In this document: positions 1-64,000 of the stretch, in pieces | Numbering within the stretch: the first letter of the stretch is position 1 | How the letters are laid out: every line of letters begins with the position of its first letter | NCBI GenBank assembly: GCA_040756875.1 | Contig: JBFLYH010000003.1 | Coordinates: forward strand, 295,073 to 359,072 | Origin: a candidate division FCPU426 bacterium | GTDB lineage: Bacteria > Oederibacteriota > JAAXVQ01 > JAUVAV01 | Direction of reading: 5' to 3' | Length of the DNA stretch: 64,000 nt | Notes under the pieces: generated by a model | What the model was told of the DNA's origin: nothing | The model's database searches: none | The model's input: the letters and a program-made list of their open reading frames with translations, nothing else | Position numbers and translations under genes: made by a program

Positions 1-147
1 GATGTTCAGATCCAGCACCCGGCAGTCCCACCCCGCGCTGCGGATAATCCCCGCTACGTAAGCCAGGGAATATGGAGGCGTGGCGACATCCCAGATCGGC
101 GCCTGGATCAGTAAAAATTTCGGCTGTTGGCCCGGTTGGCTGTTCAT
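1..147 (-). CDS. 5' fragment (49 codons, continues off the left edge) of a probable B12-binding-domain radical SAM enzyme
   Basis: ATG at 145-147 (minus strand), 2 nt after the TGA of the upstream gene. My translation is MNSQPGQQPKFLLIQAPIWDVATPPYSLAYVAGIIRSAGWDCRVLDLNI. It has the short beta-strand, 'PP-x-x-LAY-x-A' and 'G-x-x-x-x-V-L-D' N-terminus typical of B12-binding radical SAM proteins. The CxxxCxxC region is outside the window. Confidence 0.35.
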   Translation of the reverse strand, partial: MNSQPGQQPKFLLIQAPIWDVATPPYSLAYVAGIIRSAGWDCRVLDLNI

Positions 148-149
148 CC

Positions 150-1223
150 TCAACCGTTTCGTCCGTTCAGAATGTCCCGGGTGCGGCGGCCGGCTTTTTT
201 CGCCAGGCGGCCGAGGCGCCGCCACCAGCGCTGTTCGGGCAACAGGCGCCGCCGGAGTTGTTTCATAGTCAAGTCGTAGGGTTCCTCGGCGGGCAGCCAG
301 CGGGGATCAACAAAGGCCCGGCGCAGGAAGGCGGGGATTTTCTCGCCGCTGTCCAGGAAATCATAACTCCGCGGCATTTGGCGGTAAGCCGCCTCCCCGT
401 GGGCCTCCAGCAGTCGGGCATAAGTCGCTCCCAGCTCCCGGGCCAGCAGCTTGTTTCCGGCGACCCAGCGGTCAACGGCCCAGAAATACACCCCCTGGTC
501 GAACCCCGAGAAATGCACAAACCTGACCGGCCGGCGGTTGGCAAAAAGGCGCCCGCCGCGCCGCGTCAGTTTCCTTTCCTGCAAGGCCCAGGTGGCGACG
601 TTGTAGCCTGGGTCGCGCAGCAGGTGAACCTCGAAAAAAGCCGGCGCCAGATCCACCCATTTCTGGTCGGTGAACAGGCCGTTGGCCCGGTCGTCGTAGC
701 AGGCATGCCGGAGGCGTTCGCTCCACCATTCCAAAAAACGCGCCGCCTCGGCCGAGCGCCGCAACCCCAGGAACCCCAGGTTGAAAACGCCGTGGTTCAG
801 GCAGCTTTCCTCCATTTCCAGGTTGCCCGGCTCCAGCAGATGCGGCGTCAGCACAAGGGGATGCCGTTCCAGCAGCCTGCCCAGTTCCCGTAAATCCGAG
901 GTCACCATGACATCCGGGTCCAGATAAACGAATTGGTTTTCCCGTGGAAAGTGCGCCAGCAAATACTGCAGCAACCGGGCCTTGATCGCCGTGGCCCCTT
1001 CCACCCGGCTATGGCTGATGATATAACGTCCGAAATGCTTCCAGCCCAGGTCGCGCGCCAGGACCCACTCGTCCACAGCGGCGGTTTCAGGCATGCGCTC
1101 AGGTCGTGCTTTTTCGACCAGGCAGAAGACGGTTCGGGCCCGCGGGTGATGGCGCTTCAGCGTTTCCGCCAGTACGGCGGATTTGGCCAGATAATTCGCG
1201 CACACGCTGGTGCAGACGATCAT
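150..1223 (-). CDS. putative GT-A fold (GT8-like) nucleotide-sugar glycosyltransferase, 357 aa
   Basis: ORF 150..1538 trimmed to the internal ATG at 1221-1223 (MIVCTSVCANYLAKS...). That ATG overlaps the upstream stop as ATGA. 'VYLDPDVMV' is a DxD-type motif following an N-terminal Rossmann-like strand. Family assigned from sequence pattern only. Confidence 0.6.
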   Translation of the reverse strand: MIVCTSVCANYLAKSAVLAETLKRHHPRARTVFCLVEKARPERMPETAAVDEWVLARDLGWKHFGRYIISHSRVEGATAIKARLLQYLLAHFPRENQFVYLDPDVMVTSDLRELGRLLERHPLVLTPHLLEPGNLEMEESCLNHGVFNLGFLGLRRSAEAARFLEWWSERLRHACYDDRANGLFTDQKWVDLAPAFFEVHLLRDPGYNVATWALQERKLTRRGGRLFANRRPVRFVHFSGFDQGVYFWAVDRWVAGNKLLARELGATYARLLEAHGEAAYRQMPRSYDFLDSGEKIPAFLRRAFVDPRWLPAEEPYDLTMKQLRRRLLPEQRWWRRLGRLAKKAGRRTRDILNGRNG

Positions 1224-2134
1224 TTTCCCAACCCCCGTCTGAATCGCCGCCATCCCCGGACGGATCGGACCAGGCCGCCGAACAGGCCGTGATAAAGCGC
1301 ATGCAGCCACGGCACCTGAACCAGGCGTTTCTCGACTTTTAGGGCCGGAGATTTTCCAATCAGGCGGTGGAGATGGTTGTTTTGACGGGCCATGGCCACC
1401 CGGTTCTGAAAAAAGCGGAGCATGTTTTCCTTGCGTCCAAACAGGCGCGGATGGTTGAAAAAGATCCGCGTGAACATTTCCGCCTCTTTGCCGTCCCTTA
1501 GCATCCGAGTGGTCCGCGATTCTTTCCGCACACGGCAATAAAACATTATCCGATTGATGCGCACAACCTGCCGTTCATCCTGTTCCAGGAGGGAAAGCCA
1601 GAAATCGTAGTCCTCCATTCCATCCGTCATGTTGGCGTTGTAGCCGCCCGCCCGTTTCCAGGATTTTTTACGGTATAGGGCGGAGTTGAAAATAACATTA
1701 TCAAAGAGCATCTTTTCGAAGGAATAATCGGGAAGGATCCATTCTTCCTCGCGGGCGCCGAAAAGCCGGGCCCGGCAATAGACGATCCCGACCCCTTTGT
1801 CCCTCTCCATGACCTCTACGGCTTTTTTAACGTAGGCGGGAGCGATTTTGTCGTCCGCGTCCAGGGGCAGAATATATTCGCCCCGGGCCCGGGCAATGCC
1901 GGCGTTGCGCGCCCGGGCAGGCCCGCCGTGGACGATCCGAAAAACCGTCGTATGGGGACGCTGGTATTGCTTTAAAAGCCGGCAGGTGGCCCGGTCGGTT
2001 GAACCGTCGTCGACCACGATGATTTCCATCCGCGGGTACGTCTGGTTCAAAACCGACGCCACGGCCTCGTCCAGGTAAAGGCCGTCGTTATAGCAAGGAA
2101 TTATCACGCTGACCAAAGGCATGGTTTTATTCAC
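1220..2134 (-). CDS. family 2 glycosyltransferase, 304 aa
   Basis: 'VSVIIPCYNDGLYLDEAVASVLNQTY...EIIVVDDGSTD' and 'LPLDADD' are classic GT2 signatures. GTG start at 2134 with AGGGGA 6 nt upstream. Confidence 0.9.
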   Translation of the reverse strand: MNKTMPLVSVIIPCYNDGLYLDEAVASVLNQTYPRMEIIVVDDGSTDRATCRLLKQYQRPHTTVFRIVHGGPARARNAGIARARGEYILPLDADDKIAPAYVKKAVEVMERDKGVGIVYCRARLFGAREEEWILPDYSFEKMLFDNVIFNSALYRKKSWKRAGGYNANMTDGMEDYDFWLSLLEQDERQVVRINRIMFYCRVRKESRTTRMLRDGKEAEMFTRIFFNHPRLFGRKENMLRFFQNRVAMARQNNHLHRLIGKSPALKVEKRLVQVPWLHALYHGLFGGLVRSVRGWRRFRRGLGK

Positions 2135-2187
2135 TTTTCATCCCCTGCCCTGTGCATTTGATTCCGGCGTTGGGCCAGGAACCGGCT

Positions 2188-2928
2188 TCAATGCGCCCGG
2201 GTGTATGCTTCCACGATCGCATCGGTCGGTCCGATCATTTTAATGCCATGGTCTTCCAGCCAGACCACGCGATCGCACATTTCCCTCACCTGCTCCATGG
2301 AATGGGAGACGAAGATGATGGTGATTCCGCTTTTTTTATAGGCATAGGCTTTGGCTTGGCATTTTTTTTGGAATTCCATGTCTCCGACCGTGAATATTTC
2401 GTCCACCAGGAGGATCTCGGGATCCAGAAAACCGACCACGGAAAAACCGAGCCGGGCGATCATACCCGTGGAGTAGGTTCGCAGCGGCTGGTCTATAAAA
2501 AGTTCCAATTCAGAGAAAGCGATAATCTCGCCCATTTTCTCCACAACGGCCCGCCGGGTCAGGCCGAGGAGAATGCCGTTGAGCAGGATGTTTTCCCTGC
2601 CCGTGAGTTCGGGATGAAAGCCAGCCCCCAGTTCCAGCAGCGGTGAAACGCGTCCGTTGATCTTGATACTGCCAGTAGTCGGCCGGATGACCTGGGCAAT
2701 CAGCCCCAGCAGCGTGCTTTTGCCTGCGCCGTTCCGGCCGATGACGCCCAAGGTTTCACCGCGGCTGACGCTGAAACTGACGGATTTGAAAACTTCGTAG
2801 GGCCTCCGTCTCAGGTCCCGCCAATGGGCCGGAGCGTTAAACAGGAAGTGCTTGAACCCGCCCAGCAAGGGCCGGTAGTGGGGATACTGCTTGGAAACAT
2901 TATCCAAAACGATCACAGGTTCGCTCAT
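2188..2928 (-). CDS. polysaccharide ABC exporter ATP-binding protein (Wzt/TagH/KpsT type), 246 aa, nucleotide-binding domain only
   Basis: ORF 2188..3672 trimmed to the ATG at 2926-2928 (MSEPVIVLDNVSKQY), which overlaps the Wzm stop as ATGA. Walker A 'GRNGAGKST', signature-like 'YSTGM', Walker B 'ILLVDE', H-loop 'VSHS'. The protein ends right after the NBD. Confidence 0.9.
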   Translation of the reverse strand: MSEPVIVLDNVSKQYPHYRPLLGGFKHFLFNAPAHWRDLRRRPYEVFKSVSFSVSRGETLGVIGRNGAGKSTLLGLIAQVIRPTTGSIKINGRVSPLLELGAGFHPELTGRENILLNGILLGLTRRAVVEKMGEIIAFSELELFIDQPLRTYSTGMIARLGFSVVGFLDPEILLVDEIFTVGDMEFQKKCQAKAYAYKKSGITIIFVSHSMEQVREMCDRVVWLEDHGIKMIGPTDAIVEAYTRAH

Positions 2929-3692
2929 AGGACCTCGGCAAACCTCCAGTTTAACCGTCCATACACCCATCTGCCCAGCGCATAGGACAGCGCGGCATAG
3001 GCCAGGCTGATGCCCAGCCAGTCCAGCGCCAGATAGCCTTCCAGGAAAAGTTTCTGCCAGCCAATGATCATCCCGGCGAAGGGGTTGGCATAGATCAGCC
3101 AGCGGAATTTCACGGGAACCATTTCCAGAGGATAGATGATCGGCGTAACGTAAAAAGCCAGGGTCAGCAGAATCGTCACCAGCCGCTCCAAATCCCGGAA
3201 GAACAGGTTGATGCTGGAAACCAGCAGCGCCAGGCCATAGGTCAGAAAGAATTGTACTCCCAGGAGCACCGGGATGCCGTAGATCCAGGCCGGCGAGGCG
3301 GGCTTGTGGAAAATGGCGATGAACAGCCAGATAACCGGGAGCGAAAGGATGTAATGCAGCATGTCCTGCAATACGCCGCTCAACGGCAGCACGCTCCGCG
3401 GAAACGCCACTTTCTTGATGATGCTGCTGTTTGAAAGGAACACCGTGGAAGCCACGCTGACGGAATTGGAGGTCCATTGCCAGGGAAAAACTCCGATGAT
3501 CAAGAACAGGGCGAAAGCCTCCATGGGAATCCGCACAATCACCTTGAACGCGAAGTAGTAGACCGCTGCCAGGGCCAGGGGATGGGCAATGGACCAAAAG
3601 TAACCCAGAAGGTTGTTTTGATATCGGACCTTCAAATCCTTCCGGGTCATGACCAGCACGAGGTCCAGCCAATACCGCATTCTGGCGTTCAC
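2925..3692 (-). CDS. ABC-2 type polysaccharide exporter permease (Wzm/TagG type), 255 aa
   Basis: 'TRKDLKVRYQNNLLGYFWSIAHPL' is a typical ABC-2 N-terminal block, followed by about 6 hydrophobic segments. GTG 3692 overlaps the upstream TGA; ATG 3680 is an alternative start. Confidence 0.85.
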   Translation of the reverse strand: MNARMRYWLDLVLVMTRKDLKVRYQNNLLGYFWSIAHPLALAAVYYFAFKVIVRIPMEAFALFLIIGVFPWQWTSNSVSVASTVFLSNSSIIKKVAFPRSVLPLSGVLQDMLHYILSLPVIWLFIAIFHKPASPAWIYGIPVLLGVQFFLTYGLALLVSSINLFFRDLERLVTILLTLAFYVTPIIYPLEMVPVKFRWLIYANPFAGMIIGWQKLFLEGYLALDWLGISLAYAALSYALGRWVYGRLNWRFAEVL

Positions 3693-6589
3693 GGTTTACC
3701 CCCGTGGAATTCCCGAATTTCCATCAAGCCGATGCTCCCGTAGGCGCCTGCCGGGCTGATATCCAGGCGCATATCCATGTTGGCCTCTCTGACTTCAATA
3801 AAAAAATACAGGTCATTCCACCCGGGCAGCAGGGTTCTCATCTGACCCGCGCCTTCATTATATGCTTTTTGACCGGCGGCAAAATAATAAAACGCGGCCG
3901 TGGCTTCTCCTGCGCTTTTGATCCGCGCATGCAGGATGTACCGGCTGCCCACAGGCGCGGGCCTCCCCGGAATCGCAATGCGGGTCGCTGCTCCCGTCCG
4001 GTCTATCGTCATTTCCCCCGGGGCCCACTTTAGGAGGGTGTTGGAACTGCCGAAGGTGAAGAGTTCCCGCAGGCGGCTGAGCGGCAGGTTTTCATACCAA
4101 TCCCGCGGCAAACGGAGGGGTTCTTGGCCGGAACCATCGCCCAGAATTCCCAGTTCAACTGACCGCAGCCGATAGGTGCCGGGCTGACGGGCCGGATCAA
4201 AGCGCAACCCCCGGCGGACAACCTCTGCCGGCAGAACAAAACTCATCTGGTTCAGTCCTGCCTGCATTTTAACCGGCACGCTTCGCGCTTCGGTGAAGGC
4301 GGGGTCCTCGGCCCCAGGGTAAAACATACGGCATTCTGTTTGTTGGTTGGATTCCACCAGCAGGTTGACCACGACCGGGTCCCCGGTTCCCGCTTCGATA
4401 CCCGGAAGCAACAAAGTGGGATGATCGGTCTCGGCCTTCAACTCAAGTCCTTGCGGCGTGAGCTGGGATTTCATTCCTTCGCCGATTTGCACCCGGGCCA
4501 GGTTCTCCCCCGACCAGCTCGCCAGCGGGTAATAGGGATAAATAAAACCCGCCCTGGGGGCTTTCTGCGTCCTCAAGCCCCATCCCGCTTTTTTTCGCAT
4601 ATATAGCCGCCGGATCAGATAAACGCCGTTCTGGCAAGCCGGGTCCAGCCTGACGCCATAATTGATCGAGGCGGCTGGCAGCGTGAAATTCAGCCGGTTC
4701 GTTCCCGAATGAATCTGGCTGATGAGCGACTGCTTTTCCGAATATTTTTCAGTCAGCGACCGCCGGTAATAAACCTGGCAAAGCGTTTCCTGCGGCGCTT
4801 CCATTTCCAACGACATAATGACATCACCGGTCTCCCCGAAATCCTTGCCCGGCAGAAAGAGCATGGGATCGTTTCCGTTAACCCAGAGTCGCAAGCCCTG
4901 AGGTTCCCGCCACATTTTTAAATCCCGGTTTCCGCTGATTGGCTGGCTTTGTTTGGGATAGTCGGATTCCCCGCCGCCCAGACTCGTGTCGTGAATCCAG
5001 AGCTGAACCTGGGAAAGCGGTTCCATCTCTCCGACCTGGTCGCATGTTTCCGCCTCGGGCCCGGGTTCAACTTTGAACACCCGCAGCGAATGGATCAGCA
5101 CCTTTCCTGACGTTGACAGGGGGTCGAAGCGCAAGCCGGCGGCCAACTGCGCGGCCGACACCGGAAAATTAAGGTAATTCTGCCCGGCCTGAACTTCTTC
5201 CCAGATTTTATCGTCGTTCGAGAAAGACTGCAGCGACGATTCGCGGAAGAAAAGCTCGCACGTGCTGCGGCAGCTGGCAACCATGTCAACCCGGAGCAGG
5301 TAATCCTTCTCCGCCGGCAGGCTCAGTTTGGGTAAATACAGCTTCATATCCATCCCGCGGGTGGAGAACTGCCAGCCTTCGGCGGACCGATCGATTTTAA
5401 CGCTTTTCTTCTCGTCTTGCACCACCAGGGAATCCAGGGCGATGTCCTGCAGCAGCCTCGCGTTCAGCAGTCTGAGGAGTTTTCCCCATACAAAAGTGGC
5501 CTGGCGAGCGGCCACCTCCATGACGATGTGGTCATATTGCTTGCGTCCCTCTTTGTCCAGGGCATTGTCGAGGATGAAGTCGTCGTAATGCATGCACGTG
5601 AGGTCTTCGAAATATTGTCTTAACATGGGGCGCGCTTCGGCCAGCAAGGAGTCGTGCAGCAGCAAAGTGCGTCCGCCAATCAAGCGGCGGGTTGCGCTTC
5701 GCGAAAGATAATGGGCGGGCTTTTTCCAATCTTTGTCCGGGGCGACTTCCTCCCTGATCAATTCCACTCCCCGGCGCCGAACCCCGTATTTTTGTTCGGG
5801 CTCGCGCAATGGACCCAATCCGGCCAGGGGCCCCAAGTCCGAGGATTTCTCGGTTTTTTCCCCCAGGACCACCTCGGCCGGGTCCCAAAGCCCGGGTTGA
5901 AACCGATCCACGACCGCCTGGACTAAAACCAGCATGCCGCGGTTGGTGTGATGCGTGTCGAGCTTGAAAAAAACCGGTTCTGACAGCGAGCGTCTGGCCG
6001 TCAGATAGGGTTCCCGCATGTCTTGGATTTCCGGCCCTTGAAAATCCCCGTAAAAATTCCGCAATATCTCCCGCCGGCGTCCGGCCCAGGCCGCCAAGCG
6101 GCTGAAAACCGGCCCTAATTTTTCCGGATAAATCTCGTCCTTGTCCGGCCCGATAAAAAACGTCCAGTCAGGTTCCCCGGCTTCGCGGTGGCGCAGAAAA
6201 TATTCCAGCATTTTCAAGGTGTGCCGGATTTGCGTCGGGGATTCCCAGGGGCGGTAATAACCGCTTCTCACGAACAGCCAATGCTCCATGCCCCGGTCAG
6301 TTTGGCTGAACCGCCGTTCCCCCAAAGTATAAGCCAGCCGATTCTTTTTGATAATGACATGTCCGCGGCCGGGAAAGCGGTCGCGCAGGGCCAGCGAAAA
6401 CTGCTGGTAAGTGTTGACGTTGAAAAAGTCCTGCCAGGTCCCGATCTGCGGCCAGCCCTCCATGGACCGTTTTTCCATCTCCCGCACAAATAGGTCCTCC
6501 ACATTGACGGGGGTGAATAACAAGCCCAGGGGTGAAAAAAGCACCGCCAGACAGAAGCAAGCAGCCAGGGTGTTGGTTATCTTTTTCAT
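3689..6589 (-). CDS. 966-aa exported AlgJ/AlgX/'DHHW'-like O-acyltransferase partner with four C-terminal repeat modules (copy 1)
   Basis: N-terminal signal anchor (MKKITNTLAACFCLAVLFSPLG). 'KLDTHHT' (aa 210-216) and 'LHDSLL' (aa 311-316) match the Asp-x-His...Ser arrangement of AlgJ/AlgX-type enzymes. The gene starts 2 nt after the MBOAT stop. Residues ~385-966 form 4 tandem modules, each ending in an (L/V)R(F/L)DP...G.Y motif. Confidence 0.7.
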   Translation of the reverse strand: MKKITNTLAACFCLAVLFSPLGLLFTPVNVEDLFVREMEKRSMEGWPQIGTWQDFFNVNTYQQFSLALRDRFPGRGHVIIKKNRLAYTLGERRFSQTDRGMEHWLFVRSGYYRPWESPTQIRHTLKMLEYFLRHREAGEPDWTFFIGPDKDEIYPEKLGPVFSRLAAWAGRRREILRNFYGDFQGPEIQDMREPYLTARRSLSEPVFFKLDTHHTNRGMLVLVQAVVDRFQPGLWDPAEVVLGEKTEKSSDLGPLAGLGPLREPEQKYGVRRRGVELIREEVAPDKDWKKPAHYLSRSATRRLIGGRTLLLHDSLLAEARPMLRQYFEDLTCMHYDDFILDNALDKEGRKQYDHIVMEVAARQATFVWGKLLRLLNARLLQDIALDSLVVQDEKKSVKIDRSAEGWQFSTRGMDMKLYLPKLSLPAEKDYLLRVDMVASCRSTCELFFRESSLQSFSNDDKIWEEVQAGQNYLNFPVSAAQLAAGLRFDPLSTSGKVLIHSLRVFKVEPGPEAETCDQVGEMEPLSQVQLWIHDTSLGGGESDYPKQSQPISGNRDLKMWREPQGLRLWVNGNDPMLFLPGKDFGETGDVIMSLEMEAPQETLCQVYYRRSLTEKYSEKQSLISQIHSGTNRLNFTLPAASINYGVRLDPACQNGVYLIRRLYMRKKAGWGLRTQKAPRAGFIYPYYPLASWSGENLARVQIGEGMKSQLTPQGLELKAETDHPTLLLPGIEAGTGDPVVVNLLVESNQQTECRMFYPGAEDPAFTEARSVPVKMQAGLNQMSFVLPAEVVRRGLRFDPARQPGTYRLRSVELGILGDGSGQEPLRLPRDWYENLPLSRLRELFTFGSSNTLLKWAPGEMTIDRTGAATRIAIPGRPAPVGSRYILHARIKSAGEATAAFYYFAAGQKAYNEGAGQMRTLLPGWNDLYFFIEVREANMDMRLDISPAGAYGSIGLMEIREFHGGKP

Positions 6590-6591
6590 GG

Positions 6592-8028
6592 TTAAAATTT
6601 AAAGTAGATGAATGGAATATAATTGCTGCTAATCACCATCATGACCGCCGCTGCCAGGCCTATCGTGGCCAGGGAAAGCCTGAGCCACCCGGCCAGACGC
6701 GAGTCCGACTGGTCAAGAAACCGACCCATGCTTTCCTTGAACGGCAAAAGCACCAATAATCCTCCTAAAACCAAGGTGGCCAGGCTCTGAACGCTGATTT
6801 CCGCCAACCAGGGAAACGGCTGAACGGTCTCCGCCATTCCGAACAGGGCTTGGTAGTAATACCAAATATGGTCAGCTTCCTTGGCCCGGAACATCACCAT
6901 GCCCATTAAAACAAAGAACATCGCGACGAGGCGTTGCAGTCCCGGATGCTTGAAATCCTCGGCGAACCGCTTGCCGGTCATCCGCTCCCAGCACAGAAAA
7001 ACGCCGTGGTATGCCCCGAAAATGATATACGTCCAATTGGCCCCGTGCCAAAAACCCACTAAGGTAAAAACCGTAAACAAGTTGAAGAATTGCCGCCACG
7101 TGGCGACCCGCGACCCTCCCAGGGGGATGTACACATAGTCCCGAAACCAGGTCGAAAGCGAAATGTGCCAGCGCCGCCAAAAATCCGTGAAACTGACCGC
7201 CATATACGGCCGGTTGAAGTTTTCCCGGAAATGAAACCCGAACACCCTCCCCAACCCGATCGCCATGTCCGAATATCCCGAAAAATCGAAATACACCTGC
7301 AGCGTAAACGCCACCAATCCCAGCCACGCCAGCCCGGCCCCCAGCCCCTGGTCCAGACCGAACGCCTGGTCCGCGATCATCCCGATCGGGTCCGCGATCA
7401 CCGCTTTCTTGAACAGCCCCAGCATGAAGCGGACCAGCCCCGAGGCGACGTTGTCCCAGGTGTGTTGCCGCGACTTGACCTGCGGCTCGATCTCGTCATA
7501 GCGCACGATCGGCCCCGCGATCAGCTGCGGAAACATCGACAAGTACATGCCCATGTCCACGGGATTCTTGATGACCCCGACATGCCCCCGGTAGACGTCG
7601 ATGACGTAGCTGAGCGCCTGAAACGTGAAAAAGGAGATGCCGATGGGCAGCAGGATGCCCGGATTCGGAAACGGCCGGACCTGGGGCAGGATCCAAAAGA
7701 TCACCTGGTCCAGCTGTTCGACCAGGAAGTTGGCGTATTTGTAATAGCCCAGCAGGGCCAGGTTCATGACGATGGCCAGGGTCAGCCAGGCTTTTTTCAC
7801 GGCAGGCTGCTGCTTTCGATCCGCCCGGTTGATCAGCAGGCCAAACATCCAGTTCCCCGCGATCGAAGCCATGAAAACCAAAACGACTTCGCCCGCGCCC
7901 CACATATAGAACAACAGGCTCATGACCAGCAGGACGGTGTTTTTCCACCAGACCGGTTTAAATCCAAAATACAAAATAAAAACCAGCGGCAGAAAACAAA
8001 AAAGAAAAACAATCGAAGAAAAAACCAC
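6592..8028 (-). CDS. MBOAT family O-acyltransferase (AlgI/DltB/PatA-like), 478 aa (copy 1)
   Basis: Polytopic protein with 'FTFQALSYVIDVYRG', 'FWRRWHISLSTWFRDYVYIPLGG' and 'GFWHGANW' (conserved MBOAT His region). GTG start at 8028 with AGGAG 9 nt upstream. Confidence 0.9.
   Translation of the reverse strand: MVFSSIVFLFCFLPLVFILYFGFKPVWWKNTVLLVMSLLFYMWGAGEVVLVFMASIAGNWMFGLLINRADRKQQPAVKKAWLTLAIVMNLALLGYYKYANFLVEQLDQVIFWILPQVRPFPNPGILLPIGISFFTFQALSYVIDVYRGHVGVIKNPVDMGMYLSMFPQLIAGPIVRYDEIEPQVKSRQHTWDNVASGLVRFMLGLFKKAVIADPIGMIADQAFGLDQGLGAGLAWLGLVAFTLQVYFDFSGYSDMAIGLGRVFGFHFRENFNRPYMAVSFTDFWRRWHISLSTWFRDYVYIPLGGSRVATWRQFFNLFTVFTLVGFWHGANWTYIIFGAYHGVFLCWERMTGKRFAEDFKHPGLQRLVAMFFVLMGMVMFRAKEADHIWYYYQALFGMAETVQPFPWLAEISVQSLATLVLGGLLVLLPFKESMGRFLDQSDSRLAGWLRLSLATIGLAAAVMMVISSNYIPFIYFKF
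7106..7949. repeat. 844-bp tract apparently identical to 11611..12454 (offset 4505), internal to MBOAT copy 1
   Basis: Ends determined base by base: mismatches at 7105/11610 and 7950/12455. Spot-checked in the middle. All six-frame ORF peptides crossing the tract are identical between copies. Confidence 0.85.
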
Positions 8029-8166
8029 CGCTTTATGCTCCTATGCTTTCAGTGAAGTAATCCCCCGGACTATGTCCGGGGCTCCCCCCTCCGCAAAAAT
8101 CCCGCAATCCTCTCCCTGGTCAGCGGTCCCGATGGGAGCTGAAGCCCGGGGATTCATGTGGAGGGA

Positions 8167-11094
8167 TTAATAACCGGCTATTGACGTTGGTTCCAAACTG
8201 CCCGGCGATTCAAGCAACTCCCGCAGTTCCAAACGGACGGTGTTTCCGGCTGCCGGCTCCAGATCCAGGAGCAGGGCCTGTTGCAGTTGGGTCCCTTCCA
8301 GGTAAAAGAAATATTCAGCAACTCCCTGCCGCGTTGTCTGGCAGAGAAAATGCTCTTCATTATAGCCGTTCTGCCGGTCTTTTGAATAATAAAGCCGGCA
8401 GGCGCCGGTTGCCGACCCCGTCCTGGTCAGGCGGAAAAGGTATTTTCCCGACAGCCCCGGCGGCACCGGCAGCGCCCATTGCGCCCGCCCGTTCCCGGTC
8501 CGCCGCAGCAGTCCGGGCGCGTCCCAGTGCGAAAGGGTTTCCGAACATTGGTAGGTGAAAACCTCCTCCAGAGCGGCCGCGGACAAATTCTCGCAATACT
8601 CCCGGCTCCAGTCCAGGGACAATGCCTGTTCTGCCCCTCCCACCAGTCCGAGTTTCAGCGAGCGAATCAGGTATTTTCCCGCATGGCAAGCCGGGTCCAG
8701 GCGCAAGGGCCGGTCCAAGGCGCCGCGCGCCAGGTTGAAATACATTTCATTCCGGCCCGGCTTGAGGTCCCGGCTGCTGCTGTTTTCCTCGCTGTATCCC
8801 TCGCCGGGTTGGGTCGTAAAAAATAGCTGGGCGCTGGTTTTCCGATCGGATTCCAGCACCAGCCGCAAGACGCCGGCCGTAGTCCCCTGGCCCTGTACCC
8901 GGGGAAGATACAACTGCGGATCTGTGCCGGTGACGGCCAACTCCAGCCCCTCTTCCGTGCAGGTCAACCGCGCTTCCGCGTTGCCTTGAATCCTCGCCAG
9001 CTCTTTTCCGCTCAATTCGTACCAGCTGGTCACGGGATAGATCAACCGCAGCCGATCCGGCGCTCCGGCCTCCCGGCTTTTTCCGCTCCCTCTCAGGTTG
9101 CTGACAGCCAGTTCTTTGATCAAATAGAGCCCGCTCTGGCCTCCCGGATCCAGGCGCAAGCCGCCGCCCAGACTTTCGGGGCTCACCCGAAACCGCAGGC
9201 GATTCATTCCGGGCCGGACATGCCGCCGGAGGCTGCGTTCCTCGGCGAATGCCTGGTCTGAAGCCAGGCGGAAATAAACCTGCGCCCAGGTATCTTCGCT
9301 GGACTCCAGTGCCAGCTCAAGCACCGGCCGGGCGTCCGCCGCCGCGGCCAGGGAAGGCAGCTGCAGGCTGGGGTCCGGGTTGCTGGCGCCGATCCACAAG
9401 CCCCGGGCCAGACTTTGCAATTGAGCGTCTTTGTTCGCCGTCAGCACCGCGTCCATCCCCCCCACGATCCGGCGCTCCGGCCCGGTTTCAGCCAGTATCC
9501 AGAGCCGGCTGGCGTCGGAGGCAGCCGGTACGTCCGCCATTATCGAAGCCGCACCCAATGAAGGCGGCGGATCGATGGCAAACACCTGCGCCGACTGAAG
9601 CAGGATGGTCCCAGGCTGGCACAGCGGGTCAAACCGCATGGGATAGGACAACTGCTTGGCGTTTAGAGGGAAAACCAGGCTGTTCCTGCCGCGCCGGATG
9701 TCTTTAAAAAAGCTCCGGTCCTCGCCGTAGCCCTGGCCGGGGGCCTCCCTATAAAACAACTGCCCCGACGTCGCCACTGAGGAATTGAATTCAATTTGCA
9801 GGATATAGTCCTGGTTCATGGGCAAAGCCGTCCGGGGCAAATAAACCATGGGATCATAGCTCCGGAAATCGCACTTCACTCCCTGCGCGGTTTTTTCAGG
9901 CTGCAAGGTTCGGTTGCTATCCTGATATTTTAAAGTGACCGGATCCAGCTCGCATACGGCCCTAGCGTTGAGCCTGGTGAAAAGCTCGGCCATCGAAGCG
10001 ACCACTTGGCGGTCCCCCACTTCGATAACCATGCGGTCGAAATCCGAAAATTGGCCGGCCAAAAACACGTCCTCGAGCAGCGTATTGTAATGAACAAAGA
10101 CCGCATCCTGAAAATACTCCGCCAAATACCTGCGGTAATTCCCGAGCATGGAATCATAAATGACCAGGCTCTTTCCCGGAATGAACTGTTGCGTATCGCT
10201 GTGATAAACATAATGCACCGGCGCTCGCCACGTCTTTTCGGATTGCAGCCATTCCTGCTTAAGGCAGCGCACATCCCGGCGCCTGAGTTGCAGGGCTGTA
10301 TCCTTTTCGGCCACCGGGCCGATTCCCGACAGCAAGGGCAGATCTCCATAGACGTCGATCCTCCCCCGGGCGGCCACTTCCGAATCCCGCCAGAGGCCGG
10401 GGTGGAGCGCTTCGACCATGGTTTTGAGCATCATCATCCTGCCCTGGTACGTATGATGGGTGTCGAACGTCAAAAAGACCGGTCCCCTGTTCCGGGAGCG
10501 CGCCATTTGATAGGCGCGGGTCAACCCCCAGACGCCTTGCCGTTCGTGATCCGTAAAAAAGTTGTGGATCTGCGTCCGGCGGCGGTGGTAGCGGTCAGCC
10601 AAAGCCCGATCACGGGCCCTGAGTTTTTCGGGATAAATCATATCTTTGTCAGGCGGAATAAAAATGCGCAAACCGGGCTTGAGCCCCGGTTGCCGGCCGA
10701 GAAAATGTTCCATCATCTTCAGCACCCGCCGGGTCTTGGCTTCTTCCCACGGCCGGTAATAGGCGCTGCGGATGAAAAACCATCTGGTCGGGCCCACCAC
10801 AACATCACCGAACAGGCGTTCGTTCAGAAGGTAATAGGCCAGGCGGTTTTTAATAATAATCAGCAGGCCGCGGAAAGGCAGCCGGTCCTGCAGGGCTTGG
10901 TTGACCTCGCTGTAGGTCCGCGTCTTCAACAAATCCCAAACTGTGACGATTCGCGGCCAGCGGGCAAGCTGGCGTTTCTCCACCTTCTGGATGAACCACT
11001 CCTCGTTCGGGTTCCTCCAGGGCTGCCAGCACACCGGTGCAAAAAGCATGGCCAGGCAAAACCCGCCGGCGATATTCAGGAGTGTTTTTTTCAT
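8167..11094 (-). CDS. 975-aa exported AlgJ/AlgX/'DHHW'-like O-acyltransferase partner with four C-terminal repeat modules (copy 2)
   Basis: Paralog of 3689..6589 with the same layout: signal anchor, 'FDTHHT', 'IYDSML'. It has four modules ending 'PMRFDPLCQPG', 'GLRLDPGGQSG', 'PLRLDPACHAG' and 'LLLDLEPAAG'. It starts 2 nt after the stop of MBOAT copy 2. Confidence 0.7.
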   Translation of the reverse strand: MKKTLLNIAGGFCLAMLFAPVCWQPWRNPNEEWFIQKVEKRQLARWPRIVTVWDLLKTRTYSEVNQALQDRLPFRGLLIIIKNRLAYYLLNERLFGDVVVGPTRWFFIRSAYYRPWEEAKTRRVLKMMEHFLGRQPGLKPGLRIFIPPDKDMIYPEKLRARDRALADRYHRRRTQIHNFFTDHERQGVWGLTRAYQMARSRNRGPVFLTFDTHHTYQGRMMMLKTMVEALHPGLWRDSEVAARGRIDVYGDLPLLSGIGPVAEKDTALQLRRRDVRCLKQEWLQSEKTWRAPVHYVYHSDTQQFIPGKSLVIYDSMLGNYRRYLAEYFQDAVFVHYNTLLEDVFLAGQFSDFDRMVIEVGDRQVVASMAELFTRLNARAVCELDPVTLKYQDSNRTLQPEKTAQGVKCDFRSYDPMVYLPRTALPMNQDYILQIEFNSSVATSGQLFYREAPGQGYGEDRSFFKDIRRGRNSLVFPLNAKQLSYPMRFDPLCQPGTILLQSAQVFAIDPPPSLGAASIMADVPAASDASRLWILAETGPERRIVGGMDAVLTANKDAQLQSLARGLWIGASNPDPSLQLPSLAAAADARPVLELALESSEDTWAQVYFRLASDQAFAEERSLRRHVRPGMNRLRFRVSPESLGGGLRLDPGGQSGLYLIKELAVSNLRGSGKSREAGAPDRLRLIYPVTSWYELSGKELARIQGNAEARLTCTEEGLELAVTGTDPQLYLPRVQGQGTTAGVLRLVLESDRKTSAQLFFTTQPGEGYSEENSSSRDLKPGRNEMYFNLARGALDRPLRLDPACHAGKYLIRSLKLGLVGGAEQALSLDWSREYCENLSAAALEEVFTYQCSETLSHWDAPGLLRRTGNGRAQWALPVPPGLSGKYLFRLTRTGSATGACRLYYSKDRQNGYNEEHFLCQTTRQGVAEYFFYLEGTQLQQALLLDLEPAAGNTVRLELRELLESPGSLEPTSIAGY

Positions 11095-11096
11095 GT

Positions 11097-12533
11097 TTAA
11101 AATTTGAAATAAATAAAGGGTTGAAAATCGCTGCTCGCCATCATCAAAACCGCCGCCACCAGACCCAGGGCGGCCACCGATAACCTGAGCCAGGCGGCTG
11201 TCCGGGAGTCGGCATGGTCAAAATAGCTCCCCGAACTCTCGGCCCGCGGCCAAAACACCAGCAGCAATCCGAATCCCAAGGTCACCAGGCTCTGGTTGCT
11301 GATGTTTGCCAGCCAGTAAAAGTGCAAGGGTTCCTGCGGGATGGTGACCAACCCCCGGAAATAGTCCGCTGCGGCGGGAAGGTTCCGGGCCCTGAAAAAC
11401 ACCATGCCCAGCATAATCAGGAAAAAAGCGATCATTCGCTGCAAACCCGGATGCCGGAAATCCTCGGGCAGGCGTTTCCCGGAAATCCGCTCCCAGCACA
11501 TGAAAAAACCGTGATACAGCCCCAGCGCGATGAAGGTCCAGTTGGCGCCGTGCCAAAATCCCATCAGCACGAATACCACCAGCAAATTGAAGTATATTTT
11601 CCAGGAAGAAACCCGCGACCCTCCCAGGGGGATGTACACATAGTCCCGAAACCAGGTCGAAAGCGAAATGTGCCAGCGCCGCCAAAAATCCGTGAAACTG
11701 ACCGCCATATACGGCCGGTTGAAGTTTTCCCGGAAATGAAACCCGAACACCCTCCCCAACCCGATCGCCATGTCCGAATATCCCGAAAAATCGAAATACA
11801 CCTGCAGCGTAAACGCCACCAATCCCAGCCACGCCAGCCCGGCCCCCAGCCCCTGGTCCAGACCGAACGCCTGGTCCGCGATCATCCCGATCGGGTCCGC
11901 GATCACCGCTTTCTTGAACAGCCCCAGCATGAAGCGGACCAGCCCCGAGGCGACGTTGTCCCAGGTGTGTTGCCGCGACTTGACCTGCGGCTCGATCTCG
12001 TCATAGCGCACGATCGGCCCCGCGATCAGCTGCGGAAACATCGACAAGTACATGCCCATGTCCACGGGATTCTTGATGACCCCGACATGCCCCCGGTAGA
12101 CGTCGATGACGTAGCTGAGCGCCTGAAACGTGAAAAAGGAGATGCCGATGGGCAGCAGGATGCCCGGATTCGGAAACGGCCGGACCTGGGGCAGGATCCA
12201 AAAGATCACCTGGTCCAGCTGTTCGACCAGGAAGTTGGCGTATTTGTAATAGCCCAGCAGGGCCAGGTTCATGACGATGGCCAGGGTCAGCCAGGCTTTT
12301 TTCACGGCAGGCTGCTGCTTTCGATCCGCCCGGTTGATCAGCAGGCCAAACATCCAGTTCCCCGCGATCGAAGCCATGAAAACCAAAACGACTTCGCCCG
12401 CGCCCCACATATAGAACAACAGGCTCATGACCAGCAGGACGGTGTTTTTCCACCGGACTGGCCTGAACCCGAAATACAGGAGGAGTATCAGCGGCAAAAA
12501 ATAGAACAGAAAAGTGACGGACGAAAACACCAT
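11097..12533 (-). CDS. MBOAT family O-acyltransferase, 478 aa (copy 2)
   Basis: Same motifs as copy 1. ORF 11097..12560 trimmed to the ATG at 12531-12533 (MVFSSVTFLF), which has GAAGGAG upstream and gives the same length as copy 1. GTG 12560 is an alternative start. Confidence 0.9.
   Translation of the reverse strand: MVFSSVTFLFYFLPLILLLYFGFRPVRWKNTVLLVMSLLFYMWGAGEVVLVFMASIAGNWMFGLLINRADRKQQPAVKKAWLTLAIVMNLALLGYYKYANFLVEQLDQVIFWILPQVRPFPNPGILLPIGISFFTFQALSYVIDVYRGHVGVIKNPVDMGMYLSMFPQLIAGPIVRYDEIEPQVKSRQHTWDNVASGLVRFMLGLFKKAVIADPIGMIADQAFGLDQGLGAGLAWLGLVAFTLQVYFDFSGYSDMAIGLGRVFGFHFRENFNRPYMAVSFTDFWRRWHISLSTWFRDYVYIPLGGSRVSSWKIYFNLLVVFVLMGFWHGANWTFIALGLYHGFFMCWERISGKRLPEDFRHPGLQRMIAFFLIMLGMVFFRARNLPAAADYFRGLVTIPQEPLHFYWLANISNQSLVTLGFGLLLVFWPRAESSGSYFDHADSRTAAWLRLSVAALGLVAAVLMMASSDFQPFIYFKF
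11611..12454. repeat. second copy of the 844-bp identical tract (partner 7106..7949)
   Basis: See 7106..7949. Confidence 0.85.
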
Positions 12534-12567
12534 GAAACGGTCTGCTCCTTCTATTCGCACCCGAACT

Positions 12568-15500
12568 TCAAATCATCAAACCCAGATCACCCAGAAGGTT
12601 CCCGGCGTACTGTTCGAACTGGTACTCGCGCGCAGCCTTGTTCATGGCTGCCTGCACCAATTCCCGGCCTGATCCGGGATCACGCAACAAACGGCAGACT
12701 TCGCCGGACATGGCCTGGATGTCTAGATAAGGGACGACAACGCCGCAGCCTGCAGCCAGCATTTCCGCCGCGCCGCCGCTGCCGGTAAAAGCCGCCACCG
12801 GCACGCCGACCTCCATGGCCGAGAGCACGACATTGGGAAAAGGATCCTCGCGGGAGGTGAGGGCGAAGACATCCGCGGCCGCCAGGTACAGGGCGTCGTC
12901 CTTTTGAAAACCGATAAAATGCACTTTCCGGTCCAGGCCGGTCCGGGCCAGGTCATGCTTCAGCCAGGCCTGGAATTCGGGCTGCAGGCTGCCTGCCCAG
13001 ATGAAATGCACGTTCACATCCGCCAGTTGCCGCAAAACGCTTTGCGCCAGGGCCACGAACAGGTCCGGCCCCTTGCGCAAATCCGCATAAGCGCAGTTCA
13101 AAACGATTTTGCTGTTCGGACCCAGCCCGTGTTTTTGGGCCACTTTCTGGCGGGCCATTTCCCGCTTTTCCCGGTAGCGGTTGGGTTGCAGAATCCCCTG
13201 GGGGCGTATCCGGCATTTGGCCGGCGCCAGGGGATGCCACTCCAAAAAGGCTTTTCGCACGTACTCCGCGGGAAACGCCAACACGTCCGCGGCTTCGGCC
13301 AGCTGCTTCGCCAGCGTTTGATAACCGTAGGTTTGAATCAAAGTGGGCAGCTCGTGCACCAGGCCCAGTACGTTGAATCCCCGCGGTTTCAACCAGGCCG
13401 CCAGATCGCCCGTAACCACCGTGTTGCAGATGACGGAACGGATCCGCTCCGACTGCAACCGTCTGCCGATGGCTTCCAATGCCGCCGGCTCGGAACCCCG
13501 TTGCCGGATTTCGTCCGTTAAGCGGATCACTTTGCCGTACTTGGCGAATTCCGAAAGAAGTTCACCATCCTGTTTGCTGACAATGACCAGCGTGTATTTC
13601 ATTTTTTCCGCCAAGGTCCTGGCCAGGGTCAAGGCGATGAATTGGGCGCCATGACAGTGTCCGTCATGGATCACCAGGCCCAGCCGCTTGGGGCCGGGCT
13701 CTTCCGGGGCCAGCGGCCTGTTTTCAGGCGGCGCCGACTCCACGGCCACAGTAGAAACGGCCGCCGGGCCGGCCTGCTTCTGACCCGCCGGTTTTTCCAA
13801 AACCCGCCTGGTGGCTTCCAGCCAGGCATGGCCGTATTCCAGGTCCGGCTCCAAATGCGCGCCTTCGCCCCATTCATTCCAGGCATTGACGAACAGCATG
13901 GCTTCCGGGTCGTTCCCCACCCCCGGCTTATTGATCAGCCCTTCCAGCCACAACTGGTATCGCTCGGGCGTGGCCTTGTAAAAAACGAGGCCGCGTTCGC
14001 GCCTGCGGGGGGTGTTGTCCCAGCACGTCATGACCCCGCGGTGGTACGTAAAAGCCGGCTCGGGCCGCCGCAACGAATATTCCATTATTTCCCGGTAATC
14101 AGCGATGTGACCGGCAAAACCCGGATCAAGCCCGGGAACGGTGGCGGCGATGTTTTGAGTGGCAAAATGGTTGGGCGGGAATTCCACCAGGGCGTCAAAT
14201 CCCCGGTCGCGGGGATCGCCGAAGCCGACGGTTTCCACTGCGCACAGGTGCAGGCCCGGCAACCCGGCTTGCACGCATGCTTCGCGCCAGGCGCGGGCGG
14301 TCCGCTTCGGGTCGTGCATCCGGTCCGTCCGGTAAACCAGCAGCACGGGCCGGCCTTGGTAACGGATATACCGGGGATCCCGGAAAAGCGGCAGCAGTTC
14401 GTGAATGAAATCCAGATCAGACTCCAGCGTATGTTCCTGCGAAATGAGGACATCCTGGTCCTGGCCGTCCCAATTTCGCGTCCAGTTCTCGTTGGCCCAG
14501 CACACGCAGAAGGGAAAATCCGGTTCACCCGCAGCCACCACTTCCTGCAGCGGCTGCTCCAGCAGGCGCCGGCCGTTGAACCAGTAGTAATAATAGCAGA
14601 AGCCGTGAATGCCGTACGCCCTGGCCAGGGCGGCCTGTTGTTCGCGGACTTCCGGCACGCGCAAATCGTAAAAGCCCAGATCCGCGGGAAGATGCGGCTG
14701 GTAGTGGCCGGAAAAAAGCGGCCGGGCCTGGGCCACGTATTCCCATTCCGTGAACCCGGGCCCCCACCAAGCGTCGTTCTCCGGAATGGGATGGTATTGC
14801 GGAAGATAGAACGCGATCAGGCGCGGCCGAAGCGGGTCTGCTGCCAAGGGCTGCGGCCGCTCATGGACCGGCCTCCGCAGCGAATCGCGCTTGCGGACGG
14901 GCACTTCGCCGGTCGTCGGGGAGGGGCCGGCATCCGGATAGGTCTGCGGACTCTCGGCTCCGGCCACGGCCTTCGGCAACCGGCCTTCCTGGCGGCCGTA
15001 AAGCCAAAAGTGGCGGAAAGGCGCAATCCCGGCCTGGATGACGTCCGGATACTGTTCCATGTAGAAAAGCGAATCAAACTCCGGCCCCGGATCCCTGCCT
15101 TCCGCTTCGCCGTATCTCAGGAAATGGACCAGGGGATTCATGCCCGAAAGCGCGGCGTCCGGATTCCTCCGCAAATAATCATCCCCGTCGAAATAGGGGT
15201 TGGGCCGCTTGTGCTCCCCGGCGCCTTGGCGCAGGTAGTGGCCGATGGGATCGTTGAGGCCGGCTGCTTGAGCCGGGTATTGGCTGAGATAAAACGCTTC
15301 ATCGAACAACCCGCTTTCCCGGATCATCGCCGCCACGGCCGGCCTGGACCGCCAGGTCCGCCAGAAGGCGGCTTGGCCCAGCCACGAGTTCAGTTTGCGT
15401 GCCAGTGTTTGCCTGACCGCCCTGGGAATGTGTTGCAGGCGAGTGGCGGCAAACCGCGCGGCCTGCAGTTGTTGCATGCCCCGGCGCATCAGCTCCCGCA

Positions 15501-17694
15501 GCCAGTCCAGGCGCTGATGGGCATGCCCGAGGGCCTGTTCCAAAACCTGGGCTTGATTTTTAGTCTGGGACAAAGCCGAGGCCGTCTTTTCAAATTCGCG
15601 CCGTTCCTGGGCCAGCGTGGATTCCAAGGCCCGGCTATGCGCCAGGTTGGCCTGCAAGTGCTGCTGCGCCTGGCTCAAGTCCGCCTGCAGGGCGTAATGG
15701 CGTTCCTGGGCGGCTTTCAGTTCCTGCCGCGTGCTTTCCAGCGCCGACTCCAGGGCGCGATTGTGGGCCTGCGTCGCCTCCAGGGCGGATTCCAACGTGA
15801 GGTTTTTCTCCTGGCTGGCGCGCAGCTGCAGCTGGAGACCGGCCACCTCCTTTTCCAGCGCCTCTCCGTGGGCCTGGCTGTCCAGGAGCCGCTGCTGCAA
15901 CAAGCCCAGCAATCGGGACCGCAGTTCCAAGCCCCGCTCGGCTGCCTGACCCTCCAGCGCCCGGGCCGGAGCTTGGGAAGGTATCAAATACAGGGCGTCG
16001 GTTTCAAAAACCCCCAGGGGCACCAGCCGCAGGTCCACGTCCGAGCAAACAGCAAAGGAATAAACACCCTGGCGCACTCCGGGCTGAAAGTCCGTGGTTT
16101 CAAAATCGCCCGTGAACGTGCCGTTTTCCACCCGCGCGTCCGCCTGGTCCGCGGCCAGGTACGATCCCTGGACGATTTTTTGCTTCGCCATCACCATGTT
16201 TTTATATTGTTTCCGCAGCAGCTCGATCAGTTCGGCGTGGGCCAGTTCATGCACATGATAAGGATTGGGTTCCGGGTTCACGGCGTCGAAAACGGGCTTG
16301 TCCGGGGAGGAAATGACCAGCACGCCGTCGGCTTTCAGGCAGCGTTTGATTTCCGCGAGGAATGCTTCAGGGTCCTGGATGTGCTCGATGGTTTCGAAAG
16401 ATACCACCACATCCACGCTGGCGTCCGCCAGAGGGATGGCCTCGGCCCGGCCCACCCGGAATTCCAGGTTGGGGCGGGCATACTTGCGTTGGGCGTGGGC
16501 GATCGCTTCCGGCGAAATATCCACGCCCGTCACCTGTTTGGCCTCGCGGGCCAGAAGCGCAGAGCCGTACCCTTCTCCGCAGGCCAGATCCAGCACCACC
16601 TGGCCGCGGGCCAGCTGGGCGGCCACGGCATAACGGTGCAGATGTTCGACCGCGATTTCCCCCTGCAGCGAGGGAACCAGCCTTTCGCCTGTCCAGGGCA
16701 GCTCTTCCGGTTCAGCGTCCGGTCCGGGCCCGGCAGGCTGCGTCTCCGCCGCGGCCGCTTTCCGGAGTGCGGGCTTCTGCATGACAATGCAATTCTGATC
16801 GAAGAAATAATGCGTCTTGAAATCGATCATATCGATCGCGGCGAATTTCTCTCCGCATGCTTTCCGGATATACGCCAAAGGAATCATGGCTTCGCCGTAC
16901 TGGCCGGGTATGTTCGGATCCCCGCCCAGTCCGTCGTAGCAGAACGCGCCCGCGTCATAAGCGCGCAGGACCGTGTCCTCGTCCTGAAACGCTTTGGCCG
17001 AGCCTAGGGCGTGTTCCGGCACCTCCCCGGACTCCCGGCTTTTCTTGAATTCCATCACCGCCTCGCGTGGCCGGGTGGTGATGACGAGAACGCCTCCGGG
17101 CCTCAGCAGGCGTCGAAACTCATCCATCCAGGCCAGGAAATATTTTTCCGGCAGATGCGAAAAAATGGAATAGGAGACAATGGCATCCAACGAGGCGTCC
17201 GGAAGGTTAAGCGGAGGCAGGGGGTGGATTCGTGCGAAGCGGCTGGGAAAATGCGCGTTACGGCAAAGGTTGACGGCTTCCTGGGTGACATCCACGCCTA
17301 AAAGATTTCCGGGCTGCACGTCCTTGAGCCAAAAACGCGTTATTCTGCCCCAGCCGCAGCCAAAATCCAGTAATTGGTTTTCCGGGGCCAGGGTCAAGCC
17401 CCGGCTGGCAAATGCCTGTTTGCACAGCTGGTAAAAGCCAAAAGCCTGCTTAAGAGTGGCCTCTCCGGCCTGGCCGGTGTATTTGCGCTGGATGTCCTCC
17501 GCAGGCAATGAGGGCAACAGTTCCCGCAACCAAGCCTCGGTCCTGAAGCCCTCGGTCAGGCACCAATACCAAAAATCGTCGGACAGGCTTCCGAACAAAG
17601 ATGAGATCGCCGCCGGCTCCGGACGGGCCGGTTTGGGGATGGACGGATTCAAATCGTGCATAGACCTGCCTGCTTTTGGGAAAAATAATGCCAT
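12568..17694 (-). CDS. 1708-aa multidomain glycan-assembly protein: 2 x class I SAM methyltransferase, coiled coil, WbsX-like (GH99-like) domain, GT4-type GT-B glycosyltransferase
   Basis: - MT1: '[14 protein letters not shown]' (aa ~108-121).
- MT2: '[16 protein letters not shown]' (aa ~367-382).
- Heptad-rich Ala/Gln/Leu/Glu segment, aa ~580-745: '[31 protein letters not shown]...'.
- Three 'FD...Y...YPD...P..H(F/Y)...G..EGR.P' repeats, aa ~795-905.
- WbsX-like block (aa ~955-1300): '[26 protein letters not shown] ... [13 protein letters not shown] ... NAWNEWGEG'.
- GT-B C-terminus: '[18 protein letters not shown]'.
- Start is ambiguous between ATG 17694 and ATG 17661. Confidence 0.8.
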   Translation of the reverse strand: [1708 protein letters not shown]

Positions 17695-17850
17695 ACTATA
17701 TCATACCAGCCATTAAAAAACCGCCTCTTACCCATCGTTTAATGCGTTCGGCCTCTCGATCCCGGATGGAGCGTCCGGGGTACCACCTTCAACCCTGGTT
17801 ACCTGCTCTTGGCGGCATCCCCGGAGCAACGATCCCACATTCACCTCCGA

Positions 17851-17870
17851 GCGACTGAAAGAAGTCCCTT
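17851..17870. repeat. exact 20-mer GCGACTGAAAGAAGTCCCTT, also at 54782..54801
   Basis: Read directly in both intergenic regions. The flanks are also similar: 'YAGG' immediately follows the 20-mer, and 'CGGGG.GCC' lies further downstream. Confidence 0.8.
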
Positions 17871-17921
17871 CAGGGGCAAGCTCGGGGTGCCCTGGGAGGG
17901 GGTGGCGCGCGGGATTTCGCT

Positions 17922-17951
17922 TTGACATATTTCTCTGCGTTTTGGCATAAT
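17922..17951 (+). promoter_or_regulatory. sigma70-like promoter for the GT-C gene: TTGACA-18 nt-CATAAT
   Basis: TTGACA at 17922-17927 and CATAAT at 17946-17951. Followed by an imperfect 14-bp hairpin (17957-17990) in the ~60-nt leader. Confidence 0.45.
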
Positions 17952-18016
17952 TCATCCGGACAGGTGCAACTCAATGATGAGTTGACCGTCCTTTTATCTC
18001 ATTATAAAGGCCTTCC

Positions 18017-19657
18017 ATGCAACCGGACAACTGGCGGACTTGGCTGAGTCTCGGCCTGGCTTTCATCCTGGCAAGTTTTCTCGTTTATTTCCCGGCCCTC
18101 AACCTGCCTTTGCTGGCTGATGATTATCTTTTTTGCCATCCGTTGTTGTTGCATCAGCAGTTGAGCGCTTGGGGCAGTTCCTCCCTGGGCGGCAAGGGCG
18201 TCTTTTTCAGGCCCTTGGTGATCCTAAGCTATTATATGGATGTCTCACTCTGGCCCCTTAACAGCCTGGGTTACCATGCCGTTAATCTCACGTTGCATGG
18301 TTTGAACGCCTTTCTGGTCGTGCGGCTGGCCTATTTATGGCAGCAATGGTTTCCCTTTTCAAGCAAACCGTTTGGGACGGCCCTGCTCTCCGGGATTCTT
18401 TTCCTGGTCCTGCCCAGCCATACCGAAACCGTTGCCTGGGTGTCTGGGAGGACCGATCTTCTGTCCACGTGCTTCGGCCTTTTGGCCCTGTTTTTTGGCA
18501 GCCTGTTTTTATCCAACGGCCGGTACCGCACTTTGGCATTCAGCCTTGCCGCCGTGAGCGCGGCGCTGTTCTCCAAGGAAAACGCCTTGGTGCTGACGCC
18601 GGTGCTCTTGATCACGGGCTTGATCGGGTTGAAGTCCGCGGCTGTTCCGCCTATCCGGGTCCGACAGGTAACCAGATTGGCCGGATGGTGGGCCTTGTTT
18701 TCCGCGGCTTATCTGATCGCACGTTTCAGCGTCTTGCGCCAATGGATCGGCGGTTATGGCCCGAAAATGCACTTATCACTGACTTGGGATTCACTGTTCA
18801 ACCTGGGAGTGCAGATTCCCCGGATGCTGCTCCCCGCCTTGCCGCCGGCTTGGATGGCTTTCGTTTCACCGGAGTGGGCAATCACCGTTTTTTGGATCAC
18901 CCTCGCGGCCGCCGTGCTGTCAATCTCTAGGCAGGTCAAACTCCAACCGTCGGTTTGGCTGTGGCCGGCCGGACTGGCGGCCTCGATGCTCTGCGCGCTC
19001 CTGCCCACCCTGAATATGTCAGTCCGCTTTTTCGTCATCGAAGGCGAGCGGCTTCTCTACCTGCCTTCGGTTTTTGCCTGCATGCTGTTGATCCGCCTGG
19101 TACGGCCTTTCACCCGCTCGTGGCGGACAGTTGTGGCCATGGGATTGTTGGGGCTGTCCTTCGTCGGGTTGCAATGGAACAATTCCCGGTGGGTTCAAGC
19201 CGGCCGTTTGTTCAAGACCTTGCTGGCCGAGGTGTCCGTCCAAACCACACGGCCGCGGTTGTTGATCCTGAACTTGCCGGCCGCGTATGGCGGAGCGCAC
19301 ATGTTCATTACTGGATTCGACATCGCCCTGAGGATGCACGCCTTGGTGAAAAAAGACCTGGCCGCGTTCCAGCGCATCAACCAGTTGCAGGAAATCCGGG
19401 TGTTTTCCCTGCACGATGTTTTCTCCACCGATGACGCGCTCCGGATGGATTTTACCCGCCGATCCGCCGACATGGCCCTGCTGGCGCCCGGCGCTTGTTT
19501 CCGTCTGCTGCCTCGGGAACGGACTTCCGAAGGAATTGCCATTGTCCGGCAGGATTTTCTCGCCATTTCGTTCGCTTATCCGAACGGATTGCCTGAGGAT
19601 GCCGTTGTGCTTTACTATGACCGCGGCCATCTGCAGCCGCTTGAAGCCTTGCCATGA
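18017..19657 (+). CDS. polytopic GT-C fold glycosyltransferase (PMT/ArnT/TMTC-like), 546 aa
   Basis: At least 10 hydrophobic segments. 'LNLPLLADDYLF' acidic DD motif lies just after TM1. 'YHAVNLTLHGLNAFLVVRL' resembles the TMTC/PMT-type block. No TPR tail. Confidence 0.65.
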   Translation: MQPDNWRTWLSLGLAFILASFLVYFPALNLPLLADDYLFCHPLLLHQQLSAWGSSSLGGKGVFFRPLVILSYYMDVSLWPLNSLGYHAVNLTLHGLNAFLVVRLAYLWQQWFPFSSKPFGTALLSGILFLVLPSHTETVAWVSGRTDLLSTCFGLLALFFGSLFLSNGRYRTLAFSLAAVSAALFSKENALVLTPVLLITGLIGLKSAAVPPIRVRQVTRLAGWWALFSAAYLIARFSVLRQWIGGYGPKMHLSLTWDSLFNLGVQIPRMLLPALPPAWMAFVSPEWAITVFWITLAAAVLSISRQVKLQPSVWLWPAGLAASMLCALLPTLNMSVRFFVIEGERLLYLPSVFACMLLIRLVRPFTRSWRTVVAMGLLGLSFVGLQWNNSRWVQAGRLFKTLLAEVSVQTTRPRLLILNLPAAYGGAHMFITGFDIALRMHALVKKDLAAFQRINQLQEIRVFSLHDVFSTDDALRMDFTRRSADMALLAPGACFRLLPRERTSEGIAIVRQDFLAISFAYPNGLPEDAVVLYYDRGHLQPLEALP

Positions 19658-19722
19658 ACTTCCATTTCGGAAGACACTGCCCAAGGGAAGATCATTTCCC
19701 GGAAAAAATAAACAGGGAGGGT

Positions 19723-20658
19723 TTACCAGCGTCTCGTGATTTTATTCCATCCCGCGTGTAATCGTTCCCGCCAACCCAAGCTGGCAGGCGGCCTCTTTTC
19801 CAAAGACTCCCGCTGCCACTGCCAGCATTTTTTCAGGAAGGCAAACAGCATCTCCGTGGTCTCCGCCGGACCCAGCCCGAGCATGGTGGCTGCCTGCCTT
19901 AAAATCTTCTCCCCTTCCAGCCATTCCAGGGTGCCGTTGGTTTTCAACCGGGCGTTGGACGTGTTGATCCGCCAGTAGTTCAGGCTTTGGCTGCAAAAGG
20001 CCACGTCGTTTTTTTCCAGCAGCCTGACCCAAAGCATCCAATCCCCGCAGAGTTGAAAATCTGTATTCAGAGGGCCGAGCGCCTCCAGCGCGCTTTTCCG
20101 GATCAACACGGCCGAGGCATTGGGAATGGTGTTGCGGTTGGTGAGATAATTCCGGATTTCGTCCATGCCGGAATTGACGAAGTCTCTTTGCCACCGGCCG
20201 GGCGCAAAATCCTCGGTCCAGCCGACGGCATTGCCGATCACGGCCCCGTCCTGGTTCACGATGGCAGACTGGCAGTAGGCCAGCCCGGCGCGGGGATGCT
20301 TTTCCAGCAACGCGACCAGCGTTTCCAGCAAACGCGGATCCGCCCAATCGTCGGACTCGGCCATCCAGATGTATCGGCCCTGAGACAGGGCAAACCCTTT
20401 GGCCCATTGCTTGAAGACCGATCCGGAATTCGTCTGGTTTTGGACAAACCGGATTTTGGGGTGCGGAAGGTATTTCTTGATTACCAACGGGCTTTCATCC
20501 GTGGAAGCATCGTCCAGAATGATCAATTCGAAATCTTGAAGGGTCTGTTCCAGGATCGAATCCAGACGGCGGCCCAGGTAGCGCGCGTGGTTGTAGGAGG
20601 GCACCACCACCGACACCACAGGCGCTTTCCCCGGCGTTTGGTTTGGGTTGATGTTCAC
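19723..20658 (-). CDS. family 2 glycosyltransferase, 311 aa
   Basis: 'VSVVVPSYNHARYLGRRLDSILEQT...ELIILDDASTDES' and 'MAESDD'. GTG start with AGGAG 10 nt upstream. Confidence 0.9.
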   Translation of the reverse strand: MNINPNQTPGKAPVVSVVVPSYNHARYLGRRLDSILEQTLQDFELIILDDASTDESPLVIKKYLPHPKIRFVQNQTNSGSVFKQWAKGFALSQGRYIWMAESDDWADPRLLETLVALLEKHPRAGLAYCQSAIVNQDGAVIGNAVGWTEDFAPGRWQRDFVNSGMDEIRNYLTNRNTIPNASAVLIRKSALEALGPLNTDFQLCGDWMLWVRLLEKNDVAFCSQSLNYWRINTSNARLKTNGTLEWLEGEKILRQAATMLGLGPAETTEMLFAFLKKCWQWQRESLEKRPPASLGWRERLHAGWNKITRRW

Positions 20659-20691
20659 TGCCCCGGGCTCCTGTCTGGGGATGATCGAAAT

Positions 20692-20721
20692 AAAAAACCC
20701 GCCCTGGAGGGCGGGTTTTTT
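20692..20721 (-). terminator. rho-independent (bidirectional-looking) terminator after tRNA-Gln
   Basis: AAAAAA-CCCGCCC-TGGA-GGGCGGG-TTTTTT: a 7-bp GC stem flanked by A6 and T6. Confidence 0.8.
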
Positions 20722-20726
20722 ATTTC

Positions 20727-20802
20727 TGGCTGCCGACCCAGGGCTCGAACCTGGAACCCCCTGATCCAGAGTCAGGTGCTCTGCCAGTTGAGCTAGTCGG
20801 CA
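20727..20802 (-). tRNA. tRNA-Gln (anticodon CUG), 76 nt with encoded CCA
   Basis: Hand-folded sequence: UGCCGAC-UA-GCUC-AACUGGCA-GAGC-A-CCUGA-CUCUGGA-UCAGG-GGGUU-CCAGG-UUCGAGC-CCUGG-GUCGGCA-G-CCA. The U1-A72 pair and G73 discriminator are typical of bacterial tRNA-Gln. Confidence 0.9.
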
Positions 20803-20825
20803 AACTCAAACCGCGGGTTTTGGAC

Positions 20826-22298
20826 TTATACGGTGATGCCAACGGACTTAAGGCCCGCGGCCAGGCGCTTGAGCACCCGCTCCCGGCCCAGCAATTCCAT
20901 TACCAGCAAAATCTGGGGAGAATGCTTCCGCCCAGTCAGCGCCGCCCGCAAGGGATGCACCAAATCGCCGAATTTCACCCCGGCTTGGGCCACCAAATCA
21001 CGCAGCAACGCTTCCAGGCCGGGCGAGGTGAAGGATTCTAGCACGCTGATTTGGCGGTGTAAAGTTTGAAATAATTCAGGCTTGAACTGGGCCTGATCCA
21101 GATGGTCCTGGGCCTGGGTTTCCATTTCCACCTCGTCCCCGAAGAAAAAACGGACTTGGGCCGGCAGGTCGGAAAGCAGCTTCACCTGCTCCTTGACCGC
21201 CATGGCCACCCGGCCCGCCCAGGCGCGCTCGGTTTCCGACGCCGAGGACGGCAGCAACCCGGACTGCACAAGCACGGGCAAGGCGCGTTCCAGGTATTCC
21301 GCTTCGCCCTGGTTGCGGATATATACGCCGTTCATCCATTGCAGCTTGGCCGGGTCGAAGACCGCCGGGTTTTTACTGACTTTGCGCAGGCTGAATTTTT
21401 CGATCAGCTCCTGCCGGGAAAAAATCGTGGTTTTGTCGTCGAACGACCATCCCAGCAGGGCCAGGTAGTTGATAAGCGCTTCAGGCAGGTACCCGGCTTC
21501 GGCGTAGGCGCCGACCGAGGTCGCGCCATGGCGTTTGGACAGGCGAGTGCGGTCCGGACCCAGGATCATGGGCACGTGCGCAAATTGCGGAAGAGGCTGG
21601 CTCAGCGCCTGGTAGAGGCAGATCTGCCTTGGCGTATTCGACAGGTGGTCGTCGCCGCGGATCACATGGCTGATCCGCATCGCGGCGTCGTCTACGACCG
21701 CGGCGAAATTGTAGGTCGGCAGGCCGTTGCTTCGCACCAGCACGAAGTCGTCCAGTTCCCGGTTGTCGAAAGAAACGTTCCCTCGGATCAGGTCTTCAAT
21801 CACGGTCTTTCCGCCCATGGGAATCTTCAGACGGATGACATGCGCCTCCCCGGCCCCGATCCGGGCATGGGCCTCGGACAGGGAAAGCCTACGGCAGGTG
21901 CCGTCGTATTTAACCGGCGCGCCCAGTTCCAAAGCCTGTTGGCGCTTGGCTTCAAGGGTCTCCGAGGAACAAAAGCAGGGATAGGCATGGCCGGTCTCGA
22001 TAAGCTGGGCCAGCTGCAGACGGTAGTATTCCTGGCGTTCAAGCTGGCGGTAAGGGCCGTAGGCCCCTCCTTTTTCCGGCCCTTCGTCCCAATCCAGGCC
22101 CAGCCACTTCAGATCCGCAAGAATCATCTGCACTGATTCTTCAGTGCTGCGCTCGGCGTCCGTGTCTTCCAGGCGCAGGACGAACACCCCACTGTTTTGC
22201 CGGGCAAAAAGATAATTGAACAACGCTGTGCGCGCCCCGCCGATGTGCAGGTGGCCGGTGGGCGAGGGGGCGAAACGGACACGAACTCCAGCCGACAT
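20826..22298 (-). CDS. gltX: glutamyl-tRNA synthetase, 490 aa
   Basis: 'RFAPSPTGHLHIGGARTALFNYLFAR' (HIGH motif) and 'LSKRHG' (KMSKS-type). ORF trimmed to ATG 22298 (MSAGVRVRF), which has GGAGGA 7 nt upstream. Confidence 0.95.
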   Translation of the reverse strand: MSAGVRVRFAPSPTGHLHIGGARTALFNYLFARQNSGVFVLRLEDTDAERSTEESVQMILADLKWLGLDWDEGPEKGGAYGPYRQLERQEYYRLQLAQLIETGHAYPCFCSSETLEAKRQQALELGAPVKYDGTCRRLSLSEAHARIGAGEAHVIRLKIPMGGKTVIEDLIRGNVSFDNRELDDFVLVRSNGLPTYNFAAVVDDAAMRISHVIRGDDHLSNTPRQICLYQALSQPLPQFAHVPMILGPDRTRLSKRHGATSVGAYAEAGYLPEALINYLALLGWSFDDKTTIFSRQELIEKFSLRKVSKNPAVFDPAKLQWMNGVYIRNQGEAEYLERALPVLVQSGLLPSSASETERAWAGRVAMAVKEQVKLLSDLPAQVRFFFGDEVEMETQAQDHLDQAQFKPELFQTLHRQISVLESFTSPGLEALLRDLVAQAGVKFGDLVHPLRAALTGRKHSPQILLVMELLGRERVLKRLAAGLKSVGITV

Positions 22299-22386
22299 TT
22301 TATTCCTCCACAGGTTCCGGCCCGGGCTTGGCAAGCCGGCCGGTCGTTAAATGCTTCGGAAGTTGGCCCTCAGAAGGGGGAAGGGG

Positions 22387-22776
22387 TTATTTGCGGGCGC
22401 GCAGGGGATCAAACTTGAGTTCGGGTTCGAACTTTTCGACACCCATGTCGCAATTGCCTTTGAAAATGACGCCGTCGGCGATGGCCACGCGCGGGGAGTG
22501 AATGTCCCCCTGCAGCTGCCCGGTCGGCATGATTTCGATCCGCTTGGAGGCAAAAACATTGCCCGAGACTTTTCCGGAAATCAGCACGGTCTTGGCCGTC
22601 AAATTGCCCTTGACGACCCCTTTTTCCCCGATGATCAGGCTTTCTTCGCTAGCCACATTGCCTTCGATTTTGCCGTCGATGCGAACAGTGCCCTTGGCAT
22701 TGATCTGTCCCTTGATTTCGGAGCCGGCGCCTAAAATAGTATCTACACCCTTGGCGTTTTGGATCTCGTCGCTCAT
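22387..22776 (-). CDS. bactofilin family cytoskeletal protein, 129 aa
   Basis: Repetitive beta-helix pattern: 'IKGQINAKGTVRIDGKIEGNV...GVVKGNLTAKTVLISGKVSGNVFASKRIEIMPTGQLQGDI'. Confidence 0.85.
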   Translation of the reverse strand: MSDEIQNAKGVDTILGAGSEIKGQINAKGTVRIDGKIEGNVASEESLIIGEKGVVKGNLTAKTVLISGKVSGNVFASKRIEIMPTGQLQGDIHSPRVAIADGVIFKGNCDMGVEKFEPELKFDPLRARK

Positions 22777-22789
22777 GCCTTGTCTCCGC

Positions 22790-23698
22790 TTAGTCTTTCA
22801 GGTATTTTACGGGATCGACTGGAATGCCGTTGAGGCGTATTTCGAAGTGCAGGTGCGGAGCAGTGGAACGTCCGGTATTGCCTAAAAAGCCGATCACCTG
22901 GCCACGGCGGACCCGCTGGCCGGCATTGACCAGCTGCCGGCTCAAATGCCCGTAGCGGGTGGAAAACCCGTAACCATGGTCGAGGATCGCCAGTTTGCCG
23001 TAGCCGCCTTCCCAACCCGAGTACGTGACCACGCCGTCAGCCGGCGCTTTGATGGAGGTTCCCTCTTCATTGGCAATGTCGATTCCCTGGTGGAACAGTG
23101 TTCCGTCCTGGAATGGCGACTGGCGCATTCCAAAACGGGAGGTGATCCAACCGCGGACCGGCCAGGAGGTGGGACGGGAGGCCATGACCGAACGCTGGGT
23201 GGCGATGTATTTCTTCATTTCCTGGTAGGTTTCCAGGCGCTCTTCGGCGTCCTTTTTAAGGAAGTTGAGGCTTTGGTTGAATTCTTTCTGGGTCAGGCTG
23301 GCCTTTTGATTCAACGTCCGCATCAGGTTGAGCTGATCGGCCATGGTCGGTCCGCCTTCACCTGTATATTTAAAAAGTTCGTTTTTGCTTTGCATTTTCA
23401 GCATGGCACGGAGTTCGTTTTCCATCTTGGCCACCCGCTGAAAAGCTTCGTGGGTATTGGCCAATTCCTGTGCGAAAAATGCGTTTTTCTCGGCCAGTTG
23501 GACATTGGCGCGTTTGGTCAGCTGATAATCCAGATGGCGGGTAAGAACGTATGAGGAAGAACCTACCAGGCCAATAATTGCCAATCCCAGAATCAGCATC
23601 AAGGAGTGTGATATCCGCATCGAAAATACGTTGCTTTCATCGTGCGGTACCAGCATGAGGGTGAAGTAACGTTTTTGTTTGCCGGGTTTCTTTGCCAT
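22790..23698 (-). CDS. membrane-anchored M23 (LytM-type) metallopeptidase with coiled-coil linker, 302 aa
   Basis: N-terminal TM segment. 'HQGIDIA...' and 'GNTGRSTAPHLHFEIRLNG' are M23 zinc-ligand motifs. Confidence 0.9.
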   Translation of the reverse strand: MAKKPGKQKRYFTLMLVPHDESNVFSMRISHSLMLILGLAIIGLVGSSSYVLTRHLDYQLTKRANVQLAEKNAFFAQELANTHEAFQRVAKMENELRAMLKMQSKNELFKYTGEGGPTMADQLNLMRTLNQKASLTQKEFNQSLNFLKKDAEERLETYQEMKKYIATQRSVMASRPTSWPVRGWITSRFGMRQSPFQDGTLFHQGIDIANEEGTSIKAPADGVVTYSGWEGGYGKLAILDHGYGFSTRYGHLSRQLVNAGQRVRRGQVIGFLGNTGRSTAPHLHFEIRLNGIPVDPVKYLKD

Positions 23699-23740
23699 TG
23701 TTTCACCTAAAGAAAGTCTCGGTCTAGAGCCGCAAATCTT

Positions 23741-23769
23741 AATATACCAATTTTAGCAAAATCCGTCAA
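23741..23769 (-). promoter_or_regulatory. sigma70-like promoter TTGACG-17 nt-TATATT driving M23-bactofilin-gltX-tRNA-Gln
   Basis: Minus-strand reading: TTGACG (23769-23764), 17-nt spacer, TATATT (23746-23741), about 40 nt upstream of ATG 23698. AT-rich context. Confidence 0.55.
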
Positions 23770-23839
23770 CTATTTTGTCAGTATTTTTGTTTTGTGTCAG
23801 AATAATTTTCACTGGACGCTCATGATAGGCGAAAAACGC

Positions 23840-24709
23840 TTATCCCAAAAGGGCCAATATACGGTCCAGATCTTCCAAGGAATAATATTCAATTTCAATA
23901 CGCCCTTTATGAGCGTTGCGAGGAACGACTTTGACCTGCGTTCCCAATTTTCGGCGCAATTCCTCTTCCAAATGACGGGTATGCGGGTCTTTAATTTCCA
24001 TACGCTTGGCGCTTTTACCTTTGCCAGGCCGGACTGGTTTCAACCCCTGCGCCAATTGCTCGGCTTCCCGCACGGAGAGGTTGTCACGGACGATTTTTTC
24101 CGCCAGCCTTTGTCTGACGTCCTCCTCGCCCACGGCCAGCAATGCCCGGCCATGGCCTTCGCTGAGCGAGCCTTTGCGCATCATATCCAAAATCGGTTCG
24201 GACAACTGCAGCAGGCGGAGGGTGTTGGCCACCGAGGACCGGTCTTTGCCTATTTTCTTGGCCAATTCCTCCTGCGTCAGTTCAAACTGGGTCAGCAGCT
24301 GGTTAAAGGCCACGGCTTCTTCCACCGGATTCAGGTCTTCCCGCTGGATGTTTTCCACCAGGGCCAATTCCAGGCTCTCGGTGTCGCTGAGGTCCCGAAT
24401 GACCACCGGCACCTGGGCCAGACCGGCCAATTTGGCGGCCCGCAAACGGCGTTCGCCGGCCACCAGTTCATAGGCCCCTTCGCCGCGCGGGCGAACCAGG
24501 ATCGGTTGTACGATGCCGTTTTCCCGAATGGAAGCCGCCAGTTCCTCCAACTCGTGGGGAACGAAATCCTGGCGGGGTTGATGGGGATTGGGAACGATAC
24601 GATCGATGGAAACTTCGGTCGGCGTCGAAACAGCGGCCGCTGTCCCGTCCACGTCGCCGGGAACGGGAATCAACGCTTCAAGCCCTTTTCCCAATGCCTG
24701 TCTGCTCAT
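23840..24709 (-). CDS. parB: chromosome partitioning protein ParB/Spo0J, 289 aa
   Basis: 'ALGKGLEALIP', 'IVPNPHQPR', 'GIVQPILVR', 'ELVAGERRLRAAKLAG'. Confidence 0.95.
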   Translation of the reverse strand: MSRQALGKGLEALIPVPGDVDGTAAAVSTPTEVSIDRIVPNPHQPRQDFVPHELEELAASIRENGIVQPILVRPRGEGAYELVAGERRLRAAKLAGLAQVPVVIRDLSDTESLELALVENIQREDLNPVEEAVAFNQLLTQFELTQEELAKKIGKDRSSVANTLRLLQLSEPILDMMRKGSLSEGHGRALLAVGEEDVRQRLAEKIVRDNLSVREAEQLAQGLKPVRPGKGKSAKRMEIKDPHTRHLEEELRRKLGTQVKVVPRNAHKGRIEIEYYSLEDLDRILALLG

Positions 24710-24759
24710 ATGGCCAACGCCCCTTTGTCAAAAATGTTCGTCGGAGTGTCGAAAATCGC

Positions 24760-25563
24760 CTAGACTTCCGCCCGCTGGACTTCGCCCGAAGCGGCGACCG
24801 TTTCGTTGCGTGCGACGAGTTCCTCGGCCAGGCGCACATAGGCCAAGGCTCCGGGACAGCGGCTGTCGTATTGCATGATCGGTTTGCCGAAGCTCGGGGC
24901 TTCCGACAACTTGACATTGCGCGGGATAACCGTTTCGTAAACCTTGCTCTGGAAGCGCTTTTTAATTTCCTGGATGACTTGCACGGTCAGGTTCGTGCGC
25001 AGGTCGCACATGGTCAGGAGCACGCCTTCAATCCGCAAATCCGGGTTAAGGCCGTTCTTCACCAGAATGATGGTCCGCAGCAGCTGCCCAACCCCGTCCA
25101 GGGCATAGAACTCGCCCTGTATCGGAATCAGCACCGTGGCGGCAGCGGTCAAGGTGTTGATGGTTAGCAGCCCCAGGGAGGGGGGGCAATCGATCAAAAT
25201 ATAGTCGTATTGCTGACGCACCGCATTGATGCCCTGCCGAAGCCGGGTCTCCCGGGCAATGACATTGACCAATTCGATTTCCGCGCCTGACAACTGGATA
25301 TTCGCCGGGGCCAAGTCCAGGTTGGGCACTTCGGTTTTGACGATCACTTCGTTGAACGGCTTGCGGCCGATCAGAACGTCGTAAATGCTGGTCTGCAATT
25401 TTTCCTTGTCGAACCCGAGTCCGACGGTGGTATTGCCCTGGGGATCGATGTCGATGAGGAGGATTTTCTTGCCGAGGGAGGCCAACCCTGCGCCGAGATT
25501 GATGGTCGTGGTGGTTTTTCCCACCCCGCCCTTTTGATTGGCAATGGCAATAACCTTGCTCAT
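24760..25563 (-). CDS. parA: ParA/Soj partitioning ATPase, 267 aa
   Basis: Deviant Walker A 'IANQKGGVGKTTTTINL' and 'ILIDCPPSLG'. Confidence 0.95.
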   Translation of the reverse strand: MSKVIAIANQKGGVGKTTTTINLGAGLASLGKKILLIDIDPQGNTTVGLGFDKEKLQTSIYDVLIGRKPFNEVIVKTEVPNLDLAPANIQLSGAEIELVNVIARETRLRQGINAVRQQYDYILIDCPPSLGLLTINTLTAAATVLIPIQGEFYALDGVGQLLRTIILVKNGLNPDLRIEGVLLTMCDLRTNLTVQVIQEIKKRFQSKVYETVIPRNVKLSEAPSFGKPIMQYDSRCPGALAYVRLAEELVARNETVAASGEVQRAEV

Positions 25564-25670
25564 AAACCTTCCGTGGTCCTATTCATTAGGTCTGCGGGCG
25601 TCCGACAGGATTGGTCCGGTCGCAAAAGGTCAGAATTATCACAGCCTCCGTGGATTGTAAAGCAAATAAT

Positions 25671-26090
25671 CTAGTGGTTGGGCGTCGATTCCAAAAAACG
25701 TTCGATGTCCTCGCCCAGCTGAAACGGATCGAAGGGCTTGGTAAAATAACCGGCCGCGCCCACCGTGCGCCCGCGTTCGATATCCACGGAATTATTGCGG
25801 ACCGTAAGAAAAACCACGGGCGTGTCGCGGTGGACCGGGTGTTGTTTGATGCGCCGGCAGACCTCGAAACCGTCGATGTCCGGCATCATGACATCCAGCA
25901 AAATCAGATCCGGCCGGCTGGTTTCAAGCATCTCCAGGGCGGCGGTGCCGGATACGGCCTCCAGCACCTTGATTTTTTTCAGATTCAGGCTGCGATGGAT
26001 CAGCATGATGATATCCGGTTCGTCTTCCACCACCAACACGCACTTTTTAGCCGGGGTTTTCGGATCAGAAGCGGGTTTGGGTTTTCCCAT
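25671..26090 (-). CDS. single-domain CheY-like response regulator, 139 aa
   Basis: 'VLVVEDEPD', 'DLILLDVMMPDIDG' (phospho-acceptor Asp) and 'YFTKPF'. No output domain. Confidence 0.85.
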   Translation of the reverse strand: MGKPKPASDPKTPAKKCVLVVEDEPDIIMLIHRSLNLKKIKVLEAVSGTAALEMLETSRPDLILLDVMMPDIDGFEVCRRIKQHPVHRDTPVVFLTVRNNSVDIERGRTVGAAGYFTKPFDPFQLGEDIERFLESTPNH

Positions 26091-26304
26091 GTATCGCGTC
26101 TCCGGAATATCGGCTGCCAGCCGCAGAAAAGAAGTATATCATAATTTCATGCATTGCAAGCGAACAAAAACGCCGCGGCGGCACGCCTTCCCATTCAAAT
26201 ACAACTTTTCGTGCATTAAAACCGGCTTTCGTCAGTCCAATCAATCAGGCTTCGCGTCGGGCAGTCGCGAAAAGCAATAACCACGTCCTCAGGGGAGGTC
26301 CGCC

Positions 26305-27858
26305 ATGTTCGCTCGCGCGTTCAGCAGCGCTTTATGGGGCATTGCCGCCAAGCTGGTGCAGGTGGAGGTGGATGTCCGGGTCGGTCTGCCGGGATTTACC
26401 ATCGTGGGATTGCCGGACACCGCGGTTAAGGAAAGCCGCGACCGCGTGACCGCGGCCCTGAAAAACGCCGAACTGGTGCTGCCGCCGCGGCGCATCACCG
26501 TCAATCTGGCGCCGGCCGACCTGCGCAAGGAAGGGCCGACTTACGATTTGCCGATTGCCTTGGCCTTGTTGGCCGCTTCCGGGCAACTGGAGCCGTCCTG
26601 CCTGGACGACCACTTGATTTTCGGGGAACTGTCGCTTGACGGCCGCGTCTGTCCGGTCCGCGGCGCCCTGTCATTCGCCGCCGCGGCCAAACCGCACGGT
26701 TTCCGGCGTATTCTGCTGCCAGCCGACAACGCCGACGAAGCCGGCGTGCTGGCGGACGGCGAGCTTTATCCCGTCCGCACGCTGCCGGAGGCTGTGGAGC
26801 ATTTGAGCGGCCGTCAGCGGCTGGAAGCTTTTTCGCTGGATTGGACTTCCGCGTTTCAAGCGGCGAACACCTATGCCGTGGATTTCAGCGAAGTGCGCAG
26901 CCAGCTGCAGGCCAAACGCGCGTTGGAAGTCGCCGCGGCCGGAGGCCACAACGTGCTGCTGATCGGGCCGCCGGGCAGCGGCAAGACCATGCTGACCCAA
27001 CGGCTGCCGACCATCCTGCCCGACCTGACCCTGGCCGAAGCCCTGGAAACCACCCAGCTTTACAGCTTGCACGGCTTGCTGCCGCCCCGCAGTACGCTGA
27101 TGCAGCAGAGACCTTTCCGCGCCCCGCACCACACGGTCAGCGACATCGCCCTGATAGGCGGCGGAGCTTTTCCCCGGCCGGGCGAAGTTTCGCTCGCGCA
27201 CAACGGCGTCCTGTTTTTGGACGAACTGCCGGAGTTTTCCAAGCACGCCCTGGAAGTGCTCCGCCAGCCTTTGGAGGAACGGCAGGTGACGATTTCGCGC
27301 ACAGCCGCGGCCGTCACTTATCCGGCGCGTTTCATGCTGATCGCGGCCATGAACCCCTGCCCCTGCGGATACTACACGGATCCGCACAAAGAGTGTTCGT
27401 GCACCTACCCTCAAATCCATAAATACCTGAGCAAAATTTCCGGCCCGCTGCTGGACCGCTTTGATCTGCATCTGGAAGTCCCGGCCGTCAAGTATCAGGA
27501 GCTGGCCGGGTCCCTGGAACCCGAGTCCTCGGCCCAGATCCGCAGCCGGGTCATGGCCGGCCGCGCCTGCCAGCGGGAACGCTACGCTTCGCACCCCGAA
27601 GTGCTGGTCAACGCCCATTTGACGCCCCGCCTGATCCGCCAGTTCTGCCGCCTGGAAGCGGACGGCCAACAGCTGCTCCGGGCCGCGCTGGACCGCCTCG
27701 GCCTCTCGGCCCGAGGTTACCACCGCATCCTCAAGGTCGCCCGGACCATCGCAGACCTGGCTGGCAGCGAGTCCATCATGGCCGCCCACGTGGCCGAAGC
27801 CATTCAATACCGTGCCTTGGACCGGCGTTTTTTCGGCCGGACGCCGGCCTGGCGGTGA
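26305..27858 (+). CDS. comM: YifB/ComM family Mg-chelatase-like AAA+ ATPase, 517 aa
   Basis: 'GLPDTAVKESRDRV', Walker A 'GPPGSGKTM', 'VLFLDELPEF', C-terminal 'SARGYHRILKVARTIADL'. AGGGGAGG lies upstream of the ATG. Confidence 0.9.
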   Translation: MFARAFSSALWGIAAKLVQVEVDVRVGLPGFTIVGLPDTAVKESRDRVTAALKNAELVLPPRRITVNLAPADLRKEGPTYDLPIALALLAASGQLEPSCLDDHLIFGELSLDGRVCPVRGALSFAAAAKPHGFRRILLPADNADEAGVLADGELYPVRTLPEAVEHLSGRQRLEAFSLDWTSAFQAANTYAVDFSEVRSQLQAKRALEVAAAGGHNVLLIGPPGSGKTMLTQRLPTILPDLTLAEALETTQLYSLHGLLPPRSTLMQQRPFRAPHHTVSDIALIGGGAFPRPGEVSLAHNGVLFLDELPEFSKHALEVLRQPLEERQVTISRTAAAVTYPARFMLIAAMNPCPCGYYTDPHKECSCTYPQIHKYLSKISGPLLDRFDLHLEVPAVKYQELAGSLEPESSAQIRSRVMAGRACQRERYASHPEVLVNAHLTPRLIRQFCRLEADGQQLLRAALDRLGLSARGYHRILKVARTIADLAGSESIMAAHVAEAIQYRALDRRFFGRTPAWR

Positions 27859-30247
27859 CCGGCTCAAACCCGGTCCGGACGCTCGGCCTGCGAAGGAGAT
27901 TGACACCCAGGGTTGCCTACCCTATGATGAGGGGGCTTCACGGGCTGGGCCCGAATTCCCGACTATCCACAGGATACCCGTCGTTTATGGCCACTCTGTC
28001 CCCGTCACTTTCCACCGAAAGCCGCGTGATTCGCATCTGCGACCGGATCATGGAATTTTTGCTCTACTTGGTTTATTTCCTGATCCCGATTTTTTTCATC
28101 ATTTTAACGCGCGACCAGTTCGAACTGCCCAAATTGGCGTTGTTCCGCATGCTTACCTGCTTGATGCTGGCCACCTGGGGAATACGGCTCCTGGCCAGCC
28201 GCGAATGGCGCTTTCAGGCCACTCCCCTGGCCCTTCCGCTCCTGGCCTGGATACTGTTGCAACTGCTGACCGCGGTGGTTTCGGTTTCCGGTTACGTTTC
28301 CTACCGGGGCGAGTATGAAAATTTCAGAGGACTCCTGACCGTCCTCAACTACCCCATCCTTTTCTACCTGCTGGTCCATTTTTTACGGACCCGGCAGCAA
28401 ATCAACCGCTTGTTTTTCGTTACCCTGCTGGCCGGTCTGGTCATCACCGCCTACGGCATCGCCCAATTTTTCGGCCTGGACTTCATTGCCTGGAACCCGA
28501 CCTCCATCGCTCCGGGACGGTACTTCTCCACCCTGGGCAATCCGAATTTCCTGGCGGCCTATCTGGCCATGGTGCTGCCCTGGACCATCGTGTTTTTCAT
28601 CGAGACCCAGTCGACCTTCAGGCGCGTTCTGCTGTTCGTCAGTTTTGTGGTGATGTTTTTCGCCCTGCTGGGCACCTGGAGCCGCGGCGGATTCCTCGGT
28701 CTGATCGCCGCCCTGGCCGTGCTGGCGGGGTTCGGCCTCTGGCGCGGATTTACCTGGCTGCGTCAGCAACCGGTGGCAGCCGCAGCCCTGCGCCAATCCC
28801 TTCCCGGCTTTCGCATTTGGCTGGCGCTGCTGGGGCTGGCCCTGGCCACCCTGATCACGCTCTCCCTGACTTTCGGCCGCCACCACATGCTGCGCATGGC
28901 GGACACCATCCTGCACTTCCCGGCCGCGGTCAAGGTTTCCCGTCTCCATATTTGGGGTCCGGCGCTGGGCATGATCCGTGACTACCCGGTTTTAGGCACG
29001 GGTCTGGATACGTTCAAAACCGTTTTCCCCCGCTACGCCACACCCGCCTTCGCGGCCATCGACGGTGCCAATGTATCGTCCCGCACGGCCCACAACGAAA
29101 TCCTGCAGGTTCTGGCCACGCAGGGCGTGGTGGGATTAGCCGTGGTGATCTGGCTGACCGTGGCCATGGCCTGGTGGTGGTGGCGTGCTTACCGGCGGCC
29201 GGGAGCCAGCGGAAGGGACCGCTTGCTGCTGGTTGGCGTGCTGGCCACCTGGACGGCCTACTCTGTCCAGAACCTGTTTTCCTTCGGCGTGGTGTCGATC
29301 GACTCGTTATATTGGCTGTTGCCGGCAGTGGTCGTCCTCTTGCTGAAAACGCCCGACGAACAAGCGCAGTCCGCCTTGCCCCAGGCGCCTGCCGCCAAAC
29401 CCGGCCGGGTCTGGCAGGTCCTGCAGACATTCCAAATGCCCCTGGCCCTGTTGGTGGTGGCCGCTGCCCTGACCGGGGTGTGGATGAATTATCGCGCCGC
29501 CTTGGCGGACTATGCCTATAATCTGGGAACCATTTATCGCATGCAGAACAACCTGAATTACTGCCTGCGGGCCTTTGCCACGGCCAGCCGACTGGTGCCG
29601 ACCGAGGTGAAGTACATCGTTTATGAAGGGCTGGCCTACGAGGAAATGGTGCGCACGGTGCCGCCGGACCGCCAGCTGCCGCTGATCCAACAAGCCCTGG
29701 CCCTGTATCGACGCGGCGTGGAGATGAACCCCACCAATGCCTATTACCTCGGGAACCTCGGCCGTGCCTATTCACTGGCCGCGGCCGTGGATCCCCAAAA
29801 CCAGGACTATTTCAACCAGGCGGTGCGCTACTTCCGGGAAGCGGTCCATTATGCGCCGGTGACCGTGCTTTTTTATCAGAATTTGGGCATGACGTATTTA
29901 GTGCACGGCGAATTGGAAAAATTCAAGGAAGTGGCCAAGCAGCTCGCGGGATTTGACCCTAAAGAAGCCGCGGGCCTGGTTTTCAGCGGAGCCAACCAGC
30001 TTTACAACCAGAACCGGCCGGACATGGCCTTGCCTCTCTATCAGCTGGCCCTGGAATACAAGCCTGATTACGCGGAGGCGCATTTCAACCTGGGCGTGGC
30101 GTACGCGCGCACCGGCCGTATCCTCGAAGCCCTGGCCGAATGGCGCCGGGTTTTGGAATTGCGCCCTGACTTCACCCCTGCGCAGGAAATGCTCAAGCGT
30201 TACGCGGCGCCCGGCTCCGCGGCGCCCAGCCAGTCCATTTTAAACCC

Positions 30248-30251
<4 letters not shown>
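27855..30251 (+). CDS. O-antigen ligase/Wzy_C-like polytopic membrane protein fused to C-terminal TPR repeats (up to 798 aa)
   Basis: About 12 hydrophobic segments with 'LLGTWSRGGFLGLIAALAVL', plus an external loop 'HIWGPALGMIRDYPVLGTGLDTF...RTAHNEILQ'. The C-terminal ~250 aa are TPR-like. Start uncertain: GTG 27855 overlaps the comM stop; ATGs occur at 27924, 27986 and 28050. Confidence 0.7.
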
Positions 30252-33733
<3,482 letters not shown>

Positions 33734-33742
33734 AGGGCATTC

Positions 33743-34192
33743 TCAAAACGCGGATCCTATGATTTGCAGGACGACACGGCGTTCGCGGGGCCGCCGATCA
33801 TGGTCGATCACCACTGCCTGCTGCCAGGTACCCAGCACCAGTTCCCCGTTCACGACCGGCACGGTCAGGGAGGGCCCGATGAGCGCTGCGCGCAGATGGG
33901 AGGCGCCATTGCCGTCGCCCCAGGTGCGGTTGTGCCGCCAGTCCCGCTGGGCGGGCATCAATTCCTCCAGGAGCGCCGGAAGATCTTCCAGCAAGCCGGG
34001 TTCGTATTCCAGCGTGGTGACCGAGGCGGTGGCGCCTGGCACGAACACCACGGCCTGGCCTTCCTTGACGCCGCTGCCGGCCACCAGGGCGCGCAGGGCG
34101 TCGGTCACGTCCAGGACGTGGTCATGCCCCTGCGTGGAGAGGGCCAGTTCCCGGGTGACGACTTTCCAGGCGCTTTCTGAGAATTTAGGCAT
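33743..34192 (-). CDS. YjbQ/UPF0047 family protein (secondary thiamine-phosphate synthase-like), 149 aa
   Basis: 'HVLDVTD...', 'VFVPGATASVTTLEYEPGLLEDL' and 'GNGASHLRAALIGPSLTVPV' fit the YjbQ pattern. ATG 34192 is preceded by GGGTGA; the ORF-track start 34201 is a GTG. Confidence 0.75.
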   Translation of the reverse strand: MPKFSESAWKVVTRELALSTQGHDHVLDVTDALRALVAGSGVKEGQAVVFVPGATASVTTLEYEPGLLEDLPALLEELMPAQRDWRHNRTWGDGNGASHLRAALIGPSLTVPVVNGELVLGTWQQAVVIDHDRRPRERRVVLQIIGSAF

Positions 34193-34291
34193 ACTGTTCA
34201 CCCATTCAAAGCACGAACAGGTGAGCAGGTGAATAGGTGACCGCAGGCTTACTTCTCTTCCTGTTCCCCTGATCCCCTGTTCGCCTGCTCT

Positions 34292-34337
34292 AGCAACGAT
34301 AGAATGGGAATAAGGTCATTCCCATTCTATCGTTGCT
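34292..34337 (-). other. perfect 20-bp inverted repeat with 6-nt loop, spanning the guaA stop codon
   Basis: AGCAACGATAGAATGGGAAT-aaggtc-ATTCCCATTCTATCGTTGCT. The right arm encodes the conserved GuaA C-terminus (...TIEWE). No U-tract follows on the minus strand. Confidence 0.85.
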
Positions 34338-35863
34338 GGTGGTTTGGAGGAGATGTCGAGCGCAACCCGGTTGACGCCCCGCACCTCGTTGATGATGCGG
34401 TTGGACACGCGGCCCAGCAGGTCCTGGGGTAAATAAGCCCAATCCGCGGTCATGGCGTCCTTGCTGGTCACGGCGCGCAAGGCCACGACGTTTTCATAGG
34501 TCCGCTCGTCGCCCATGACACCCACGGTCTTCACGGGCAGCAGGACCGCGAACGCCTGCCAGAGTTTGCGGTACTGTCCGGCTTTTTTAATCTCCTGCAG
34601 GAAAATGGCGTCCGCCTTGCGGACCAATTCCAAACGTTCGGGGGTGATTTCGCCCAGAATGCGTACCGCCAGGCCCGGGCCGGGAAATGGATGCCGCCAA
34701 ACCATGTCCTCGGGCAGTCCCAGCTCCAGGCCGACACGTCGCACTTCATCCTTGAACAGTTCGCGCAGCGGCTCCACCAGCTGGAAACGCATTTTTTCAG
34801 GCAACCCGCCCACGTTGTGGTGGGATTTGATCGTGGCCGACGGCCCTTTGACCGAAACGCTTTCGATCACGTCGGGATAGATGGTGCCCTGGGCCAAAAA
34901 GTCGAACTGCCCGAGTTTCTCCGAAGCCTGTTCAAACACTTCGATGAAGGTGGCGCCGATGCGCTTGCGTTTTTCCTCGGGGTCCGTGACGCCGGCAAGC
35001 GCGTCCAGGAATTCCCGGGTCGCGTCCACCACCTCCAAATTCATGTCGTAATTTTTCCTGAACAGCTGGATGATCGCGTCCGCCTCGCCCGCCCGCAGCA
35101 GGCCGTTGTCGATCAGCATGCAGGTCAGCTGGCGGCCGATGGCTTTGTGCAGCAGGACCGCGGCTACGGCCGAATCCACCCCTCCGGAAAGCCCCAACAG
35201 TACTTTGCGCTTTCCCACCTGCCCGCGGATGCGCTCCACGGTTTCTTCGATGAACGAAGCCGAAGTCCACGACCCACGGCACCCGCAGACGCCGTAGAGA
35301 AAATTCCTCAGGATCGCCATGCCTTCGGCCGTATGCTCCACTTCGGGATGAAACTGCAATCCGAATATTTTCCGCCTCTCGTCGGCAATCGCGGCCATGG
35401 GCGCGTTTTGGGTTTTGGCCGCGATTTGAAACCCTTCAGGCAAATTCGCCAGCCGGTCGCCATGGCTCATCCATACCTGGCTCTTGCGGCCGAGATTGCG
35501 AAACAGAGGGCTGTCGCCGACGACTTCCAATTCGGCGAATCCGAACTCCCGGTGGTCCGAAGGCTCCACCTTGCCGCCCAGCAGGTGCCCGATCAGCTGC
35601 ATGCCATAGCAGATACCGAGGACCGGCACGCCCATTGCCAGCACTTCCGCCGGTATCAGGGGCGAATCAGCCGCATAGACCGACGCCGGGCCTCCGGAAA
35701 GCACCAGACCTTTGGGGGCCAGGGCCCGAATCCGGTCCAGCGGCAGGCGGAAAGGGTGGATTTCGCAATAGATGTTCAGCTCGCGGATGCGCCGCGCGAT
35801 CAGCTGGGTGTACTGGGAGCCAAAGTCCAGAATGAGGATAAAGTCCTGGTGCGACGCTTGCAT
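34316..35863 (-). CDS. guaA: GMP synthase (glutamine-hydrolysing), 515 aa
   Basis: GATase '[20 protein letters not shown]', 'GICYGMQL', ATP-PPase '[10 protein letters not shown]', C-terminal 'PPATIEWE'. Confidence 0.97.
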
Positions 35864-35997
35864 GAGTCACCTCGTCAGGCATTGGAAAAAAAGAACCACA
35901 GAGGTCACTGAGGAGTTTTAGGCCAACTTCCAGCCCGATCGACCTCTGCGTCCTCTGTGGTGCTTTGATTATCTCGTCCCGTCCGCTCCGGCCGGGC

Positions 35998-37554
<1,557 letters not shown>

Positions 37555-37575
37555 TCAGGGTCTTTAGAAGTGCCG

Positions 37576-37604
37576 ATATTAGCAAAAGGCCTTGTAAAAG
37601 TCAA
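37576..37604 (-). promoter_or_regulatory. sigma70-like promoter TTGACT-17 nt-TAATAT upstream of guaB
   Basis: Minus-strand reading: TTGACT (37604-37599), 17-nt spacer, TAATAT (37581-37576). It lies just downstream of the groEL terminator and leaves a ~100-nt leader. Confidence 0.55.
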
Positions 37605-37617
37605 GCAGCGCATCCTT

Positions 37618-37656
37618 AAAAACAAAGCCGGGCAGGGTTTTCGCACCTGCCCGGCT
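37618..37656 (-). terminator. rho-independent terminator of groES-groEL
   Basis: 11-bp stem AGCCGGGCAGG/CCTGCCCGGCT with a 9-nt loop, followed on the minus strand by UUGUUUUU. It lies 32 nt after the groEL stop. Confidence 0.8.
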
Positions 37657-37687
37657 TGGCTTTACTTGAACCGTTCCTATCCAGCTT

Positions 37688-39772
<2,085 letters not shown>

Positions 39773-40528
39773 TCAAGCCTGAGGGAGGTGGGCTGAAAGG
39801 AACCGGCGCATGTGCCCGGCCACGGTCAGGTACTCCTGGTCAAGGGTAATGACATGGTAGGAATCGGTCAGGCGGTGCTTTTCCTTCACCGCCGAGCCGG
39901 CGTGGCGATAGCAGTAATCCATGCAATCCGGCGGGATGACATGGTCTTCCTGGGCTTGGATCGTCAGCAAGGGTGCCGTAATGCGCGGCAGGGCCTCCCG
40001 GGCTGCGGCCATGACCTGCCGCAGATCCATCAGGCTTTTCATGGCATGGCGGGAATAGCACGGATCCTCGAACTGCCTTACCTTGACGTCGGTCTTACCC
40101 GCCTCGCGCCACAGCCCGAGCCAGGCGAGCACCGGCAGAAAGGATTGGCGCCAGTCGCGCAAATACAAGGCTGGAGACAGGGCCACCACGGCGCTTACCG
40201 GCCGCACAGACGCCACATGCAGGGCCAGGGCCCCTCCCATGGAGAGGCCGGCCACTGCCGGACGGGGGTGCGTGCGCGCCAACTCGTCCCAGGCGGCCAC
40301 CGCGGCGTCGAGCCAATCCCGGGAGCTGTGGCTGGCCAAATCTTCGGGCGTGGTGCCTGATCCCGGCAGCAGCGGCAAGGAAAGGGTGAACCCGGCCCGG
40401 GCGAGCTCCTCGGCTACTGGCAATACGGTCTTGGGGGAGCAGGTGAATCCGTGCAAAAAAACGAGGGCCCGGGGCCCGCCGGTCAAACGGATGGGTTTGC
40501 CGTCGAGGGAGGCTGCGGCTTCGTTCAT
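39773..40528 (-). CDS. alpha/beta hydrolase (esterase/lipase-type), 251 aa
   Basis: 'VFLHGFT' oxyanion region, nucleophile elbow 'GLSMGG', late 'D..I' and 'SYH' blocks. Confidence 0.8.
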   Translation of the reverse strand: MNEAAASLDGKPIRLTGGPRALVFLHGFTCSPKTVLPVAEELARAGFTLSLPLLPGSGTTPEDLASHSSRDWLDAAVAAWDELARTHPRPAVAGLSMGGALALHVASVRPVSAVVALSPALYLRDWRQSFLPVLAWLGLWREAGKTDVKVRQFEDPCYSRHAMKSLMDLRQVMAAAREALPRITAPLLTIQAQEDHVIPPDCMDYCYRHAGSAVKEKHRLTDSYHVITLDQEYLTVAGHMRRFLSAHLPQA

Positions 40529-41430
40529 GGCTGCTTTTTCTGGAGTGAACGGATCATTTCCATGAGGGTGTTCATGCTGTCTTTGCTGAAAACGGAGCGG
40601 TCGTAGGCGGTCAGCTGCCGGCCCTGGCTATCCACGATTTCCAAGCCGTCAAACGTCGTGAATTCGTAACGACGGACCACCAACTGCGCCACGCTCAGGA
40701 TCACCTGCAACAAGTCTTCGCGCAGCGAGGGAGTGGCCAGGGAATCGAACGGAGGCGTCCCGGGCGTGAAATCCAGGATGAGGCGGAAACGGCCCGGGGC
40801 GGTGCGGTTGCGCAAGGACAGGTCGGATTCGGCGAATTCCCCGCGCACGCCTTGGAGCTTGAACAAGCGCTCTCCAACCAGACTCGCTTGCAACTGGGTG
40901 CGGACCCGCTCGGCGATCTGGCGGCTGAGGAACTCAGACAGTCGCCACGCCTTGGGTGCAAACATCGGAACGTTTCCTGCTTCCGCCGGAGTCTCAGCCC
41001 GGACGTCGATCAGGAGGCGCTGGAAATAATCCGTGCGGGAAATATCGTCCATGATCAGGCGCCGGATGTCCTTGATATACCGGACAAAAGAGACCTCCAC
41101 GCCTAGCGTGGGGTCGCGGAGCGTGACCACGAAAAACTCATAAGGAAACTGGGAGGAAAGCGTCACACGGGAGGTGGTCAGCATGACGTTTTCAATCTTG
41201 TTCAACGCCTGGTCTGAAAAGCTGAGGTCCTTGAGGAGGGAGTTGGGCGTCACGACCAATGCGCCTATGGTGGTGCCCGAGGCTTTGACCTGGACCTGGA
41301 CCTTGTACTCGGCTCGGCAGATCTTGGCGATGGTGTCTTCCACGCTGCCCTCCGGATAGGAAGGACGGCAGCCGGTCCACAGGGGGGCCAGAAGCAATAG
41401 GCTGGCGAGGAGTCGCAGGGCGGCGTTCAC
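40525..41430 (-). CDS. hypothetical lipoprotein, 301 aa
   Basis: Signal peptide with lipobox 'APLWTGC'. No recognisable domain. It overlaps the downstream gene start by 4 nt. Confidence 0.6.
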   Translation of the reverse strand: MNAALRLLASLLLLAPLWTGCRPSYPEGSVEDTIAKICRAEYKVQVQVKASGTTIGALVVTPNSLLKDLSFSDQALNKIENVMLTTSRVTLSSQFPYEFFVVTLRDPTLGVEVSFVRYIKDIRRLIMDDISRTDYFQRLLIDVRAETPAEAGNVPMFAPKAWRLSEFLSRQIAERVRTQLQASLVGERLFKLQGVRGEFAESDLSLRNRTAPGRFRLILDFTPGTPPFDSLATPSLREDLLQVILSVAQLVVRRYEFTTFDGLEIVDSQGRQLTAYDRSVFSKDSMNTLMEMIRSLQKKQP

Positions 41431-41435
41431 GGCAG

Positions 41436-43160
41436 TCAGGATTTTGACTTGGATCCGGATTTGCGTTCGGATTTGCGGACGGTTTCCGCCTTGGGTTCGA
41501 GTGCCGGCGCAGCCGGAAGCGCCGGCACGCTGGGCGTGGCCAGCACGGGCTTGGGGATGGGATGAGCCAGCCCGAACTCCGCGAAAATGGCGTCGATTTC
41601 GTCGTAGTCGAGCTCTTCTTTCTCAAGCAACGCCTTTACGAAGCGGTCCACGACTTTCCAATTCTTTTTCAACACCCGCGTGGTGTCGTCGCTGCATTCC
41701 CGCAGAATCCGCTCGGTTTCGGCGTTCAGGCGTTCCTTGAGGGATTCGGAAATCTGGCCTTCGGGCATCATGGAAAAATCACCTAGAAAACCGTTTCCGC
41801 CCATTCCCACTTTCCACACCATGTGATGGGCGATCGCCATGGCTTTCTGAAAATCCGCCGCAACGCCGGCGCTGGTAACGCCGAAGCGGAGTTTCTCAGC
41901 CATGTATCCAGCCAGCGCGGCCTTGATTTCGGCCATGGCCACTTCCCGGTCCTGGTTGTAGTATTCCTCGCGGGGCAAATGATGCACCACGCCCAGCGTG
42001 CCGCCGCGCGAGATGATGGAAGCCTTGAAAACGTCATCCTGCGGATGAAGAAGATAGAGAATGACCAGGTGCCCGGCTTCGTGGTAGGCCACCAGCTCCC
42101 TTTCGTGCGGTGTCATGGTCTTGCGATGCTCCACGCCCAACTCGATGCGCTCGATGGCTTTGATCATGTCAGCCAGCCCGATCTGCTCGCTCCCGCGGCG
42201 CATGGCGATCAAAGCGGATTCCTTGACCACGCTCTCGATGTCCGCCGGGCTCTTGCCCACGGCCTTGCGGGCCAGGCGGCCGATATCCAGATCAGGATCA
42301 TGTTGCACTTTGGCCAGATAGTAACGGAAAAGCTCCTCCCGTTCCTGCAGGTTGGGCTTGTCGATAAATATCTTGCGGTCAAAGCGGCCAGGGCGCATGA
42401 GCGCGGCGTCGAGCACATTTTCAGCAGCATTGGTCGCGCCGATGACCACGATGTTGACGCCCCGGGATTCCAGGCCGTCCATTTCCACCAGCAACTGGTT
42501 CTGGGTGCTGTTGGTCTCTTCGCCGCCACCCATGTAGCTGAAGGTCCGGCCACGGCCAATGACTTCGATTTCATCGATGAACACTATGCAGCAGCCTTCG
42601 GCGTAAGCCAGTTGCCGGGCTTGCTTGAAAAGTTTGCGCACGCGCGACGCGCCCACGCCCACGAAGACTTCCACGAATTCGGAGCCGGCCACGGACAGGA
42701 ACGGCACCTTGGCTTCTGTGGCAATGGCCTTGGCCAGCAGGGTCTTGCCGCAGCCCGGCGGACCTACCAGCAGCAGCCCGCGGAGGATCTTGCCGCCGAT
42801 CATTTTGAGCCGGGAGCGGTCACGGATCAACTGCACCACTTCCCAGGCTTCCCGCTTCGCCTGCTCCAGGCCGATGACATCCGTGAACTTGACACTCACG
42901 AACGCGGATTTGATCTTCTGCTTTTTCATCTGGGAAAAACCGCCGCGGAACACGGTCATGTACAAATAAACGAAAACCACGGCATTGAGGGCGGTCATGA
43001 GTAATTGCAGCGGAAGAGTGGCCAGGGTCAGATTGAGGTAAAAGGATTCCAGCGAAGCCAGGCCGACAATCGTGAAAAAAATCAGCAGCACGACTGCGAC
43101 GATGATCAGGATCCGGACCCAGTAATTCATGAACCAGACTTTAATGCGTCGGTACAGCAT
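41436..43160 (-). CDS. ftsH: divergent FtsH-family AAA+ zinc metalloprotease, 574 aa
   Basis: Two N-terminal TM segments. Walker A 'GPPGCGKT', Walker B 'IVFIDEIE', 'RPGRFDR', zinc motif 'HEAGH'. Lys/Ser-rich tail. Confidence 0.8.
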   Translation of the reverse strand: MLYRRIKVWFMNYWVRILIIVAVVLLIFFTIVGLASLESFYLNLTLATLPLQLLMTALNAVVFVYLYMTVFRGGFSQMKKQKIKSAFVSVKFTDVIGLEQAKREAWEVVQLIRDRSRLKMIGGKILRGLLLVGPPGCGKTLLAKAIATEAKVPFLSVAGSEFVEVFVGVGASRVRKLFKQARQLAYAEGCCIVFIDEIEVIGRGRTFSYMGGGEETNSTQNQLLVEMDGLESRGVNIVVIGATNAAENVLDAALMRPGRFDRKIFIDKPNLQEREELFRYYLAKVQHDPDLDIGRLARKAVGKSPADIESVVKESALIAMRRGSEQIGLADMIKAIERIELGVEHRKTMTPHERELVAYHEAGHLVILYLLHPQDDVFKASIISRGGTLGVVHHLPREEYYNQDREVAMAEIKAALAGYMAEKLRFGVTSAGVAADFQKAMAIAHHMVWKVGMGGNGFLGDFSMMPEGQISESLKERLNAETERILRECSDDTTRVLKKNWKVVDRFVKALLEKEELDYDEIDAIFAEFGLAHPIPKPVLATPSVPALPAAPALEPKAETVRKSERKSGSKSKS

Positions 43161-43272
43161 GGAACAATCTCCCTCGGCTAAAAGGCCGTTTCAATCCGTT
43201 CTTAGACCCCGGGTTCAGCTGAACGGTCTTGGGAAAGCGGCCGGTGAAGGCCGGGTTCTACTGAAGGGTTTG

Positions 43273-43551
43273 TTAAGCCTCGACTTTGTGGGTGATGACC
43301 ACTATTTTAATGGCGCTTTTGCGTTCGCCGTCCAATTCCAAATGCATGAATTCGGGCCTGAAGGTCAGCTCGATTTTATCGTCAGCCAGATAAGAGCGGG
43401 AAATGGTGATGGCTTTGATCGCCTGGTTCACGCTTTGCGGGCCCATGGCCACGACCTCGATGTCCTTGCCTTCCCGGATGTTATTGGCGATAGCCCCTGC
43501 GACCGTGGCGGGATTGCTCTTTCCGGCGACTTTCAACGTGAGGAGTGGCAT
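43273..43551 (-). CDS. spoVS: SpoVS family protein, 92 aa
   Basis: 'LKVAGKSNPATVAGAIANNIREGKDIEVVAMGPQSVNQAIKAITISRSY' closely follows the SpoVS pattern. ORF trimmed to ATG 43551, which has AAGGAG 9 nt upstream. Confidence 0.85.
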   Translation of the reverse strand: MPLLTLKVAGKSNPATVAGAIANNIREGKDIEVVAMGPQSVNQAIKAITISRSYLADDKIELTFRPEFMHLELDGERKSAIKIVVITHKVEA

Positions 43552-43617
43552 GGTGGCATGTCTCCTTTGCGGCGTTTCCCTGTTCGGGTCCACCCAGCAT
43601 GGGCTTCGTATTATTTA

Positions 43618-43646
43618 AGTATAGCACACGGGGAGGGGCTTTTCAA
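43618..43646 (-). promoter_or_regulatory. sigma70-like promoter TTGAAA-17 nt-TATACT upstream of spoVS
   Basis: Minus-strand reading: TTGAAA (43646-43641, overlapping the rsmI stop), TATACT (43623-43618). Confidence 0.5.
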
Positions 43647-44494
43647 TTTCGCTTCTTGGCCAGAATATGCGCCAGGGCATAGACCTCGGACCGCGGCAAC
43701 CCTAATTTTCGGGCGATTTGGGCTGCTGCTTGATTCAGGGATAGGCCTTCAGCCTCCAGGCGCCGTAGCTGTTCCGCGATGCCGACCTCTTCGGTCCGGC
43801 GCGCTTCCTGGGCCCCGGCCAGAACGAGGGTGTACTCCCCTTGGGTTTTCCGTTTGGCCAGGGCACCCAGCTCCGAAAGGGGGGCGCGCTGGAATTCCTC
43901 GTATTTTTTAGTCATTTCCCGGCACAAAGCAGCCCGGCGGTCTCCAAAAACCGCCAGCATTTGTTCAAGGGTCTCGACCAGGCGATGGGGAGACACGAAG
44001 AATACCAGAGTTTCCTGGCGGTCCTTCAGGTCTGAAAACCAGCGCTGTTGGGCGCTGGCTTTGGCCGGTGGATAGCCGAAAAAGGCAAACATCTCCATGG
44101 GCAGGCCCGACCCCACCAGGGCGGTCAGCAAGGCCGAGGCGCCGGGAACAACTTCAACCGGCAGGGAGAGCCGCAAGGCCTCGGCCAACAGCCAGTATCC
44201 CGGGTCGGAAATGCCCGGCGTGCCGGCGTCCGTCACCAGGGCCAGGTTTTGTCCGGCGGTCAGCTGCCGCAGCAAGGCCGGCGTGCGCTGGTGCTCGTTG
44301 TCCTTGTGGTAGCTTTCCAGGGGGCGTTGGATGTTATAGTGGTCGAGCAAAATGCGGGTGCGGCGGGTGTCCTCGGCCAGGATCACATCCGCGGTCTGCA
44401 ATTTTTTCAGGGCCCGCAGCGTGATGTCTTCAAGATTGCCGATGGGCGTGGCGATGAGGCTGAGCGTTCCCGGGGCGCCTTCCGCTGCGCTCAT
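43643..44494 (-). CDS. rsmI: 16S rRNA (cytidine1402-2'-O)-methyltransferase, 283 aa
   Basis: 'LSLIATPIGNLEDITLRALKKLQTADVILAEDTR', 'TDAGTPGISDPG'. Confidence 0.9.
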   Translation of the reverse strand: MSAAEGAPGTLSLIATPIGNLEDITLRALKKLQTADVILAEDTRRTRILLDHYNIQRPLESYHKDNEHQRTPALLRQLTAGQNLALVTDAGTPGISDPGYWLLAEALRLSLPVEVVPGASALLTALVGSGLPMEMFAFFGYPPAKASAQQRWFSDLKDRQETLVFFVSPHRLVETLEQMLAVFGDRRAALCREMTKKYEEFQRAPLSELGALAKRKTQGEYTLVLAGAQEARRTEEVGIAEQLRRLEAEGLSLNQAAAQIARKLGLPRSEVYALAHILAKKRN

Positions 44495-44979
44495 GGCCGG
44501 GGCGTTGGAGACGCGGCGCGCCGTTGCAATTGCTTCAGGGTTGCTGCCAGCAGGCCTTCCATTTTATCCAATTCGCCGGGTTGGAGTTCCTGGCCTTCGG
44601 CGATTTCCTTCACCACCTGGACGTAGAAGAGCAACTGGCCGCCGTTCTGGCGGTCCAGGCGGTCCAGCGCCCGCATCATCCGGCTGACCTCGTCCAGCAT
44701 CCGGCGCAGCCGTTCCCCGTCCGCCTGGGTGAATTTGCCCTGGTTGCGCTCCAGGCTGCGCCGGGCTTCATCCACATTGGTGGTTAGGGTGACCTTGATG
44801 AACTTGGCCTGATTGGCGCGGACGAAAACGACCGTTGTCGCGCCCAAGGCCGCCAGACCCAGGATGACGGCCAACAGCCAGCCCCAATGCGTCCCGCGCG
44901 AAATCCGCGCCGGGACACCGCGGACGGCGTTCCGGGACTCTTCCCGTTGCTGCTGGCGCATCCGCTGTTTCCTGCCCAT
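44491..44979 (-). CDS. hypothetical membrane-anchored protein, 162 aa
   Basis: Basic N-terminus, one TM segment (WGWLLAVILGLAALGATTVVFV), helical charged remainder. GGAGGA SD. ATGA overlap with rsmI. Confidence 0.55.
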   Translation of the reverse strand: MGRKQRMRQQQREESRNAVRGVPARISRGTHWGWLLAVILGLAALGATTVVFVRANQAKFIKVTLTTNVDEARRSLERNQGKFTQADGERLRRMLDEVSRMMRALDRLDRQNGGQLLFYVQVVKEIAEGQELQPGELDKMEGLLAATLKQLQRRAASPTPRP

Positions 44980-45022
44980 CAGGTTCTTCCTCCCGCTTCC
45001 ACGGCGCTGGCCGAGTTCCTTT

Positions 45023-46243
45023 TCAAAACGTTCCGCCGCGCGGCACGTAAGCGCGCTGGTTGTCCGGAATCGGCGCCGGCTGCCTGAGCCCCGCGGATTC
45101 GCGGATACGGTGGTATACCCACCGGAGTTTCTCCTCGTGTACGCCCAAGCGCTGCAAATGGGAAAGGGAAACCCTCACGTCCAATACCTGGTAAAGGTAA
45201 TAATCGATTTCCTTCCAGGCCCGAACGGTCGTTCGGCCGTTTCCGGGCTGTTGGGCGTGATCGGTCACTACCCGCGGCACATTGAGGGCGCGCGCCAGTT
45301 CCAAAACCTGGCTCTGATAGAGGTCGCCCAGCAGGTTGAAATCGCAAGCCAATTCGGCGTGGCGGCCCAATCCGCCCACCCAGCATTTGGTTTTGTTTAC
45401 ACTGCCCGCGACCAAGGCTTTCCGGTGCTGGGCTTGATGGTAGAGATAAGCCGCGCGCAAGCGCGCGACCTGCGGCTGGCGTTCCGAAGACGAAAGCCGC
45501 TCCCAGTCGGGCATGCCTGCATGCAGCACAGGACGCAGATCGTGAATGTCCAGGGGGCTCTTGAGAAAACGGGCCACCAACCCGGCCCGGCCCCGGTCCT
45601 GGTTGGACCGTTCTCCTTCCGCATAAAAAACCATATGCACCCGCTCCCGGCCGAGGGCTTCGACCAGGAGGTTAGCGGCCACGGCTGAATCCAGGCCACC
45701 GGACAACCCCAAAACCACGTTCCGCACCCCGGCGCGCTCCATCTGCTCCTGGATGAACTGTATAAGGGACGCCCGCGCCTGTCCGGAATCCAAGCCGGGA
45801 AACTTTAAGGTTTTGATATCGCCTTCCAAGCGCGAACTTTCGAACCAGGCGGGAATGGATCCCGCGGACTCAGCGCGGGGTTCTGAAGCCTGGGCAGCGG
45901 CAGGCCGGTGAGTGGGTTCGATCGCCGGCGCCACGGCCGGTTCCATTGCCGCTACCGCAGACGCCTCGGCGGGCATCGTTTCGGCAATCTCCGGCGTTGG
46001 TTCGGGTTCGGGTTCGGATTCCGGCTCCAAAACAGATTCCGGATCCTGGACGAACCCGGGTTCCTGCGTTGAAACCGGTTGTTCGGTTGATTCCGTGGTC
46101 TGCCCGTCGACTGCCGTCATGCCGGCCGCAAGGGTACGGGGCCTGCGGCGGCCTCTGCCTCCCCGCCGGCGCCGGCGCCGGGGGCGGTGCGGTTTGTCCG
46201 TAGTTGCGGGTGTTTCAGGTCCGATAATCGGTGTCTCGTCCAT
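45023..46243 (-). CDS. nadE: NAD+ synthetase (NadE-type) with ~140-aa low-complexity N-terminal extension, 406 aa
   Basis: PP-loop 'VVLGLSGGLDSAVAA'. ATG 46243 has AGGAG 4-5 nt upstream. No internal ATG exists between 'MEPAVAP' (aa ~92) and the catalytic core. Confidence 0.8.
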   Translation of the reverse strand: MDETPIIGPETPATTDKPHRPRRRRRRGGRGRRRPRTLAAGMTAVDGQTTESTEQPVSTQEPGFVQDPESVLEPESEPEPEPTPEIAETMPAEASAVAAMEPAVAPAIEPTHRPAAAQASEPRAESAGSIPAWFESSRLEGDIKTLKFPGLDSGQARASLIQFIQEQMERAGVRNVVLGLSGGLDSAVAANLLVEALGRERVHMVFYAEGERSNQDRGRAGLVARFLKSPLDIHDLRPVLHAGMPDWERLSSSERQPQVARLRAAYLYHQAQHRKALVAGSVNKTKCWVGGLGRHAELACDFNLLGDLYQSQVLELARALNVPRVVTDHAQQPGNGRTTVRAWKEIDYYLYQVLDVRVSLSHLQRLGVHEEKLRWVYHRIRESAGLRQPAPIPDNQRAYVPRGGTF

Positions 46244-46252
46244 AGGCTCCTG

Positions 46253-47137
46253 TCAGTATCCCAAGCTGGCCAGCGTTTCCAGATTCTTGCGCGCAGTGTC
46301 TCCGGCTGGATCGTGCTTGGGAATTTTTTCCCATTCCAGGCGCGCCTGCAGAAAACGCCCCACTTGGAAATACGCGGTTCCCCATCCCAGATGGGCTGCC
46401 GCTAAGGCCGGATCGATCGTCACCGCCTGTTCAAAGGCGGCCATGGCGTCCTCGAGGCGGCCGATTTTGAGATACACATTTCCCAGGTTGTTGTACGCAG
46501 TGGCGCTGCGCGGATTCAGGCGCAGGGTCTGCTGGAATTCATTGAGCGCCTCGGCGTATTTTCCCTGCTTGTAATACACCTGCCCCAGCGCCTGCCTGGC
46601 TTCGGTGTCGCGCGGCTGCTCCTGGGTCAGGCGTTGGTACTGTGCTTCGGCCTTATCGTCTTCCCCCCGGTCGGAATAAAGCTTGGCCAGTTGGGCCGAA
46701 GCGCCGGCGTGCTGGGGATTGAGTTTCAGCGCCTTCTGCCAGGCTTCATAGGCGTCGGTTACCTTGCCTTCGGCGTGGTACGCCTCTCCGCTGCGGAAAT
46801 AAGCGTCCGCCAGGCGCGCGGCGACTTCTGAATCGGCCCCCGCGTTCTGATAGGCTTTTTCCAAAGCCTGCGCCGCTTCCGCTGTCAGGCCCTTGCGTTC
46901 CAAGGCCGAGGCCAATCCCAGATACACTTCGGCCCGCTTGGGTTCCTCCTCGGCCGCCTGATAATATGCGGCGATGGCTTCATCCCAGCGGGACTCGCTT
47001 TCCAGGGCCTGGGCGTGACGGAAATGGCCTCCCACCGAGGCGCACCCCAGCCATACACCGGGCGTAAATAAAACCGCAAGCATCCACCAGCGGCCGGGGA
47101 ACCTATTCGGGAGGGAACTATCCATCGACTGGATCAT
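46253..47137 (-). CDS. TPR-repeat lipoprotein (~294 aa)
   Basis: Lipobox 'VWLGC' followed by about 7 TPR units ('AEVYLGLASALERKG', 'AYNNLGNVYLKIGRLEDA'...). The ORF-track start 47176 is a TTG; ATG 47137 is preferred. Confidence 0.75.
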   Translation of the reverse strand: MIQSMDSSLPNRFPGRWWMLAVLFTPGVWLGCASVGGHFRHAQALESESRWDEAIAAYYQAAEEEPKRAEVYLGLASALERKGLTAEAAQALEKAYQNAGADSEVAARLADAYFRSGEAYHAEGKVTDAYEAWQKALKLNPQHAGASAQLAKLYSDRGEDDKAEAQYQRLTQEQPRDTEARQALGQVYYKQGKYAEALNEFQQTLRLNPRSATAYNNLGNVYLKIGRLEDAMAAFEQAVTIDPALAAAHLGWGTAYFQVGRFLQARLEWEKIPKHDPAGDTARKNLETLASLGY

Positions 47138-47172
47138 TGCGGCTCTTACCGTAGCAAATCCGCCCACCCTTG

Positions 47173-48159
47173 TCAAGCTGGCGGCGTCTCCAGGCCCGCC
47201 CCGGTTTTAGCCAGCGCAGCCACCCAGGCGAGGAAGGCTTCCTCGTCCTCGCACTGGTTGAGCCGGCGCCGGTATTCCGCGCTGTGGGACTGGCCGCGCA
47301 GGTACCAGGCGCCGTGTTTGCGCATTTCCAGGCGGGCCGTACGCTCCCCTTTCAGAGACTGCAGCCCGCGGTAATGCTCCAAAATGAGGCGAGCGCGCGC
47401 CGCCATGTCCGGTTCGGGGAGGGTTTCTCCCGTGGCTAGAAAATGGTTGATATGGGCGAACACCCAGGGCCGGCCGAGCGCGCCCCGTCCGACCATGACC
47501 GCCGCACACCCGGTTTCATCCAGCATCCGGCGCGCTTCCGCGCCGGTCGTCACGTCCCCGTTGCCGATCACGGGCAGTCGCACGGTCCGCACCACGTCGG
47601 CGATGATCTCCCAGCGGGCCCGTCCTTCGAATTTTTGGCTTCGGGTCCGGGCGTGCACGGTCAGCGCGGCCGCGCCGGCCGCCTCCACCCGCTTGGCGAT
47701 TTCCGTCGCGTTCACCTGGTTTTCATCCCAACCGGCGCGGATCTTGACCGTCACCGGACGCGGCGATTTTTTCACGCAAGCCGCCACGACAGCTTCGAGC
47801 AGCTCCGGTTCCTTCAACAGCGCGGAACCGCCGCGATGCCTCACTACTTTGGGCACCGGACAGCCGAAGTTGAGATCCACCACATCCGCGCCCGCGTCGG
47901 CCAGGCGCAGGCTGGCTTCAGCCATGACTTCGGGGTCCGCGCCGAAAAGCTGGAACGACACCGGCTTCTCCCGGGGGTCGGTCGCGAGCATTTTCAGGGT
48001 CTGCGGCTGGCGGCGCACCAGGCCGTGGCAGCTGACCATCTCCGTGCAGACCAGGGCCGCGCCGAAACGCCGGCACATCAGCCGAAACGGCAGGTTGCCG
48101 ATGCCGGCCAAGGGCGCCAAAATCGCCTGCCCCTGGATCTCGACGTCGCCGATCCGCAT
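47173..48159 (-). CDS. dus: tRNA-dihydrouridine synthase, 328 aa
   Basis: 'LAPLAGIGNLPFR', 'DLNFGCP', 'TVHARTR'. ORF trimmed to ATG 48159 (MRIGDVEIQG), 2 nt after the tsaD stop. Confidence 0.9.
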   Translation of the reverse strand: MRIGDVEIQGQAILAPLAGIGNLPFRLMCRRFGAALVCTEMVSCHGLVRRQPQTLKMLATDPREKPVSFQLFGADPEVMAEASLRLADAGADVVDLNFGCPVPKVVRHRGGSALLKEPELLEAVVAACVKKSPRPVTVKIRAGWDENQVNATEIAKRVEAAGAAALTVHARTRSQKFEGRARWEIIADVVRTVRLPVIGNGDVTTGAEARRMLDETGCAAVMVGRGALGRPWVFAHINHFLATGETLPEPDMAARARLILEHYRGLQSLKGERTARLEMRKHGAWYLRGQSHSAEYRRRLNQCEDEEAFLAWVAALAKTGAGLETPPA

Positions 48160-48161
48160 AC

Positions 48162-49196
48162 TTACGCTCCCTCGGGGCTCAAATCCAGCTGCGGCACGGC
48201 CGGCAGGTCCCAGGGCGAGCGCTCGCCGGCCGCCAGACGGCGGCTGCCGGCGGCTGCGATCATGGCCGCGTTGTCCGTGCACCATTCGCGCGGCGGGCAG
48301 ATGAATTCCAAGCCGCGTTCAGCAGCCGCGGCCGCGAAGGCTTCGCGTAGCGGCCGGTTGGCCGCCACGCCGCCGGTGAGCAGAACCGCACGCACGCCGG
48401 TGCGTTCGGCTGTCGCCAGGGTTTTCTGCAGCAGGTCTTCGACGACGGTGCGTTGGAAGGCATCGGCCACGGCCGCGGCCGAAACCGGTTCGCCGGTTTC
48501 CTGCCGGCGCGCCAGCAACACGCGCACCGCGGTCTTCAGGCCGGAATACGAGAAATCCGCCGACCCGTCCTTCATGCGCGGCAGGGTGAAAAGCGGCAGC
48601 GCCGCCGGGGCGCTTTCGCGCGCCGCGCGCTCGATCGACGGCCCTCCCGGATACGCCAGTCCCAGGAGCTTGGCGACTTTGTCGAAGGCTTCGCCGACCG
48701 CGTCATCCCGCGTGCGGGCCAGAAGCCGGTAGGCCGGCACCTGCCGCCGGTCGATCAGAAACAAGCTGGTGTGTCCGCCTGAGGCGACGAGTCCCAGGCA
48801 GGGGTCGGGCAAGGGGGAGCGGTTGAGCTCCGCGGCCAGCAAATGTCCCTCCAGATGGTTGACGCCGATGAAAGGCAGCCCGCGCCCAAAGGCAGCGGCT
48901 TTGGCCCAGGCCAGACCCACCAGCAACGCACCCATGAGGCCTGGTCCGTGCGTCGCCGCCACCGCATCCACGTCCTGCCAGGAGGCATTTGCCTGCCGCA
49001 AGGCTTCGGCTGCGACGCCGGGCAGGTGATGCAAGTGCTGGCGCGAGGCGAGTTCCGGCACCACGCCGCCGAACGGCGCATGGACCGCGAGCTGCGAGGC
49101 CACGACCGAAGAACGCACCTTAAGCTCGCCCCGTTCAGCGGCCACCAGGGCGGCTGCGGTCTCATCGCAGGAAGTTTCAATGCCTAAAACCAACAT
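48162..49196 (-). CDS. tsaD: tRNA N6-threonylcarbamoyladenosine synthesis protein TsaD, 344 aa
   Basis: 'LGIETSCDETAAA', 'VNHLEGH', 'ASGGHT', 'CTDNAAMIA'. ORF trimmed to ATG 49196. Confidence 0.93.
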   Translation of the reverse strand: MLVLGIETSCDETAAALVAAERGELKVRSSVVASQLAVHAPFGGVVPELASRQHLHHLPGVAAEALRQANASWQDVDAVAATHGPGLMGALLVGLAWAKAAAFGRGLPFIGVNHLEGHLLAAELNRSPLPDPCLGLVASGGHTSLFLIDRRQVPAYRLLARTRDDAVGEAFDKVAKLLGLAYPGGPSIERAARESAPAALPLFTLPRMKDGSADFSYSGLKTAVRVLLARRQETGEPVSAAAVADAFQRTVVEDLLQKTLATAERTGVRAVLLTGGVAANRPLREAFAAAAAERGLEFICPPREWCTDNAAMIAAAGSRRLAAGERSPWDLPAVPQLDLSPEGA

Positions 49197-49241
49197 CTCG
49201 GGTTCCTCTCGGAGGGTACAGTCGGAGATTGACGGGGAGGA

Positions 49242-49277
49242 GCCGGCCTCCGGCGCCATTTGGCGCCGGAGGCCGGT
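49242..49277 (-). terminator. 15-16-bp GC-rich hairpin directly after the ctpA stop (no U-tract)
   Basis: GCCGGCCTCCGGCGCC-attt-GGCGCCGGAGGCCGGT. Confidence 0.35.
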
Positions 49278-49282
49278 GGACA

Positions 49283-50791
49283 TTAATGCGACATTTGCAA
49301 AATCTTGATGGCGTCCTTAGCGCGCTGCACCTGGGGGTCGATTTCGAGTTTCAGCCGGCGCGCCGCTTTAACGCCTTCCAGCTTCTCGGCGATCTCCTGG
49401 CGCACTTCCCCCAGGATAAACCGCAGGTCTTCGTTCCACTGGACGGTGTTGATTTCGACGTTCTGTTCCTTGAGCCACTGCTGGAGGGCGTCGGCCAGCA
49501 GCTCGTCGTTGGTTTTCGGTTTGAGCTTGCTCCAGGATTTTTCGGAAACCTTGACGGCTTCGTGATTCTCCTGCGCCTCTTCCCCTTTAGGATGGCGTTT
49601 CAGATAATAGAGGGCGAATTCCTTGAAATACCCGCTACTGCGCATTTTCAGCATGAACTCGTTGGGTTCGAAGGGATCCACGGTCAAATCCGGCGTGATG
49701 CCGTTGCCGTGAATCAGCTGGCCTTTGGGAGTCAGATACCTCGCAGTGGTGATGCGCAGGGCCGAGCCGTCGCCCAGGGGGATGATGGTCTGAACCGAGC
49801 CTTTGCCGAAGGTCTTTTGGCCCACGATCACGCCCAGGTTCCAATCCTGGACCGCGCCCGCGACGATTTCGGAAGCCGAGGCCGATCCGGCGTTGACCAG
49901 CAGGGTCAAAGGCACGGCTTTCATGGGCCTCAGGGCCGAGGAAAAGAACCGTATGTTTTGCGACTTGTGCCGGCCTTCGGTATAGACGATCAGCTTGCCC
50001 TGGGGCACGAAGTACTCGGCGATTTCAGCGGCCATGTTCAGGAGCCCGCCGGGATTGTTGCGCAAATCCACGATCAGGCCCTTCATGTTCTGGGATTCCA
50101 GGGCCCGCAAGGCCTGGTTGAAATCCTCGCCCGTGCGTTCCATGAATTCGGTGATGCGGATGTAGCCGATTTGGTCGGACAGCATGTCGTAACGGATGGA
50201 CTGGATTTTGATGATGTCCCGGATCAGGGGCACGTCGAACCAGTCCACGGTTCCCCGGCGGCGGATGGTGATCACGCATTTGGTGCCCTTGGGTCCGCGC
50301 ATTTTATGCACCGCGTCCAGAATGGTGATGCCCTCGGTGCTTTCACCGTCGATCTTCATGATCTCGTCGCCGGGCTGGATGCCGGCGCGCTCGGCGGGCG
50401 TGCCGTCGATCGGCGAGATGATCGTCAGCTGGCTGTTGCGGATGGCGATTTCAATCCCCAGGCCGCCGAAACTGCCCCGGGTGTCCTCCCGCATGTCCTG
50501 GTAGCTCTGGGGGTCCATGAACTGGCTGTAGGGATCCAGTTCGTTCACCATGCCCTTGATCGCGCCGTAGACGAGGTCTTTCTGGTTGATTTTCTCCACG
50601 TCCACGTAATTGTTCTTGATCAAGGCCATGGATTGGATCAGCGGCCGGAGGCTTTCATAACTGTCTTCGGTGAGATTGACATCCTCCCCGGCGGAACGCG
50701 AGGCGCCGGAGAGCCAGCCCCCGAAAAACCCCATCAGGGTGATGAACAAAACCAGAGTGGTGGTCCAGATGGCTTTCTTGAGATTGAACAT
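49283..50791 (-). CDS. carboxy-terminal processing (S41, Ctp/Prc-type) protease, 502 aa
   Basis: Signal anchor, PDZ 'GIQPGDEIMKIDG', 'GLIVDLRNNPGG', catalytic 'SASASEIVAGA' and 'GKGSVQ'. ATG 50791 has GGAGG upstream. Confidence 0.9.
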   Translation of the reverse strand: MFNLKKAIWTTTLVLFITLMGFFGGWLSGASRSAGEDVNLTEDSYESLRPLIQSMALIKNNYVDVEKINQKDLVYGAIKGMVNELDPYSQFMDPQSYQDMREDTRGSFGGLGIEIAIRNSQLTIISPIDGTPAERAGIQPGDEIMKIDGESTEGITILDAVHKMRGPKGTKCVITIRRRGTVDWFDVPLIRDIIKIQSIRYDMLSDQIGYIRITEFMERTGEDFNQALRALESQNMKGLIVDLRNNPGGLLNMAAEIAEYFVPQGKLIVYTEGRHKSQNIRFFSSALRPMKAVPLTLLVNAGSASASEIVAGAVQDWNLGVIVGQKTFGKGSVQTIIPLGDGSALRITTARYLTPKGQLIHGNGITPDLTVDPFEPNEFMLKMRSSGYFKEFALYYLKRHPKGEEAQENHEAVKVSEKSWSKLKPKTNDELLADALQQWLKEQNVEINTVQWNEDLRFILGEVRQEIAEKLEGVKAARRLKLEIDPQVQRAKDAIKILQMSH

Positions 50792-50814
50792 GCGACAATG
50801 ACCTCCTCGGCGGC

Positions 50815-52017
50815 TCAGCGTTCCAGCCACTCCAGCGGGTCGAGCGCTTCGCCCCGCCGGCGGATTTCAAAGTATAAAACCGGCCCTTTCCAGGTGCCGG
50901 AGTCGCCCAATTCACCGATCACCTGGCCGGATTGCACCGTTTGGCCTTCGGAAACCAGGATTTTCTGCAGGTGGGCATACACGCTGTTGAACCCGGCGCC
51001 ATGGTCCAGTATTACCATGCGGCCGTAGCCCTCGAACCATTCGGCGAACAGCACTTCGCCCTGGGCGACGGAAAAAACATTTTGACCCATCGCTCCGGCG
51101 ATGTCAATTCCTTTGTGTAATATATAGGTATTAAAGCGGGGATGCTTGGCCCGGCCAAAGCGCGTGACGACCCTGCCCCGGGTCGGCCAGGGGAGGGCCC
51201 GGCGCTGCTGGGCGAATTGCCGGCCGGACTGGGCCAGGCGTTTGGAAATGCGCCGCGCGCGCCGCTCCAGCTCCGCGATCAAGGCGGTCAGGCGCTGCGA
51301 GGCCTCATTGAGTTCGCGCAGGGCCTCTTCCTGTTCGGTGCGTTCCTGCCGGACCCGCCCCAGGATTTTTTCGCGGCTGAGCTTGTGGGCCTTGATCTTG
51401 TCCACGGTCCGGCGGGCGGCCTCTTCCAGATCCGACGCCTGGTCTTCGCGCTGCCCGAGTTCGGCCTGCTGGGACAGCATCTGGGTCCTGCGCAGCAGCA
51501 TTTGCCGGATCAGATCCCCGTTTTGCGCCGCCAGCACGTGGAAAAATTTCACCCGCGCGAGGCCCTGGCTCAGCGAAGGCGAAGTCAGCAAGGTCCGCCA
51601 GAACCCCGCCTGCTGCTCCCGGTAAAGCAGCCGCAGGCGCACGGCTAGCAGGGCGCGCAATTGATCCACTGCAGCCTGATTTTGCTTCAACTTGAACTGC
51701 AAGTTGGCGATGGCCGTGCGCACCAGGCGAAGATTGCCTACCTGCTCTTCGTGCTGGGCCTCGGCTTCCTCGATTTTCTGGCCAACCTGCTGGATTTCGG
51801 AAAGGATGGAGCGTTCGCGCCGGCGTTTCTGGCGAACGGTTTGCTCGGTCTGCCGGATCTGTTCACGCATTTCCTTTAGACCCCGGCGCTCCTGCTTCAG
51901 ATCCTGCCGCGCCCGGTTGAGTTGCTCCTGAAGTTCCTGCGGCGTCGCAGCCGCGGCGGAAAGCGGAGTGAACACACCCAGCAAAAGCGCGGCCACCCCG
52001 ATCAGCCGGGAAGTCAC
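50815..52017 (-). CDS. EnvC-like coiled-coil M23 (LytM-domain) protein, 400 aa
   Basis: ORF trimmed to GTG 52017, which overlaps the ftsX TGA as GTGA and yields a signal peptide (TSRLIGVAALLLGVFTPLSAAAA). About 250 aa of coiled coil follow. C-terminal 'HKGIDIA' ... 'ELGDSGTWKGPVLYFEIR'. Confidence 0.8.
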   Translation of the reverse strand: MTSRLIGVAALLLGVFTPLSAAAATPQELQEQLNRARQDLKQERRGLKEMREQIRQTEQTVRQKRRRERSILSEIQQVGQKIEEAEAQHEEQVGNLRLVRTAIANLQFKLKQNQAAVDQLRALLAVRLRLLYREQQAGFWRTLLTSPSLSQGLARVKFFHVLAAQNGDLIRQMLLRRTQMLSQQAELGQREDQASDLEEAARRTVDKIKAHKLSREKILGRVRQERTEQEEALRELNEASQRLTALIAELERRARRISKRLAQSGRQFAQQRRALPWPTRGRVVTRFGRAKHPRFNTYILHKGIDIAGAMGQNVFSVAQGEVLFAEWFEGYGRMVILDHGAGFNSVYAHLQKILVSEGQTVQSGQVIGELGDSGTWKGPVLYFEIRRRGEALDPLEWLER

Positions 52018-52893
52018 TCCACCAACTCCCGGCCCACGGAGACCAGGCTTCCCACCAAACCCAGGAAAGCTCCGGCTGCCATGAGCGCGGCCCAACCGGC
52101 GAGCGCCTGCCTGCCCGTATCCGGAGGCAGCAGCGCATCCAGGTCGAGCCCCAATTCGCCGCGGGCGAAGAACACCAGCAAGGACCAGAGGCCCCACAGC
52201 AGGCAGCCGGCCACCAGCCCCCCCAAAATGCCCTGAATCCCTCCCCAAATCAGAAAAGGCCCCCGGATGAAGGCGTCGGTGGCTCCGATCAAGCGCATGA
52301 GGCTGATCTCCTCGCGGCGGGCAAAGACCATCAGACTGATGATATTGCCGATCACGATCACCGCAGCCAGGACCAAGGCGGCGGTCAGCACCAGTACCGC
52401 CAGACGCACGAAGAGCAGGGCGCGTAAAAAGCGCTCGGCGTCGCCTCCGCCGTAACTGATCTCGGCCGCGTCCGGAAACTGCTTGAGCCAGGAAGCGAAC
52501 CGGGAGACGTTTTCCGGGGTTTTGTCCCACAAATCGATGCGGATCGAAGCGGGCAGCGGGTTCTCGCCCAGCACGGCCAGGAGTTCGGAGAGCGTCGGAT
52601 CGCCGTTGAAGCTTTCCAACGCCTCCTCGCGCGTCTGGTAAACCGCGCTCGCCACCTGGGGATAATCCTTGATTTTGGTGATCAGCGCCTCCACGCGCTT
52701 GGCGTCGGCGTCGTCGCGCAGGAACAGCACGACCTCGATCTTGTCCTGGAAAAAGCGGGTCAGTTGAAAAATGCCCAGATTGAGCACCAAAACCAGCCCC
52801 AGGGCCATGAGAGACATGCTCATGGCTCCCAGGGAGACCAGGTTCAGGCGCTTCGAGCGCCCGAGGCTTCGCACCGCCTCGCGGACAATGTAG

Positions 52894-52904
<11 letters not shown>
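52014..52904 (-). CDS. ftsX: cell division ABC transporter permease FtsX, 296 aa
   Basis: 'REAVRSLGRSKRLNLVSLGAMSMSL', a periplasmic domain and three C-terminal TM segments. Confidence 0.9.
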
Positions 52905-53571
<667 letters not shown>

Positions 53572-53602
53572 GGTTTGATTATAAATCCCCGTTCGTTGCG
53601 GG

Positions 53603-54643
53603 TCAATGTCCGCTTGGCCGCAGGCCCCAGGCGCGCAGCTGGCTCCGCACCCGGTCCGCACCCAGGCGGGAAGCCTCGCGCAGCGGCTTCAAGCGCTTTT
53701 TCAGCCCGGCCCGCAGTCCATTCCGCTGCCTTAGGATACGGCGCAGGGTCGCTCCGGCTTTTCCGGGTTCAAGCTCCATCTGCCCCAGTTCCTGCAGAAG
53801 GCGCGCGAGCTTGGGGTCTTGGCCGAAACCCGTCACTACGGCGCCGGCCTGGGCGCCGAGCACCAGGCCGTGGTAGCGCTGGCTGATGACGAGTTCCGCG
53901 TCCGCGAACCAGCGCACGGCGCCTTCGGAGGCGGCGATGAATTCGCAGTCGTGAAAAGCAGCCCGGCGGCGCAAGCGCTCCAGCAGTTCCCCGTCGCCGC
54001 GGTTCCCAAGGGCCACAAATCGGAGGTTGCGACCAGCCGCCCGGGCGAAGATCAGAATTTCCTCCAACCACGAGGGGACTTTATATTTCAACCAATCCGC
54101 ACGTAGACATATGACCCATGTTTTTCCCGAACGGTCTTTCTGCCAGGGCCGCAGCCATACCAGATCGCCGCCGGTTTGTACACGGGCCGGCTCCAATCCC
54201 TGTTCCAAGCACCAAGCCGAACTTTCCGGATCGCGCGGGATCACAAGGTCCGCGCGGCGCAGGACCTGTTTCGCCAGCCAGCGGTTCCCTGCCCAGCGCA
54301 AAGGGATAAAGCCCTGCCCCCACACGATGGTCCGCTTGCCCAGCCGCCGGGCCCAGTCCAGGAGGCCCAGGTAATAGGCCGGAGAGAAGGGACCGGACAC
54401 ATCCTGCACCAGGCCGCCCCCGCCGGAAATAAAAACCCGGCAGGCCTGCAGTTCCCGCCAGAGCGCGACTGGCTGCCAGCGGGACGCGGCGCGCACGCCA
54501 TGCCGCGCCTCGGTCGCCCGGGGGTCCTGCGAGAGAACGGTGATCTGTCCGCGCCACGGCGCCAGGGCATGTAGCAGGCCTTCCAGGATCAGCTCGTCGC
54601 CTTCATTACCGAAGCCGTAGTAGCCGGAAACCAGGATGGTCAC
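53603..54643 (-). CDS. csaB: polysaccharide pyruvyl transferase, CsaB-like, 346 aa
   Basis: 'ILVSGYYGFGNEGDELILEGLL' N-terminus and 'ISGGGGLVQD'. GTG start with AGGGGAG upstream. Confidence 0.8.
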   Translation of the reverse strand: MTILVSGYYGFGNEGDELILEGLLHALAPWRGQITVLSQDPRATEARHGVRAASRWQPVALWRELQACRVFISGGGGLVQDVSGPFSPAYYLGLLDWARRLGKRTIVWGQGFIPLRWAGNRWLAKQVLRRADLVIPRDPESSAWCLEQGLEPARVQTGGDLVWLRPWQKDRSGKTWVICLRADWLKYKVPSWLEEILIFARAAGRNLRFVALGNRGDGELLERLRRRAAFHDCEFIAASEGAVRWFADAELVISQRYHGLVLGAQAGAVVTGFGQDPKLARLLQELGQMELEPGKAGATLRRILRQRNGLRAGLKKRLKPLREASRLGADRVRSQLRAWGLRPSGH

Positions 54644-54694
54644 AAAACTCCCCTTTCGTCTTTCGCCTATCGTGTTTCGTCTTATTCGTTTCCA

Positions 54695-54734
54695 CCCCTC
54701 ACCCTACCCTCTCCCCGCAAGCGGGGCGAGGGGG
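54695..54734 (+). repeat. GC-rich REP-like palindromic element (family copy 1)
   Basis: CCCCTCACCCTACCCTCTCCCCGCAAGCGGGGCGAGGGGG, with a CCCCGC/GCGGGG hairpin core. Related copies lie at 57841-57885 (inverted) and 57961-58003. Confidence 0.7.
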
Positions 54735-54781
54735 AATACTATTCATGCTGGTTCTGCAATCAGCAACCATGGAGCCCCCCG

Positions 54782-54801
54782 GCGACTGAAAGAAGTCCCT
54801 T
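54782..54801. repeat. second copy of the exact 20-mer GCGACTGAAAGAAGTCCCTT
   Basis: See 17851..17870. Confidence 0.8.
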
Positions 54802-54835
54802 TAGGAACCGAAGGACCCGGGGCCTGCGCAGGGGA

Positions 54836-56797
54836 TCAAGGACTTCCCCTCTCGCCTCTCGCCTCTCGTCCTTTCGTTTTGAGAAGCCAGGCGTGCCATC
54901 CCAATACTCCCGCCAGCAGCAGCCCAAACACCAATGCTCCCAGCCACAGGCCGTGCAGCGTGCGCAGGGCGGTGATGGCCAGGGGCGTGTGCACGTGCAT
55001 GAAACTATTGATCAGGGAAATTTGCCCCAGCAGGCCGAGCCAGAGGCACCAGCGCGGCCACAGCCGTTCGCCGGCCGGCCGCCAGTGCCGGCCGAACAAT
55101 CCCAGGAGCAGCAAAGGATGCCCGAAAAGAAATTCTTTCAGCCGCGGCCTGACGCCCAGCCAGGTTTCCAGGTGGTCGCGAAACGCGAGCTCCAGGGAAG
55201 AAGCCGGAGCCCAGGTGGTGTTGCCGGTCCGCAGCCACAGCAGCCATCCCAGCGCGGCCAGCAGCGCCGCGCCCAGCACCAAAGCTGGCAGCCGTTTGGG
55301 CTTCCATTGCCGCCGCCACCAGGCCGGATCCGTCACGTCCGGAAAAAGATAGACACCTGCCAGTGCCAGGGGCAGCCCGTAGGCGGCCTTCACGCCCCAA
55401 AAACCGTCCACGCCCAGGATAAAATCCCGCTGGTACAGCAAGGCGGCGATGGCCAGGCCGGCGAGCGCGTTCCAAAAAACCAGGAGCGCAAATTCCTGCA
55501 AAGCCAAGCCGACGGCGCGTTGCCACGAGGCGGCAGGCCGGGGCGTTTCCAGCTTCAAGGCGTCGAGCGTCAGCAGCGGAACCAGGACCGCCAGCAGCCA
55601 GGCGGCGATCTTCGCGCCCCAAGCCGCCGACCCCTCCCCGTGCAGAATGAAAAGCGCCAACACCCCGAAGAGCGCCAGCCAGCGGAAGTAGAGCGGCCGT
55701 AAACGGATGGTCAGCACGCGCTCGATGGTGCCCGGGTCGCGGCCCGTGACCGCGGCGGCCCAGAGCGCCGCCTGCCAGGCGAAAAGGAAAATGATCGCCC
55801 CCACGCCCAGGTACAGCACTCCGGCCGCCACGTGGCCGAGGCGCCCGGCCGCCTGGCCGGCTGACGGCCCGCGGGCGATGCCGAAGCGGTCGAGATCCCG
55901 CGTTACGTCCTGCAGCAGTTCCAGGCTGCGGCTGAACGGCCACGCCGCCGGAGGGTTCAGGTATAGGAACCCCACCTGCCGCTCGCGGACCGCGCGCACC
56001 AGCCGGCGCCGGAGCTGCGAAAGCGTATGCCGCGAGGCCTCGCGGCCTTCCAGCACGTGCGCCCGGATCAGGGTTCTTCCCGACTGGCGCTGCAGCACGG
56101 GCAATGCGCTTCTGACCAGGGAAAACTCGGGAATCGCAGCCGCCGGCCGGCGCAACCAAGGGGTGCGGAAATAAGACCTGAAAAACGCGGCGGCATTGAG
56201 GCCGCCCTTCCAGATGGGAATGACCACCTCGGGCTGTAGCGAAGACAGCGCGCCGGTGAATTGGTTGAGGTCGTCCGTAACGCCCCAATCCCCGGCCGGC
56301 AGGGCCAGGGCACGGCGAAACCCCTCGGGCATGGGGCCGGCCGGAATTTCGAGGATGAAGCGGTCGGGCATGATTTTCGGAAGCGGCGCGGGCAGGGTGA
56401 CGTCGCAGATGAATTGCTGGTCGCGGATGCGGACCTGCAGGGCATCCAACCCGAACTGGCCGGTCAGATACACCACCGCATTGCTGGTTAACAGCGTGTC
56501 CGCGAGCCTGATTTCGATCCGCTCGGGCGCCGGATGCCAGGCTTCGGCCAGTCCGAAGCGGAGCATGTCCTGAAGGGTGTACGGCTCCCGCACCAGGGTC
56601 GTGACGCCCGCGGCCCGCAGGGCCTGCGGCGCCTCCGGATCCTTGGCGGTTTCAGCCAGCAAGCGCTGCTCGGAAAACGCGATTTCCACCCGCCGCGGCC
56701 TCGTCTCCCGGTCGAGGCGCTGCAGCGTCAGCCCGGCCACCCAGCCCAGGCCCGCCACCAGCAGCAAAGCCGCGGCCCAGCGCTCCAGCGGCTTCAT
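54836..56797 (-). CDS. large polytopic membrane protein with N-terminal extracytoplasmic domain (possibly DUF5693-like, csaB-associated), 653 aa
   Basis: One N-terminal TM segment, a ~330-aa soluble region, then about 9-10 TM segments. ORF trimmed to ATG 56797, which overlaps the mltG TGA as ATGA. Family guess is based on size, topology and csaB adjacency only. Confidence 0.55.
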   Translation of the reverse strand: MKPLERWAAALLLVAGLGWVAGLTLQRLDRETRPRRVEIAFSEQRLLAETAKDPEAPQALRAAGVTTLVREPYTLQDMLRFGLAEAWHPAPERIEIRLADTLLTSNAVVYLTGQFGLDALQVRIRDQQFICDVTLPAPLPKIMPDRFILEIPAGPMPEGFRRALALPAGDWGVTDDLNQFTGALSSLQPEVVIPIWKGGLNAAAFFRSYFRTPWLRRPAAAIPEFSLVRSALPVLQRQSGRTLIRAHVLEGREASRHTLSQLRRRLVRAVRERQVGFLYLNPPAAWPFSRSLELLQDVTRDLDRFGIARGPSAGQAAGRLGHVAAGVLYLGVGAIIFLFAWQAALWAAAVTGRDPGTIERVLTIRLRPLYFRWLALFGVLALFILHGEGSAAWGAKIAAWLLAVLVPLLTLDALKLETPRPAASWQRAVGLALQEFALLVFWNALAGLAIAALLYQRDFILGVDGFWGVKAAYGLPLALAGVYLFPDVTDPAWWRRQWKPKRLPALVLGAALLAALGWLLWLRTGNTTWAPASSLELAFRDHLETWLGVRPRLKEFLFGHPLLLLGLFGRHWRPAGERLWPRWCLWLGLLGQISLINSFMHVHTPLAITALRTLHGLWLGALVFGLLLAGVLGWHAWLLKTKGREARGERGSP

Positions 56798-57804
56798 TTC
56801 GGCGCAACGGGATGGAGGCGTTTTTGCCGCCATTTAGCGCGCTTGTGCGCGTCGAAATCTTCGGAAAAAATGTGCCGTCCGTCCGGGCCCAGCACGAAAA
56901 ACAGGTATTGGGTTTGGGCCGGATGGGCGGCGGCGCGGATCGCGGCCAGCCCCGGATTGCCGATGGGCCCCGGCGGCAGGCCGAAATGGCGGTAGGTGTT
57001 GTAAGGCGAAACCGTCTGCAGATCCTCCAGGCTCAAGCTGCCGGAAAGGCGCCCCTGGCTGTAGAGCACGGTGGCGCAGGATTCCAGGCGCTTGTGGCCG
57101 TGCAGGCGGTTGTAAAAAATGGAAGCCACGATTTCAAGTTCATCGCGGTGCGCCACTTCCCGTTCGAGAATGGAGGCCAGGGTGATGAGCTCAAGCGGTT
57201 TCAAGCCCTGGGCCTCGCCGGCCGCGAACAGGTCCTGTCCCACCTGGGCGTGAAACCGTTCGACCATGCGCCGCGCAATCTCCTTGGGGCTCAGGCCCTT
57301 GGTCAAGCGATAGGTGTCTGGAAACAGGAAGCCCTCCAGGCCGGCGGCCGGAACGCCCCATTCCTTGGCCACTTCAGGGTCCCGGACCACTTCCATAAAC
57401 GCCTCGCGGCCGGCCAGCCCGGCCTGTTCCAGGCGTTCAGCAATTTGAGCTGCGGTAAAGCCTTCGGGCACGGCCAGCGGCCGCTGCACCACATCGCCGG
57501 CCACCAGGCGGTGCACGACCTGAGGCAAGGGCTGGCGCGGCGGGAACTCATATTCCCCGGCCTTGAGCCGGCGGGCCGAACCGGTGAGCAGCACATAGGC
57601 CCTGAAAGCCCACGGCTGGCGGATCACGTTGGCCTCGTGCAATTGCCGGGCCATGGCCTGCGTCCGCGTTCCAGGCGCGATCTCCACCAGGCGCGCGGAC
57701 GTCCCGGGCGTTCCGCTTAAAGCCAGCCACGCCAGCAACCAGAGTACGGCTGCGCCGCACAACGCGATCAGCCACCACCACGGGCGGCGCAGAGAAAGGA
57801 ACAT
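56794..57804 (-). CDS. mltG: endolytic murein transglycosylase MltG (YceG-like), 336 aa
   Basis: N-terminal TM segment. 'ASILEREV', 'SPYNTYRHFGLPPGPIGNPG', 'YLFFV'. Confidence 0.9.
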   Translation of the reverse strand: MFLSLRRPWWWLIALCGAAVLWLLAWLALSGTPGTSARLVEIAPGTRTQAMARQLHEANVIRQPWAFRAYVLLTGSARRLKAGEYEFPPRQPLPQVVHRLVAGDVVQRPLAVPEGFTAAQIAERLEQAGLAGREAFMEVVRDPEVAKEWGVPAAGLEGFLFPDTYRLTKGLSPKEIARRMVERFHAQVGQDLFAAGEAQGLKPLELITLASILEREVAHRDELEIVASIFYNRLHGHKRLESCATVLYSQGRLSGSLSLEDLQTVSPYNTYRHFGLPPGPIGNPGLAAIRAAAHPAQTQYLFFVLGPDGRHIFSEDFDAHKRAKWRQKRLHPVAPK

Positions 57805-57840
57805 AAGGATTCTTTCCTTCGATAAGAATTAACAAAATAT

Positions 57841-58003
57841 CCCCTCTCCCCGGCGACAGCCGCGGGAGAGGGCGAGGGTGAGGGGTCCAGCAATTCTTTT
57901 TAATGCTTGAGGAAATCTGTAGGTAATTATCTTCTAATGCTTTCCTTGTTTTAAAGGAGCCCCCTCCCCTTCATACCCTCCCGCCATGTCCTGGGGAGGG
58001 GAG
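57841..58003. repeat. MITE-like unit: two ~43-45-nt GC-rich REP-like copies in inverted orientation around a 75-nt AT-rich core
   Basis: Left arm: CCCCTCTCCCCGGCGACAGCCGCGGGAGAGGGCGAGGGTGAGGGG. Reverse complement of the right arm: CTCCCCTCCCCAGGACATGGCGGGAGGGTATGAAGGGGAGGGG. No ORF and no clear target-site duplication. Confidence 0.5.
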
Positions 58004-58056
58004 AAGAGGTGATAGAGCGTTTATATCATAGTCGCAGGACAGGTTCAATCTTGGCT

Positions 58057-59457
58057 CTACCGCATGATGGCCAGTTTGCCCCGGCGGGAACGGCCTTCAG
58101 GATCGGTAATAATATATAGATAGACTCCGGAAGCCACGGAACGGCCCTGTTCATTGGTCAACGCCCATTGCGCGCGGCCGTTGTCACCAGGGTTCCGGGT
58201 TTGTCCGCCGTCGGCTACCAGGCCGGGCGCCAGCGTGGTGACGCGGCGGCCATCGAGCGAATAAATGCGGATGGTGGCGTTGAGGCTCAGGTTGAGGAAG
58301 ATGATCCTGGGCCTCACCCAGGGCAGTTCGCCGTTCCAGGGATTGGGATAGACAACCACATTCTCCAAATCCGGCGCATTGCGCAGCGGTGTGGGCGATA
58401 TCGTCATGGTCGGCGTGATCGTGGACGTGGGGCTGATGGTGCTGGTGGGAGAAATCGTAAAGGTCGGCGTAATGGTCGGCGTGGGCGTTATGGTCGGCGT
58501 GGCCGAAGCCGTAGGCGAGGCCGTGCGGGTCGGCGTAATAGTGGACGTGGGCGTGATCGTCGAAGTGGGGGTGATGGTGGGCGTCGGCGTCGGCGTATAG
58601 ACCGGCGAATTCGTGCAAGTCGGCGAGATGGTGGAAGTCAGGGTAATGGTGGGCGTGGCCGTAAACGTGGGCGAATGGGTGAAGGTTTCGGTCTGAGTGG
58701 CCGTGGGCGTGTGCGTGGCGCTCGCGGTCAGGGTCGGCGTGGGCGTGAAAGTTGGACTGGCTGTCGCAGTCGGCGTAATGGAAGGCGTCGCGGTTGCGGT
58801 GGCGGAATGGGTAGCCGTGGGTGTGCCCGTGAAGGTCGGGCTCTGCGTGGGCGAGGCGGTGATGGTCGGCGTGCCGGTGGTGGTGCGGGTGGCCGTGGGC
58901 GAGGCGGTCACGGTAAAAGTCGGCGTGGGCGGTATTTCCGTGGCGTAAATGCAAACCCGCCAATTGTCCGTGTAATCAGGCGAACCGAACGGATCTGGAA
59001 ACGCGCCCCACGTGAAGGGCTGACGCCCGCGCAGTTTGGTGGACGACCCGTCATTGTTATACATGGCGATATACGTTCCCGAGGAGGTGACCTGGAAGCA
59101 AAACCAATAAATCACTCCGGAACTCACCGATACCGTCGAGAGGGGATAAGCATTCCAACCCTCGGCCAGGCTTTGGACGCCGCTTTCCGCGAGCAGATTG
59201 CCCGGCACGCCAAAATTATTGTCATAAATCGCCACCCGGCCTTGGGCGCCGTTGGGAGTGGTGATGTAGATGTTGATCTGGTTGACCGAACCATCGGACG
59301 GGCATTGAAAATAGGACCCAAAGACGCCGTTGTTGGCATTGATGATATTGCTGTTGCCGGTTCCGGTTTCACCGAAAGTCACGGCGCCGGCCGGCGAAGC
59401 CGCCAGCAGCCAGACCATGGCCGCTGCCCCGAGTCCGCGTTTCATTCCAATCGTCAT
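58057..59457 (-). CDS. secreted protein: signal peptide + ~150-aa beta-rich N-domain (DUF4082-like?) + ~185-aa Thr/Pro linker + T9SS-type C-terminal sorting domain, 466 aa
   Basis: 'MKRGLGAAAMVWLLAASPAGA' signal peptide. The N-domain is shared with 59548..60720. CTD motifs: 'VVYPNP...IRIYSLDGRRV...GVYLYII...GKLAIMR'. Confidence 0.75.
   Translation of the reverse strand: MTIGMKRGLGAAAMVWLLAASPAGAVTFGETGTGNSNIINANNGVFGSYFQCPSDGSVNQINIYITTPNGAQGRVAIYDNNFGVPGNLLAESGVQSLAEGWNAYPLSTVSVSSGVIYWFCFQVTSSGTYIAMYNNDGSSTKLRGRQPFTWGAFPDPFGSPDYTDNWRVCIYATEIPPTPTFTVTASPTATRTTTGTPTITASPTQSPTFTGTPTATHSATATATPSITPTATASPTFTPTPTLTASATHTPTATQTETFTHSPTFTATPTITLTSTISPTCTNSPVYTPTPTPTITPTSTITPTSTITPTRTASPTASATPTITPTPTITPTFTISPTSTISPTSTITPTMTISPTPLRNAPDLENVVVYPNPWNGELPWVRPRIIFLNLSLNATIRIYSLDGRRVTTLAPGLVADGGQTRNPGDNGRAQWALTNEQGRSVASGVYLYIITDPEGRSRRGKLAIMR
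58381..58935. repeat. low-complexity (T-P-T-x) linker-coding repeats
   Basis: Iterated 'TPTITPTST'-type peptides. The opposite strand reads GVGV/VMVGV. Confidence 0.8.
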
Positions 59458-59547
59458 AAGACCTTTCCTGCCTTTTCATGCCCTTTCGTTTGTTAAACGA
59501 AAGCCAGGGTATGATAATGGCTTCCCCGCGATCAACCACGGGGAAGT

Positions 59548-60720
59548 TCATTTAAGCGTGATGGCCATTTTCCCCTTTACTAGGCGCCGGCCCTGCTGAT
59601 CCTCGATCTGCAGGCGGACATAATAAATGCCCGGAGCCAAATCCCGGGTTTGCAACTCCAGCACCGCTTCGCCTACCTGGCTGGCAAACGCGTTCCGCAG
59701 ACCCAGCACCCGTTCTCCGGCCGCATTGTATACTTCCAAAAGAATAACACCCGGACCGGTAAAACCGCAAGCCAGATGCACGCGATCCCGGCCCGGCTGC
59801 GGATAAATCCGCAATCCGCCGGGGTTTTCGAACCCCGCCCTGGTCGAGGTCATTGAGGGGCTGGGCGAGGCCGCCGGGATGGGCGTTCCGGTCGGACTGA
59901 CAGCAGGCAGCGGCGTTCCGGTCGGGGAAATCGAAACCGTCGGCGTGATGGTCGGCGTCGAAGTCGGCGTGTAGACCGGAGAAATCGTGCCGGTCACTGT
60001 GATCGTCCTGGTCGGGCTAAAGGTCGCGGTGCGGGTGCTCGTGGGAGTGGAGGTCGCGGTGGGAGTGCCGGAAGGCGTTGCGGTCCGGCTGACGGTTAGT
60101 GTAGGGGTAAATGTAGCGGTGGCGCTGGCGGTGACGCTGGGCGTGGGCGTGAACGTAGCCGTCCCTACCGCAGGCGTGGGCGTAAAGGTGGCCGTCACCT
60201 CGTCGGCATAAATGCAAAAACGCCACGCTTGGGCTCCGGTGGGGGAGCCGAAAGGATCCGGAAAACCAGCGTAAGTATACGGCCACCGTTCCCGGCTTTT
60301 CCAGATGCTGGGGTCATTGTTGTAGATGCCGACCGTGGCGGCGGCATTGGAAAGCTGGTTGGCCAGCCAGTAGGTTTCCCCCAAAGTCACCGCTGTATCG
60401 GGGATCACGAAAGTGTTCCAGCCCGTAACCAGGGCTTGTGACCCGCTTTCAGCCAGCAGCGCGCCGGGGAGATTGGTTCCGCCGTTGCCGTACAGAGCCA
60501 CGCGGCCGCTGGCGCCGGCGGTGATGGGAACATAAAAGACGATGCGGTTGACCGCACCCGAGGCCGGGCAGGTGAATTGAGTGGCGGTCAGGAAATTCAG
60601 GTTGTCGTAGATGGCGTCATTGCCCGTCCCCTGCTCGCCAAAGGTCACGGCCTCCGCGGCCAGGGCCAGCGGCCAAGAGAGCATGATCAATCCCGCGCCC
60701 AACCACCCTCGCAACGGCAT
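59548..60720 (-). CDS. paralogous secreted protein (same N-domain, ~118-aa Thr/Pro linker, T9SS-type CTD), 390 aa
   Basis: ORF trimmed to ATG 60720 (MPLRGWLGAGLIMLSWPLALAAEA). Motifs shared with the paralog (first variant from 58057..59457, second from this gene): 'AVTFGE.GTGN', 'GRVAIY'/'GRVALY', 'LLAESG', 'GWN', 'FPDPFGSP', 'CIYATE'/'CIYADE'. CTD: 'LRIYPQP...LLEVYNAAGERV...GIYYVRL'. Confidence 0.75.
   Translation of the reverse strand: MPLRGWLGAGLIMLSWPLALAAEAVTFGEQGTGNDAIYDNLNFLTATQFTCPASGAVNRIVFYVPITAGASGRVALYGNGGTNLPGALLAESGSQALVTGWNTFVIPDTAVTLGETYWLANQLSNAAATVGIYNNDPSIWKSRERWPYTYAGFPDPFGSPTGAQAWRFCIYADEVTATFTPTPAVGTATFTPTPSVTASATATFTPTLTVSRTATPSGTPTATSTPTSTRTATFSPTRTITVTGTISPVYTPTSTPTITPTVSISPTGTPLPAVSPTGTPIPAASPSPSMTSTRAGFENPGGLRIYPQPGRDRVHLACGFTGPGVILLEVYNAAGERVLGLRNAFASQVGEAVLELQTRDLAPGIYYVRLQIEDQQGRRLVKGKMAITLK
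59842..60195. repeat. Thr/Pro linker-coding low-complexity repeats
   Basis: 'TATFTPTP...TPTSTPTITPT...' region. Confidence 0.75.
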
Positions 60721-60733
60721 GCTTCCCCCGTAA

Positions 60734-62614
60734 TTAACGCACCACCACGAATTTGTTCTTGAGCAGCCGCTTCCCGGCCGCATCCTCCACCTTCAACATC
60801 ACGTAATACACGCCGGGTGCAAGCGAGCGGATGTCCAGGTCTGTCACCGCGTTGCCTCGCTGGGCTTGGGGTTGCGCTTCCACGCTGGCCACGGTCTCTC
60901 CCACCGCATTAAAAACCACGATCCGGACGCTGCCCGGCCCGCTGAACCTGTACATGAAGCGCGCCACTTCCCTGGCCGGCTGGGGATAGACCACGCTTTC
61001 TTCCGCCTGCAAAACGATCGGGGTGGTCGTGGAAGTCGGCGTGATGGTGAAGGTCAAGGTCCGCGTGGGCGTCACCGTGGAGGTGGGCGTGATCGTGAGC
61101 GTGGGGGTAATCGTGGGCGTGCGGGTGCGGGTCGGCGTGCGGGTGCGCGTGGGCGTGATCGTCGGGGTGGGCGTGATCGTGGGCGTGGCGGTGCGCGTGG
61201 GCGTGATCGTCGGCGTCGGGAAAATGCTCAGGGCCCGCAACAGGTTGATCCGGCCGCTGCCGATGGCCGTGGGATTGCCCGAATCCACGCTGTCGCAATT
61301 GGTCAGAATGCGGGTCCTGATCTGGGCGGCGGTCATGGAAGGCCAGGCCAGTTTGATCATGGCCGCCAGCGCCGACACCTGCGGGCATGAGAAGGAAGTG
61401 CCGTCCACGGCGGACCAGAACCCGGTGTTGGCGGTGGAAGTAACGCCGTTATCTTCGTACCACCCGGGGGAATATTCCTCCAAAGCTCCGCCCGGCGCCA
61501 CGCAATCAAGCCGGTCGGCGTTGTACGGGTTGCAGTAGTTCGAATAATACGTCACGTAATCCTCGGCGTCCGTGGCGCCCACGCTCATGACGCTGGCGTA
61601 GCAGGCCGGATACCGCGGAGCGGAGGCGAGGTTGACGTTCTCGTTTCCGGCCGCCGCCACCATGACCTTGCCCAGCCCGTTCGCGTAATTGACCGCGGTC
61701 TGGATGAACGCCGAGTCCGTGCTGGTGGTAAAGCTCATGCTGATGACGTCGGCGCCGTTGTCCGCGGCCCAGGTGATGCCGTCGCCGATGTCGACGAACG
61801 TGCCGCTGGCGTTCAGGTCTAGCACTTTCACGGGCAGGATCTTGACCCGGTCGTCGTAGGCCGTGCCCGCCACGCCGCTGCTGTTGTTCGCTATGGCCGC
61901 GATGGTGCCGGCCGCGTGCGTGCCGTGGCCGAAAATCTGGCGGGTGCCGAACCAAATGTTGTCGTCATCCGTATTGGTGTTGTTGGCGACGAAGTTGTAT
62001 CCGGTCAGCAGACGGCCGTTGAACTCCGCGTGATTCGCGTCCACGCCCGTGTCCAGCAAGGCCACGACCACCTGCTGGACGTTGAAGTAGTAATTCGCCG
62101 CCTTAGCCGCGTCCCCGCGCGTGCGGTTGATCCACCACTGCGCGAAACCGGTCTGGTAGTACGTATCGTTAAAGGAGCTGCCCAAGGGGGTGTAGGTGGT
62201 CGACAGGGCCGCGGCATAGACCCGGCCGTTCGGCTCCGCGACCTCGATCAGCGCATTGTCGCTCATGGCCGCCACGGCCTCGGCCACGGGCTGGCCCGCC
62301 GGAAGCTCCAGCAGCTCCCAATCCTTCAGCCGGGTCCGCTTCTTCACCTGAGTGCGGAAATGGCGGTGAAAGGCGGCTTGGGCCGAGGCCTTGTCCACGG
62401 CGCTGGCTTGGACCTGGGCGTTAAAACGCGCCTTGTCCGAGGCCGAAAATTCGCTCCGGTACTTGACCACCACCTCGCCGGCTACGTAATCCTGCGTTTG
62501 CTGACAGGGGTGGGGCAGGCTGGGAAGCTTGGTTTTGTCCGGCCGGCCGGCGGCCAAGGCCACAGCCGGAAGCAGGGAAACTGCCAGGATCCAAAAGGGC
62601 TTTGCAGGGCGCAT
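60734..62614 (-). CDS. secreted subtilisin-like (S8) serine protease with Thr/Pro linker and T9SS-type CTD, 626 aa
   Basis: Signal peptide (MRPAKPFWILAVSLLPAVALAAG). Propeptide-like 'VVKYRSEF'. Triad: 'ALLDTGVD', 'GHGTHAAGTIAA', 'GTSFSCPQVSALAAM'. CTD: 'VVYPQP...VRIVVFNAVGETV...GVYYVML'. ATG 62614 has AAGAGG upstream. Confidence 0.9.
   Translation of the reverse strand: MRPAKPFWILAVSLLPAVALAAGRPDKTKLPSLPHPCQQTQDYVAGEVVVKYRSEFSASDKARFNAQVQASAVDKASAQAAFHRHFRTQVKKRTRLKDWELLELPAGQPVAEAVAAMSDNALIEVAEPNGRVYAAALSTTYTPLGSSFNDTYYQTGFAQWWINRTRGDAAKAANYYFNVQQVVVALLDTGVDANHAEFNGRLLTGYNFVANNTNTDDDNIWFGTRQIFGHGTHAAGTIAAIANNSSGVAGTAYDDRVKILPVKVLDLNASGTFVDIGDGITWAADNGADVISMSFTTSTDSAFIQTAVNYANGLGKVMVAAAGNENVNLASAPRYPACYASVMSVGATDAEDYVTYYSNYCNPYNADRLDCVAPGGALEEYSPGWYEDNGVTSTANTGFWSAVDGTSFSCPQVSALAAMIKLAWPSMTAAQIRTRILTNCDSVDSGNPTAIGSGRINLLRALSIFPTPTITPTRTATPTITPTPTITPTRTRTPTRTRTPTITPTLTITPTSTVTPTRTLTFTITPTSTTTPIVLQAEESVVYPQPAREVARFMYRFSGPGSVRIVVFNAVGETVASVEAQPQAQRGNAVTDLDIRSLAPGVYYVMLKVEDAAGKRLLKNKFVVVR
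61013..61222. repeat. Thr/Pro linker-coding low-complexity repeats
   Basis: 'PTPTITPTRTATPTITPTPTITPTRTRTPTRTRTPTITPT...'. Confidence 0.75.
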
Positions 62615-62687
62615 GGGCGGACCTCTTTCCAATGCAGATTGGTTCAAGTATAGCAAGCCTTGTTGGCCTGCCGCAACCGCTTTCCTG

Positions 62688-62717
62688 TTTACAAACCCGC
62701 GCCGCCAAGCCTATAAT
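62688..62717 (+). promoter_or_regulatory. sigma70-like promoter TTTACA-18 nt-TATAAT
   Basis: TTTACA at 62688-62693 and TATAAT at 62712-62717, followed by CAGGAGGAA and ATG 62759. Confidence 0.5.
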
Positions 62718-62758
62718 GGGCCAATTTCAGCCGTTCGACTCTCAGGAGGAACGCCCCA

Positions 62759-63118
62759 ATGTCCATGCACGCCCATCATGGAGGTCCCAGCGATCTCGGC
62801 ACGACCAAATCAGGATTAGACCCCACGGTCGCGGCCGCCTTGGCCTATCTGCTGGGATTTGTCAGCGGCATCCTCTTCTATATCGTGGAAAAAGACAACC
62901 CCTTCGTGCGCTTTCACGGGCTGCAATCCACCATCTTTTTCGGCGGATTGTTCCTGATCGTGGCCGTGTTGCACCAAATTCCCATCCTGGGCTTTATCCT
63001 GAACTTCATCCTGCTCATGGCCGCCTTTGCTGTCTGGCTGTTTCTGATGATCAAGGCCTCGCAGGGCATTGCGTTCAAGCTGCCCTTTATCGGCGACCTC
63101 GCGGAACGCAACCTCTAG
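62759..63118 (+). CDS. small DUF4870/Tic20-like membrane protein, 119 aa
   Basis: 'AAALAYLLGFVSGILFYIVEKDNPFVRFHGLQS' followed by two more TM segments. This is the typical pattern of that family. Confidence 0.7.
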   Translation: MSMHAHHGGPSDLGTTKSGLDPTVAAALAYLLGFVSGILFYIVEKDNPFVRFHGLQSTIFFGGLFLIVAVLHQIPILGFILNFILLMAAFAVWLFLMIKASQGIAFKLPFIGDLAERNL

Positions 63119-63146
63119 GCCGCCCTCGTTTCAGGAGCCTGTCTGC

Positions 63147-63896
63147 ATGCTGAACGGCCTGCGCATCACAGTGGTGTTGCCCGCCTACAACGCCGCGAAA
63201 ACCCTGGACCAAACCTACGCGGAAATCCCGCGCGAGATCGTGGACGACATTCTGCTGGTCGACGACCACAGCCGGGACGAAACCACGTCTAAAGCCCGCC
63301 AGTTGGGCATCGAAACCCACGAGCACGCTTCCAACCTGGGCTACGGCGGCAACCAAAAAACCTGCTACCGCCTGGCCTTGGACAAGCGGGCCGACATCAT
63401 CGTCATGCTCCATCCTGATTATCAATACACGCCCAAGCTGCTGCGGGCCATGTGCGCCATGATCGCGGATGGCGTCTACGACGTGGTCCTGGGCTCGCGC
63501 ATTCTCACCGGCGGCGCGCTGCAGGGCGGCATGCCTTTTTATAAATACCTGAGTAACCGCCTGCTCACGCTCCTGGAAAACTGGCTGCTGGGCGCCAAAC
63601 TTTCCGAATACCACACCGGTTACCGGGCTTACCGGCGCGAGGTGCTGGAGAAAATCCCCTTTGACCGTTTCTCCAACGACTTCATCTTCGACAACCAGTT
63701 CCTGATCGCGGTGATCCAACAAGGCTGGCGCCTGGGTGAACTTTCCTGCCCCACCCGTTATTTCCCCGACGCCTCCTCCATCAATTTCAGCCGCAGCCTG
63801 CGCTACGGCCTCCTGTGCCTGTGGTACGCCTGGCTGGCCAGCTGGTCCCTGTTTCCCCGTCGATTCCGCCGGTTTTTCGGCTCGGATTCCCCTTAA
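63147..63896 (+). CDS. GT2 polyprenyl-phosphate glycosyltransferase (Dpm1/GtrB/ArnC-like), 249 aa
   Basis: ORF trimmed to ATG 63147 (AGGAG 9 nt upstream). 'ITVVLPAYNAAKTL', 'LLVDDHSRDET', 'MLHPDYQY', 'GSRI'. Confidence 0.85.
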   Translation: MLNGLRITVVLPAYNAAKTLDQTYAEIPREIVDDILLVDDHSRDETTSKARQLGIETHEHASNLGYGGNQKTCYRLALDKRADIIVMLHPDYQYTPKLLRAMCAMIADGVYDVVLGSRILTGGALQGGMPFYKYLSNRLLTLLENWLLGAKLSEYHTGYRAYRREVLEKIPFDRFSNDFIFDNQFLIAVIQQGWRLGELSCPTRYFPDASSINFSRSLRYGLLCLWYAWLASWSLFPRRFRRFFGSDSP

Positions 63897-64000
63897 ATAA
63901 CCGTTGTTTTATAGTTTTCAGGGTTTCCGCACACTTGACGTTAATAACTATGATATAATCCTTAGTAGGAATTCTACCTAACGTGAAGGGAGTGGCTCTT

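Follow-up and report, generated by a model that had tools for sequence, protein, structure and literature searches.

Two paralogous MBOAT and AlgJ/PatB1-like gene pairs in a predicted Wzm/Wzt glycan operon

The MBOAT-SGNH relays characterised so far modify alginate, cellulose, peptidoglycan, secondary cell wall polysaccharide and teichoic acids. The 64,000-nt stretch of DNA analysed here (the window) contains two tandem pairs, each composed of an MBOAT gene and a gene for a partner protein of about 970 aa, between a glycosyltransferase fusion and an ABC transporter. The host is an uncultured bacterium. We consider it probable that the operon specifies a glycan pathway that depends on an ABC transporter and includes two paralogous O-acyltransferase relays of the MBOAT-SGNH-like type, differing in acceptor specificity.

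Operon layout and exporter genes

The genes lie on the minus strand and follow each other in this order:

12568-17694, minus strand: giant protein, 1708 aa, operon gene 1; two SAM methyltransferase domains, a coiled coil, WbsX and GT4 (Pfam)
11097-12533, minus strand: MBOAT2, 478 aa; Pfam MBOAT 106.9 bits; H328 in FWHGANW; C-terminus FIYFKF (Y475)
8167-11094, minus strand: partner2, 975 aa; anchor at aa 4-22, AlgJ/PatB1-like domain at about aa 30-388, four predicted beta-sandwich repeats
8029-8166, minus strand: structured inter-pair spacer of 138 nt, the gap between partner2 and MBOAT1
6592-8028, minus strand: MBOAT1, 478 aa, GTG start; Pfam MBOAT 116.5 bits; H328 in FWHGANW; C-terminus FIYFKF (Y475)
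3689-6589, minus strand: partner1, 966 aa; anchor at aa 7-25, AlgJ/PatB1-like domain at about aa 30-388, four predicted beta-sandwich repeats
2925-3692, minus strand: Wzm, ABC-2 permease, 255 aa; Pfam ABC2_membrane 44.6 bits (cut-off 26.9)
2188-2928, minus strand: Wzt, ABC ATPase, 246 aa; Pfam ABC_tran 65.8 bits
1220-2134, minus strand: GT2 glycosyltransferase (Pfam), 304 aa, conserved on the 3' side of the cassette
150-1223, minus strand: conserved 357-aa ORF with a weak GT8 match only (E = 0.014)

The gene order that a sequence-only reading had given was confirmed, as were the coordinates of the giant, the two MBOATs and the two partners, together with the gap of only 2 nt within each MBOAT-partner pair (6590-6591 and 11095-11096). 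There is a 4-nt overlap between partner1 and wzm, and the wzm stop and the wzt start overlap as ATGA. A 494-aa ORF listed at the wzt locus was rejected as an alternate-frame read-through of wzm, Wzt proper being the product of 2188-2928. The giant methyltransferase/GT fusion is presumed to be the glycan polymerase/terminator, and a promoter-like site was found near its gene (18001-18030, minus strand). The RNA of the 138-nt spacer is predicted to fold with -59.2 kcal/mol (z = -2.75); the spacer has no second copy within the window and no terminator-like site was called in it.

The best NCBIfam models were Wzm/RfbD and KpsM for the permease and Wzt/RfbE and TagH for the ATPase, all of them scoring under their equivalog cut-offs. 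An ABC-2 permease adjoining a Wzt/TagH-type ATPase and flanked by glycosyltransferases is the arrangement of a Wzm/Wzt exporter. Wzt consists of the nucleotide-binding domain alone and has no C-terminal carbohydrate-binding domain, a domain that is present only in the terminal-cap-dependent subclass. The Wzt gene call in an independent assembly contig (L010) is likewise 246 aa long.

The MBOAT proteins and their partners

Both MBOAT assignments stood, with Pfam scores far above the cut-off of 27 bits. The sole solved sequence relative of the two proteins is DltB (1e-28), in which GFWHGITW aligns with the FWHGANW block carrying the family histidine H328, and FWNRWHMSLS with the FWRRWHISLS found in both MBOATs. 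The alignment stops at residue 367 of 478, about 110 residues short of the C-terminus. The FIYFKF end of both proteins fits the FxYxxF shuttle motif, and an F-x-Y-F-x-F C-terminus was present in all ten linked MBOATs examined. In PatA, two extra helices and the FxYxxF motif have been described, the tyrosine of which is auto-acetylated and donates to PatB (PMC12148441). The extension beyond the DltB alignment matches these two helices, which DltB lacks, and their motif.

In the partners, the DTHH at aa 211-214 noticed in the sequence-only reading was found in both proteins, and the (H/Y)DS(L/M) block reads HDSL (312-315) in partner1 and YDSM (313-316) in partner2. The signal anchor also held, as one N-terminal hydrophobic segment per partner, after MKK. 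The identity between the partners had been overestimated at 35-45%; it is 33% over the full length and 38% in the N-terminal domain. Their size is indeed about twice the usual one, typical family members having 370-410 aa.

The same reading had placed the partners with AlgJ, AlgX, WssI and DHHW-type enzymes, and the sequence similarity to AlgJ and AlgX was borne out. A 40-sequence profile matched AlgJ (4o8v) at 7e-25, PatB1 at 1e-20 and AlgX at 1.5e-7, AlgJ being already matched at 5e-6 by a 6-sequence profile. With Pfam ALGX (PF16822, cut-off 26.5 bits) partner1 scored 30.3 bits and partner2 25.5 bits, one bit below the cut-off, and all nine relatives tested that have the N-terminal domain match this family. 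The DHHW part of the proposal did not hold at the sequence level, as neither partner matched Pfam DHHW (PF14286) at E <= 0.01. PatB1 is a Pfam DHHW protein with TDHHW, KDS and DxRY, whereas the partners read FDTHHT and H/YDS, and in their alignment there is no clear equivalent of the PatB1 DxRY and no clear counterpart of its oxyanion-hole residue Arg359.

The DTHH block aligns with TDTHWT of AlgJ and TDHHW of PatB1, and the serine of the hDS block with that of the PatB1 KDS; PatB1 can be aligned over the N-terminal ENR...P motif as well as over the DxH and the xDS (nucleophile) blocks. The block order is permuted, D211-x-H213 preceding S314 (S315 in partner2), an order with DxH before the nucleophile serine that has been defined previously (PMC9487903). 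Among 127 relatives K150 and H213 are invariant (127/127 each), S314 is present in all 119 ungapped sequences and D211 in 108 of 127. D211, H213 and S314 of partner1 are thus the predicted catalytic residues of an AlgJ/AlgX/PatB1-type permuted SGNH-like domain.

The AF2 model of the partner1 N-terminal domain has a mean pLDDT of 65, falling below 50 over residues 147-212, which include PDKD and DTHH. Its only significant Foldseek matches were PatB1 (5v8d/5v8e, E 8e-5 to 2e-4, probability 1.0) and the DHHW protein 4nzk (6e-4), with low TM-scores of 0.31-0.44 because the model is poor; AlgJ and AlgX were not among the matches of this model. PatB1, and not AlgJ or AlgX, is therefore the nearest solved fold and the best structural match to partner1. 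The partners may work like PatB1 while falling outside the DHHW family.

The extra length of the partners is made of four repeats of about 103 aa each, predicted to be beta-sandwiches and delimited by HMM:

partner1 repeats, minus strand: aa 404-507 (5069-5380), aa 564-666 (4592-4900), aa 713-815 (4145-4453) and aa 858-960 (3710-4018)
partner2 repeats, minus strand: aa 404-503, aa 564-663, aa 715-815 and aa 869-960

The repeat had no sequence match in Pfam, NCBIfam or the PDB. The AF2 model of the repeat region is all-beta (pLDDT 77), and Foldseek aligned it with jelly-roll/CBM-like domains of reelin, Cry protoxins, GH101, neuropilin b1b2 and a Bacteroides surface glycan-binding protein. The E-values were 1e-13 to 1e-8, to multi-domain proteins with CBM-like/galactose-binding-like folds, at TM-scores below 0.2, and AlgX was absent from the best 50 fold matches. 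Judged from these models the repeats appear CBM-like and are a candidate new glycan-binding module.

Relatives, the identical tract and gene conversion

An MBOAT gene was adjacent to the homologues of the ~970-aa partners in every locus examined (about 20 of 20). The wiring to an ABC transporter, proposed in the sequence-only reading, recurs in two further lineages, so that the cassette giant-MBOAT-partner-Wzm-Wzt-GT2 is found in three lineages, L005/L016 and L013 having a single pair. It is absent at this place in the closest relative (L001/L002), and exporter coupling is not obligatory, since no wzm/wzt lies there between partner1 and GT2. Orthologues of the giant are found directly upstream of an MBOAT gene in L004, L005, L013 and the P0004 contig. 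Wzm is 62% identical in L005 and L013, GT2 is 53-75% identical in L001/L002, L005 and L013, and orthologues of the 357-aa ORF (48-67% identical) come next after GT2 in L001, L005 and L013. Both partners fall in the same four-repeat clade, partner2 has a 66% identical orthologue (P0006), and L023/L024 keep the double-pair junction. Among the distant relatives retrieved were the Pseudomonas loci L006, L008 and L009.

MBOAT1 and MBOAT2 are 82% identical overall, yet this identity is a mosaic around one tract:

11611-12454, minus strand: conversion tract, MBOAT2 copy, 844 nt exactly identical to 7106-7949
7106-7949, minus strand: conversion tract, MBOAT1 copy, codons ~27-308

Protein identity drops to 69% upstream and 55% downstream of the tract, and its DNA flanks are about 70% identical. 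The relative L023/L024, at dS ~1 from the window, has the same double pair, and because its contigs end at these tract edges too, the data point to recurrent gene conversion between the two MBOAT genes. We found no report of gene conversion between the two PatA genes of Bacillus. An independent Logan assembly contig (L010, 100% identical) begins 29 nt inside the 3' edge of the tract in MBOAT1.

The partner2-spacer-MBOAT1 junction is unique sequence, and the relative with the 66% identical partner2 keeps the MBOAT2-partner2-MBOAT1 junction. The spacer of this relative is 24 nt long, and only the last ~17 nt, including a GGAG ribosome-binding site, are conserved with the window. Compared with their orthologues at dS ~1, the two partners have dN/dS values of 0.28 and 0.24, that is, they are under purifying selection, suggesting that both pairs are functional and retained.

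A predicted acyl relay, its alternatives and known systems

In the relay that we propose, each MBOAT would accept an acyl group on the cytoplasmic side, most probably an acetyl donated by acetyl-CoA, and His328 would load it onto Tyr475 of the FIYFKF shuttle peptide at the periplasmic face. The cognate partner, anchored in the inner membrane by its single N-terminal helix, would receive the acyl group on Ser314 (D211/H213/S314) and pass it to a hydroxyl of a polysaccharide that the giant fusion and GT2 would build in the cytoplasm and Wzm/Wzt would export. The four C-terminal repeats may hold the polymer, in the manner of the single CBM of AlgX. The two pairs would have been retained for different acceptor specificities, another position or another residue, and what remains specific to each pair would be its partner and the C-terminal ~170 residues of its MBOAT. 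The MBOAT core would be kept identical by recurrent conversion, and therefore the acyl donor is probably shared. The outcome would probably be two different O-acyl decorations added to one exported glycan, as the sequence-only reading had also predicted.

The two pairs might instead serve different polymers, one acting on the exported glycan and the other on peptidoglycan, another exopolysaccharide or the LPS core. The partners, just 33-38% identical, are as distant as partners from different lineages, the substrates of related MBOAT-SGNH pairs include peptidoglycan and secondary cell wall polysaccharide (PMC12148441; PMC9487903), and two MBOAT-ALGX pairs occur in a Phycisphaerales genome without being part of a wzm/wzt operon. 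We nevertheless regard this as unlikely, with both pairs lying in one tight operon between polymerase and exporter, joined by 2-nt and 4-nt junctions, with a four-repeat architecture and a clade common to both partners, and with a second lineage having inherited the double pair as one block. Lower still is the probability that the duplication is redundant, both pairs adding the same acyl group at the same position for dosage or robustness. A single pair does suffice in two of the three wzm/wzt-cassette lineages (L005/L016 and L013), and the MBOAT cores are identical. Redundant copies, however, would be expected to be lost or wholly homogenised, while the conversion ends inside the MBOAT gene and the partners have drifted down to 33% identity; in addition, purifying selection acts on each partner (dN/dS ~0.25), and both copies were kept across dS ~1.

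A role of the ~970-aa proteins as esterases or hydrolases of the periplasm, removing acyl groups or cutting the glycan, seems very improbable to us. SGNH-like enzymes of the partner type do show esterase activity in vitro (PMC9487903), and the next Foldseek matches are alpha/beta hydrolases, although non-significant (E > 0.3). Against this, an MBOAT with the FxYxxF shuttle motif is strictly adjacent in every locus, and the characterised MBOAT-linked members (AlgJ/AlgX, PatB1, PatB, WssI and DltD) are all transferases (PMC12148441; PMC10302187). We give hardly any weight to an assembly artefact, such as the joining of two strains or a single repeat passed through twice, even if the source is probably a metagenome assembly, short reads resolve exact 844-nt repeats poorly and independent short-read contigs end at the tract. 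Contigs also break at the edges of a tract that is truly repeated within one genome; the partner2-spacer-MBOAT1 and giant-MBOAT2 junctions are unique sequences that must exist in the reads, the former recurs in the 66% identical relative, and flanks differing at ~30% of positions show that the copies are not collapsed alleles.

Two paralogous relays on one glycan, the reading that we prefer, have a close counterpart in Bacillus cereus/anthracis, where PatA1-PatB1 and PatA2-PatB2, two paralogous pairs in one genome, O-acetylate the secondary cell wall polysaccharide (PMC7759979; PMC9487903). As in Bacillus PatA/PatB1, the MBOAT is paired with an extracytoplasmic SGNH-like transferase, circularly permuted and encoded by a gene of its own. 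Differently from this system, the window host is not a Bacillus, the genes lie inside a wzm/wzt operon, and the partners carry four predicted beta-sandwich repeats, whereas PatB1 has no CBM (PMC9487903). The alginate system AlgI-AlgJ-AlgF-AlgX is comparable in its AlgI-type MBOAT and in the ALGX-like partners, which resemble AlgJ, their best profile match, in the N-terminal anchor and AlgX in having a catalytic domain followed by modules of predicted carbohydrate-binding type. Pseudomonas alginate acetylation, however, uses one MBOAT, two SGNH-like proteins and AlgF in a synthase-dependent pathway, whereas the window has one partner per MBOAT, combining anchor, catalytic domain and four repeats, in an ABC-transporter-dependent one; no AlgF was seen in the window operon.

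Gram-negative PatA-PatB shares the FxYxxF end of the MBOAT, the tyrosine of which carries the acyl group to the partner serine (PMC12148441), but PatB has the SGNH blocks in canonical order, belongs to a different family, acts on peptidoglycan and has no CBM-like repeats. An MBOAT with an extracytoplasmic SGNH-type transferase is also found in WssH-WssI (cellulose acetylation), which belongs to a synthase-dependent system, and in DltB-DltX-DltD (teichoic acid D-alanylation). Teichoic acids are exported by the Wzm/Wzt-like TagGH, and TagH models are among the best NCBIfam matches of Wzt; unlike the window system, Dlt relies on a carrier protein together with the microprotein DltX, and the group that it transfers is D-alanine. 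Among operon ORFs of at least 100 aa, none was identified as dltA, dltC or dltX. Post-export O-acetylation of LPS-type glycans through an acyl-Tyr intermediate is carried out by AT3-SGNH O-antigen acetyltransferases of the OafA, OafB and Lag-1 type (PMC12148441; PMC9558356), whose membrane component is unrelated to MBOAT. In reviews, the bacterial MBOAT systems listed are AlgI, PatA, DltB and WssH, and LPS/O-antigen acylation is treated under AT3 (PMC9558356).

The sequence-only reading had known of no described system with this architecture. For its components this needs correction, as duplicated modules are already known from Bacillus (PatA1/B1 and PatA2/B2) and a CBM on a transferase from AlgX. 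What appears to be new is a variant of the MBOAT-SGNH relay that combines a doubled pair, four-repeat partners and a Wzm/Wzt setting; its predicted chemistry leaves the known chemistry unchanged. By placing an MBOAT pair between the presumed polymerase and Wzm/Wzt, the conserved cassette would bring glycans that depend on an ABC transporter within reach of the MBOAT route. Furthermore, the locus is a natural chimera: its MBOAT cores are identical while the C-terminal modules and the partners diverge, which maps where partner specificity should reside, the question left by the PatA/PatB and Dlt work.

More speculatively, the MBOAT may be modular. The core (codons ~27-308, in the relative to ~340-350) would be a partner-independent acyl-donor module kept identical by recurrent conversion, and the C-terminal third, with the two extra helices and FxYxxF, would co-evolve with one partner and choose the acyl recipient. 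Combined with anchored multi-CBM partners, this could represent a distinct, undescribed class of MBOAT acylation for lipid-linked, ABC-exported (O-antigen-like) glycans, with the repeat number (0-4) tuned to the polymer; we offer this as a tentative proposal. The ~103-aa repeat itself is an uncurated domain of wider occurrence, being found beyond the four-repeat partners on canonical ALGX proteins and on a sulfotransferase protein.

The double pair and its identical tract

The window carries nine closely spaced genes on the minus strand, from 150 to 17694, in which two membrane acyltransferases (MBOAT1 and MBOAT2) are each paired with a large AlgJ/AlgX/PatB1-type protein (partner1 and partner2).

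Genes of the operon, from first to last (window positions)
12568-17694, minus strand: giant methyltransferase/glycosyltransferase fusion protein, 1708 aa
11097-12533, minus strand: MBOAT2, 478 aa
8167-11094, minus strand: partner2, 975 aa
6592-8028, minus strand: MBOAT1, 478 aa
3689-6589, minus strand: partner1, 966 aa
2925-3692, minus strand: Wzm, 255 aa, Pfam ABC2_membrane
2188-2928, minus strand: Wzt, 246 aa, Pfam ABC_tran
1220-2134, minus strand: GT2, 304 aa
150-1223, minus strand: conserved ORF357, 357 aa

The gap within either MBOAT-partner pair is 2 nt, and 4-nt overlaps are found at partner1/wzm, wzm/wzt and GT2/ORF357. The two tandem pairs had been described in the sequence-only reading, and their coordinates hold; what went unnoticed there is that the MBOAT genes are mosaics. 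The two proteins are 82% identical overall, a value that averages 69% over residues 1-26, 99.6% over residues 27-308 and 55% over residues 309-478. At the DNA level the two genes share an exactly identical tract of 844 nt (7106-7949 vs 11611-12454), and the flanking DNA is about 70% identical. Neither the tract nor the tandem arrangement is an assembly artefact, since both tract junctions are unique sequence, since L010, a 100% identical contig assembled independently from short reads, starts 29 nt inside the 3′ edge of the tract, as expected where a de Bruijn graph forks on leaving a genuine repeat, and since a second organism, the closest relative, has the same arrangement.

In this relative the partner orthologues are 60% identical to partner1 (P0002) and 66% identical to partner2 (P0006). 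The P0006 contigs carry, in order, an MBOAT C-terminus (72% identical to MBOAT2 and 56% to MBOAT1), the partner2 orthologue, a 24-nt spacer and the first 25 codons of a next MBOAT, 92% identical to MBOAT1. They end at codon 25 of that gene, and the tract of the window starts at codon 27; the P0002 and P0006 contigs each begin at MBOAT codon 341, and their first 30 nt are exactly the same. From this contig structure it follows that the double pair already existed before these lineages separated. Each of them appears to carry a separate identical tract, that of the relative being deduced from the contig ends, and this indicates a concerted evolution of the MBOAT genes by recurrent gene conversion. 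Comparisons of the window genes with their orthologues in the closest relative gave dN/dS values of 0.10-0.28 in all four cases, from which both pairs are judged to be maintained by selection.

NG86 estimates, window gene against its orthologue in the closest relative
partner1: dN/dS 0.28, dS 0.99
partner2: dN/dS 0.24, dS 0.99
MBOAT1 C-terminus: dN/dS 0.10, dS 0.9
MBOAT2 C-terminus: dN/dS 0.19, dS 0.85

Between partner2 and MBOAT1 lies a spacer of 138 nt (8029-8166, minus strand), whose sequence occurs once in the window and whose predicted RNA fold is strong (-59.2 kcal/mol, z = -2.75), including the hairpin CCCCGGAC-ATA-GUCCGGGG. A terminator sought between the two pairs was not called, and no T-tract follows the structured spacer. 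In the closest relative the spacer has 24 nt and retains only the part next to the RBS; the additional ~114 nt may stem from an insertion or may serve as a signal for mRNA processing or stability between the pairs.

Acyltransferases, partners and repeats

Both acyltransferases belong to Pfam MBOAT, and DltB is the only solved structure with a sequence relationship to them (1e-28). Their FWRRWHISLS and GFWHGANW motifs align to the two conserved His motifs of DltB, the latter therefore placing the invariant His of the family at H328. This alignment stops at residue 367 of 478, and the remaining ~110 residues finish in FIYFKF. In non-Dlt bacterial MBOATs two additional helices carry an FxYxxF acyl-shuttle motif, the Tyr of which, in PatA, takes an acetyl group from acetyl-CoA by auto-acetylation and passes it on to the SGNH partner (PMC12148441). 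The C-terminal region of MBOAT1 and MBOAT2 fits this motif by its sequence, and an F-x-Y-F-x-F terminus is present in all 10 partner-linked MBOATs extracted.

Either partner starts with MKK and one hydrophobic helix, predicted to be a type II membrane anchor that would make most of the protein extracytoplasmic. A lipoprotein reading of partner1 (LAAC) was rejected, the Cys at residue 11 being too near the N-terminus, and in partner2 a lipobox is absent. The motifs proposed earlier were found where expected: both partners have DTHH at residues 211-214, and the downstream block reads HDSL in partner1 (312-315) and YDSM in partner2 (313-316). Against the Pfam ALGX cut-off of 26.5 bits, partner1 scores 30.3 and partner2 25.5. 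The proposed similarity to AlgJ and AlgX was borne out by profile searches: a six-sequence profile matches AlgJ (4o8v) at 5e-6, and a 40-sequence profile matches AlgJ at 7e-25, Bacillus cereus PatB1 at 1.2e-20 and AlgX at 1.5e-7. The DtH(W/H) block of the partner family aligns with TDTHW of AlgJ and TDHHW of PatB1, and its hDS block with KDS of PatB1; in AlgJ and PatB1 the catalytic Asp, His and Ser come from these blocks (PMC9487903). With DxH ahead of Ser, the partners show on this alignment the circularly permuted order that is characteristic of the AlgX and DHHW families. Among 127 family representatives (partner1 numbering), K150 and H213 are invariant (127/127 each), S314 is found in all 119 ungapped sequences, D313 in 117 of these 119 and D211 in 108 of 127. 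No oxyanion-hole residue could be assigned in the partners from the PatB1 alignment.

An AF2 model of the N-terminal domain, built on a shallow alignment, was mediocre (mean pLDDT 65, residues 147-212 below 50), and its only significant Foldseek matches were PatB1 (E 8e-5, probability 1.0, TM 0.31-0.44) and the DHHW protein 4nzk. The earlier 'DHHW' label did not survive, as neither partner matches the Pfam DHHW model; for this reason we assign the partners, on sequence grounds, to a broadly defined AlgX family rather than to DHHW, the nearest solved fold being that of PatB1.

The unusual size of the partners, already pointed out, is accounted for by some 580 extra residues that form four repeats of ~103 aa, located in partner1 at residues 404-507, 564-666, 713-815 and 858-960 and in partner2 at equivalent positions, with the consensus G..DP...LP ... 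QLFY....Y.E..S.....G.N.L.F.L.....LR.DPG...G.Y. The repeat alone gave nothing significant by sequence search in PDB, Pfam and NCBIfam. The AF2 model of the region (pLDDT 77) consists of four all-beta domains, and Foldseek matched it to proteins of jelly-roll, galactose-binding-like or CBM-like domains (reelin repeats, Cry protoxin domains, GH101, neuropilin b1b2, Vip3 and a Bacteroides surface glycan-binding protein) with E-values of 1e-13 to 1e-8 and global TM-scores that are low because the domain arrangements differ. The repeats may bind glycan. The repeat is present too on canonical ALGX proteins, and three copies (~429-525, 981-1069 and 1503-1600) are interleaved with sulfotransferase domains in P0063, a 1612-aa metagenomic protein from ENA; the module is thus not confined to acyltransferases. 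This distribution fits a module accompanying glycan-modifying enzymes, which may work in the cytoplasm too.

The glycan pathway and its surroundings

The giant protein combines two methyltransferase domains, a coiled coil, WbsX and GT4 domains as recognized by Pfam, and orthologues with 44-48% identity are found in L005, L013, L004 and the P0004 contig.

Domains of the giant protein
aa ~80-210 and 360-495: SAM methyltransferases
aa ~611-716: coiled coil
aa 959-1295: WbsX glycosyltransferase
aa 1349-1683: GT4

In ABC-transporter-dependent O-antigen pathways, single-protein 'ruler' enzymes act as polymerase and terminator, and we take the layout of the giant protein to be like theirs. The Wzt has no carbohydrate-binding domain. 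Its frame is open for ~250 codons upstream across wzm (2925-3672, minus strand), and likewise in L005, giving a 494-aa 'Wzt' ORF that was rejected as an overlapping gene: its first ~250 codons are wzm in an alternate frame, rich in P/G/R/H, and it looks conserved because wzm is conserved. The true wzt start is the ATG at 2928, overlapping the wzm stop, and the 494-aa ORF is a trap for ORF callers and no gene. The only family match of ORF357 was a weak one to GT8 (E = 0.014); orthologues 48-67% identical lie 3′ of the GT2 gene in L001, L005 and L013.

The chromosomal surroundings include gltX, an M23 peptidase gene, parB, parA, dnaE, guaA, groEL and ftsH. Divergent from the operon, a 546-aa ORF (18017-19657, plus strand) with several hydrophobic segments matches nothing in Pfam or NCBIfam, and has a counterpart at the same place in L005 (33% identity), where the P0004 contig has a 622-aa opposite-strand gene; it may encode a so far overlooked membrane component of the glycan pathway. 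The intergenic region 17700-18030 contains a promoter-like pair. About 10 kb from the operon, a 798-aa protein (27855-30251, plus strand) with an O-antigen-ligase-type Wzy_C domain and C-terminal TPR repeats is a candidate ligase for the exported glycan. One tRNA gene (20730-20802, minus strand), the sole Rfam match across the 64-kb window, lies between a GT2 gene at 19723-20658 and gltX.

Relatives, precedents and a proposed mechanism

An exhaustive profile search with the N-terminal domain returned 6,366 representatives at E <= 1e-3, of which 1,952 reach E <= 1e-10 and 180 reach E <= 1e-30. The majority are single-domain proteins of 370-410 aa, and longer forms make up a graded series with one (~520-560 aa), two (~650-680), three (~820-836) and four repeats (950-990), the last in only five protein clusters. 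In an NJ tree all four-repeat proteins cluster, with partner2 as a deep branch. The neighbourhood survey was small, at ~20 loci (5 genome and 7 metagenome loci from the N-domain alignment, the rest by exact-protein look-ups), and at every locus an MBOAT gene adjoins the partner, in agreement with the linkage anticipated for homologues of the ~970-aa type.

The suggested wiring to an ABC-transporter pathway also recurs, as a single-pair cassette. The L005/L016 locus (a MAG) reads divergent 546-aa membrane ORF, giant protein, MBOAT, partner with three repeats, Wzm, Wzt, GT2 and ORF357; L013, whose contig starts within the giant gene, reads giant protein, MBOAT, partner with two repeats, Wzm, Wzt, GT2 and ORF357. 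The order giant protein, MBOAT, partner is found at the P0003 and P0004 loci as well. In the closest relative GT2 directly follows the partner1 orthologue, with no wzm/wzt in between; GT2 and a 356-aa ORF are followed there by two genes for radical-SAM proteins, one of which has a B12-binding domain (L001, 5027-8552).

The same division of labour between two components is established for AlgI/AlgJ/AlgX, WssH/WssI, PatA/PatB, PatA1/PatB1, PatA2/PatB2 and DltB/DltX/DltD (PMC12148441, PMC9487903, PMC7759979). Bacillus offers a precedent for duplicated pairs and AlgX for a CBM on the transferase. In the literature searched and the reviews, we found described no MBOAT-SGNH pair within a Wzm/Wzt pathway, no anchored partner carrying as many as four CBM-like repeats in tandem and no concerted evolution confined to the MBOAT core; an AT3 review names AlgI, PatA, DltB and WssH as the bacterial MBOAT systems and discusses the acylation of LPS in connection with AT3 proteins (PMC9558356).

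By family knowledge, the glycan would be made on a lipid carrier in the cytoplasm by the giant protein and GT2 enzymes, the methyltransferase domains and coiled coil of the former suggesting methylation or chain termination, and would be exported by Wzm/Wzt. In the periplasm, each MBOAT would load an acyl group from acyl-CoA onto Y475, the Tyr of FIYFKF, via H328, and the anchored partner would accept it on S314 and transfer it to the polymer held by the four repeats. Conversion would keep the MBOAT core alike and halt before the C-terminal third, the partners having diverged to 33%. From this evolutionary pattern, the homogenised core on one side and the partners at 33% on the other, we infer that the acyl donor is probably common to both pairs and that their acceptor specificities differ.

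A Phycisphaerales contig (L014/L015, 8538-16747) carries two MBOAT-ALGX pairs of 487+392 aa and 499+523 aa, 3.6 kb apart, separated by an opposite-strand mechanosensitive-channel gene and outside any wzm/wzt context. Their MBOAT C-termini are 72% identical, and the two pairs are an independent case of paired duplication.
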